A stretch of 63,221 nucleotides of DNA, the filler included, from Reclinomonas americana ATCC 50394 (taxonomy: Eukaryota): NCBI GenBank assembly GCA_048213135.1. It is 11 parts of 11 records of this genome, joined end to end, with 100 filler letters (N's around TTAATTAATTAA, not from the genome) between each part and the next. Parts side by side here need not be neighbours in the genome. Positions count along the whole stretch, not along the records: positions 35,319 to 40,143 come from AFZH01020388.1; positions 40,244 to 43,014 come from AFZH01020389.1; 9 more parts are not named here. One strand, 5' to 3'. The notes below the pieces were generated by a model. The model had not been told where the DNA came from, made no database searches, and was given only the letters and a program-made list of their open reading frames with translations. This document shows, piece after piece, positions 1-63,221 of this stretch (positions are counted from its first letter, which is position 1; every line of letters starts with the position of its first letter). Made by a program: the position numbers and the translations under genes.

Positions 1-313
1 ACCTTCCGTCTCGTTCACCCTCCTTCTCGTTCACCTCCCCTCTCATCCACCTTCCCTCTCGTCCATCTTCGCACTCTTCCCCTCTCCACGTCTTCCCCTT
101 CTCCCTTCTCTACCTTCCCCCTTCTCCCCCCTTCACCCCTTCACTCACTTCCGCCTTCTTTCTTCTCCCTTCTCCCTTTACCCTTCTTCTTTTTCCCCTT
201 CCCCCCTTCTCCCCCTTCTCCCTCCTTCCCCCTTCTCCTTCCCCCTTTCCCCTTCCCCCTTCCCCCTCTCCCTCCTTCTTCCCGTCACTGACTTCCCCCT
301 CCCCCTTCACCAG

Positions 314-1246
314 GACTTCCTGATCATGCTGCAGGGCGCCAACTCGGTCGCCGACCTCGACCTCACCGGCTCCCCACTCACCACGCTGCCTGACTACCGC
401 AAGTTTGTGATGTTGTACTCGTCCAGTGTCAGTTGCGTGCGGTCACTGCCCTCTTCCTCTTTGTCTGTGGTATGACATACTCTCTCTCTCTCTCTCTCAC
501 CAACTCCCTCTCTCAGCACTTTTCACTCTCTTACTCACTCTCTCCACTCGCTCATTACTTTCTTCTCTCCCTCGCGCTGCCCTTTCCCTCCTCCTCTCTC
601 TCTCACACCGCCTCCCTCTTTCAGCACTTTTCACTCTCTTACTCACTGTCTGCACCCGCTCATTACTTTCTTCTCTCCCTCGTGCTGCCCTTTCCCTCCT
701 TCTCTCTCTCTCTCATACCACCTCCCTCTCTCAGCTCTCATCTCTCTTGTCCTCTCTCTCTGCGCTCGCTCATTGCTATCTTCTCTTTCTCGCGCTGCCC
801 TTTCTCTCCTTCTCTCTTTCTCTCAACACTCATCACTTTCTTCTCTCCCTCGCGCTGCCCTTTCCCTCCTCCTCTCCCTCGTGCTGCCCTCTCCCTCCTT
901 CTCTCTCTCTCTCTCTCAACACTCTTCACTTTCTTCCATCCTTCTCTCTCTGTGCCTCTTCCTCACCGCTCATTCTGCGTCTTTGCAGGCTCCCTCGACG
1001 GCACCGAAATCACCAACCAGCAACGCATCTTTGTGCGCAACCTGGAGGAACAGAAGCGCAGGAGACGGCCATCGGTTCCACGGTTCCGTGTTGATCTGGC
1101 GTTCGTGTGTGGAGGTTGCAGAAGTCTCACTGTCGTGCTGGTACAGCGAGGAAGGCGCAGGCAGCAGTGCCTCTGCGCCGGGAGGCGGCCTCGGTGGACC
1201 GACCAGCACGGGCTTGTCACGGCAGGGTTCACAGCCGCGAATGTGA
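314..1246 (+). CDS. 3' part of a spliced SDS22/U2A'-type leucine-rich repeat protein with an LRRcap motif (5' end outside the window)
   Basis: Exons at ~314-427, ~989-1074 and ~1147-1246 read DFLIMLQGANSVADLDLTGSPLTTLPDYRKFVMLYSS / SLDGTEITNQQRIFVRNLEEQKRRR. This matches the LRRcap pattern LxLxxNPxxxxxxYRxxV...LDGxxI. Polypyrimidine-AG acceptors precede the exons. Confidence 0.7.
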
Positions 1247-1926
1247 TGATGAGTGTGGCGTGAAAAAGCTTGCGGTTCTGTTTTGTTCGCCTCCTGCTTG
1301 CGTTGTGGACCTGGTGGAAACGCACCCCCGTCACTTCAACAGCATCGCCGCGAGAGCAGCACTGACAGCGACTACTTCTTCAACTACAGCGACAATTGCA
1401 ACAATCTCAGCCCCAGTCACAGCTGCAGCCTCAGTCGCACCGTTGACTCCATAGCAGCAGAACGCGCCTCATTAAGGAGGACATGGACGTTTTTCGCGTT
1501 GTTTCAAGGATCGTTTCATGCACCTGTGGACCTCAATTCTTTGACGCACCTCTCGACAAGCCTGTGCACTCTATGCCCTTGAACCGATGCGCAGCGTGAG
1601 TGTGATTAGCGTCATATATGCTGCGATGACCAAGGCACAAACTACGATCGTCTTCTCCTCACATCCACGAGGCAACGCCAATCGCTTGCTGCTCTTTTCT
1701 TCCTGACCCGCCCTTTTTACCCTCAATACGACTGTGCGCAGAGCAGCTATGCCCTTGGCCCCTTCTCCCTCTGCATCCCACTGCGACGTTAACGTTCATC
1801 AACTTCACGACGTCGCACGAAGCCAAGAACCGCCATCTCGCCACAGACAACAGACTTGTAGAAGAAGCACTTCCCTCACCTCCCCAGCCTTTTCCTCCCC
1901 ACACCCCTTCCCCTCCCCACCCTTTC

Positions 1927-1946
1927 CCAAATTTTGGCGCCAAAAA
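1927..1946. promoter_or_regulatory. Palindromic E2F-like element (TTTTGGCGCCAAAA) ~30 nt upstream of the SFI1-like ATG
   Basis: Perfect 14-bp palindrome at 1932-1945 matching the E2F consensus TTTSSCGC on both strands. A near-identical motif occurs at 56102-56122. Confidence 0.45.
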
Positions 1947-1975
1947 TCAACGACACACACAACATTCACTCATCG

Positions 1976-4757
1976 ATGGAGAAAAGTCGACGCTCTCGCC
2001 GGTCGACCTCTCCCACCGGCGGCGCACCCACGCTGCTCACTGCGTACCGATCCACGCGTGAGCGCATCGCCGATCAGCGTCGCCGACCACCATCCAGCGA
2101 AGACGAAGTCGATGATGAGGAACTGTCGCCGACCTCTCGCCACCCTCTCAAGCCTCCATTGTCTGCCTCTGCAGCAAAGAGGTGCGTTGTCTTGTGCCTC
2201 TCTCTCACACTCACACACAGATCTTACTCGTGTTGATAGAGACTCGCCATCGCCACATCGAGCGTACCTGCACTCGGTCTCACCGATCCGCGATCGCCAT
2301 CACGGATTGCGGCCGACTCCATCGCTCATGGGCGACTTTATGTTGCGCTCTCTGTGTTCTCATTCTCACTTTCCGTCACATGAGTCTCACCGCACATGCA
2401 CGCACAGTCCCACCGACACGAAGCGATTAGTGCGATCGGTCGATGGTCCGCCTCCTCGCCTCGGCAGCAGCACCACTCACACGCGATCGCCTTCACCTCC
2501 TCCTGTTCCACCTCCACCTCCACCACCACAAGACGCATCGTTCTTTGTCTCGTCCTCGTCGGCATCGTCGTCTCCAGAGGCGCAGCCGCCAGTGCCTGTG
2601 CCCGCCACTCCCATCGCTCCCTCCATGTCGATGCTCTCCGAGTCATCGCTGATGGTCTCGCCTTTGTCGACCATGACAGTGGCCACGCCTGTGGTGCGTG
2701 CTCCGCCTGTGGCCACCGACGATATGCCGTTGCATCGACAGCAGCAGCAAAGGAGACGTGCGCCGACGGACGACGAAATCAAGGCCAAGCTGATGCTCTT
2801 GTCGCGAAAGCAGCCGCGTACTCGCACGCCATCGCCAGCCAGAGTCGTCGAGTCGGTGGAGAGCTCACGTGGGCTGCTGGAGTCGCTGCCTGAGGTGTGT
2901 TCTCTCTTGCGTGCTTGCTGGTGAAGTTGTTTGTTGACTTGTCGAAGCAGCCGGTTCTGTTCCATGCACGGCGCCCTTCGCCGCAGCGATCTCTCGTCAT
3001 CGAGGCACCCACTCCAGAGCCTGCCCCGTTGCCTCCACAACCTGCCCCAACCAGGCCGCCTCTGCATGGTGAGTGCGATCAAACTCTCGTCGCATGTGAG
3101 AGACTCACTTTTCCAATCGCCCTGCAGAACGTCGACCCTTGCAAGACCCCACTTCCACCACAAGCACCACCACCGTTACTGTGGAGGATCGACCTACGCA
3201 AGTGCCCCGCTTGCGCACCGATCCCTCTCCACCGCCAAGAAGACCCGCGCATGCTCCCGCCGTGCCGACGCCCTCATTACCCGCACCTCAATCGGCGCCA
3301 TCGTACCCCGCACAGCCACTGCCACCTCCCCCACCACTTGTTGTTTCCACACCTGCGTCACAGGCGGCGTGGCAACCAACATCATCCTCAGCGGCAACGA
3401 CGGCGGCGGCGGCCAAACGGCCGGCTCTCCACCACACCCTGTCGCAAGCGGAACGTGGCCTCGGCGTGACTGCCACTCAAGCATCGCCTCAAATGGCAGT
3501 CGTCCGCCCCGCCGCACTCTCCAGCAGGCCATCTGCGTTCGAGTCGCCGCACTTGCCGACACTGCGAGGCGGTCCATCGCCTGTCCCCGTGACGACAACA
3601 ACAACAGCACCCGCCCCTTTTATTACGGCTCCGGCGATTGGTGACAGCGAGCGCACAGTGTCGATGGAGCGCTCCAGTCGCGAGTACTGCGATGCCGTCG
3701 GTCGCATGCACATGGTGGAGATGGAGGTGCTGCGGAGGTTGCGCATGGAGGCACACGACCGCCAGCGACAAGCATTGGAGCCGACGCTGGAGGTGCTCGA
3801 ACGGTTGCGTGAGTTGCGGGAAAAGGAGCGTGATCTGCTGGCGGTGGCGGCCGCAGAACGCGCCGCCCGCACGCCACCCACCATGACCTACGAGGATGCA
3901 CTGGAGGTTGATCGGAGGCGGCCAGCGGAACGGAAATCGGTTGATGGACAGGCGCGATCGGCGAGTGCGGGTCGGTTGGGCAGGCCCAAGCCGCCGCAGC
4001 CGCCATCAGCAACGGCGGGTACGGCAACGCAGGACAAGACGGCGGGGAAGCCGCTGCGAATGCCCAAGGTTGGTGTTGCGGAGAGAGGGAGGAGAGGTCT
4101 TCTTGCTGTCACTTCTCTTCCTCCTTTCTCTTGTATGATTTCTTCTGTTCTGTTCTCTTCTCATCTCCACTCTCTTCTCTTTCCTTCTCATCACCTTCCT
4201 TCCCCGCTGCTCGTTTACTTTCCGGTTTCCCGTCTTCTAAAGAGAATCTAAGAGAAGTAGTGATTGAGGCAGAGAGACTAGAGCAACAGACAGACAGTCG
4301 AAGAGAGAGACAATATAAAAAACCATGTTGGGCAAGGAGAAGCCAGCGAGTTGTAAGTGGCGACAGAAAAGACAAGATTGCAGTTTTCTGTCTCACCTTG
4401 TCACTCTTTCCCTTGCTTTCCTTCTGCTCCTTTCTTTTCTTTATTCTGCACTTCCCTTTTCTCTCGTTTCACCCTCGCTATTCTCGTTTCCTCATCCCGT
4501 CTATCTTCTGTTCCCTTCACTTCCCTTCTCACTCCTCTCTCGTCTCCTCTACTCGTCTCCTCCTCTCTTTTTTCTTTTCGTGTCTTTCCTTTTCTTCTAT
4601 TTCCTTGTTTTCCATTCTCTTCTATTCTCATCTCGTCTCATCTCTTCTCTTCCTGTCTCATCTCACTTCATCTCTTGTTCTCTTCTCTTCATCCCATACT
4701 TGCCTCTTCCTTCTTTCTCTTTCTGTCTCTGTTGTCATCTCCTCTCCTCTCCTCTCT

Positions 4758-4800
<43 letters not shown>

Positions 4801-7800
4801 CCTCTCCTCTCCTCTCCTCTCCTCTCCTCTCCTCTCCTCTCCTCTCCTCTCCTCTCCTCTCCTCTTGCCTCTCCTCTCCTCCCTCTCCTCCCTTTCCTGT
4901 TCTCTCCTCTCCACTCCTCGCTTCACCGCTTCCCTCATCCCTCCTCCTCCTCCTCTCCCCTTCTCCCCCCTTCTCTTCTCCACCTTTTCCGCCTTCCCCC
5001 CTTTCCCTTTCCCCTTCCAGGAACTCGCCCCACCACCCAACACCGCCGCCGCATTATCACTGGTGGCCACGCTGCGCACCAAGTACACTGCCAAACTCTT
5101 CCTCCTCGCTCTGCGCGCCCGCAGCGCGGCATCACGATGGATTCGACTGGCGATCGGCAGCATTGAGGAGCGCATCAACAGTTTTGTGTCTCGCTTCCTC
5201 CTTCGCCTGCCCTCCTCTTTGCCTTTTTCTGAACGCCACCCACAGACGAGAGACTGCGCACGGCATTCATGGCGCTCACCAAGTTGGCGGAGCCGGTGAG
5301 CGTACTGCGGCCACTCGGTCAGCGAGCGGCGCAGATTGTTCGACGGTGGGAGCTGCGTCGTTTCTGTCGGCGATGGCGACGTGCCACGTGCCTCAGTCTG
5401 CAAGCCGCAACGGAGCACAAAAAGGCCGACGATTTGTTCAGGAGGCACACGCTGCGGCGGTTTCTCACATGGTGGCAGGCGTCGTTGCGGTACCGCGCCA
5501 GGCAGCACGAGTTGGAGGCCGTGGCCGACAGGGTGAGCAGAAATCTACCTTTATTGCTCACTCCTTCATTGTGCTCATCATCATCGCGGCGCGCAGTGGA
5601 TGGTGCAATCGCTGCGCATGCAGTACTTTGTTCACTGGCAGGAGGCTCTTCGTCGTGCCGAGTTTGCGAAGGTCTGTCTTCTCACCATCTTCCCTTCCTG
5701 TTTCACCTCTCATCTCCGCTCTCCAATCAGCAACGACTGTTGGCGTTTGGCACCGGTCGCTTTGGCGCCGATGGCAAGCATGCGGGGCGCGCACCGTCTC
5801 GGTACACATTATCGCACTCCTTCCTTCTTCACACTTGGCCGTGTCCTCAACCCCCCTTCCCCTCTGTCAGCGCCCTGTCTCAGAAGCGCGTCATTGACTT
5901 TTTCCGATTGATGCGCTACGAGCAGGACGACAAGGTTCGCCGCATCCTCGCGACACCCGAGCTCTCTGCTCCACCGCGACGCGCCTCGTTGTGGCGGCGG
6001 CGGAGGCTGGAGGAGTCGTCGAAGCGCGAGCAAGAGTCGGCACTCACCATCGACGACATTGCCAGCCCGCGACGAGAAGTGGTGGCACCATCAGTCGCCT
6101 CGGCTGTCATCGTTCATCGGCCGCAGTCACTGGTGTGGATCTCGTTGTCGCCTTGGTTTCATTCGCTGCATGTCTAACGTGTTGATTGACTCAGACGAGT
6201 CGGCAAGTCGAGTCGTGGGCCGCCGGTCGACGCCTTGTGTCGCACACCTTTAGGAGATGGCGCCAGGCATTCTTCCATCGGTGGGTGTCGACACATCACA
6301 CTTGCGCAGACTGTCTCCTGTCCTCATTTTGCACGCAGTCAAAAAGAACATCTGGCTGACGAGCACCACGTGCGACAACTGGCTCGCAACGTGTTCTCCT
6401 CGTGGCGCCACGTCATTCAAGTTCACGATCGAGTGTTTCGTTCTCTTTCGCTGTTGCGTCTCTCGAGAAGCTGCTTGCTTATTCGTTGTGTTGCGCAGCG
6501 TGCAACAATTTCGCACGATTCGCCTCATTGGCTTGGCGCATCGCTGTTTCGAGGCGTGGCGGCACTACTCCCAGGCCCCAGCTGTGCTCGCCAGTGAGTT
6601 TCATCAGCAGCAGCTCGTGCGGGTTCGTTGTGTGCTTGTCTCAGTCGTTGGTATCGCTGCGTCTCACCCCGTGCAATCATGCGCCAGACGTGCTTTGATC
6701 ACTGGCAAATGTACATGGAATCTCGCGTTCGTCGGTACCTTTTCGTGGACAAGCTGCAGCGATGGCATCGCCATTTGTTGCTGCAGCGGGCTTTCGAGGT
6801 GCGTTTCTGTTTGGATGACGGCCATTGAGCGTGCAACTCACCTTTCGTGTGCACCAGGCGTGGAAACTGTTTCATGAACAGAAAACAGTCAAGCGCTCGG
6901 TCAACTCCGTCGTCCGTCGACTGCAGCGAGTTAGTTTGTGTCGCCGAGTGTTTTCGCGGTGGTGCGAACATGTTCCCAGTTGCGCTGAGCGAGGGGAGGG
7001 AGAGAGAGATAAGAGTGGAGTGAGGAGAGAGACGGTCTGCAGTAGACACTCCTCTGCTCCATCTTTGCACCTCGCATCCGAGTCAGCAAGTGGTCGATTA
7101 TCTGCCCCCGTGCTGTTGTCAATCACACCCCTCTTCCCCGCTCTTTTCTGCATTCCTCTCCCATGCTTTCCACTTTCCTGCAATTCTCTTTCCTGCTCTT
7201 CTCTTCCCTGCTCATCTCTTCCCTGCTTATCCTTCCCCGCTCTTCTCTTCTCGTGCTCCCCTCTTGCCTGCTCTTCTCTTTTCTGCTATTGTCTTCCCCA
7301 CTCTATTCCCTGCTCTCCTCTTTCCCGCCCTTCGCCTCCCTGCTTTTGTCTTTCTTCTCTTCTCTTTCCTGCATTTATCTCCCATGTTTCCTATTTCCGT
7401 GCTCTCCTCTTCCCGTGCTCTTCTCCTCTCTTCTCTTCTGTGCTCTTCTTCTCATTGCTCTTCTCTTCCCTACCTTTCTCTTCCCTGCTCTTCTCATCAT
7501 GTCTCTTCTCTCTTTCCTGTTTTCTCTTTCCTGCTCTTCTGCTTCCTGCGCTCCCCTTCCGTGCTCTCCTCTTTTCTGCTCTTAGCTTCCCTGCTCTTCT
7601 CTTTCCTGCTCTCCTCATTCCTGTTCTCCTCCTAATTGCTCCCCTCATCCTGTGCTCTCCTCTACCCGTGCTCTCCTCATTCGTGCTCTCCTCATTCGTG
7701 GTCTCCTCATTCGTGCTCTCCTCATTCATGCTCTCCTCTTCCCTGCTCTCCTGTTTTCTGCTCTTCTGTTTTCTGCTCTCCTCTTCTCGTGCTCTTCTCT

Positions 7801-10427
7801 CACTCCTCTCTTTCCCTTCTTGTCTTCCCTGCTTTTGTCTTCCCTATCTTTCTCTTCCCTGCCCTACTCTTCTCCTCGTTGCCCTTCTCTTCCCCACTCA
7901 CTTCTTGTCTTCTCAACACAGAGACACAACTCCTGCGCCGTGTATTCACCACCGCGGTGGAGGCGTGGCGCGAGTATCTCGCCACATCGCCATTCGTGCG
8001 CCAGTACGAGCTGCTGAAGGAGATTTTTCACCAATGGTGCGTCCTATTCTCTCTTCCCTCTTTCTGGCCTCCCTCTCGTTCACATGCAAGCACAGGCGCT
8101 TCGTGGCACACCGATCGGAGCGAATCGCACGAGAACGAGCACAAGTGGCCAGCAGTGACGCCTTTCGTCACACTCGCTTGCAAGTTTATGCATTTCGGTG
8201 GGCTCACAAACGCGCTTTTCTTCCTCACACTCTGCATCTCCCCTCTTCACTCACTCATTCTGCAGACGATGGCAGCGAGCATTTCTGCTGCGACGCAAGT
8301 TTGGCCGACGTTGCGTTAGCCTGCATCTTTTGGTGGAACTCACCCTCGCACACTTTGGCTGACATTTCCTTCTGCCGCTGCAGTCACCATGTCGCACGTG
8401 CGCCGCACCCTGCGGTGGGCCTTTGCGCGCTGGTCGGTGCGCTTCAACAACTCGCTTCGTCGAGCCGACCACTGGTGTCGCTTGGCGCACTTGCGTCGGC
8501 ACTGGCGCATGTGGCGAAAGGCACTGGCTGCACATCGACGGCGCAACGGTCGACTGCTGCAGTTTCGTGCATCCTTTGTCGGCGCTGCATGCTGCGAGTT
8601 TAGCGCTCATTCCTTTCGTCACCACAGGCAAGTGTTTGAGGCGTGGCGTGCGTGCACTGCGCGAGCGTGCCACACGATGCCAGCCAAGTTGCGTCGCAGT
8701 GATTGCAGTTCACAATCTTCGTGCCGCTGACATGAGTGCAGGCTGCACAACATCCTCCTGCAACGTCGAGCGTTTCGAGTGTGGCAGGAACAGTTGCAGG
8801 AGCAGCGGTTGACGACCATTGCACTGTCGGCCCGGCGGCGCTTGCTGGTGCGACGAGTGTTTGCTGAGTGGCGCAACTACAGTTTACGACGGTGTGTGAG
8901 ACTGCTTACAACCAAGCGCGGAGTGCAAGTGATGACACTTTCTCTTGCCACAGTGACAAGGAACGCCGATTCGATCGCATGCTGCGTCGCATGACACTGG
9001 TCATTCAGTGCCGGCCAGTATTCAACTGGTGGTGGGAGCAGTTTGCCTATCGGCGACACGTGCGCAAGTCGGCGGGGCAGGTGGTGAGTTGACATGTGAA
9101 AAGGGGGAGGGCGTGGGGTGTTGTCCTTTTGTTGATGTCATCCCTTTCTCTCGCTTCTCTGTATGCACCCCTCAACTATCATCACTGATCTTTCTCGTTA
9201 CTCATCTCTTCGTTCTGTCTGTTCAGCATTCTCCTCGTGCGCCTCCACTCGCTCATCTCTCGGTTGTACATTGCCATACCTTTCTCTCCCTTTCTTTCTT
9301 TCCGTCTCTCTTTATCCATGTCGTCATTTGTGATTCCTTCGGCTCTCTTCCCATCCCGTTTTCTCATCTCTTCTCTCACTACTTCTTCTCACCCTGTCGC
9401 TTCTCTTCTGCTTCTCGCTTTCTCCTCATGCTTGTCTCGGCTCATTTGTTTCTTCTCTTCACTTCTCACCCCCTCTACATTCTGTCACCCCCACGCATGT
9501 CCCTCTAACCTTCTCATTGTTTCTCTACATTCATATCCCATCTCTCCTCTCAATTGCATCTCGTCAAAGAGGTTCTCATTCCTTCTCTTCATACCTGTTT
9601 CACACCTTTCTTTGTCATTGCTTATCTTCCCGTCACATGCCATCACTCCCCGACGTGAATGTTTTTCAGATCTTGCCCTTCTCTTATCGCATCTACCCAT
9701 CTGCTGTTCTCCGTTCTTTCCCCTTCCCATCCGCTCCAGCACTTCTCACTCATCATATCGCGCCACCTCTCTTGCTATCCAGTGCTTCTAATCTTCTCTT
9801 CGTGTTCCTTTCGGTTTCACACCTCTCATTTCACCCCCTCTCTCCTCTTTCCCTTCTCATATCTTCCCGTCTCGCTCATCCATTCTGCCTCTCCACCCTC
9901 CTTTCTTCCCTCCTCTCTCCTCTCTCCTCTTCCCTTCGTCCCCTTCCTTGCTCTCCTTCATCGCCCTCCTTTCCCTCATCTCCCTCTTCTCTTTCCCTTT
10001 CTCATCTCCCTTCCCCTTCCCCTTCGCCCCCCTTAGGTGAAGCGCCGTCGCTCCAACACCCTTCGCCGCACATTCCGCCTCTGGCGACGCCTCCTGGGTG
10101 ACATGCAACGCGAGCGAATCACATGGGAACGCGCAGTGCAATTCTCCGACGGCAAGCTGATTTCACGCTTGGTACAACGCATGGTTGGTCTTTCACCTTT
10201 ACTTTTCTCTCTCTCTCTCTCTCTCTNNNNNNNNNNNNNNNNNNNNNNNNNNNNNNNNNNNNNNNNNNNNTTAATTAATTAANNNNNNNNNNNNNNNNNN
10301 NNNNNNNNNNNNNNNNNNNNNNNNNNACGACGACGACGACGTACGTACGTACGTACGTACGTACGTACGTACGTACGTACGTACGTACGTACGTACGTAC
10401 GTACGTACGTACGTACGTACGTACGTC

Positions 10428-10512
<85 letters not shown>

Positions 10513-12698
10513 CACCTACTTCTAATCTTCTCTTCTTCCCACGCACAGGATACCACCGACATTCTCTCGCAAACCCGCATCACTGGCGCGCTGGCCTCGC
10601 GTCGTGTTCGCTGGTTTCCGCAAAGCGTGGCCTTTGACGAAGCTCGTTTGCGTTTGTCGCTGCGCGTCTTCTCCACGCTGCGCATGTATGCAGCCAAGCG
10701 CAAGGTCCGTCACAACACCGTAGTGCTGGTCGCTCACGCACCCACGTTTCTCTGTTTCACAGAGCTCCCGCCGCGACTCGCGCGCCATCACCCCACGCGT
10801 ATTCCACCAGATTGCCCGTCGCATCGTGCTGCCTTACTTCTTTCGCAAGTGGGTCCAGAAGACGCGTCTGGCACTGCGCTCTGACGCGCAGCCTGGTCGT
10901 CGGTCTGCCAAGGTAAGCATCGAAAAGTTGTGTTTCATTTATTACTTGTCGCGTTAATCACCACACTTCGCAGGCGGAGGCACCCGCCGACGAAATCTCG
11001 GCACTGCAAGAGGCGGTGGCACAACGCATCAACGACTTGGGACGCCGACCAGATCCGCACTTGGAGCGTTCCCGACAGCGCTACGTGGCCACGTTTACTG
11101 GCACGCCGACTGCCGTTGCGACGGAGAAAGGCGATGTGTCGGAGAGCGCGCTTGCCCGTCGACCGAGCCCCCTCCTTCGCCGCGACGCGCCTCCTTCAGT
11201 GGCGTCTGCCACGGTGCGCCATCCGAGCCCACTGAACAGGCGTGACGTGTCTCCCTCGCCGGCAATGGCCACACCGCAGGCCGACAGAATGCTGGCGGAG
11301 CACGCTCACCTGCAGCGATTTACGGTGGATCGCCAGCGGGCAGAGTTTCTTCAGACGCCACTTTCAGCTTCCGCTTCTTCTTTTGCCTCCAGTGACGGTC
11401 AGCGCACGCCACGCGCCGACGGCGTGCTGGCCGAGCATGCGGTGGAGAAGCGATTGACTACCGATCGTCAACGCCGCGAATTCATCGCCACTCCACTCGC
11501 GCAACCGACTGTGGGTGACCGCGACGCCACACCTCTGGCGGAGAGTGTGCTGGCGGAGCACGCCGTGGAGAAGAAGTTGGCAGTGGACCGACAACGCCGT
11601 GAGTTTGTCACCGCTCCACTCGCGCAGGCGGCTGTGGGCGATCGCGACGCAACACCACGGGCCGATGGCGTGCTGGCAGAGCATGTCGTGGAGAAGCGAC
11701 TGGCCGCCGACCGACAGCGCCGTGAGTTTGTCACGGCTCCATTGGCGCAGCCGGGTGAGGGTGACCACGACACCACACCATTGGCGGAAAGTGTGCTGCT
11801 TGAGCACGCTCTGGCGCGGCGATTGACGGCAGAGTCACAACGCTACGAGTTCCTGTCCAAGCCTCTCGTCGGCTCCACCGTCACCAATGGCGATACGTCG
11901 GCGACGCCATTCGCTGACTCCTTGTTGGCGAATCAGCGCGTGGCGGCCAGTCAGCAGCGACAGGAGTTTATGCAGATGGCTCCGCTCAGCGACAGCGGAC
12001 AAAGTCGCAGCAGTAGCACACCTCGTGCAGACGCTGTTCTTCACGAGGCCGCGGAGCAGCAGCGCCTGAACGTGGGCCGACAGCGCGCCGATTTTGTGGT
12101 GGACACCCTGGAGCGTGAGCTCGGCAGTACTGGTCTGTGTCGTTCCGTGTCGCCGGTGACGGCCACGTCGGTGCGGTTGTCGGCGGCGGCAAGTAGCGAG
12201 AATCTCGTCACGCGTCAGGCCGCCGAGGCGCGTGATCGACGACTGGCCGCCATTGGTTTTGTGCTCGTTCCGCGGCACACCGACATCATGGCGAAGCCGC
12301 CGACGCCGTCTCCATCAACCCGACCGCCGGCTGCACCACCGCCACTGTCGTCCTCTGCAACCCGCGCGGCGCCTCCTCGATCACCTCTGCAATCTCCAGG
12401 ACAGCGGCGACAGAATCGCCTGTTGCCGTCGCCCACGCCTGCGGGTGAGGACGGCAGCCGCCTGAAGCAGGCCTCGCGCGGCATTCTCGTCAGCAAGCCA
12501 GTGAAGCAACCGAAAAAGAAGATTACCAGCGCCAAGCCGCCCACCCCGCGGCGCGTGGACGGCACGGAGGACACGGAGAACGTGACGGTGACGGTGGATT
12601 TGTCGAGGCATGTGCGGCAGGCGGCCGCCAAGTCTCCGCAGTCGTCGCCGAAACTGGCCACCAGCCACCGAAGTGCGTCGCTCACGAAGTTCTTGTAG
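1976..12698 (+). CDS. SFI1: SFI1-like centrin-binding repeat protein (multi-exon; Pro/Ser-rich N-terminus, many SFI1-type repeats, tandem-repeat C-terminus); spans the linker at 10227-10326
   Basis: ATG at 1976 (MEKSRRSRR). Successive exons carry LxxxFxxW-type repeats: LRRFCRRWRRA, LRRFLTWWQAS, LRMQYFVHWQEA, LARNVFSSWRHV, LAHRCFEAWRHY, MRQTCFDHWQMY, LRWAFARWSVRF, LVRRVFAEWRNY, LRRTFRLWRRLL. Similar content (LSLRVFSTLRMYA) continues after the linker. The last exon ends KFL* at 12698. Single-gene continuity is inferred. Confidence 0.7.
10227..10326. other. Artificial assembly linker (44N-TTAATTAATTAA-44N); identical linkers at 19916-20015, 25092-25191, 35219-35318, 40144-40243, 43015-43114, 48893-48992, 52917-53016, 57013-57112, 59818-59917
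   Basis: Ten identical 100-nt blocks with stop codons in all six frames flanked by N runs. Confidence 0.98.
10327..10510. repeat. (ACG)n-(ACGT)n tract followed by a (CT)n microsatellite at a contig end
   Basis: About 22 ACGT units at 10339-10426, then (CT)n to ~10510. Confidence 0.95.
11268..12110 (+). repeat. Coding tandem repeat, 7 copies of ~41 aa (123 nt), in the SFI1-like C-terminus
   Basis: TPRADGVLAEHAVEKRLTTDRQRREFIATPLAQPTVGDRDA-like units. The four central copies are spaced 123 nt apart. Confidence 0.9.
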
Positions 12699-12782
12699 AG
12701 ACTCTACCTCCTCTTTTTCTTTTACTAGCTATAAACAACAACAAGGAGTGCACGTGCGCGCATTAAAGGAGTGATAATACAA

Positions 12783-13738
12783 TTACATGGAGGGCGGTGG
12801 AGAATTTCTGCGATTGAATTCCGCCAGCTGCGCGCATATAGATTTATCACGAGTGAGAAATGATGGAAACGACGAACAATACTGACACACGCGCACCGTG
12901 AGGTCTTCGACCGACACCCGCCGTGCAATCAGTCGCTGCACGACTCGCTCCTCCACACCTCGGCATTCGTGGAAGTTGCAGCCGAAAAAGTCGGAGCGAT
13001 GTGTGCCAATGATACGAGTCGTCACCGCCCTGCGTGCGTGCACACAATCGTCAGCGTCGTTGGATGATTCACAAATAAGCAAGAAGAAAGCGCTCACCGT
13101 GTGGACACTGCAGGCGCGGGCGACTGTCCGCCGCTGCCACTGCCGACCAGAGGCTCGCCCTCTTGGTAATCACCGTCGTCCTCTGGTGACGGAGACGAGC
13201 TGATGGCCACCGCCTGCCGACCCCACACGCGCACCGACATGTCGGCCGAGCCACTGACCAGGAACACGGCATCCAGTGACACGGCCACCGACCACACAGC
13301 GGATGTGTGGCCCTCCAAGAGCAGCAGCTGCGTGTTGTGCTCGAGATTCCAAATGCGCAGCGTGCGATCTGGGCGACAGTGAGTGACGACGAAGAAGGCG
13401 GTGTCGCGCGGGAGGGCAAGCAGACACAAACCCATGGAGCCACTAATGACGTGCTCGCCATCTGGAGCGAACACGGCGGCCGTGACAGCGCGTGTGTGGC
13501 CGACCAGGCGGTTGCGCAGACCGCCGCCCTGGCGATACCACACTCGGACGGTGGAGTCTGTGCAGCGGGGGGGTTGAGTGATGGAAAAGGAGGAGAGAAG
13601 GGACACGAGGGCACGGAGAGAGAAGAGAGAGAGAGAGAGGAGGGAGGGAGGGAGGAAGGGAGGGAGGAAGGGAGGAAGGGAGGAAGGAGCAGGCACACAA
13701 AATTACGGAGAGAAACAGAGCAATACAGGGGGACAAGG

Positions 13739-13781
<43 letters not shown>

Positions 13782-16700
13782 CAGAGCAGGCACAGAGAGA
13801 CACAGGAATACAGAGCAATGCAGGCGAGCAAGTGAAAAGAGAAGGCACACAATTTCACGAAGAGAGAGAGGGAGAGACAGGGAGAGCAAACACAGAGAGC
13901 ACGGGGGGAGAGAGCAGAGAGAGCAAGATAGATAGAGAAGAGGGAAGAGATCGGAGCAGGCACGCAATGGCACAGAGAGAAAGGAAGGGAGAGCAGAGCA
14001 TGCACAGAGAGACGGAGAAAAACAGAGCAATGCAGGCACCAAAGGGCACACAGCGAGCACGTGAGAAGGGCAGGCACATAATGGCACGAAGAGAGAGAGA
14101 GAGAGAACAAGAAAGACACCTTCCGCCTTGCTCACCTGACGACCCACTGGCCACTTGCGTGCCATCGGAATTGAACGCCACAGATGTCACCCAATCCGAG
14201 TGCCCAGTGAAGCGCTGCACCTCGCGGCTATCCTCCATCACCCACACGCGCACAATGCTGTCGCGTGAACCACTGGCGATGAACAGGCCCGAGGGTGATA
14301 GCGCGACGCATTCGACCACGTCGGAGTGCGTGTGGCGTTGCACCTCGCGCCCAGTGTGCACAGACCAGAGGCGGACGGTGCGATCTGCAAAGGAGGAAGA
14401 GCGTTGGATGAGATGTGGCTAAGGGCAGCGCGCGATAGCGTGGCGCCTGCAACCGTGCCATTCCCACACTTAACAACAGCTTTTATCGCATATCTTCGTT
14501 TGTTCCCACTTTTCACATTTTTTTCATCTCTTCATCTGATCCTCACTCAGCCGTCTCTTTCCTCTTCCTTCTCCGTCTTCTCTTGCTCCTTTTCGCTTTC
14601 CATCCTTTCGTATTCCACGTCCCAGCTTTCCTCTATCTCCGATCATTCTCCTGTTTGCCTTCGAACTACATTTCACCCTTCCCTCTGGAACGTGCCTCTA
14701 ATCTCCTCAATGCCTTCTGTCTCGTCTCCTCCATGTTTTTTCTCGCTTCCTCCATGCCTTCTTCTTCTCTGTCTCTCCTCTCGCTGTCTCCTCTCCCTCC
14801 CTCTTCCCTCTGTCCGTCTTGTCTCCCTCTCCCTCTCTCTCTCTCTACTCCCTCCCTTCCCTCCTTCTCCCTCTCCCTCTCCATCACCCCCTCTCTGCCT
14901 CTCCCTCTCCCTCTTTCCCCTCTCCCCCCTCTCTCCCTTTCCCCTCTCATCCTCCTTCTCCCCCTTTCCCCTAATACCCCTTTCCCCCATCTTCCCCATT
15001 TCTACCTCTCGACGCGCTGACCACGGTGGTCCCATCCGGCGAAAACGCCACCGACGTCACGCGATCCGAATGCTGATTGAATTGCAGCACCTCGGTGCCG
15101 CTGAGGCGCGACCACACACGCACCGTGTTGTCGGCACCACCGCTCACCGCGTAGGCGCCCGACGGCGAAAATGCCACACTGGTCACGGCGCCCACATGAC
15201 CGAGGTAGCGATGCAGCAGTGCGCCGGTCTTGGTCGACCAAACGCACACCGACTGGTCGTCCGAGGCCGAGGCCACAAAGCCGCCGTCGCGTGTCAGCGC
15301 CACGCTGCGCACGTCGCCCTTGTGCGACGCCGCCGTCTCGCTGTGCCGGCTCGCCACGCCGTCGTTGCGCGACCACAGGCGAATCGATCTGTCGCGTGAA
15401 GCCGAAATGATGGACAGGCCGTCGGGCAAGAACGCCACGCCAGTGACCGTGTCGCCGTGATCCGAGTACACTTGCACGGCGGTGCCGGTGTGCACCGACC
15501 ACACACGAATAGTGGTGTCGGCCGAGGCGCTGACCACGTAGCGGCCGCACGGCGAGAATGCCACACTCGTCACCCAATCCGAGTGCCCGTTGAATTGCTG
15601 CACTTGCGCCTCGAGCGGACGGCACCACACACGCACCGACAGATCGGCCGAGCCGGTGACCATAAACACACTGTCTTGTGAGAACGCTACGCACGTGACC
15701 ACATCGGTGTGGTCGTCGAGGAGCATCACTTGCTCGCCCTCCATGCTCCACACGCGCACCGACTCGTCGCACGAGGCCGACGCCAGCAGAGTGCCGTCGG
15801 GCGAGAATGCCACCGACTTGACGGCCTCGGTGTGCCCGGTGAATACGCCCAGCAGCTCACCCTCGACCCAATCAAAGAGGCGCACGGCGCCGTCGACTGA
15901 GCCCATGGCCAGTACCGAGTCGTCGGGCGAAAAGCTGACCGTGTGCACCACCGTCGGCGACACGTCGAGTTGCTGTGCCGCCTGTCGTCGCGCCCACGCC
16001 CAACCCCACACGCGCACCGTGCCGTCCAACGACGCACTCGCCACCTGCTGGCCATTGTTGGAAAACGCCACGGAAATCACGTCGGCCGTGTGGCCGCTCA
16101 GCTGCTGCAGCATGCGGCCGGCGCCAATGGACCACACGCGCACCATGCGATCCACGGAGCCGGTGACTGCGTGCCGACCGTCCCGACTCACCGCCAGTGT
16201 GCGAATCGGAGACACGTCGACCGCCAGCGGCACCATGGGGAGCCGCGCCTCGCTGAGCACCGCCCCCTGCATGTCGGCGTGTCGCAAGCAGGCCGCGCTC
16301 AAGTCGACGCCGGTGAAATCCACATCGCGCAGCACCGATGCCGACATGAGTGCCGTCGACAGGCTGGCGTAGGGCACGCGAATGTGGCTGAGGTTTTGGC
16401 CGGCGAACGAGAAGGAGGCGGCGGTGAGGACTGCGGAGGGGGAAAGGGAGAAGGGGGAAGGGGGAAGGGGGAGAAAGGGAAGGGGGGAAGGTGGGTGAGG
16501 AGGGGGGGAGAAGGGGGTGAAGGAAGAAGGGAGAGAGCACACGCAGGAGAGCGAGTCTGAAGACACACATAGGTGAGCGAGTCAGAGAGCACACGCAAGT
16601 GAGCAAATCAAGCAAATACAAGTGTACGAGGAGAGCATACCCAAGTGTGTGAGTAAGTGAGCACGCAAGTGAGCGAGTTAAAGCAACATGCATTGGGCGA

Positions 16701-19700
16701 GTCAGAGAACCCACGCAAATGAACGAGTCAGAAAGCACATGCACATGAGCGAGTCAGAGAGCACACGCAAATGAAAACACAAGCAAATGAGCGAGTCAGA
16801 GCACATGCATGTGAGAGAGACATAAGTTCTCCCATGTCGCCCTCACCAGACACTGCATTCGAGCCGGCATGGTTCAGCAGCTTCACACGATTCGCATCAC
16901 GAGTGGCCATCAGCACGGCCAGCAACTGCTCGCCGGTGGGACTCAGTGCGCCAGTCTCGCCATCCCACACAAAATCGGCCATGAATGAAATCACAGAGGG
17001 CTGCCCACATCAACGAAGTGAGCAAGAAACACCGAGGCTGTTCTTTTGGGATGACAATGCAACTTCAGAAGTGAGCAAGCGGTGCCCCAGTAATGACTTG
17101 CCAAGCTTCTCATCGTGCACCGTTTGATTCTGTGATGGAAACAAAGTGAGCACACAAGAATGAGAAGAAAGCAGCACGAGTCATGCGCACCCGCGATGGC
17201 GATGGAGGAACGCTGGATCGATCGCCCAGTACGCTGGTGCCCCACTCGCGGAGCGACTCGATGCAGCTCTCTGCTGCAAAGTACTCCATGAATGAGCGGT
17301 GCTGGAAGCGCAAGTAATCGGTGGTGCCTTGCAACAGAGCCTGCGTTTTGACAAAGGTCAGCCAACAATCACACAAATACTCTTCCTCTCTCACTTCCCC
17401 TGCATCCCGTCGCTCACCGCACGACACAGCAATTGCATGCGCTCCACATCGGGCCAGCAGTGCACGGCCCAGACCACTCGTGAGTCCTGTGCGGCACGCA
17501 GGTAGAGCGGCGCCACTTCTGCCGTGTCGGGAGACGATTGCGCTTGCTCCATCCGCCCAATGTCGGCATCGGCCTGATGATGGAGGAGAGAAGGTGTGAG
17601 GACTTAAGGTGCTCGGACCACTCACGAAGAACAGCGCGTACCGTTCGCTGCACCGCCGACACGCCAATCTTGCACATTTCGGCGGCGAGGCTCACACAAA
17701 ACGCATGCAGCACCGAGTGAAAATCGGAGTCGGGTGGGAAGGTCTGCGATCATGCAGTGAGCAGGAGAGCACACAGAATGAAACAACGCTCTCTCTGCCT
17801 CACCCTTTGAAAATCGGCTGGTGACTCCTTGACGTGGAAACCAAACCACCACTCGACAAAAGCGCCATAAATGTCGGCGCGTGACAGGTTGCGATGCTCG
17901 AGATACGGTACCGTGGCGCCCAGTTGCTGGAGAGTGTGCACGCTCATGTTCAAAAGCAGCGGCTGTGCGGGATGATTCGGTGAGTGCATATTGAGGCAAA
18001 GGGGGAACGAGAATCACCGCACCGTTCCCATGTGGTCGTCGAGGCCCGGTACTTCCAGCATCTCCCGCTTAAAGTCGTTCCAGTTGGACTCGAGCAATCT
18101 GTACAGCAGCAGAGTGAGAAAATGACAAAGATGACGAGCACTAGAAGGGCTCCACCAAACTCTTGCAGAAAATTATCAATCTGATTGGTGACCATTGGTC
18201 GCAGCACGCACAGCGACGTCGGTGCCAGTCGAGACCACCAATCGTCGTGCAACGCCAGCCACTCGCGGCGACACGAGGTGACCAACAATGCGTTCTTGAC
18301 GGACTATTCGCACAAGCACAGTGAACACAAGAGGGCACGTGAGGGGGAGACTACGTGTTGGCGCAACTTGCAGCTGGTGGAACTCGGCAATGTTGAGGAG
18401 AGGAATGCTCCCGCGACCGGCAGCGTCTGGTGGCATCGGCAGCTCATCGTAGCCGTCGAGCAGGAGGAGCAGCGACCATCCGTGCGATGTCAGTTGACTT
18501 GCCTATGTGTAGAATGGTCAACAGAGGGCCGACCAGAACTCCACACAACACACTCACTCACTCACTAAGACACACACGCACACACAGACTTTCTCTCTCT
18601 CTTCCTCACTCCCTCGCACGCACAGGTGGTCGACGGGCTGACATGCATTGCAACAACAAAATGAAGACGCACCTCGCTCTCCGTGAGACCATGCTGATTG
18701 AGCAGGTAGGGCAGGAGCTGACCGCGCTGCGACATGATCCGGAAGGGAACTGTGGCGAGGCGGACGTACAGCGGCAGAGTGCGCCCGAGCTCCCACGCCT
18801 TCACCACCATGCCGCGCATGAGCGTGCTCTTGCCGCTGCCGGACCAGCCGACGAGGAGCATGTTCTGCAGAAGGCAAAGGAGGTCAGGAAGAAGGAGGAC
18901 GGAGAAAGGGGAAGGGGAGGCAGAGGGGAGGAAGGAGAGGTGAGGGGAAGGAGAAAAAGGTAGAGGGATGAAGGCACAGGGAGAAGGAGGGAAGGCGGAG
19001 AAAGACACGAACGTGGAGAGTGACACGAACGTGGAGAGTGACACGAACGCGGAGAGTGACACGAACGTGGAGAGTGACACGAACGTGGAGAGTGACACGA
19101 ACGTGGAGAGTGACACGAACGTGGAGAGTGACACGAACATGGAGAGTGACACGAACTTGGAGAGTGACACGAACAGGGAGAGTGACACGAACAGGGAGAG
19201 TGACACGAACAGGGAGAGTGACACGAACAGGGAGAGTGACACAAACGTGACGGATAACACGAAGGCGGAGAATGACACGAACTTGGAGAGTGACACGAAC
19301 GTGGAGAGTGACACGAACGTGGAGAGTGACAACGAAGGCGGCGAGTGACACGAACGTGGAGAGTGAAACGAAGGCGGAGAGTGACACGCAGGTGGAGAGT
19401 GACACAAACGTGGAGAGTGACACGATGGTGGAGAGACACGAACTTGGAAAATAACACGCAGGTGGAGAGTGACACAAGGTGGAGAGTGACATGAAGGTGG
19501 AGAGGGACACAAACGTGGAGAATGACTCGAACGTGGAGAGTGACACGCATGTGGAGAGTCACACGAATGTGGAAAGTGACACGAGTTGCGCAGTTCAATC
19601 TCCCTTCGCCCCCCACCTGCGCCCCGCAAGAGACTCACCGTATCAGCCTGCTTTTTCCTTGAAATAAAGTCAGCGACGCACTCATTGACGGGAATCGCAG

Positions 19701-19915
19701 TCGCCGGCCGCGTATTGTACTCATCCAGACTAGCGTGTGCCAGCAACGGAACCTGCACACAGAAAAACATAAGACCACTTTCCCCACTCTCCTCCTTCTC
19801 CTTCTCCTCTCCACGCAACTGTGCACCCAAACGCCACACGATTCAACTCGGTCGTGTCCGCCTGCAACGCCGCCTGCAGCGCACTCGCATGCAAACTCGC
19901 CAGCTTCTCCGCCAA
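12783..19915 (-). CDS. NACHT NTPase - pentapeptide repeat - 14x WD40 protein (NLR/STAND-like); 5' end lost in the linker
   Basis: Walker A LLVGWSGSGKST (~18830) and Walker B LLLLDGYDE (~18450). Also VLVTSCR, QPLLL, IYGAFVEWW and the winged-helix motif YLRFQHRSFMEYFAAE. These are followed by pentapeptide-like FAGQNLSHIRVPYASLSTALMSASVLRDVDFTGVDLSAACL and 14 WD40 repeats (GHxxxVxSVAFSPDG...SxDxTVRVW). Predicted stop at 12783. Confidence 0.9.
19003..19585. repeat. Intronic 18-bp minisatellite (GTGACACGAACGTGGAGA)n, ~30 copies, in the NACHT gene
   Basis: Directly visible tandem array that degenerates toward 19585. Confidence 0.95.
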
Positions 19916-20015
19916 NNNNNNNNNNNNNNNNNNNNNNNNNNNNNNNNNNNNNNNNNNNNTTAATTAATTAANNNNNNNNNNNNNNNNNNNNNNNNNNNNN
20001 NNNNNNNNNNNNNNN

Positions 20016-21740
20016 GAAGGGAGAAGGGGAAGGGGAAGGGAGAAGAGGATGGGAGAAGGGAGAAGGCAGATGGGAGATGGGAGAAGGGATATGGGAGATG
20101 GGAGAAGGGGAAGGGGAAGGGAGAGAGAAAGATAGAGAGCGAGCGAGAGAGGGAAAGAGAAAGAGAGAACGAAAGAGAAAGATAGGGAGAGCGAGAGAAG
20201 ATAAGCAACGTGGTGCAAAAAGAACTTGAGGAGCACGATTGGACAACAAAAGGCAACATTGAATAAAAAGGACAAGAAAAAGGGCGAGAAACAGAAGATA
20301 GCAAGCCCTTCTCCCACACTCCCTTCGAATTCCCCCCACGTGGACGCAACTTGCCACACATATAGTACACGCCCGGCGACGCCAGCATGCACGAGCCAGT
20401 GGCCGTCGCACCCAACGCACCCTGCGCAAACGAGGCACCAGTGGCCACCGAGAACACCGCTTGCTGACCAGACGGGTCGCTGGACTGCAGAGAAGCGCTT
20501 GAATTCACAGCCGGCGATCCGCTGCAATCGGCGGCCGCGTACAAGCCGAACGAGCCACCGGCGCCCAGTTGACGATTGGCAAAGTGCTGGCCGGCCACTG
20601 TCAGGCGATAGTCGGCGAGACCGTTAACCAGCTGCGGCGAACGGCTCACGGCGCTGATGGAGTCTGTGGAGGCGAGGAGAGAAAGAAGGAGAAGGAGAAT
20701 GGAGGAGAGAATGAGCGCAAGGCCAACATAATGGAAAGGGTGGGTATGCGGCATGATGGAGACGCAACAGACAAACACAGTGGCCACAAACTCGTTGCGT
20801 GCGGCGGTGCCGGCACCGTCCACGTCGATGCACAGGTACCGCTCACCGCCATTGGCGTCAGCCGACGCATCAAAGGTGAGCGAGGCAGCAGCGTTGGAGT
20901 TGACAACACTGGTCGGCGACACGCCCGTGCACGAGCGATCGAGGAAGAGAGTGGCAGTGGAGGCAGTCGACCAGGCAATGGCCGAGCCACTGACACTAAT
21001 GTCGACGATCTGACCAGCGGTGCCGGCCTTGATGGCGATGTTGGAGGGCGAGATGACTTGCGGAGAGGGAAAACAAGATTGGGCGCGAAAAATCTTTAGT
21101 GACATGTGCGTTCACCCAACGGTCAATGCTTTCGCGCCCATGGGGCTCGGAAATAGGCAGATGAGGATGCGACGGAGAGAGAGAGGGAGGGAGAGAGGGA
21201 AGAGGGGAAGAGAGAAAGAGGTGCAACGTGAGGTGAGCAAAGAGAGGGGAGAGAGAGAGAGCGAGAGAGAAAGGGACAAAGTGGGGGCAGCTACAGATGC
21301 ACATGCAGAGTCGCAAACACAAGGAGAAGAAGCGAGTGTGAGAGTGAGAGAAACCAAGATACTGCAGCACTGTCGTCGTGCGCAGCAAAGTGAGAGCGCC
21401 AGCATAAAGATCTAGATATGAACATCCGAGTCAAACACTGCACGTGGAGCACAAGATGTGCCTCTCTCAAGTACACACACACACGCACATGTGTGAGACT
21501 GTTGAGAATAAAGTGCAAACGAGGAAAACAAGTGAAAAGAGAAAAAAGCGCGCGCAAAACCGTTTGGTTGCGAACAAACCCTGAATCGGCAGAGTGTGTG
21601 TGGCCTGTGCGTGAGAGAGAGTGTGTGTGTGTGTGTGTACACTCACTTGCAGCTGCAGCTGTGCTGCACAGCACAGTGAGGGACAGCAGTGCGATGAGGC
21701 ACAGCGCAGTGGTGGAGCGGACAAGAGTGGGAGCTGACAT
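20016..21740 (-). CDS. Secreted or cell-surface protein with a signal peptide and at least two Cys-containing beta-rich (IPT/TIG-like) repeats; 3' end lost in the linker
   Basis: Exon 1 MSAPTLVRSTTALCLIALLSLTVLCSTAAAA splices in frame (phase 1) to IISPSNIAIKAG...LFLDRSCTG...ERYLCIDVDG. The next unit reads ISAVSRSPQLVNG...GLYAAADCSG...GVYYMC. Confidence 0.65.
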
Positions 21741-22450
21741 GTTGTTGCCCTCCTGTGCGCACGCGCGAGAGTGGTGAGAGAGAGGCACATGCACGATGGT
21801 GGTGTGCGTGTGTGCGTGTGTGTGAGGGAGAAAAGAGAGAGAGACACACACACACAAGCTTGAGAGAGACGAACATCAAGAGATACCAACAAGCAGTCAG
21901 TGGAAAAGGAAAGCAGGGTGCGACACAGAAGAGAGTGGAGGCACAGAGGAGGCTGTCAAGAGGGACGCAAGAGACAAGCGACATGGCGAGTGCTCACCGA
22001 GAGAGACTGAAAAAATAGTGCTGTGTGCGCCGATCGATCGGTCTGATATCTGTGAAAGTGTATCGCAGCGCAGTCTCCGCACCGGGAATTACAAACGACA
22101 GCAATGCATCATACACCATCTGAGACATCACTAACATACAGCAAAACTGCAAGATTTCGGGGTTCGTTTCTCTTCATCACTCAATTCTTCTCGCTTGCAC
22201 CGTCGTCCACCATCTTCACTCTATCGCACAAACTCATCCCTTCTGACCCTCCACGCCCTGTGTGTGCATCAAGCGAACATGCAATCCTCACCCCCTCTTC
22301 TCACCCCCATTAGTGCTCTCTTTCTCGCTCCCTCAGTCTCCATCCGTGGACCTTTCTTCAGCCTCTTGACTTTGAAATGAATGGTACAAACTCTTCCTCC
22401 CACTCTCGACACGTAAATGCCACTCACCTTTTTACACCGCCCCTGCTCTT

Positions 22451-22735
22451 CGAAACACATTGCACGAACTCACCGTTTGCTCTTTTCCCCCACTATCTTC
22501 CTCCATGTCCGCACCCTGACTCGCTCCCTTGTTAACAAAGCAGCTGCTCACACCCATCGCACGAAGTTACAATCCTCTCATTGCCTTTCTTCCTTCCCAC
22601 CCTTGTCCCCATCATTCTGCTGGTCGAAACGCATTGCACGGACTCACCGTTTGCTCTTTTCCCGCACTATCTTCCTCCATGTCCGCACCCTGACTCGCTC
22701 CCTTGTTAACAAAGCAGCTGCTCACACCCACCGCA
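22451..22735. repeat. ~110-bp direct repeat, 2 near-identical copies (22451-22561, 22625-22735)
   Basis: cgaaac(a/g)cattgcacg(a/g)actcaccgtttgctc...gctgctcacaccca occurs twice in intergenic DNA. Confidence 0.9.
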
Positions 22736-23151
22736 TGGCCTTTCTTCCTTTCAACCCTTGTCCACGTCATGCTGCTCTTCGAATGCGTTGCAGGAACTCA
22801 TAGAGTCCTTCCTTCCCTTCTCCACCTTCCTCATCCTCTCGACATCTGTGCATGCACCATCCCTCCTCAGAATGAATGGTACACACCACCATCCTCCCAT
22901 TCTCGACGCATAAATAACCCCCATCTCTTCACAAACTATGTGCACAAACTCACCATGCTCTCTCGCTCGCTTGCTTATTCTCCACTTTTTATCAGCGGCA
23001 CAAACTCGCCATCCCCTCATTCCCATATCTCCCCTCTTCCCCACCAACCAAAATACACACCACTCATCGCTTTACACCACTCCCGCTCTCCCACATACCA
23101 TCGCACTCTCGCACTCTCTCTCTCTCTCTCCCTCTCTCTCCCTTCTCACTC

Positions 23152-24560
23152 TCACACAAGCACCCCTCTCAAATCGTCTCGCCAGGCTTGCACATCGGCG
23201 AGCGGGTGGCCACCATACCGCCACGCAGTCCCGTCTTGAGGAAGGGCGCATTCTGTGCTCGTGTAAGCTCACCCCACTTGGTGCTGCCGTCGGGCTTGCG
23301 ATTGGCGGCGGCCTCACTGTGCAATTCAAGAAGAAAAAAAAAGGCAGCGGTATGAGTGGTGGGAGGGACATGGGGTGGGCTGTGTGGGAAGAGACGCAAC
23401 ATGGCGGCACGTCGCAGCTGCTCCTCCTCGAAAGACACTTGAGCAGTCGTCTTGTACGGATCGAACTCGGCAATCTCTGTCCACTCTCTCTGTGTGCGTG
23501 CGCGCGATGATGAGCGACAGTCAAGGAGCGGGGCGGGGAGCGGAGGGCGCAACTCTCTTCTTCTCCAGCGTTTGTGTGCGCAGAGGCGAGTCCACAGGCG
23601 CTAATCAAGGAGGGTGAGAGACAGGCAGGCAGCAGTGCAGTGGCAGGCGAGATTAGCATGTACCATCGAGGGCGAGGGAAGGGCGCACGTTGCGATCAAT
23701 CGTCAGCTCCTTCAGGCTGACATGGCTGGTGGCCTCGACGTCGTGACCGTGGCCAAACAGTTGCTCACGGGGCATGTCTGCAGGGGTGGAGGAGGAGGTG
23801 GTCAGCAAAACTGCATTCTCTGATTCCGTGCCTTCGGACCCATGTGACTCACCAGTGGCCGGCTCAATGTGCGCACGCAGTGACGTGCCCTGCGACAGGT
23901 CCTGGTACTTGTTGGTGAAGTCGACCTTGGCCGTCGACATCATCGCCTGCGGCTGCAAAGTGGAGGCGATGAGCACTATAGAAGGGGAAGGAAGAGGACG
24001 GATAGGAAGGGAAGGGAGGTGATCAAACACAGAGTACAACAGATTGGAGACTGAGATCATGTTCTTGTTTGCAGCTTGTATGTGCACATAAATAGAGGAA
24101 GAGGAAGAGGAAGGGCGTTGGCGGGAAGGAGGAGGACGGCAGGAGCGGAAGGTAAGGGAACTGATCAAACGACGAGAACAACAGATTGGAGACCGAGATC
24201 ATGTTCCTGTATGCAGCTAGCAAGTGCACACACAAAGAGAGGAAGAGGAAGGGCGTTGGCGGGAGGAGGAGGACGGCAGAAGGGGAACGGGTAGGGAACT
24301 GATCATCCAAAGAGACAACAGATTGGAGACTGAGATCATGTTCTTGTTTGACAAGACGGGGAAGGAAGAGGAATGGCATTGGAGAGATGTCTCAAGCAGG
24401 ATGAGTGAGCGAACAGGAGAAAGCAGGACTGAAACGACCAGGTTGAGAACAGCACGAGCATTTGTGAGAGCAAGTCATAAGCGCGAGTGGCCATGAAGAG
24501 AACAGAATGCAAGCAGCCGCTGGGAGACGAGGGGAAAATATCACCAGGAGCTCCTTCGCT
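23152..24560 (-). CDS. Hypothetical multi-exon protein (5' end uncertain)
   Basis: Spliced exons PQAMMSTAKVDFTNKYQDLSQGTSLRAHIEPAT / DMPREQLFGHGHDVEATSHVSLKELTIDRN / EWTEIAEFDPYKTTAQVSFEEEQLRR / ECALPQDGTAWRYGGHPLADVQAWRDDLRGVLV*. GT-AG boundaries and coding-like composition, but no family recognised. Confidence 0.5.
24020..24352. repeat. Intronic ~140-bp tandem repeat, ~3 copies
   Basis: acagattggagac(t/c)gagatcatgttc(t/c)tgt recurs at ~24040, ~24181 and ~24318. Confidence 0.85.
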
Positions 24561-25012
24561 GAAAACTCTCGCACACATGCGTTCTTCTCAAATCCTCTGT
24601 TCTTCCCGCACGACCATTCCTTCCTCGCCCATTCGCCTGTGTTCTTCGGATGATCTCTTCATCTCGTTTGTCGATCGATATCTCTGAGTGCTGTTGTGCA
24701 ACATGTGCGCGTGTGTGCATGAACTGCCGCTGTGAATTCACCCATACGCGTGTCGTGTTCTCACAACTTGGACGTTTCTCATTGGTCTCTTGCTCCCGTG
24801 CTCGCCTTCTGAGTTCCATCTCTCATACAGAGAAACAAACAAGTGATGGCATGTGTTCTCTGTCTGTGTTCTCAATCCTTGAATGTTCTCTTCGTCTCTC
24901 GCATCCGCTGTCATCACGCTTCCTGGTGTAACTCATCTCTGACAGTGTTAGCATGACCTGTCCCGTCCACTGCCCTTTCCCACTCCCTCTCACCTCTCTC
25001 TCGCCCTCTCTG

Positions 25013-25091
<79 letters not shown>

Positions 25092-25280
25092 NNNNNNNNN
25101 NNNNNNNNNNNNNNNNNNNNNNNNNNNNNNNNNNNTTAATTAATTAANNNNNNNNNNNNNNNNNNNNNNNNNNNNNNNNNNNNNNNNNNNNCTTCCTCCC
25201 CCTTCCTCCCCCTTCCTCCCCCCTTTCCCCCCTTCCCCCCTTCCCCTCTCACCCTTCTCCTTCCCTCCGCCCTCTCCGCA

Positions 25281-27337
25281 GCCGGCTTCTCGACGCTTTT
25301 CTCCACCGCCCCGCGTCTCCGCATCCTCGACCTCTCCTTCTGCACCCAGATGACGGCGCCGGCGGTAGCCTCACTGCTCCACCACTGCACGCATCTGGAG
25401 ACGCTGCACCTCAAGATGTGCTCCTACGTCAATCGCACACACGTCCCCATGGCGGCCTTCCAGCGCATCGACGGCAAGGTGCGTGGCTGGCCTCACTCTT
25501 TTTCCATTCTCACACCGCTAACACTCTGCCGCTGCTTAGCGCAAGCACGCCCACGAGCAATCGGAAGATCTGCGAAGGGCGGAGAACCCAGAGACTGAAG
25601 CGCAGTGGTTGCTTGAACGACATCGCAAGATGAAGGAGGAGCAAAAGGCCAAGCAGGCGGCTGGTGAGTGATTGGTGCTCTTCGCTACCATGCAGCACTT
25701 CGTCTCATCCACCTGCGCACAGCTGAGCTCGCTCTGGGAATGGCCATTTCGACCGACTTTGAGGATGCAGACGCCATTACGGCGGCGCAATTGTCGGCGG
25801 CACGCACTGCGCTGGCAGGCGTGCCAGTTGTGGATTCGTTCGACTCGTCATGTTGCGTGTGCAGGAGACTCGCGCACGCTGGCAAAGTGTGTGAATGCTG
25901 ACACGATCGATTGTGAAACAGCTGGACCACCCACTGGCGTCTCGGCGACGACCGCCTCCGGCTCAGCACCGACCACCGGTCGCTCTGAGTCGTTGCCGTC
26001 GTTCCGCGGTCCTCGTGTTGTCGAATATGTGCCGTTTGGTGAGTGGCGTTGTAGAAGGGGAAGAGCGTTGAGGTGGAGAAGTGTGCATTGCAAAATTCAT
26101 TCACTTGATTGAGAGTGGCGAGTGAGGAGAATGGGTGGGGAAGGGTGGGCCAGTTAGCGACAGGGGTAGAACGACCGGGAGAGAGCGAGAGGAGAGAGCT
26201 ATTGAAGGGAGAAAGAGATGGAGATGAAGTGGGAGGAACGGAGAGAGGTTGCGCGGTATTGCTCCCCCTCCTTGCGCTCCCCTCTCTCGCTCTCCCCCTC
26301 TCGCTCGCTCTCCCCCCTCGCTTCTCCCCTCTCGCCGCACCCACTCTCTGTCTGTCCTTTCCTTCTGCTTCTCGCCCTTCGCTCTCGCTCTCCCCATCTT
26401 GCTCTCTCATCCGCTACTCCTCTCTTCTTTCTTCTCATGCTCTCCCCTCTCGCTCTCCCCTCTCCCTCTCCCCTTCTCGCTCTCCTCCTCACTCTTCTCT
26501 CCCTCTCCTTCTCCCCTTTCCCTCCTCTTCCTCACCCTTGTCCTTTTCTTCGCAGGCCCCGGCATGCCTCCGCCGACCGAACCCGACGCCATTCACGAAC
26601 CGATGAGCGACCTCACCAAGCGCCTCAAGCGACTCAGCGTGCTCGACCTGACCGGCCTGCGCGATCTGACACACGAGACCATTGCCTACATTGTGTTGCG
26701 TAGAAATCATGTGTCTTACATCCGAGTGTGTAGCTGTGCTCACCACTCCTTCTCCCCCATTGCAGTACCAATGGCTACGGCCTGCAGCGTCTGTGCCTCA
26801 ACGAGTGCATCAACATGAAGCCCACCATGTTTGGAGCAATTGCCAGGAACTGTCGCCAGCTGGTGTGGTTGGAGTTGAACAAGTGCCCCGGGTACCAGGT
26901 GTCGGCGTTTGGTGAGTCGACATGGCTCTGTCCCATGAGTATGGTGAAAACTGTGCTCATCTATTGTGCAGGCTCCGTGGTCGGAGCGCTGTCGTCGCTG
27001 CGCCGCTGCGAGGTGTCGGACTGTGGCCTCACGACCGAGGACGTGGTGTACTTGGAGCGCAAGAACCCCAGCTGCGACATTGTTCGCTTCCTGTTGCGTG
27101 CTATTGCCTTTGTGTCTTGTTTTGCGCGCCTGTGCATTGCTGACACGAGAGACAGCAATCGGCAACCGGTGTTGAAGATTGTGGTGCGCGAGAAGGGCAG
27201 CGGAGCGAAAAAGGGCAAAAAGGGCAAGAAGGGCAAGGGCAAGAAGGGAAAGAAGGGTGCGTTTGACGGAGGATCGAGTCGGTGTGAGTTGGTTGCTGAC
27301 TTTTTGCACAGGCAAGGGCAAGAAGAAGAAGAAGTAA
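25281..27337 (+). CDS. Cys-containing LRR (FBXL/AMN1-type LRR_CC) protein with a Lys/Gly-rich C-terminal tail; 5' end lost in the linker
   Basis: LRILDLSFCTQMT, LETLHLKMCSYV, LSVLDLTGLRDLT, LQRLCLNECINM, CRQLVWLELNKC and LRRCEVSDCGLT. The tail is KKGKKGKKGKGKKGKK...GKKKKK* (TAA at 27335-27337). Confidence 0.75.
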
Positions 27338-27482
27338 CGAGGCGGCATGCTATGTGATGTCTATTGTTTTTTCGCATGCCGCATTTGGTGGTCTTGTACA
27401 CGCGTGTAGAGAGTGAATGCCGTAAACGGAGTGTTTTGTTTATCCATTGTGTTTTTCTCAAGTATTCCATGTTGCTTGCGCG

Positions 27483-32331
<4,849 letters not shown>

Positions 32332-32404
32332 CTCAACGATCAATCAAATTTTCAATCAGTCTTCTTTGTCCTCTCTCTCTCCTTCGCTTGTCCTCCTCCG
32401 TCTT

Positions 32405-32723
32405 TCACGAATCATCCTCCTCCTCCTCATCGTCCTCCTCGGGCGGACGGGCATCGACACTGCTTTGCACGCGCGCCTTGAGCTCCTCCAGTCGTCTTTG
32501 CAGACCGCTGAAGTTGAAGCTGCCACTGAGCTCGCCAAAGGGGTCCTGTGGTGGAGGAGAGAGAGAGAGAGGGAAAGGGTGAGGGCGAGGTGTGGAGTCT
32601 GTCTGTCTACCTGCTGTTCTCTTCTTCGCTTGCATCCTTGCATCTCATCTTGTTACTTTAGTGTGCTTCACGTCGCCTGTCATCTCTATTTCTATCTCTC
32701 ATTCTTTCAATATTTCATTTTTC

Positions 32724-32764
<41 letters not shown>

Positions 32765-34105
32765 GCTTCACGTCACCTCTCATCTCTTCTCTCGACTCTC
32801 GCTTCTCCTTGACATCGTCTGTGCAACGTGGCTCTCACTGCACGCAACAACGCTGCAGAAACTCACTTGACTTCTCAAGCCAAGCAACAGGACTCTCACT
32901 GCAGTTCCTCTCGCTGGCTAGCTGCGTCGCTCACAATCTCTCATATCACTGATTGTCTTACTGGCTTTCCTCAGTCTCCCAACTCCTTCGTCTACCTCCC
33001 TTCACTGCCTTCCTCTCCTGTATACTACATCTCAGCTCCGTCACTCCTGTCTCATTTCTTCTCGCTTGCTTTGTCATCCTATCTTCACCGTCTTCCCTCT
33101 TGTATTCTACAACTCAGTTCCCTCATTGCTTGCCGCTTGCTGCTGTCAGCAACCCACTCCCTCCCTCGTCTTCTCTCGTTTCTTGTCGCTTCCTCGCAAA
33201 TCCTTCCTCTTCTCCTCTTCCTCCTTCCTCTTCCCCCCTCCCTCTCCGTCAACGCAACTCGGAACGACTCTCCATCCTTGGACTTCAGGCGCTCGCAGAT
33301 ACCCATGTACCGGTCGAAATGCTCCAGGAAGTTGTCTTCCAGCACCTCGGCGAACTCCGGGTAGCTGCCGCCCACCGCCGACTCCACCATGCCGCACACG
33401 GCCACACGAATCGTCTCGTGGGCGATGCAGTCGCTGTAGCGGCGAGCCTCGCCCGGAGATGATTCCTGGAGGAGGGATGTGTGAGAAAGATCTCTCGAAT
33501 CAGAAACAAGAGATTTTCCTCTCTCTTTCTCTCTTTCTCTCTGTCTCTTTGTCTCTCTCTCTCTCTGCCTCATTCTCTCTCTGCCCCTTTCTCTCTGCCT
33601 CTTTCTCTCTCTCCCTCTCTCTCTCTTCTCTTCTCTCTCGTGCTCACCATCTCGTACCCGGGCTCGTTGTGGTACGGCGTCGGGTTCATAATCATGCTCT
33701 GGATAGCGTGCAACACACTGGCCGTCGAGTGGATGGGCGACCACTGTGGGCCCTCCCATGTGCCGAGCAGACTCAGGCACACTGCGTGGGTGGTGGAGAG
33801 AAGTGAGAAGACAAGAGGAGGAGGGGGAAGAGAGGGAGAGGGAAGAGCTGACCCTTGCCGCAAGAGTCTGTGAGGGGGGAGATGGAAGAGGTGAGTGAAG
33901 GTGGTGGAGATGGGAGACGAGGGAAATGGGGATATGACGCAACACAAGTTCGGGTTGAAGCGCACGGCACCGCCGTCGGTGGTCAGCCTGGGGAGGGCGA
34001 AAGAGGAGGGTGAGTGAGGTGGGGGGATGAGAGACGGAGCAAGCGGGAGGCGCAACAGCTGCACAGCCGGTGGCTTGAACGGGTAGTTGGACGGGTATGT
34101 GAAGT
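32405..34105 (-). CDS. UBE2Z: Ubiquitin-conjugating enzyme E2 Z-like (USE1); 5' exons missing
   Basis: Spliced reading [51 protein letters not shown]...PYHNEPGYE...[13 protein letters not shown]...DPFGE...FNF. The catalytic Cys and the UBE2Z-type HETIRVAV and DPFGE motifs are present. Confidence 0.88.
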
Positions 34106-34162
34106 CTGCGTGCGAAAAGAGAGGAGATGTAAGAAAGTCGTATAAAGCAATAGTGAAAACTC

Positions 34163-35116
34163 TGCAGGAGGCACTCAGCAGGAGACACACAGCAGGAGAC
34201 ACTCAGCAGGAGACACTCAGCAGGAGACACATAGCAGGAGACACACAGCTGGAGACACCCAGCTGGAGACACTCTGCAGGAGGCACTCAGCACGAGGCAC
34301 TCAGCAGCACGAGACGCTCAGCACAAGACACTCAGCAGGAGACACACAGCAGGAGACACTCAGTTGGAGATAGTCAGCACGAGGCACACAGCAGGAGATA
34401 CTCAGCACGAGGCACTCAGCACGAGGCACACAGCAGGAGACACACAGCAGGAGACGCTCAGCACGAGACACTCAGAGCAGGAGACACTCAGCAGGAGACA
34501 CTCAGCAGGAGGCACAAAGCAGGAGGCACAAAGCAGGAGACACTCAGCAGGAGATAGTCAGCAGGAGACACACAGCAGGAGATACTCAGCACGAGACACA
34601 CAGCAGGAGACACACAGCGGAGACACTCAGCAGGAGACACTCAGCAGGAGACACTCAGCAGGAGGCACGCAGCAGGAGGCACGCAGCAGGAGACATTCAG
34701 CAGGAGACATTCAGCAGGAGACATTCAGCAGGAGACATTCAGCAGGAGATACTCAGCAGGAGATACTCAGCAGGAGGCACGCAGCAGCACGCACTCAGCA
34801 GGAGACACACAGCAGGAGACGCTCAGCACGAGACACTCAGCACGAGACACTCAGCACGAGACACTCAGCACGAGACACTCAGCACGAGACACTCTGCAGG
34901 AGACACTCAGCACGAGACACTCAGCAGGAGACACTCAGCAGGAGACACACAGCAAAAGACACACAGCAGGAGACACACAGCAGAAGACACATAGCAGGAG
35001 GCACGCAGCACGAGACACTCAGCACGAGACACTCTGCAGGAGACACTCAGCACGAGACACTCAGCACGAGACACTCAGCTGGAGACACGCAGCAGGAGAC
35101 ACTCAGCAGGAGGCAC
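34163..35116. repeat. Intronic 14-bp minisatellite (CACTCAGCAGGAGA)n, roughly 65-70 copies
   Basis: Directly visible tandem array upstream of the first recovered UBE2Z exon. Confidence 0.95.
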
Positions 35117-35430
35117 TACACACCCTCTCACACTCTTTCCCTCCCCTTTCCTCCCCATTCCCTCCCCTTCTCCTCTTCCCTTCCCTTTCCCTTTCCCATT
35201 CCCTTCCCCTTCGCCCCTNNNNNNNNNNNNNNNNNNNNNNNNNNNNNNNNNNNNNNNNNNNNTTAATTAATTAANNNNNNNNNNNNNNNNNNNNNNNNNN
35301 NNNNNNNNNNNNNNNNNNAGAGGGAGGGGGAAAGAGAGGGAGGAGAGGGGGAGGGGGGAGGAGGGAAGGGTGAATGAGGGAGACAGGTGAAACAACGGAG
35401 TTCGCCTGCTTGTGTTAGTCGCTGTCTTCT

Positions 35431-35467
<37 letters not shown>

Positions 35468-35734
35468 AGCTCCAACCTTTCCTCTTTCGCTCTATGTGCA
35501 GGTGCGAGAGAGTGTGTGTGTTTACAGAGAGTAAGAGAGCGAAAGACAGAGAGACAGAGGGAGTTCGTCTGCTAATGTTGCACTTCTCTGCCTCTTGAGA
35601 GAGAGTAGAGAGAGGCAGAGTGTGTGTGTGAGAGAGAGAGAGAGAGGAGTTTGTCTGCTTGTATGAGTTGCAACTTGTCTTTTCTTATCTCTCTCCCACA
35701 CAAAGGCTCACAATGAGAGACAAGCGGAGTATCT

Positions 35735-35779
<45 letters not shown>

Positions 35780-36263
35780 GTGTGTTTAATGCGTCATTAT
35801 CTCACTCCCTCACGCGCACTCTTCACACAATGAGTGCTTGCCTTTCTCTCTCGCCCTCTCTTCCTCCTTCCCTCCCTCCCTCTCTCTCTCGCTCTCGCTC
35901 TCGCTCTCTCTGCCTCTGTGTGTTGTTAGAGACATGTCGACTTGTGTTTCGACACCTCCCACCCCGTTTTTCCGACTTTTTCAGTCTCATGTCACGTACA
36001 CAAGAGAGATAGTGTACATACCGCGTTATACAAAGAGACAGAGAAAGAGAGCGCGCAAGAGAGAGAGACAAGAAAGCATTTGCAGTGCCTATGGTTATTT
36101 ATAGCACATACCATTTCTGGGTCTTTTTTGTTGCTAATCAGAGACAAGAGTGTGGAAAAAGACGGGGAGAGTTGCTTGCTATGTAGGTGCAGATCAGGGA
36201 ATGCGATTTGGATTGACGTTGTGCGCGCGCGTCACACCAAGTAAAATTGCCGGTTGAAAATTC

Positions 36264-38021
36264 ATGGTCTCAAATCCGGCGGGACCCGCCAGACAATTCC
36301 CGTCGGCGTTGGCTTACTTTCTTGTCGGATTTGGGATTTGCTTCGTTTTTGTCCGCGTCAACACGCGTTGGTTGTGTGCTCGCAGGTGCGTGCTTCGTGT
36401 TGCGCGCATTGTTTACTTCCTCTGCTCACGCGTCTTGTGTGTACGTGCACGTGGTACATGTGCAGAGACGCATGTGCATGCAGTAATGAGGTTTGCGCGT
36501 GGCGAGTGATTGTTCTGCTTGCCGTCTTCGGCCCTTTATATGTACATGACATGTATGTGTGTATGTCGTGTGTGCGTGTGCGTTTGATAGTTCCGGGCCC
36601 GGGCGAAGGAAAGCTTGCGACATTGCAAGAAACGGAAGTGTGCGACAATCGATTGAGGCACTCGATGAAGTGGTGCGACGTGAGGGCCCTGACGCCCTGC
36701 TCAGTCGGGACCACATGGACTCGCTTGGCGGCTCGGCATTCTTTGTTGCTGCGTGCGCAGGCCGTGTGGAAGTGCTGCAGCACTTGATGGAGAACAGTGG
36801 CGTTGGCGCGGAACTTGTCGAGCGAGTCGACGACCGCGGTCGGACGCCGCTGATGGGTGCTGCTGCAGAGGGTCAGCAGCAAGTGGTGAGGTGGCTGCTT
36901 GCAGACGAGAGACGATGCCCGCGGCATGTGGCATTGGCAGTCTCCGGTGACCGCGACACGGAGACATATCCCAAGTCGACGGCGTTACACTATGCTGCCG
37001 TGAAAGGCCACCTCAGGATAGTGGAACTGCTCGTCACCAGCTTTTTCGAACTCGTCTCCATGGTCGACAACAGCGGCAAGACAGCGGCAGAGGTGGCACG
37101 CGATCGCAACAAGCAGGATGTTGCTCGGTACCTGTCGCAAGCACGTGCGCCGAGGCCTGTGGTGCTACCAGGTGAGTTTCCTCTGTCGTGTGCGCATCAC
37201 GGGACGCACTTACTCATGCGAGTTCTGTGGGTGAACTATCATTGTGGTGCGCACAGCTGTGAGGTATGGTGATCGGTGTGTTGCAGTTGAAGAGGGAGCG
37301 CTCCGTTACCTCAATTGATTTGTGTGTTGCACAACATGCAGCGCCCCTCCTCCCCCTCCTCAGCAAGAGAGGAAGAAAGCGTGGTTGATGGCCGAGGAGG
37401 GCGACATTGACGCACTGCGCAAGTTGAATGCGGATGAGAGCCAGGACAACCTGTTGCGCATACTGCTGGAAGAAAAAGACGGTTTCGGTGGCAATGCATT
37501 CTACGTTGCTGCTGCCCACGGTCAGCTGCCTGTGTTGGAATATCTGTGGGACAAAAGCGGATGTCGTCTGCAACTCGCCTCAGCGGTCAACAACTTTGGG
37601 TGGACACCACTGATGATCGCTGCCAAAAACGGGCATGAGAGTGTGGTCAACTGGCTTCTCGCACATGAGCTACGATGTCCAGCGGACAGGGTTCTGGCTG
37701 TCACCAACGGCCGTGACGAATTCCCGGGATCTTCGGCTCTGCATTTCGCTGCCAAGAACGCATTTGTTGTTAACGCTGCGCGTCAGATGACAGATTCTCA
37801 GCTGATTGTGGAACGCCTCCTCCGAGTACCCCACAGCTTAGACCTCATGCGGTTGACCAACAGCAACGGGAAAACGGCAGCGCAATGGGCGCGCGAGGTG
37901 GGCAAGGACACTGTGGCAGAGTTTCTGGACCGGACGCTGCTGCAACGCGAAGAAGAACAACGGCAGCAGCAGCAGCAGCAGCAACAACAACAACAACAGC
38001 TACAACTTCAGCAGCAGCAGC

Positions 38022-38091
<70 letters not shown>

Positions 38092-38899
38092 GCTACAACT
38101 TCAGCAGCAGCAGCAACAACAACAACACCAACAGCCAGTGCTGCGAAGTCCTCCACCTTCTCCGTCATCTCCACCAAGTGCGTCGCCCTTGTTCCCGCAC
38201 TCTGTGTGGCAATTGTGCTCATCACCTTCTTGTACAAGTAGTGGCTTCGAATTCTGTGGTACCGGTGGTACCAGCTGCCGCATATCCCCCTCGCCAGGAG
38301 GTGACCACAATGCTTCGATCCATTTCAGTGTCCCCCGTCACAAGTACTCACCCCTCGGGCGTCTCCCAGATCATGGTTGACGCACGTGCGCTGGCCGACA
38401 AGGACGCACTCGTCGCTCAGCTTCAGCGCGATCTTGCGGCAGCGCATCAGGAGCGAGAGGAGCAGCAACGAATGTGGGAACGTCAGCGACAAGACCATGA
38501 GGAAATTGTCGACGAGGCGCTTGGCCGCCTTGTGACTGCGCAGCAGCAGCTGGCAGGACAAGAGCGGGTTGCCGCTGACGCCCAGTCACAACTGGCAGCT
38601 GAACGGCAGCGATCTGAGGAACTTGCCGCTGAAGTCGAGCGTTTGCAGGGCGAGATCGAGCGCCGCCGACGTGTAAGAGAGCCCAATATAGTGCTGCGAG
38701 TGTAATGTACGTATGCCAACTTTCGCGTTTGCTCCCACAATGTGTCAGCGAGAGTTTGCGGGCCTGGGCGCTCTTTGATGTCGACTCGGCGGATGCCTGC
38801 TCAGCGCGCTGCTGGTGCATGACGCTGTTCGATACGAACCATCCGACCGCGGGCGCTGCATTGGACGAAATGCAGCGCCTGCATGAGGGCACTTGGTGA
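36264..38899 (+). CDS. Ankyrin-repeat protein with a duplicated ankyrin module, a polyQ tract and a C-terminal coiled coil (ends approximate)
   Basis: Module 1: GGSAFFVAACAGRVEVLQHL / GRTPLMGAAAEG / STALHYAAVKGH / GKTAAEVA. Module 2: GGNAFYVAAAHG / GWTPLMIAAKNGH / SSALHFAAKN / GKTAAQWA. These are followed by ~50 Gln (37963-38133) and the heptad-rich LVAQLQRDL...LAAEVERLQGEIERRR. Confidence 0.85.
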
Positions 38900-39131
38900 C
38901 TTCTCGCGTGAGCTGCAACTGACAGCGCGGACCTGACTCCACCTGCTCATTTTTGTGCGAGCCGTCGTAGTTTGTTTCTCTTAGCATTGTGAATACACAT
39001 GGACATGAAGTTGTCGCAATCGTTTGTGCGCGGGGCAGTGTGTGATGCTGGCGCGATTCCGATGTGAACGACCAGAGATACGTCGGAGCAACATTGAGAT
39101 ATTCATGCAATTGAATTCGCCCCTGGCACCC

Positions 39132-42100
39132 TCATCGCCCCACCGCCACAATCGTGTGCAACCCATACCCATCACCCGCATCGAGTCCACCCACTCGCAT
39201 GCGGCACACCGGACACACACCATTCGTTGCCACCACTTGCTCTGCGCATTGCTTGCAGAGCACCTCGTGCGTGCAAGGAACAAGTCTCGTCTCGCGCGGC
39301 AGCCGGTCGCACGCCATGCACGACCGCCGGGACGCCAAAACCGTGAGGTCGACCAGCTCGGAAGCCACTTGCTGTACCGTGGGTCGTCGAGCTGGACGGC
39401 CATCCAGGCATCTGCGAAGGTGCAAAGTCATTCCACATCTCCGTTGCTCGTTTCACTCACGCTCTCTCTCTCACGCACACAGCGAAAGAGAACAGAAGCA
39501 TCTATGTCTTACGATCCTGCGCCTGCTGGAGATTTGCTCTCCACCACACATACAGCTGGGCGACGGGATGGGACGAGGAGCAGAGAGAAGGAGAGTTGTG
39601 GTGGTGAAGAGGAGAAGGAACACGAGACCGGCATGCACCCACGGGTCAGTGTCGCCAATAGAGATAGTGTGATTACCACAAAATCTGCATCTTTCTTCTT
39701 CCTCCTTCCCCTTGTTCAGCAAGGTCCCCTCCAACACTTGATTGCTCTCACTTGTGTTCTTCTCCTTGTATTGCTCCTCCTCTTTATTTCTCCTTCTTTT
39801 CCTTCTCCTGCTTCTCCTTCAGTTTCGTTATTCCTCGCCTTCCTCACTTCTCTTCTTCCTCTTTCTCCTTGCTCACCACCTTCCCCTCCAGACCACTTGA
39901 TTGCTCTCGCTTGTGCTTTTTCCTTGTCTGCTCCACTTCTGCCTCCTTTTCTCCTTCTTGCCCTTCCCCAGCTTCTCCTTCAATTTCGTTATTTCTCGCC
40001 TTCCTCACTTCTCTTCTTCCTCTTTCTCTTAGCCTTTCCCTCCACCACCCGACTGTTCCCACTTGTGCTCTTCTCCTCGTATTGCTCTTCCGTCCAATCT
40101 GCCCTTCTCTCTCCCTTTCCTCTCTCTCTCTCTCTCTCTCTCTNNNNNNNNNNNNNNNNNNNNNNNNNNNNNNNNNNNNNNNNNNNNTTAATTAATTAAN
40201 NNNNNNNNNNNNNNNNNNNNNNNNNNNNNNNNNNNNNNNNNNNTCTCTTTGGTCAGTTCCATTCGTTCACATAAGCTGCCTCGCCACCTAATCCTCCCGA
40301 TGCACCGTGCCTTTCCCTTAACCTTCCCGCTACAAACCTAAGCGCCAGCCGCACAAGGCCTCCACACACAGTCGCCGGCCACGGACGACCGACTCGCACA
40401 TCGGCAAGCTCCACGGCCGCACGCACCAGTGCCTGCCCGCCGCTGCCCTCGTCGTCGTCGTCCTCCGCACTCTCCACCAACTCCTCCAACGACTCCAAGC
40501 GCCGATGCACCTCCTCGATCGGCAGTCCGCTCAACACCTGCAGCACAATCAACCCCAGCGTGAACACGTCCGAGCTCGACCGCAGCTGTGCGTGCATCGC
40601 CTTGGGGTCGGTGTACTTTGGGTCGCTCATGAAGGGGACCGTGGCGCGGCTCTGGGAAGCGCAGAGGAGTGAGATTGTGAGGAGAAGCGAGAGGGAGAGC
40701 GAGATGGGAATGCTGGAAGCAGCGAGAGGGAGAAGAGATGGGAATGCTGGAAGCAACGAGAGGAACGGAGCAGCGAGAGGGAGCGGGAGCAGCGAGAGGG
40801 AGCGGGAGCAGCGAGAGGGAGCGGGAGCAGCGAGAGGGAGCGGGAGCAGCGAGAGGGAGTGGGAGCAGCGAGAGGGAGTGGGAGCAGCGACACGGGCGCC
40901 ATCCTTCACCCACGATTCGTTCACCAGTCTTCTTCTGACCATTTGTACTGCTTCTCGCTTCCCCAGCCCCTCTCGCTTCCCTCTCTCGTCACTCCCTCTC
41001 GCCTCTTCCCCTGTCTTTATCGCTCTTGGTGTGCTAGCGCGTCACTGTCTCCCACTCACCCCCTCCATGCGGAACCAGAATGCAACACCGGCATCCGCCA
41101 AGAACGGCACTCCATTGTGGCTGAACCACACCTTCGCAGGCGTGAGGTCACCGTGGATGACTGCAATCGATAAGAAAGTCAGAGATTGCGAGTAAACACA
41201 GCAAACTCAGACACGCCACCATACCATTCTGTTTGGTAACGCAAGCGAAGAGGACGACAACACCGACCATTGAGCACACAAACGAACAGAGAACATACAA
41301 ACGCAGAAACACTCACGAGCCTGCAATGAGAGAGACGTTAGATAGACGCACAATCAAACGGCAACCTGCGAAAGCACGGCACGCAACTTGTGCACCGCAG
41401 CCATGACCTCGGAACACCGAAGCAAGCACGACATGCGCTCCTCAATGGACATTACCGACAGTCCGCGTTCCTCCCACTGCAAAAGTCGGTGCTCCAGATT
41501 GTGTTCACTGCGTGAGTAAACAAGGAGGAAGAATGAGTGTCACACAGAACGCGACAGGAACAGCGTTTCTCTCTTGCACACACTCAACATTACTTCCACG
41601 CTGTCGAACTGTACATCTGTCTCTTTCTCACGCTATTTTGCCTCTCCAGTTTATCCCCAGTCTCTCCCTCCGGCTGTCTCGTTACTCGTACGCCACAACT
41701 CTCCGATTCCCACACCAGTCGCGCCCGTTCATTCTGTCTCTTTCTCTCACTGTGATTGCCTCCCCATTACTGTCTCCAGTCTCTCTTTGTCGTTGCTTTG
41801 AGCCCAAAGTTTCACCTCACCTCCGTCTTGTATTCGCTCTGCTCTGTCTCCTCTTCTCTCCTCGATTTCCTTTCCATTCTCTCTTCTCTCTTTGAGATCC
41901 ACTGATTCTCATCTCGTCACTTCGCTTATTGCTTTTCTAAACTCACAAATCTCATCACTCTTCTCTCCCCCTTGCTCCTATTTTCTCCCCTTTCTTTTCT
42001 CCCATCCTTTCCCCTCCATCCCGTCCCTTCCTAGTCGCACCTCAAGCTCTCCACCACCACACAACGACTGCCGTCACTCGCCTCGCCGTACCCAAGCAGC

Positions 42101-42455
42101 GGCACCATGCCCACCACGCTCACCGCTTTGAGCTTCTCCACCTGACAAGATTGGTGAGAACCTGCGCCACCACTCATCACACCCACACACAGACCTCGCG
42201 GGAGAACGACTCGACGCACCACGGCAGCTCACTGCCGTACACCTTCACATCCACATCTCGCTCCGCCCACCGTCCGCGGTAGATCTTGGCCAGACCACTG
42301 CCGTCGAGCTGATTCGCGAAATTGTTGCTCATGGCCACCACTTGCTCCCACGAGAACGCCGTCAGCGGAACTGCATCGCGCACCAATCAAACAGAGTGGA
42401 CCGCAGGATTCTCGCTGTAATTCTTGCTTCCTCTCTTCCAGTTCCTCCACGAAGT
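39132..42455 (-). CDS. Coiled coil - IRAK/Pelle/RLK-like protein kinase (probably a pseudokinase) - C-terminal RING-HC fusion; spans the linker at 40144-40243; 5' end missing
   Basis: FSWEQVVAMSNNFANQLDGSGLAKIYRG, VDVKVY, MVPLLGYG, VIHGDLTPAKV, LADAGVA, YTDPK, SDVFTLGLIVLQVLSG, WPATVCGGLVRLAL|RCLDGRPARRPTVQQVASEL. Then CMAC...LVPCTHEVLCKQCA...CPVCR. Confidence 0.82.
40768..40890. repeat. Intronic 18-bp minisatellite (GAGCAGCGAGAGGGAGCG-like)n
   Basis: About 6-7 tandem copies within the kinase-RING gene. Confidence 0.85.
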
Positions 42456-43224
42456 CTCGACCTCTTGATATCCTGTCTCTTTCTCTCTCGCTCCATCCCT
42501 TTTCACACTGATTTCATCCCTTCCTTGTCGTCTTTCGTCCTCTCACTCTCACGTTCACAGAGTGCGTCTCCTTCTCTTCCATTTCACCCCAGTTCGTCCC
42601 ATCCCCATCTCGTCGCCAATTTCATCTTCTCTCACGTAACCAGCGTCGCTTGCAATGTACGTCTCCATCTCCTTGCATCCCCCCTGTCGCCCCATACCCC
42701 TCTCCCACAGTTCAAATCGCTCCCGTTAGTATTCCATCCTCTCGACCACTCACAATGGATGCATCCTTCCCCTTCCATCTCTCAGTCTCGTCTCCAACCC
42801 TCTTTGCCTTCTTCGCCTCCCTTCTTCTTCAGTTTTTCATACCCTCACTGCTGCTGGTGTCACGCAGACTGCGTCGCCTTCTCGTTCGCGTCCCATCCCT
42901 TTCTCACACTGATCACATCCCTTCCTTGTCGTCTTTCGTCCTCTCACCCTCATGTTGACAGCGTCGCACAGAGTGTGTCTCCTTTTCCATGTCACTCCCT
43001 CTCCTCTCCTCTCCNNNNNNNNNNNNNNNNNNNNNNNNNNNNNNNNNNNNNNNNNNNNTTAATTAATTAANNNNNNNNNNNNNNNNNNNNNNNNNNNNNN
43101 NNNNNNNNNNNNNNCTCTCTCCTCTCTCTCTCTCTCCTTCTCCTTCCCCTTCTTCTTCCCTTCTCCTTCTTCCCCTTCTCCTTCTCCTTTGCCACTCCCT
43201 CTCACTCCCCCTCCTCCCACACAG

Positions 43225-43622
43225 AATGGGCGCCTCGTCTTCCAACAACACCAGCGCCTCTGTGCATGTTGCGTCTGCTCTCTCTGTGTTGTCACTCCAC
43301 AAACCAGTCTGACACGCGCTCTCTTGGTGCACGCAGGCCACAGTCATGGGCACGGTATGTGCTGTCTGCTCTGCTTTTTGTCGTGTCCATGGTTGCTCAC
43401 TGTTTCCCTTTCTCACTCACAGCGCAACGATGTTATGCATCATCACTGATTTCTCACTGCTGGTTGTTTGTTGCGTTGCTCATTACTTCTTCTTTCGTGT
43501 TGCAGATGAGCGTCGATGGCACGCAGGGATACGATGTGACGGCGACGGAGATGGGCGTGGCGAACACGGTGGATGTGTCGACGCGACAGATGCCGGATGA
43601 GGATACGGGGGCGCATGCTTGA
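43225..43622 (+). CDS. Probable 3' end of a hypothetical spliced gene
   Basis: Polypyrimidine-CAG acceptors at 43224, 43337 and 43506, a GTATGT donor, and a GC-rich final exon. The frame is ambiguous. Confidence 0.3.
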
Positions 43623-43759
43623 GGGATGGAGCGCGGCGTGGAGCTTGTTAAGTCTCTCGTAAACAGAAGCGTAACGAGGAGCTGGGAGGGTGAAGGGGGG
43701 AAGGAGAAGGAAGCGTTGTTTCTCAGCTCGTGTGCGAAATGCTTGTCACCAAGGATCGT

Positions 43760-44400
43760 GCTTGGCGTCCGGTGCATGTCATGACATCGGTCGGCAGAGA
43801 AACTCTTGTTGCTCTCCGTCGCCTGTCGTGCTTTCCAATGGCACACAACGCACTGCCTTGGACCCTTGTCGGCTCGTGCTTGAATTCAACCATCAATCGA
43901 CACAAAAGCTCTTCATCGAGACGTATGGTTAACACCAATCGCCTGTCAATGCTTTGATCGGCAGAGACGATGGACGCTTGTTGGCTTCACCTGCCATGAG
44001 TTCCATCAGCACAAAGCACTTTCTCCAGACGCATGGGTTCGTCTGTCTCCAACGCTTGGCGTCCGTCGCCTGTCAATGCTTTGATCGGCAGAGCTTATCG
44101 TCTCGAACTCTTGTTGGTTCATGCTTGACATCCATCGCCTACAATGCTTTCCATCGACACAAAGCTCCTTCTCAAGACGAATGCTTAACACCAATCGCCT
44201 GTCAGTGCTTCTATCGGCACTAAATGTTTCGGAACACATGTTGTTTTGCGCTTGGCTTCACCTGCCATGAGTTCAATCAGCACAAAGCACTTTCTCCAGC
44301 TGCATGTCTCCAACGCCTGGCGTCCGTCGCCTGTCATGTGTTCCATCGGCACAGAGCACGTGCAACTTTCAGTGTCGGCCCCTGCTTCACCAGTAACATC
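43760..44400. repeat. Degenerate satellite: ~10-11 monomers of 50-80 bp arranged as a ~260-270-bp higher-order 4-mer
   Basis: The core gcttggcgtcc(g/a)tcgcctgtca(a)tgcttt..atcggcaca(g/a)ag recurs. Blocks at 43981 and 44252, and at 44045 and 44306, are near identical. Confidence 0.8.
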
Positions 44401-44541
44401 GATCCACACAACGCACAGCCTCAATATCATGTGCATGAGGCATTCGCTTCTCGCATCAATATTGTCTCGTCCGTCAACACAGAACGCTACTGCGAGAAGA
44501 AGCTCTCTTTCTCTCTCCCTGAAACCTCACCAGCAAGCGCC

Positions 44542-45750
44542 TCAAGCTACACACTCTCCCTTGCTCTCAATTCCACACGAAGCTGATATCTCTCGCTCTT
44601 TAAGCCTCTGCATCAGATGCCGCCTCCTCAAGCTGTGTCTGTTGCATCTCTCACCCTCACTGCTTCTCCAGCGCACCACAAAAAAGCAAATCTCCATCTC
44701 AAGCGCCTCGCGCATGCCATCCAGCTCCCACAAATGCGCCTCGCCCTCGCCACTCGCCGGCGCCGCGCGCACAAAATACACAAAGTGGTAGCCACCTGAT
44801 CGTCGGCACACCTCCGTCTGCCCAATCGCCACCGTGTCGTCGTGCGCCGCATGCGTAAGTGCACTCTTTCTCTCTCTCTTCCTCCCTTGCACCACTTCAG
44901 CATGCTATTTCACACGAAGCAAATCTCCCTCACACCGAAACCTCTCCTGCGATCGCCTCCCCTGTCTCCCTCCCTCCCTCCCTTCTTCCTCCTCTCCCTC
45001 CTCCCTGCAACCTGCACTCCCATCACAACAGCATTGCTTCATGAGCGCTGAAACAAGCACCAAAAAAACATCATCATTTTCTCCAGGTTCCCCTCCTCGC
45101 ACCGCATCACACGCCGCTCGCATTCACCGCCTACACACACAACATCAGAAACACAGACACAGACAGACAGACACGCTCTGCTCTCTCACACGCAACAGAA
45201 GTCAGCGCCGAGTCCTCACTCGCCAGTGGCGTTGCACCAGTGGTCGGTGATGACGGCATCTGCTCCAACTATACACACAAAGAGTCAGACACGCACAGTG
45301 AGAGCGAGAGAGAGCGAGGGAGAAGACGCAACGCGTTCAGCATATGGCTGCAATCACAGACACAAAATATGATGAACGATGTGAGTGAGAGAAGTTTCGC
45401 ATGCGATCAAAAAAATTACGAGAAAAACACGCGCATTGTGTGTCACATTACACACACAGTGCTCTCTCTCTCTCTCACACACACACACTGCGCATGTGTG
45501 TCTGTGTTCTTGTAGTTGCCGTCACATATATATATTGCGTTTGACTGTATGTATGTACTCACATCAGCTGCGGCACAGTCGACAATAGGTCCACCAGAGT
45601 ATGCGGCTCCCATGGTTGAGAGGTGGATTGCGCGCAGAGAGAGCGGGCAGAGAGAGAGAGTTAAACTTCACAGGACGCAGAGTGACGCAGATGGCACCTA
45701 CTGTCTGTTGTGTGGCACAGTGTACGTGCTTGATAGGCGGCGGTGTCTGC
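44542..45750 (-). CDS. Divergent ubiquitin C-terminal hydrolase (peptidase C12, UCHL1/3-like); may be degenerate; ends uncertain
   Basis: QQTVGAICVT (~45680-45710) aligns with the UCH catalytic motif QTIGNSCGT. HAAHDDTVAIGQTE...YHFVYFV...HLWELDGMR matches the UCH H...GQT...HF..LYELDG motifs. The N- and C-terminal parts could not be assembled cleanly. Confidence 0.55.
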
Positions 45751-46259
45751 ATGCGAGACGTCGGCGTTCACTGAAGCGTGCAAGATGCATGCGCACTTCG
45801 CGAAGTTGCATGCATGTGCAATTGCAAATCAAACAGCTCCGCACGCCTTGTGCTCTTCGTTCACTCAAGCGAAAAGCGTCGTCCTGCAGCGCACTCTTCT
45901 CCGCCTCCGCTACAGGTTGCTTTCTTTCGCCGAGAAGCTTTGCAACGCCATCGACGTTGACGTCCTCTTCTCCGTCACCCTTCCCCTTCCCCCGCCACGC
46001 GGATGTCCCTCCTGCTGGACATCCTCCTGGCCATCCCTCTCCTCCTCCTCGCCTCACGCGCCTCACTCACCGCCGCCCGCATCGCCCTCCGTGCCTCCCG
46101 TCAGCTGCTTCCACCGGACACGGCAGGGAATCAACAAGCAGATCCACTCACCGAAGAGAGAGTTGCGACGCTCCTGCCCTCCCTCCGCTCCCTCCCTCCT
46201 CACTCACGTTCCATCTGATCAACAGGTGCTGTGGCGCGTGGAGGACAGCAGCAGCACCA

Positions 46260-47631
46260 ATGTCGTATCGCGTGCATGAGATTCGCATACGCGATCGCCT
46301 CCTCAGTGTTCCGCGTGGCGTTCTCGGCGCCCTCGGTGAGAACCACCTCACCGAGCTGGTCGATCGAGCAGCTGGTGAGTGAGAGAGAACATTCATCCTC
46401 CTCCTTTACCCTCGCTCACTCGGAACAGATCGCCCCTCGGCGACCTCGGGACCGGCAATCGATCGTGACGGACGACTGGTGCTGCATCGCGATCCGGTGG
46501 CGTTTGAGCTGTTGTTGCAGGTGCTGTACTTTGCGGCGGAGCAGACGTTGCCGCACGCCGGGGCGCACAGCGGACCGTCGTCGTTGCTCGATCACAAGAA
46601 CGATGAGGCGGGGGCGATTGTCAAGTTTATGGTCTCGTGTCACCACTCCTTTGCCGCATGATGCGCATGCAGCTCACCCGATCACTTTCCTTCCCCCCAC
46701 ACACTAGCAATCGACAATGCTGCCATGGCAACGCGATGCGGTGAGCGGTGAGCTGGCCTACTTTCAGTTCCGCGTTCCGTCGACGCTGCTGTCGTCGACG
46801 AGCGATCGCGGCAGGGAATTCACGCCGATGAGTGGCGCCGAAATGTCGGCTCTGCTGTCGAGTGCCCCCGGCGGCCATGGTGCGGCACTGTGCGGGCTCG
46901 ACGTGCGCGAGATGCGCTTGTCGGGCGCTCGCCTCGCGCTCGTGTCGCACACGCTGGCCAACGGCGTGCATCTGCGACGTGCCGCTCTCGCGCAGTGCGT
47001 GGTGGTGGAGAGCGACCTGTCACAGGCCGATTTGCGCGAGGCCACACTGGTGCGGGCCGAGGTGACGGACGCACAGCTCGTGGGCGCCGATCTGCGACAG
47101 GCCAACCTCAACGGCGCCACGCTCACCGACGTCGACCTGTCGGGAGCCAACCTGCGTGGCGCGCACCTCCGCGGCGCTCGCCTGCGCAACTGCACCCTGC
47201 AAGGCGCCGACCTCCGCGACACCGACCTCACCGACGTGATCATGAACGACGTCTCGCTGCTCGACGCCCGCCTCGAGCTCCTCGTCTCCCTGCAAGGCGC
47301 CCAGCTCACCGATTGCCGCCTGCCCGACAACGCCAGCCTCCGCGGTCTCGTACTCAGCGGCACCGTCTTCCACAACGTCGCCATGCCACAGGCCGACCTC
47401 GGAGGCGCCCGACTCGACGCCAGCGACGACGGCATGATCGCCCCTGCGCGATTCACCAACGTCGACCTCAGCAACGCCTCGCTTCTCGACGCCACGCTCA
47501 CCGGCGCCGACTTTATCGACGTCAACCTCTCCGGTGCCCTTCTCGACGCGCATGCCACCGATGAACTTCGCCAGAAGCACGACGGCGGCGCATTGGTCCC
47601 CGCGGACGATGACGAGGAGGACGATTTGTGA
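46260..47631 (+). CDS. BTB/POZ (T1-type) - pentapeptide repeat protein, KCTD9/FIP2-like
   Basis: VHEIRIRDRLLSVPRGVL...DRDGRLVLHRDPVAFELLLQVL...ELAYFQF is T1/BTB-like. It is followed by many A(D/N)Lxx pentapeptides (ADLREATL, ADLRQANLNGATLTDVDLSGANLRGAHL). Stop at 47631; start uncertain. Confidence 0.78.
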
Positions 47632-47650
47632 CGCAATCAGAGTGTGCGCG

Positions 47651-48059
47651 ATGAAGCTGTTGTTTGTGTTGTTGCTGGTGGTGGTCGCTGTGACAGTGGT
47701 GGCAGTGGCAGCGGCGGATGAGTCGCGATACCGATGCGTGAATGCCGACAAGAATGCAAAGTGCAGTGAGGAGCACACATGTGTGTGCACAGAGAAGACG
47801 ATGCCGAAGCCGGTGATCATTGTGCGCGAGACAGACTACACCTGTGCATGCTTGCGTTGCGTATCTTTTGTGGTGAAGAGAAAAAGCGGCTTGTCTGTGT
47901 TTGACACGTGGCAAAAAATGCAACACAGCGTGTGCGCGTGACTGCCGCTATCAGCTGCAGAGCGCTGCGTGTGCGGAGACAGCGGAGGACTCGCTGAAGG
48001 GACAGTGCCGCAAGGTGATTGACGCAGCGCGAGTGTCATGCCGCGCAAAGTGCGGGTAA
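47651..48059 (+). CDS. Small secreted cysteine-rich protein, 107 aa, 2 exons (47651-47843, 47929-48059)
   Basis: Signal peptide MKLLFVLLLVVVAVTVVAVAAA. A phase-1 GT..AG intron with a TTGAC branch-like site joins the exons to give a mature region with 10 Cys ending SCRAKCG*. Confidence 0.7.
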
Positions 48060-48142
48060 TGTGCGAGGAGGAGGGCAAGGGGAGCGACGACACACACGAG
48101 TATGAGTGAACACCAGTGATCATTGAGGAGTACATTGGCAGC

Positions 48143-49244
48143 TCACTTGCCAGCAGCTGCTGTGGTGGCAGTCGGAGGACCTGCAGGTTGTTGTTTCTTC
48201 TCTCCGACTCCGCTTCGCATTGCTTGCACGGTGCGCAGGAGGAGCATTGTGGCGCCGAATGCTGCTGCGCCTGTCACCAGAGGTGCAGGTTCCACGCCCT
48301 TGTCTAGTGCGTAGAGGGCGCCTGCTGTGGCGGCAGCTGCGGCGGTGAATGCAGCGGCCGCCTTCCAGAACTCCACGCGTGGACGCTCCGTGTGCACCAC
48401 ATTGCAGGTGCCGGAGGTGGCGTCGACGAGCACGCCAAAGTCGTGGCCGTTCCATTGGTAGCTGATGACCCACACCGGGTAGAGGACCATGTAGGTGTGC
48501 TTGGTGGCGGTGTCGAACCAGTACTCAATGTCGCGGTAGTGCCGGTACGGACCGATTTGCGAGGTCGCGCGCGCCGCTGCGGCGTAGGAGCGCTCGCTCA
48601 GCACCTCGTTGATCTGCTTGTCCAAGGTGTTGGCGGCGATGGGCAGCTGCAGCTTCCACGTATCGCTGCTCGCCGTGCGCACGCGATCCAGTGTCTCCAC
48701 GGTGAACGTGGTATCGCCAGGCGCCGGCCTCGGCACCGGCGGCACACTGTGATCGGTCGCCGGCACCGCGACCTTCACCGCCGGGAACGCACGGTGCACG
48801 AGTCGCCGCACCACATTCAGATGCACGCCCGAGCGCAGCACCGCATCGCCCGGTGCCACAGTCGCCGACAGCGCTCGAACATACGCCTTGAANNNNNNNN
48901 NNNNNNNNNNNNNNNNNNNNNNNNNNNNNNNNNNNNTTAATTAATTAANNNNNNNNNNNNNNNNNNNNNNNNNNNNNNNNNNNNNNNNNNNNCGATCCAG
49001 CGGACGTGGAGGGCGCCTGTGAGGTGATCGAATGGAGAGTGGGAGGGAGTGTGAGTGAGTGAGAGAGAGAGGGCAAGGGAGTGGAAGGTGTGAGACAGCG
49101 AGTGATTGATTGTTGAGAAGAACATGAGCGCGTGACGGGAGACAGTGACAGGAATGAGCTCAGCAGGTGAGTGTGTGAGGGAGAGGGGGAGAGAGAGCTG
49201 TGTGCTGCAGTGAGTGTAATAACCTTTGAAGGCGTTCCGCCCAT
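48143..49244 (-). CDS. Putative N-myristoylated membrane protein with an LYPVW...Y...G...V...SG...RP domain and two C-terminal hydrophobic helices; joined across the linker by inference
   Basis: A large exon at 48143-48892 contains MVLYPVWVISYQWNGHDFGVLVDATSGTCNVVHTERP, then Ala-rich hydrophobic segments. Same-strand upstream exons MGGTPSK (ATG 49244) and APSTSAGS lie beyond the linker. Confidence 0.55.
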
Positions 49245-49320
49245 GAGGAACGAAGGGAGAGTGCGTGTCCTCTTTGTGTCCTTCATCTGTCTTTCTTTCT
49301 TTGTTTGTTTGTTGTTGAGA

Positions 49321-50049
49321 ATGAGCAAGAACGGGTTCTTGACGCCCAAGGCCATTGCCAATCGCATCAAGGTGTGTCTGTTGGTGTTGTTTGCACGTGC
49401 AGTGTAAGAGGCAGTGACTGTGTGTGAGAGGTGACAGTTGCACTTGTCGCGTGGAGCTTGCGTGCTCCCTGCGTGAGTGTGTCTTGCACTCTACTCTCTC
49501 TCTCTCTCTCATACACGTGTATATGTGTGTATAGCAAGGCGAAAGGGGGTCAGTTTGTTCTTGCACCATCAGTCACAATGTGAATCGACCTCTCTCACTC
49601 CTGTTCTCAAGTACACACAGTCAGCAGCTCATCCTGCTCACTCTCCTCTCTTTCTTCGCCCTTGCCCCCTCACTTTCTCTCACTTTCCAGTCACTGTCTC
49701 TCTTGCTCCCTCACTCAGTTGATGAGCAAGTGGTGCTGCATTGCCCTTCGTTCTCTGTTCTCTCGATTGCAGTCTCTCTTCTCTTTCCACCACTCTCACA
49801 TGCATACACAGTCAGTATCTGTTCCTCGTCACTGTCTCTGTTGACCCTCACTCTACTGATGTTCCATTGTGGAGTCTGCAACCCTCGTTCTCTGTTCTCT
49901 CACAGCCTCGTTCTTGATTGCTGTCTCTCTCTTCTCCTCCCTCTCTCGCACACAGTCAACATCTGTTCCTGTTTACTGTCTCTCCCTGCTGATGTTCCAT
50001 TGTGGAGTCTGCAATCACTCGTTCGCAGTTGCTGCTCTCTTCTCTCACT

Positions 50050-50084
<35 letters not shown>

Positions 50085-52092
50085 AGCATCTGTTCCGAAG
50101 TCTGCAACCCCTCGTTCCCTGTTCCTCTTCCCCACCGTCTCTCTTCTCCCCCCTCTTCCTCTCCCTTCTCCCCTCCCTCACATCCTGTTCCTCCGCAGGC
50201 CAAGGGACTCGGAAAGCTGCGATGGTACTGCCAGATGTGCGAGAAGCAGTGCCGAGATGAGAACGGCTTCAAGGTCAGCACTCTTTCCCTCTCCTCCCTC
50301 TACCCTCTCTGTCTGACTGCGGTTCATGCAGTGCCACTGCACGTCGGAGAGCCACATGCGTATGATGGAGCTCTTTGCGCAAAATCCCAATCGCTTCATG
50401 GACCAGTTCTCCAAAGACTTTGAGGCGCACTTTCTCGAAGTGCTCAGTCGGCGGTGTGTACAGCTTGCTTCTTGCCTTCTCCGTTCTTCTGCTCACTTGT
50501 CTTCTTTAGGCACAACGTGTCGCGAGTCAATGCCAACCAAGCGTACCAGGAGTACATTGCCGACAAGGAGCACATCCACATGAACTCCACCGTGTGGACC
50601 ACACTCACCGAATTCGTCAAGTATCTTGGTCGCACCGGCAAGTGTCACGTGGAGGATACGCCCAAAGGCTGGTTCATCACGTGGATTGATCGAGATCCAC
50701 GCGCGATTGCCAAGCAGGTTTGTGTGTAGGAGCAGCTTCTCATTCTCCAGTCAATGCTCATTCCTCCTTCCAGTTCTTGTGCTTTCTCTCTCTCTTTGGG
50801 TTGCTCCCTTCTCTTCCTGTCTTCGATCTCTCTCTTTCTCAAAGCTGCCGGCTTTCCTTCTTCCCTCCTCATTTCCTTTCCTCTTCCGTCTACTTTCCTT
50901 CCGCCTTTACCTCTCATTTCCTCACTCTCACTCTCCTTTCCTTCCTCGCCCTAGCTCTCTCTTTGCAGGTCCCTCCTCCCTTCATCTTCCATCTTGCTCG
51001 CCTTCCCCTTCTCTCTTCATCCACTCCTTTCCTTCCCATCTACTCCCCACCCCTTTCCCCCTCCCCTCATCCTCATCCTCCCTTCCCCTTCTCTCCTCGT
51101 ACGCCCCTTTCTCTCCCTTCCTCCCCCCTTCCCCCTTCTTCTCCCCTTTCCCCCTTCTCTCATCCCCATCCTCTCTTCCCCTTCCCCTTTCCCCAGTCTC
51201 CCCTTCTCCTCACTCTCCCCTGCAGGAAGCACTGGCCAAGAAACAACGCTCCGACATGGACGACTCGGAACGCTCACACAAATTCCTGGAGGCTCAGGTG
51301 GCCGCCGCCACCGCCGCCGCCGCCTCCAGCACCACTCCGAGCGAGCCCGTCGGTCCGCAGGAACTCATTCGCGGCGAAGACGAGGCGCCTCTGGTGCTCG
51401 ACCTCAACCTCACCAAGAAGGAGGAGAAGGCCGACGATGCGGCGGCCATGCCACCACCGCCCTCCATTTTCGGCGAGCCCGAGAAGAGGAAAAAGTCGCG
51501 CAGTAAGCCGGAGACCACGGAGAGCGGCAGCAAGCGTCCGCGCTCGGAGCTGGAGTCGCTGCTGGCCGAGGAGGAGCAGCGACGTGAAAAGTCGAATCGC
51601 AAGGACTACTGGCTGGCCGAGGGCATTGTGGTCAAGTGCACACACAGCAAGCTGGCCGACGGCAAGTATCTCAACAAGAAGGGCGTGGTGCGTCGCGTGC
51701 ACGATCGGTACGTGGGCGAGGTGAGGATGCTCGACTCGGGCGATGTGCTGCGACTCGACCAAGTGCACCTCTCGACGGTGATTCCGGTGAGTGGCGAAGA
51801 TGGATGGAGGGAAGGAGAGGCGATACATGGCTCACTTTTTCCCTCCGTTTGCTGCAGCAAATCGGGCACGAGGTCCTGATTGTCAATGGAGCGTTCCGTG
51901 GATCGACGGCTGTTCTTGAATCTGTTGCGTTTCTCTCTTTTACACCGTATCCTCTGTGTGGCTTACCACCTGCAATGCGTGCAGGTGGACTTTGACAAGT
52001 TCAGTGCGACGCTGCGCATCAACAAGGGCCCGTACAACGGACGAGTGGTGAGCAACATTGTCTATGAGGATTTCTGCAAGATGGCCGAGTGA
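49321..52092 (+). CDS. KIN: DNA/RNA-binding protein KIN17
   Basis: MSKNGFLTPKAIANRIK|AKGLGKLRWYCQMCEKQCRDENGFK|CHCTSESH, EYIADKEHIHMNSTVWTTLTEFVKYLGRTGKC, KDYWLAEGIVVK, LRLDQVHLSTVIP|QIGHEVLIVNGAFRG, YEDFCKMAE*. Confidence 0.97.
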
Positions 52093-52251
52093 GTGCACAT
52101 GCTCTCTCAAGTACAGCGATGCGTGTTTGGAGAAAAGAGAAATCATTCATAGCTTTACTCCTTATCATGAATGTTGGTGAGTGACAGAGAGAGAGCGAGT
52201 CTGCGCGATGCAAACTCCTCCCGTAATTAGTTTTTCTGGTTTTTCTTTTTC

Positions 52252-52916
52252 TCAAAATCGCTCATCGAAAAAGTGAGTGAGCAGCTCCTGATAGTTTCGC
52301 AGGAACTCACGCTCCGTGACGTAGCCGTAGCTCTTGTCGTCAAAGTCGCGATGCAATTCATCGAAGCGCTTGGCGGCATCGGGCGAGAACGACCATGCCG
52401 TGAAGCGATCGGCACGGGTCTTTTCCGCCTCCCTGTATCGCACGTGGTGAGACTCCGACGCACGTGCGCAAGCTCAGTGGTGAGAGGAGAGAAGACGCAA
52501 CGATCGCACTGGCAACGAGCAAAAGATCTGCACCACGTCGTGCACGAGGTTGCAGAGCGCCTCACTGGTCATGTGCGGCTCGGTCCGTGAATCGTTCTTG
52601 TGGCCGTGGTGGGGGTGGTGCGCCGACAGCTCCACGTACTGCTCAAAGATGCAGTGCACGTCGCTCTTGTCAATGGCCACGTCGCTGTGTGCCGTCGACC
52701 ACACCGTCTCCAGAATGCTGGCCAATCGTCGCATCGCGCGATGCTGATACGCAGCAGTGAGACAGACGAAGGATGATGAGGGAGACAGTAAGAAAACGGA
52801 CGCACCAGCCGCGGGTTGGGCGCGCTCTGTCTCCTGTGTCCGACCACACCCTGCACAATCGCGTCGTGCATCATGCTCGACGTCGGCGACATGATCAGTC
52901 CATTGCTGATTCTGCC
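52252..52916 (-). CDS. 3' part of a hypothetical protein with an EF-hand-like motif
   Basis: The final exon FDELHRDFDDKSYGYVTEREFLRNY resembles an EF-hand loop. An upstream exon reads IDKSDVHCIFEQYV...MTSEALCNLVHD. Confidence 0.5.
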
Positions 52917-53016
52917 NNNNNNNNNNNNNNNNNNNNNNNNNNNNNNNNNNNNNNNNNNNNTTAATTAATTAANNNNNNNNNNNNNNNNNNNNNNNNNNNN
53001 NNNNNNNNNNNNNNNN

Positions 53017-53038
53017 TCTTCTCTCTCTCTCTCTTCTC

Positions 53039-53087
<49 letters not shown>

Positions 53088-53388
53088 CACACACACACAC
53101 ACACACCAGGTCCAACCAAGAAGTTGGATAGGTCATGTTGCCGCCTGGTGTGACTGGATTGACAGGTGCAGTGAGATCCACTGTCAACACACGTGATGGG
53201 CTGTTTCCGGGTGCTTGAGCGACCACATAGAGGAACTCTGTGTGGGTGTGTGTGAGAAGAGAGTGAGCACATGACCATATATGGGTAAAGAGTCAGACAC
53301 AGCGCTCACCAGCGTGTGCGGCGAGAGAGCATGCCAGGGTGATGGCGAGGAGGAGTAAGAGTACGTGCGCGATGCGCAGGCGACGCAT
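53017..53388 (-). CDS. 5' part of a secreted protein (signal peptide; beta-strand-rich start); rest lost in the linker
   Basis: MRRLRIAHVLLLLLAITLACSLAAHA splices in phase 1 to EFLYVVAQAPGNSPSRVLTVDLTAPVNP... Confidence 0.6.
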
Positions 53389-53695
53389 GGCGGGCGTCGC
53401 GGGAGTAGAGGAAGGGAGATGAAGTTCGTCCGTCGCAACCGACTGCCAATGTATTGCATTTCGGCCAATAATCCCCCGGCTTGTGCCCAGGTGTGGTGGT
53501 GGTGGTGTGGGCACGAGAGCTCGTCTCCTCCGCTGACGCTGCTCTTTCAAGCGAACTGCAAACAACCAGTTCCCAATGTATTTATGCATTGCTTTTTTTG
53601 TTCACTGTGGTTTTCGCACGAGTGTTTTTGTGGCACGTAGACTTGAAACACACGGTGTCATACGGCCGTCGTGCAGTGATGTGCTGCGCGCACGA

Positions 53696-56045
53696 TTACT
53701 TCTTTCCCGACAGGCACTTGCAGCTGCCGGCGACCGGGGCAAGCTCTGGCGGGTTGGTCGAGAAGACGACGCTCTGCACGCATGCAAGCAAGCCCCACAG
53801 GTACGGGTGAGTGACTGTGGCTCGCATCAGCGCGTAGGTAGGCTCGCCAACTGAGACGCAACATGGCAGCAGAAGACTCGGGCGCCCTGCTTGAAACCGA
53901 AATCGGTGGCCTGCAAATACCGTCGGAAAAAAGAGTGTAAGTCTACGCCTGCAGAGAAAAAGAGGCGGGCACGGACACGACTCACCGCGCAGCCGAACTT
54001 GCCAAAGTAGTTTGACAAGAAGGTGCACGGGGCCACAATCTGCGGCACGAGCATAAGGGACTGTAATTGCAAGTGAAAACTTCCAGCGAAGCATGTTTCG
54101 TACCTTGCCCTTGGCTCCGCCCTTGCCGTGCCCAGCAGGCTTAGGCTTTCCGGGATGACCCTTCTGTTAAACCAGCATGCAAGTAAGCAGCTGCTGTGCA
54201 TGCATTTTGTGCAAATCTGACGTCATGACGACATACCGGTCCGGTCTTGCGTGGCGGACTCTTGGGTCCAGGCTGCGCAGATGGACACATGTTTAGGCTG
54301 AGACGACGCAAGCAGATGAAGCTCTGAACCCCGACTGTACCTTGGTAGGATGGCCGGGCTTGGGCTGCACAGTGAGGTCCATCGATCAGTATACCGCGGT
54401 ATTGCCTTCTGTGTGGCTCACACACCTGCACACACACCTTGTTTCCGTGCGGCTTGGGCTTTCCGGGGTGTCCTTTGGCGGGGTGTCCCTTCTGCGGTAG
54501 CATGCAATGAGGATCCTAGGAGGCTTCGAGTGCGTGGCAAATGCAAGCTTGCAAGAATGTCACTCACCGGACCGGTCTTGCCAGGCGGACTATGCGGTGC
54601 AGGCTGCGGAGACGAATGAGTTCCCAAGAAGCAGGTACGTGGATTTCGGTCTCGTTAAGATGTACCTTGCCAGGCTTGCCATGCGCCGGTTTGGTGGGCT
54701 TGCCGGGCTTGACGGGCTTGCCAGTCGGCTTGCCAGGCTTTCCGGGCTTGCCTGCCGGCTTACCGGGCTTACCAGGATGAGCCGGCTTGCCAGGCTTACC
54801 GGGCTTTCCAGGCTTGTCTGCCGGCTTACCGGGCTTACCGGGCTTGCCTGCCGGCTTGCCTGGCTTGCCGGGCTTACCAGGCTTGTCTGTCGGCTTGCCT
54901 GGCTTTCCGGGCTTGCCTGCCGGCTTGCCGGGCTTTCCAGGCTTACCCGGCTTGCCGGGCTTGCCGGGCTTTCCAGGCTTGCCTGGCTTGTGCTTGTCGT
55001 CCTTGGCCGGCTGTTAGCATGCGCGCGAGTGAGCGTGTGCGCGCAAGTGGACGGTGAGAACTGACGACGTGAACGCGAACCTTGCCCTTCTTCTTGTCAT
55101 CCTTGCTCTTCTTGCCCTTCTTGTCGTCCTTCTTGCCGTCCTTCTTGCCGTCCTTGCTCTTCTTGATCTTGTCGCCCTGATAACGAGCTCGAGTTCAGTC
55201 ACCGGTGCACATCGCAGAGTGGAGGAGAAAGTGCCAAGAACTTTTCACCTTGCTGCTCTTTCCTCGCTTGCGACGACGGGCAGCCTGCATGACAAAGTCA
55301 AATGGCCGACAGACAGAGAGGGAAAGAGGCATGCATGGTCTCTCACCTTGCAGTACTCGAGATCTGCGTGTGAGAGAGAGAGAGACACGATTAGTGTCGG
55401 TGACGAGTGCAGCAGAGTGGAGCGGCACACGAATTCACCCTTGTCGTCGTCGGCAGTCTCCGAAAACCTGAAGTCCTCCTCGTTCTCCTCTTCTTCGTCC
55501 TCCTCATCCTCCTCCTCTTCCTCATCCTCATCGGCATCCTGTTCCTCCTCCTCCTCCTCCTCCTCCACAAACGAGTCTTCCTCCACAAACAAGTCTTCCT
55601 CGTCCTCGTCCTCCTCCTCCTCCTCCTCCTCCTCGTTGTCGATGGTGGCCTCGAGCTCGTCCTCCTCTTCGAATACGTTGTTCTCTTCTTCGTCGCTGAC
55701 GAAGAGGTTGGCATCGTCGAGATCCTCCACTGTGGGCGCGAAACGCATTAGCGCGCGAAAAAAGAAACGCATTGTGCGCGCGAAAAAACGCAGTCAGAAT
55801 AAAACGCACCAATCTGCTGCTGCTCCTCCTGCTTGCTCTCGCTCTCCACCAGCACGTCCTTGACCACCATCTCCTCATCCATGATTTCACCCTCTGCAGC
55901 AAATGCACGCGAAAAAAGGGAGTGAGTGTCGGTTCTCGCGACAGTGGAGCAAGAGGGAGGCAGACGCACGAGCCAAGCTGGCCGCACACGCCACAGCCAG
56001 CAGTGCCAGCAGAAGCGCCAGCAGCGTCACCTTGGAAGGCATCAT
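53696..56045 (-). CDS. Secreted multi-exon precursor: signal peptide - Asp/Glu-rich region - RRRKR - Lys-rich and (PGK)n repeats - His/Pro/Lys exons - short Cys-containing C-terminus
   Basis: [50 protein letters not shown]...; [32 protein letters not shown]. Exon 54666-55010 reads [17 protein letters not shown]..., followed by [18 protein letters not shown] and [25 protein letters not shown]. Likely end [10 protein letters not shown]. Exons have GT-AG boundaries. Confidence 0.8.
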
Positions 56046-56101
56046 GGTGTGCCTCCTCTCCAAATTAGTTGAGAGAAAATGAAAAAAATAGCCGTTCGTC
56101 T

Positions 56102-56122
56102 CCAAATTTTGGCGCGCAAAAA
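56102..56122. promoter_or_regulatory. E2F-like element CCAAATTTTGGCGCGCAAAAA upstream of the secreted (PGK)n gene
   Basis: Differs from the motif at 1927-1946 by one inserted G and lies ~57 nt upstream of ATG 56045. Confidence 0.4.
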
Positions 56123-56932
56123 CGCACTCGTACATGAACTTTTTCAGAGGATACCATATTCGCCAGAGAGATGGCACTCCACTCCACAGCAGCAGTAATA
56201 ATACCATCTTCAATGCGCCAGTGCCGAAGCGAATATGTCTGTCGTTGCCAACGAGAACGTTAACTGATTGGCCATGGATCCGGCCGCGGATGCATGGCGC
56301 GCAGCGTACATGTACACTGTAGATGCTAGCGCTTGAAGGAACATACAGCTGCAGTGCAGGATTTGCACAAAACTACTAAATGCGAGTGCTGGTCGCGGTG
56401 CGTCGGCAGATTGGCGGAGCGATGCTGCACTGGCACGAACAACAACATTCGAATTCGCGACCACAGCGGTTTCCACAAGTGAATGACCAGTCACCCTCTG
56501 GTACTGGTGCCAAACATCTACACCGTGTTCAATTACTTCACCTGCTTGTACAAGCACACCTTCTGCTGCTGTGTAAACGCGTTTACAGTCAATTTCGACA
56601 GTTTTTGCCGTTTTTCCGGCGCATTCGCGTCTGCAACAGAATGGCGGTGCTGCTGAGCGTGTTGCAGCACATTCAACCCTCTGGCCAAGCGTGTGCTATC
56701 TCAGTGCTGTTGTCCAGTCGGGAGGAAGTACTGATTCACTTCCACTGGCATTTTGTCCGAATTCGAATTCGTTCGAAAATTGGTTATTCCGCAATAAAAC
56801 CGCGTTTGCGAGTGATCGGTGATATCATACCTGCCTCTTTACGTCTTCGAGAGAGCGAAAGCAACTCACACACCAACAACAACAACAACAACAACAACAA
56901 CCCTCTTCCCTTTTTACCACAACCCATCCATC

Positions 56933-56966
56933 ATGAAGGTCGTCTGCGTCGGTGCTGGTTATGTCG
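56933..56966 (+). CDS. UGDH: First exon of a probable UDP-glucose 6-dehydrogenase (Rossmann-fold N-terminus); rest lost in the linker
   Basis: MKVVCVGAGYVG followed by a GTGAGT donor matches the UGDH N-terminal ICCIGAGYVGG motif. Only ~12 codons are visible. Confidence 0.6.
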
Positions 56967-57165
56967 GTGAGTCTCTCTCTCCCCCCACCTCCCTCTCCCT
57001 CTCCTTCTCCCANNNNNNNNNNNNNNNNNNNNNNNNNNNNNNNNNNNNNNNNNNNNTTAATTAATTAANNNNNNNNNNNNNNNNNNNNNNNNNNNNNNNN
57101 NNNNNNNNNNNNGCTCACTGCCGTCAGCCTCCCTGCTCACTCCTCCTCCTCCTTCTCTCGTGCAG

Positions 57166-58111
57166 CGCGTGTTGATGGCCTTTTGTGGTGCTGACCGGGC
57201 ACGCAATGCGCAACCGGAGCTGTATCAGCAACTGTTGGGGCGAGTCGATGCCGAGGTAGACAAGGTTGGACGGGATCAGATTTTCAAGGACCTGCACCGC
57301 ACGCTGCCGGGTGAACTGGAACCCGATCGCTTCGAGTTGCGTCTCTCTCGCGTGGCACACTAGTTTCTCTTGTCTCGCTCGTCTCACGTGTTGGTTGTAT
57401 CAGTGACCTGCAACACGTTCTCGAGGCCTACTACGTCTTCAATCAGCGCGTCGGCTACTGCCAGGGCATGAGTGGAATTGTGGCGTACTTTTTGATCACT
57501 GGCTTCTCGCCGGAGGAGGCGTTCTGGATGCTCGTGCGCCTCATCGATGTCTACTTCCCCGAGTACTTCACGCCAACTTTGCGTGGCGTGCGTATCGACG
57601 TGATGGTCTTCATGGAGCTCATTCGACAAAAGATGCCGCGCGTGTACGAGCGCATGCTACACTGTGGCGTGTGCACCGACATGTTCAGCTACCCGTGGTT
57701 CATGACGTGCTTCACAGCCACATTCCCCGTGGCCTCACTGGAGCACTTTTGGCCGTGGTGCATCTACGAAGGCAGCAAGTTCCTCTTCATGGTGGCACTC
57801 GGCCTGATGAAGAAGTTTGAAGGTTGGTCGGATTCGCGATCCCAAGTTCCTCGTTTGTTCGTGTTTACTCATTATTACGTCGAATGACTGCAGCCGACCT
57901 GCTGGCCTGCTCATCGCTGGAGGACATGCTGTTTGTGTTCCAGAGCATCGGAGGTGACACAATGCTCTTCAAGCGGCCGCCGGATCGTGTGCCGCAGTGG
58001 GACGAGGCTCGTCTCGATCAGGACTTCATCGCCAAGTATGCTCTCTCGTGGGGCATCAAGAGCAAGGAGTTGCAGCGGTTACGCGAGATCGCAGGCGAGA
58101 AGATACCATGA
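57166..58111 (+). CDS. TBC-domain Rab GTPase-activating protein, 3' part
   Basis: Arg finger QIFKDLHRTLP and Gln finger VGYCQGMS, plus EEAFWMLV, YPWFMTCF and EGSKFLFMVALGL. Stop at 58111. Confidence 0.93.
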
Positions 58112-58294
58112 GACGCGTGGGACACACATGCCTTGTTAGTAGACCAAGAAATGAATCGTGTTGTACTAGTATTGCAAGAACGACACACACGCTCACATCT
58201 GCGTTACCAAACATGGTGTAGCTCGTTTACTACTGACTTTTGTTCGTTCATCGCTGGTAGTGTTTTTGCTTTCCTGTGTTTTTTTTTGTTGTTC

Positions 58295-59817
58295 CTACCG
58301 CGATGTTCGTGAACTCGGGCGCGCACGTGATGGCTGCGCAGAAGGCGAGCGACAGTGAGCAACGACGATCCGCATGGCTGGTGGAAGGGTAAGACAAGCA
58401 GAGCACAACACACACCGCACACACCTCCACGCGTTTCGTGGAGCTGCTTCGCCCACTGTTCTGTGGGTTGTCGTCGGACGGTGGCGCATACTTGGCCAGT
58501 TCGCGCTTCAGTCGCTCGATTTCGCGCTGCTTGCCCTGCAGCACTTGTCGGTATCGAATCTCCTTTTGTGCCATCTGCACACCGCGCATGGTGAGTTGCA
58601 GAAGCGGACGCGCGGCGAGAGGGGTGAGTGCAAGACCTCGGATGTTTCGGCCTGGAAGTGCGCTTCTAGCTCACGAATGGCAGACTTTTTCCGCTGCTCG
58701 TCCGTCTGCTCACGCCTTGGGTCAGCAACGGTGCGGAACAGGGATAGTGAGTGAGAGAGCGAAGATCTGTGCGCACACCTTCTTGGCGTGCGTCAGCACC
58801 GAGCTGTGCCGCCTCAGTCTCTTCATCTGCTCGTCGGATTTCTGCAGCTCAGCACTCTTCTCCGCCACCAGCTCGCGCATATATGTCAACTCTGATTGCA
58901 CTCGATCCAGCAGTTTCTGCGCACACAAACAAGCAGGCGGGAGTGAGGGCGGTGGTCGGGGGAGCGGAAGGACTTGGGTAGAACGAGAGACGCAACTGCA
59001 GGCACCATTTCTTGCTGCACGGTCGAAAAAAGACACACATTCGCGGTAAGTACACACGACTCTCTCTCCCTCCCTCTCTCTTGCCCCTCTCTCCCGCTCA
59101 CGCACCTCAGTCTCCTCGCGTACTTTGCTTGCATTCAAGCCCACAATGTCAATGTCGGTCAGACTCCTCGCCGACAGACCAGGCGACGGTGTGCGCATCG
59201 GCGACGAGCGATTGAGGTGCACCGCACTGGAGGAGCGCGCGGTGACCGGCTCAGACGGTGGCAGCGAGGCCAGTCCAGACAGACGCGACGTGAGCCGTTC
59301 GATACGATCCTGCTGGGCGCGCACAGTGCGATCCAGTTGCGCAGCGAGGTCGTTGGCGCGACGAAGCTGCAACATTAATGGTCAACACAGGCACACATGG
59401 CACATAAGAGTCGCGCGACGACGCACCTCCGCGTGCAGACATTGCTTCTCTGTGCGCAGCGCCTTGAACTCGCGCTCATTATCTTGCTGCATGTCTTCTC
59501 GCACCTGCACGCACTGTGTTGGCCACGAGAGCGAAACGACGCGGGGAGAATGGTGGGGGACGCAACTCGTCGCACGGCATTGGCCACGCGCTCATCGTTG
59601 CGCACCTTCATGGCGCTCAGCTGGCGCTGGTGCTCCTTCTCTTGCTCAGCCAACTGTGAACACCAGTCACATCAGCACTCACGAGAACGACACTCTGGCA
59701 CGGCCTCGTGTTGTCTCTCGCACCTTGGCCTCAATGGCCTCCAACTTGTACACCAACTCCAAGTGATAGTTCTGCAACTCCGACCGCTGCTCCCTCTCCA
59801 TCCGTGCAATGTGCGAC
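58295..59817 (-). CDS. 3' part of a multi-exon coiled-coil protein
   Basis: Heptad-rich exons LAEQEKEHQRQLSAMK, LLDRVQSELTYMRELVAEKSAELQKSDEQMKRL and YRQVLQGKQREIERLKREL. Predicted last exon PSRARPSSRTSR*. Confidence 0.65.
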
Positions 59818-59998
59818 NNNNNNNNNNNNNNNNNNNNNNNNNNNNNNNNNNNNNNNNNNNNTTAATTAATTAANNNNNNNNNNNNNNNNNNNNNNNNNNN
59901 NNNNNNNNNNNNNNNNNACACAAAAATGCTATTGTTCATCCATGATCAGTGTAAGTACAGCAGGTGATTAGAAAAAACCCAAGCGGTGGCCGCAGCCG

Positions 59999-62900
59999 TC
60001 AGTCAGCGTTGGCGCGGAACACGGACGACGAAACCGACCGACGACGCTGTGCGAAGACCGAAAAAAATGTCAGCAACTCAAACACCACCACAGCAGACTG
60101 CGGTCTCGTCGAACCTCCAAGTCCTGCAACTCGGCGCGCCTCGGTGCACCCACATCGCCACCGTCAGCCGGTCGGTTCAGAGAGAGACCGCGCACACGAG
60201 TGGCCACCGTGCCCACTGGTACGTCGGCCACCGGCAGACCAGCACTGCCGCGCGTTCCTCGTGGACCAGCCAGCAACATATCCATGGCAGTCATGGTCTC
60301 TGAAACCACCACTGCCGGCGGCGTTGGCGACGGCGATCTGGGAGATCCGGTGACGGCGGTGGGGTCTGTCACCGACGTCGCCGATGACGTGGGCGACATG
60401 ACTGATGGGTTGCTGAGGCGCCGTGGGGGCAGAGGCGGCACACCGTTGGCCCGCGGCGATGCATGCGTCGCTTGTGTTGCTGAAGCCACGTCTGGGACTG
60501 CAGTGGCAGGGCGGTCGACAGCCTGTCGTGCTTGATCACAACTGCACACAAACACGTCTCCTTGTGGGTTGCCAGCGACACACACACATCAATCACAAGC
60601 GCAGCGCACGATACCTGTGGGCAATCTGGTGCAACAGCGTGTCGAGTGTGCGTCGGAGATGCGCAGCAGCTGCATCGTCTGCAGCACGCCAATGAAAAGA
60701 AAAAGTGAGATTCCAGCCTCGATGGCATGTGCGCGCATGCATCCTCTTGTCTCACCTGCTGCACTTGGTGTTGACGACGGCTGTTGGTGGTGCTTCGCCT
60801 CCTCGAGCTTCGCAACCAGAGCGTCCGCTCGGGCACGCTCCGCTTGCGTCTCTCCCGCATGCGAGTCACGTTCCTTCTGGCACTGCTCCAGCGCCGCCGT
60901 CAGCTCGGCCACACGAGTGCGCTCCGCTTGCAACTCTGCTGCTCGTGCCGTGCGTTCCTTGTCGGTTGACGAGGTCAGGTTTTGGAACTTGATCTCCCAC
61001 ATCATCTTCTCGTCCATGAGGTTGACAAAGTCGGCGGCCGTCTCTGTCGTCTCGTTGCGTGCCACCTTCAACTGCTGCTGCAAATCCTACGTCGGCAGAG
61101 AGAGAGAGAGAGAGCGAGGATGCGTCAGCGCCGTGTGCACTGCACTCTCCACCACCGCTTCTTCCCCACCTCAATTGTGCGCTGCTGTTCTGCCGCACTG
61201 GCCCCGGACGCAGCCTGCGATTGATGTGCCTCTGCCTCCGCCTTCAGTCGATCCACTTCAGCGCGTAGCGTCTGCAACACACACGATTCTTAGCAGCTGC
61301 GCGAAGAGACTCTCCATTCCGTCCCACACTGCATTTTTAACAGACCTCATTGTCGGACTCCACATCGCTCATGGCTGCTCGCGTGTCCATCAGCTGCTGT
61401 TGCACAGCTCGTGAAGTCGACGACAGCTGCTTGTATTGCTCCTCCAGTTGCTCTGCGAAGCAATAGTGCATCTGCTGTAAGCAAAGGTCACATCGTCACC
61501 CACGTCATTGTCTTCCACGAAACTGTGTGCGGCTGTCTCCTGCTCCAGCTGCTGCTGCAAATGCTCGTCGGCACCGGCAGCTGTCGTCACAGTCTCCAGT
61601 TGTGTAGTGAGCTGTGTGTCGATGAGTCCACGAGCGCAGTGGTGACAAGACGTCAACGACGTGCCAGCACACACCTTGGCATTGTCGGCTTTGAGACGAT
61701 CTCGCTCCTCCTCCAGCAGCGCCGTCGTCTTGGCGTGCTGGGCTTGCAGAGTGTGCAGACCTTGCGCCAGTTGACCCAGTTCACGAGTGTGTTCCACTGT
61801 GCGCAACACCACCACCAACAACAACAACAATACAGGAAGTGCGTGACAGTGTCAGTAGTGCTCGGCGACTCGTGGCAGACCACACACGACTGCGACGCAC
61901 ATTTGTTGTCTTCCAGGCTCTTGACGGCGCCTCGCAATTTCTCCACTTCAGCACTCTTTTCAGCTGCTGCGCTCCGAGCTGACGATGAACGGTGAGTTGA
62001 GGGAGTCGCGCTTGTGCATGCGGTCGGTTAGACAAACCTCGCTCGAGATCGGCTTGCAGTTCCGTGACCTGGCGCTCGAGACGTGCACGCTGTTCACGCT
62101 CGGTTGCCAGGGAGGCCTCAAGGGCCGCGACAGCGGAGCTGTCCGCAGATTTTCCACCAGCAGCTGGCGCCGTAGTACCGTCACTCTCCAGTTCTCGCTG
62201 CTCGATTTGGCGTTCGCGCGCACGCAGCGCGGCGTGCATATCCGCCAGCTCCCTGAATGCCGTCGATTAGAAAACATGGCATTCCCTCTCCCTCTCAAAC
62301 ACATGCATACGCTCGCGCACACACACCTCTGACGTTCTGCCAGCAGTTCGATAGCCGGATCGTCGGAGTTGCCGACAGAGGCCAACTCGCGACCGGCCTG
62401 CGCCACCGACCGCTCAAAATCAACCTCCTTTCGAAGCAGCGCTGTGCGGCGCTTCTCTAATGCGTTTTCGCGCTGGTCGAGTTCGCGTTCACGAGTCTCG
62501 ATAGCGGCCTCTCGCGTCTCCAGTCGCCGCTGACTGAAAACGTGCACACTCATCTTCAGTTCGTCGCCAATGGAGAGGCGACGATTGACAGCCTCCTCTT
62601 CCACACCCTGTGCCAGAGCGGCGTTACGAGCACGTCCCGCTGCCTTGCTGCCGCTGGAGGCCGACGATGCAGGAGGCGCTGCTGGTGTTGGCGTTGCGGT
62701 GGCTGCTTGATGCGCAGTCGCAGGTACTGTCGCCGCCGCTGCTGCTGCTGACAATGGCGGTGCTGGCGAGTCGAGCACCAGCGACTTGACTTCTGTTGCT
62801 GCGTTCGTCGCCACCAGCGGCGTAGCCGGTGTGAGCGGTGGCGGTGGTGGCGTTGGGTCGGGTGAAATGAACTGCTGCTGGTGAACGTGCTGGTGTGGGG

Positions 62901-63221
62901 GCGTTTCCAGCACCGGTACAGCGTCGCTCGACCCTGCCGGTGTGCCGGGCGAAGTCGGTGACACGCTCACCACCTCCTCCTCCTCCTGCACCTCCTGCCC
63001 CTCGCCCTCCTCCTGCTTCCTGCTCTCTTGCGCCTACACAGACAGACAGCAGTGAGCAAAACGACAGTACAGGCGTCGCACCTCCTCTTCCCGCACACCC
63101 GACGCACCACTTCCGCAGCCACAGACGCCTCCGCCGCGACGTGAATCGTCTTGCTCTCCTGCACGCATGCATGAGACACTCATCTTCCCTGCTCCCTTGT
63201 CCAACGCACACGCACCTCTGT
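59999..63221 (-). CDS. Multi-exon Pro-rich/coiled-coil protein (5' end outside the window)
   Basis: RRLETREAAIETRERELDQRENALEKRR, LEASLATEREQRARLERQVTELQ, ELQAERTRVAELTAALEQ. The last exon RRRSVSSSVFRANAD* ends at 59999, so this gene is separate from the one at 58295-59817. Confidence 0.65.

Follow-up and report, generated by a model that had tools for sequence, protein, structure and literature searches.

The analysed window, a stretch of 63,221 nucleotides joined from 11 parts of the Reclinomonas americana ATCC 50394 assembly GCA_048213135.1, carries on its minus strand (42370-39132) a gene which combines a protein kinase domain with a C-terminal RING-HC domain. It is best explained as an intact, spliced and diverged member of a kinase-RING family of IRAK/Pelle/RLK type. 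Six coding exons were chained in frame, giving a protein of ~365 amino acids. The reading frame contains neither stop codons nor frameshifts across ~365 codons, all seven introns follow the GT-AG rule, and GC3 of the exons is 0.76, compared with 0.82 in the KIN17 exon that also lies in the window. The gene is very probably real.

The first identifiable coding exon (42195..42370) encodes the N-terminal extension helix, the Gly loop, Lys72 in beta3 and Glu91 in alphaC. Its acceptor, an AG ending at 42371, requires a phase-1 exon upstream, of which none was identified, and neither a start codon nor a first exon could be assigned in the DNA upstream of 42370. Exon 42041..42141 comprises the end of alphaC, beta4 and beta5, with Val in the gatekeeper position (42054-42052). 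Hinge, alphaD and alphaE are found in exon 41388..41507, for which the 3' donor at 41388 was preferred; the alternative donors 41383, 41378, 41366 and 41360 also keep the frame open, and 14 in-frame forms scored 63.5-85.4 bits (preferred form, 83.1 bits). The catalytic loop lies in exon 41060..41160 (Asp166 at 41149-41147, Asp184 at 41095-41093). Exon 40338..40651 encodes the end of the activation segment, alphaF with Asp220, an acidic insert and alphaH. After the last intron (39412..40337), the last exon (39132..39411) provides subdomain XI with Arg280 (39386-39384), the RING-HC, a short tail and the stop codon. A sequencing run, probably of DNA, yielded a single contig of 270 nt at 41519-41782, which has no bearing on splicing.

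Judging from splice signals, the gene probably contains two microexons of 4 nt each, which were absent from the preliminary description. The first (41317..41320) is preceded by the branch-point-like CTAAC and by CAG and followed by GTGAGT; the second (41225..41228) is preceded by a pyrimidine tract and CAG and followed by GTATGG. Combined, they would yield H-K-L-N-V-I-H-G-D ahead of the catalytic loop. Such exons would make the gene a trap for annotation.

The DNA upstream of the first identifiable exon (42371..43014) is intron-like, purine-rich and repeat-bearing, and probably noncoding. A coiled coil had been proposed to precede the kinase here. The segment concerned is 17-18 codons long (about 42455-42402) and lies in purine-rich DNA adjoining a copy of a 67-nt repeat. 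It could not be confirmed as coding, because the 13 AG sites preceding it are pyrimidine-poor (pyrimidine fraction 0.07-0.37, compared with 0.48-0.81 at the seven introns of the gene and 0.59 at the acceptor 42371), the exon would require an intron of 31 nt when the shortest intron of the gene has 53 nt, and Pfam gave nothing in this segment. Most probably, the claimed coiled coil is part of an intron. A kinase-less ankyrin-coiled-coil gene adjoins the kinase-RING gene, and a gene of opposite orientation lies at about 43228, beyond the gap at 43015-43114.

The last intron contains an assembly linker (40144-40243), one of 10 copies of a fixed 100-nt placeholder in the window, so that the real gap may differ in length. 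This would leave room for an assembly chimera, in which a long gap separates kinase exons and a RING exon of different tandem paralogues. Such an error is very improbable: GA-repeat sequence flanks the linker on either side, as expected for a break within one microsatellite, donor and acceptor are both of phase 2, and the alignment runs from alphaH into subdomain XI without a gap. Should the chimera be real, there would nonetheless be a paralogue of kinase-RING layout. The predicted splice across the linker, in frame, phase-matched and leading from subdomain X to XI, agrees with the join that had been suggested. The lack of an assignable start codon or first exon would also suit a headless remnant on the way to becoming a pseudogene, i.e., a duplicate that has shed the exons for sensor and coiled coil and is free of selection. 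If the gap at 43015-43114 were short, a head could not fit in front of the opposite gene at ~43228, and the ankyrin-coiled-coil gene next door lacks a kinase. This explanation is nevertheless improbable, given ~365 codons without stop or frameshift, an intact RING, the GC3 of 0.76, and splice signals which are intact even around both microexons. An origin by inversion, starting from an ancestral gene of ankyrin-coiled coil-kinase-RING layout, was assigned a probability of the same low order and rejected, as the last exon of the neighbour is its own and neither a kinase remnant nor a matching repeat was found.

The kinase part scored 83.7 bits on a HMMER profile of 11 plant RLK domains; in a control with 300 shuffled sequences, the best score among the 126 reported by HMMER was 4.4 bits. 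According to the available part of PMC10916322, a hallmark of RLK/Pelle kinases is an N-terminal extension helix with the ST motif FSYEELEKAT[D/N]NF, absent from Raf and Roco kinases. In the equivalent place, FSWEQVVAMSNNF was found, with Ser replacing Thr, which aligns to BAK1 and to the plant domains. PDB was searched with single exons. The sole matches of exon 42195..42370 were two constructs of BAK1, with E values (0.57-0.61) which by themselves are not significant. For the C-lobe exon (40338..40651), the best match was human IRAK4 (E 4.8e-6); the top 26 of 49 rows are all IRAK4 constructs and hence one protein (E about 5e-6), and the next kinase is PKMYT1 (E 0.11). The only match of the catalytic-loop exon (41060..41160) is a non-RLK kinase (E 0.28), and two exons, one of them 42041..42141, gave no kinase match. 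A library search with the C-lobe exon returned plant or streptophyte RLK-type kinases as six of nine matches, with scores summed over several domains; the matches P0001, P0004 and P0007, which are repetitive and not kinases, were discarded as noise. A PDB search by alignment, with plant RLKs in 5 of 6 rows, was circular and left out of the evidence. In the atlas, the C-lobe exon was assigned to PK_Tyr_Ser-Thr clusters at 0.92, but only 141 of 256 features were shared.

Overall, the gene comes closest in sequence to IRAK/RLK kinases, ahead of other groups of kinases. An IRAK/Pelle/RLK-like fold, as originally assigned, is supported by the profile score, the extension helix and IRAK4 as best C-lobe match, and the pre-kinase motif and C-lobe motifs noted at the outset were found again. 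A Tyr gatekeeper is characteristic of IRAK/RLK kinases (PMC4103033); here, the position holds Val; nine plant domains have a residue in this column, and in five of them it is Tyr. Loss of this Tyr is expected erosion in a dead kinase, yet it lowers formal membership in the IRAK/Pelle/RLK group. The window contains no other kinase of this type.

By a common rule, a kinase counts as a pseudokinase when one or more of Lys72, Asp166 and Asp184 have been lost. The kinase is not a pseudokinase by this rule, because Lys72 (42245-42243), Glu91 (42197-42195), Asp166 and Asp184 are all retained. In the available text of PMC4718504, the binding and catalytic residues are given as Gly52, Lys72, Glu91, Asp166, Asn171 and Asp184, and those of the purine pocket as Val57, Ala70 and Leu173. 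Two of the former six (Gly52 depending on the register) and two of the latter three are changed non-conservatively, i.e., Asn171, Gly52, Ala70 and Leu173. Ala70 is replaced by Asp (42251-42249), the catalytic-loop exon has Thr for Lys168, Lys for Asn171, Trp for Leu173 and Ala for Phe185, and the APE Glu is Lys in exon 40338..40651. Gly52 is Ser in the register chosen by both HMMER and MAFFT; an alternative alignment of the Gly loop, one residue over and with a one-residue deletion, would retain Gly50 and Gly52. Among the 11 plant domains, position 185 is invariably Phe, and neither Trp173 nor Asp70 occurs. The structural residues His164, APE Pro, Asp220 and Arg280 are retained and the pocket residues altered. 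Since Asn171, Lys168 and the Gly loop are changed, and Ala70, Leu173 and Phe185 are replaced by Asp, Trp and Ala, the kinase is likely inactive.

All eroded motifs of the preliminary description (Gly loop, catalytic loop, DAG and P+1/APE segment) are present. Its pseudokinase assignment holds as to the probable loss of catalysis, indicated by the changes in Asn171, Lys168 and the Gly loop, and is weakened by the retained Lys72, Glu91, Asp166 and Asp184, which had been missed along with the changes in Ala70, Leu173 and Phe185. VRK3, BIR2 and DRIK1 share fold retention, a degraded Gly loop and bulky adenine-pocket residues (PMC4718504 and PMC7158045, available parts); their pocket occlusion is known from crystal structures, whereas that of the kinase-RING protein is deduced from sequence alone. 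If correct, this is a probably dead kinase that the Lys/Asp/Asp rule would score as active.

The RING (39320-39201) begins ~20 residues past the Arg of subdomain XI and has all eight zinc ligands (C-x2-C-x11-C-x-H-x3-C-x2-C-x10-C-x2-C). The last exon matches Pfam zf-C3HC4_3 (E 9e-12; 45 bits, cut-off 27), and its best PDB match is the cIAP2 RING (E 6.2e-4), with IDOL/MYLIP and MEX3C among the close solved RINGs. Ligands, Pfam match and cIAP2 bear out the proposed C3HC4 RING of IAP-like type after subdomain XI. A U-box is not among the 11 Pfam families listed for this exon, which encodes a zinc RING instead. The C-x-H-x3-C spacing, C-terminal placement and linchpin Arg are common to IAP/MDM2-type RING-HC domains (cIAP2, IDOL/MYLIP, MDM4, MEX3C; PF13920), from which the kinase-RING protein differs by Ala at the first E2-contact position and a longer C-terminal tail. 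For the last exon, an AlphaFold model from a single sequence had a mean pLDDT of 46 and was discarded, and the atlas gave nothing for the RING exon.

In the accessible part of PMC12326332, a linchpin Arg after the last Cys marks RING E3 ligases. This residue is present in the RING (C-P-V-C-R). The E2-contact position between the first two Cys is Ala, compared with Val in cIAP2, a feature that the preliminary description had overlooked. By RING spacing, we take this Ala to correspond to BRCA1 Ile26, where a bulky hydrophobic residue would be expected. BRCA1 I26A loses most E3 activity in vitro and has residual activity with some E2s (10.1101/2022.10.02.510574, available part). Because of the Ala at this E2-contact position, ligase activity may be weak.

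RLK/Pelle kinases are already known from apicomplexans (PMC10916322, available part), which weakens the suggestion of something new beyond plants and animals. A literature search of incomplete coverage, by which absence from print is not established, gave no paper on a protist protein joining an IRAK/RLK kinase to a RING. A word-index homologue search gave no match among 306 candidates for the RING exon and 826 for the C-lobe exon, which is weak evidence, and none of the 574 and 598 pattern matches of the metagenome scans was confirmed. A viral scan gave one generic RING with 30% identity among 30 matches.

The closest functional precedent are plant PUB-VI/RLCK-IXb proteins, whose RLK/Pelle-type kinase is likewise followed by a C-terminal E2-recruiting domain; by analogy, the kinase-RING protein most resembles their inactive regulator PUB32. 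In the available part of 10.64898/2026.02.10.704836, PUB32 is a pseudokinase with neither kinase nor detectable auto-ubiquitination activity and inhibits its active paralogue PUB33. Layout and inactive member both favour the analogy to plants that had been drawn. PUB33 is a non-RD kinase, as the kinase-RING protein would be (HGD). Differences are the RING-HC in place of a U-box, the non-plant host, the lack of a close sequence match, the lack of an assignable USP domain or coiled coil, and Asp166, which is missing from the predicted plant pseudokinases. IRAK4, IRAK2 and IRAK3 (PMC7955167, PMC4103033) have the N-terminal extension helix in common with the kinase-RING protein, IRAK4 being the best C-lobe match in PDB, and IRAK3 sets a precedent for a negative-regulatory pseudokinase paralogue. 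In contrast to IRAKs, the kinase-RING protein has no death domain, a fused RING and no Tyr gatekeeper, and it retains the catalytic Asp lost in IRAK2 and IRAK3. Each part, as well as the logic of an inactive paralogue, has precedent, and this is no new kind of system. If the reading holds, the plant kinase-plus-ligase design, inactive regulator included, extends to a lineage far removed from those plants and animals that have been sampled.

Productive ATP-Mg binding would be lost through Asp and Trp as substitutes for Ala70 and Leu173 in the adenine pocket, Lys for the metal-binding Asn171, an eroded Gly loop and a regulatory spine without Phe185; the kinase fold would be kept as a protein-binding surface. 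The RING would fold, pair with other RINGs and recruit E2 weakly. Via kinase surface or RING, the protein might associate with putative active kinase-RING paralogues of the same genome and dampen or tune their phosphorylation and ubiquitination output, as PUB32 does with PUB33 and as is proposed for IRAK3 with IRAK4. A dead paralogue modulating active relatives in the manner of PUB32 has a probability slightly below even; against it counts that PUB32 is modelled to bind PUB33 via a coiled coil, of which none could be assigned here. Rather unlikely is an active E3 ligase with the dead kinase as recognition module, which would either bind a substrate or imitate a kinase that an invader attacks, and with a RING that ubiquitinates the bound protein. 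In its favour, neither a zinc ligand nor the linchpin Arg is missing, active ligases (cIAP2, IDOL/MYLIP and MEX3C) are among the closest RINGs of solved structure, and Arabidopsis PUB50, with a truncated inactive kinase, autoubiquitinates (10.64898/2026.02.10.704836, available part). Opposed to this are the Ala at the E2-contact position and the locus itself, which shows no sign of a substrate, pathogen or guard receptor and weakens the earlier suggestion of a decoy as well. The ubiquitin ligase function proposed alongside keeps its basis in a RING-HC with all ligands and loses ground through the Ala at the Ile26 equivalent and a PUB32 devoid of auto-ubiquitination. An atypical active kinase, with Lys171 substituting for a metal ion and catalysis at a low rate or without Mg, is improbable, about as much as the headless remnant. 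It would account for the retention of Lys72, Glu91, Asp166 and Asp184 despite deep divergence, and precedents exist in pseudokinases which work independently of cations and in CASK, whose activity is weak (PMC4718504, available part). Against it, five changes occur together: Asp for Ala70, Trp for Leu173, Ala for Phe185, Thr for Lys168 and Lys for the APE Glu.

As an extension of the modulator reading, a headless, doubly disabled paralogue (dead kinase and E2-weak RING) might restrain, as an inbuilt brake, cytosolic sensor-IRAK/RLK kinase-RING proteins that would form a large family in a microbial eukaryote, which we hold to be doubtful and a little less probable than the active ligase. If true, the pairing of active kinase and inhibitory pseudokinase would have arisen independently for a third time, after IRAK4-IRAK3 in animals and PUB33-PUB32 in plants, and with the adenine pocket blocked and the three textbook catalytic residues kept, standard pseudokinase screens would miss the protein.

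The kinase-RING gene, which would encode an IRAK/Pelle/RLK-like kinase fold followed by a C3HC4 RING, is real and well-formed, and each of its elements has a precedent. It was modelled on the minus strand with exons at 42370-42195, 42141-42041, 41160-41060 (catalytic loop), 40651-40338 (C-lobe) and 39411-39132 (last exon), all with GT-AG borders and a stop-free frame; the 3' end of the third exon (41507 to about 41388) is ambiguous. Two probable consecutive 4-nt microexons with full splice signals precede the catalytic loop on the same strand (41317-41320 and 41225-41228). Donors of the third exon were enumerated with and without both 4-nt segments and scored against a profile built from 11 plant RLK domains, which gave 14 open forms (63.5-85.4 bits). 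For the predicted transcript, the form with both microexons (365 aa, 83.1 bits) is preferred, since it uses every strong splice signal and yields His-Lys-Leu-Asn-Val-Ile ahead of the catalytic His, the usual spacing; the top score of 85.4 belongs to another form. GC3 is 0.76, compared to 0.82 for KIN17.

The last intron contains the assembly linker 40144-40243. The C-lobe exon stops in phase 2 where alphaH finishes, the last exon opens in phase 2 with the conserved subdomain XI Cys, and the profile alignment runs without a gap through this junction. Both flanks of the linker terminate in a GA repeat, as expected for an assembly break within one microsatellite. The argument of the preliminary description that subdomain X continues into XI is thereby upheld for a predicted splice, and that an assembly chimera was created at the linker appears very improbable.

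A coiled coil had been proposed ahead of the kinase. The segment ~42455-42402 is readable as a short charged helix and was rejected as a coding exon: the pyrimidine fraction at the 13 preceding AG sites is 0.07-0.37 versus 0.48-0.81 in the seven modelled introns, one copy of a 67-nt repeat (88% identical) lies next to it, and its use would require a 31-nt intron. The segment is probably not an exon, and the coiled coil was dropped. No in-frame Met occurs in the model upstream of residue 13, a Met at 42332 in a GCCATG context. Five ATG-to-GT phase-1 candidate first exons (42678-42990) are indistinguishable from one another, and a plus-strand gene seems to start near 43228, beyond gap 43015-43114. 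The head of the kinase-RING gene is either within this gap or absent.

The kinase part scored 83.7 bits on the plant RLK profile, which is somewhat biased since it was built from proteins retrieved with one exon; the best shuffle reached 4.4 (126 of 300 shuffles reported by HMMER). The aligned stretch, residue 5 to about 290, is collinear with the profile. No single kinase exon reached the Pfam cut-off (best: Pkinase, E 0.2). In the PDB, the strongest matches of the C-lobe exon were IRAK4 constructs, which filled 26 of 49 rows at E about 5e-6 and are all one protein; the next kinase followed only at E 0.11. The sole match of the first exon, BAK1, was not significant, the catalytic-loop exon matched one kinase of a different type (E 0.28), and two exons had no kinase match in this database. 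A search of 1.84 billion representatives returned nine proteins at E <0.001, six streptophyte RLK-type multi-kinase proteins and three repetitive non-kinases, and RING or U-box was absent from the Pfam families of all nine. Judging by database names, other protists may have kinase-RING proteins too. The protein resembles and aligns as an IRAK/RLK kinase. The proposed assignment to this type agrees with the profile score and the IRAK4 matches, but the gatekeeper is Val and not Tyr, which PMC4103033 describes as restricted to IRAKs and plant RLKs.

The protein keeps Lys72, Glu91, His164, Asp166, Asp184, Gly186, the APE Pro, Asp220 and Arg280. Changes affect the Gly loop (Gly50 to Asp, Gly52 to Ser, Gly55 to Ala; Gly50 and Gly52 are retained if the loop is aligned in another register, with one deletion), the pocket (Ala70 to Asp, Leu173 to Trp), the catalytic loop (Arg165 to Gly, Lys168 to Thr, Asn171 to Lys), Phe185 (to Ala) and the APE Glu (to Lys). 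The eroded motifs listed in the preliminary description were accurate but incomplete, for example regarding Ala70 and Leu173. Pseudokinases are commonly recognized by loss of Lys72, Asp166 or Asp184, and this three-residue rule would class the protein as active. According to PMC4718504, Asn171 is required for catalysis, the residues lining the purine pocket include Ala70 and Leu173, and the regulatory spine is formed in part by the DFG motif; the same source cautions against activity prediction from sequence. Judged from sequence alone, the pattern of changes is similar to that of VRK3, a pocket-occluded pseudokinase. The 11 plant domains include degenerate ones and are therefore no clean active control. 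The kinase is likely inactive; an atypical active kinase, with which the kept residues would be compatible, is improbable.

The RING was confirmed by Pfam (PF13920, 45 bits, cut-off 27, E 9e-12) and holds all eight zinc ligands and the linchpin Arg, a RING feature (PMC12326332). The closest of 17 solved RING matches is cIAP2; IDOL, MDM4 and MEX3C are also among them. The residue before the second RING Cys is Ala, compared to Val in cIAP2. The corresponding change in BRCA1, I26A, removes most but not all E3 activity (10.1101/2022.10.02.510574). The proposed ubiquitin ligase thus has ligands and linchpin in place but Ala at the E2-contact position, which favours weak or partner-dependent activity over strong activity as a ligase on its own.

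From architecture and residue changes, the protein would combine a non-catalytic kinase surface with a RING able to dimerise, and it may act as a modulator by analogy to PUB32 on PUB33 and IRAK3 on IRAK4. In 10.64898/2026.02.10.704836, Arabidopsis PUB32 is reported to be an RLCK-IXb pseudokinase with a U-box that lacks both kinase and auto-ubiquitination activity; it binds PUB33, both of whose activities it inhibits. IRAK3 has been proposed as an allosteric negative regulator of IRAK4 (PMC7955167). A scan of 1569 reading-frame pieces of the window gave four at E <1, three of them from the kinase-RING gene itself, and no second kinase of this type; a sequence look-up found no active IRAK-type paralogues. 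The modulator role is therefore held tentatively, at slightly less than even chances. An active ligase or decoy, for which the complete zinc ligands speak and the Ala does not, is rather unlikely. A decaying headless copy, which an absent head would fit, is quite unlikely. Nothing points directly to an immune role. Plant kinase-U-box proteins with an inactive member (10.64898/2026.02.10.704836) and RLK/Pelle kinases outside plants and animals (PMC10916322) were already published. The accessible parts of PMC10463195, PMC6040629, PMC10868138, PMC12757656, PMC2933843, PMC7158045 and PMC5441908 contain no protist IRAK/RLK kinase-RING protein, nor did a library literature search, with key papers outside its reach, return one.

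The neighbour at 36550-38900 (+), which converges on the kinase-RING gene, encodes two ankyrin blocks (Ank_2, E 1e-19 and 7e-24), a polyQ tract (~55 codons) and a long, charged helical stretch; no kinase was found with it in the window. A kinase-less head adjoins a kinase without identifiable head. A small gene at 43227-43623 (+) has short GT-AG introns, very short exons and a possible start MGASSS, which looks like an N-myristoylation signal. Several dispersed direct repeat families (30-60 nt, 60-95% identical) at 43760-44375 may form a non-coding repeat element. A ubiquitin C-terminal hydrolase-like fragment at 44590-44904 (-), whose Peptidase_C12 match (E 5e-5) does not reach the curated cut-off, lies some 2 kb upstream of the kinase-RING gene.

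Elsewhere, the gene at 13400-19850 (-) has many WD40 repeats (E 1e-92), a Walker-A-like stretch near 18800-18900 and a short pentapeptide-like repeat; it looks like a NACHT/STAND-WD40 protein, and its P-loop piece had no Pfam match. A pentapeptide-repeat protein is encoded at 46708-47631 (+; E 1.5e-37), and Lys-Pro-Gly repeats, collagen-like or low-complexity, fill an open frame at 54564-55013 (-). Housekeeping-type genes at 49535-52000 (+), 57315-57887 (+), 30320-31300 (-) and 33085-34317 (-) comprise KIN17, a RabGAP-TBC domain and, by eye, a CstF-50-like WD40 gene and a UBE2Z-like E2, the latter two without Pfam match on the frames tried. The window is eukaryotic DNA (~55% GC, GT-AG introns) in 11 pieces with a fixed 100-nt linker between them; several linkers lie in GA/CT tracts, and longer introns are polarised throughout, with a purine-rich 5' and a pyrimidine-rich 3' end. 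Its source, presumably a protist, may be a lineage remote from the plants and animals sampled so far, with which the matches of the KIN17 exon agree. The KIN17 exon had 28 matches (8000 scored candidates), 27 with 32-43% identity over at least 95% of the query; those named are from animals, a monocot and a green alga, and one partial match is from Mesostigma (54% identity).
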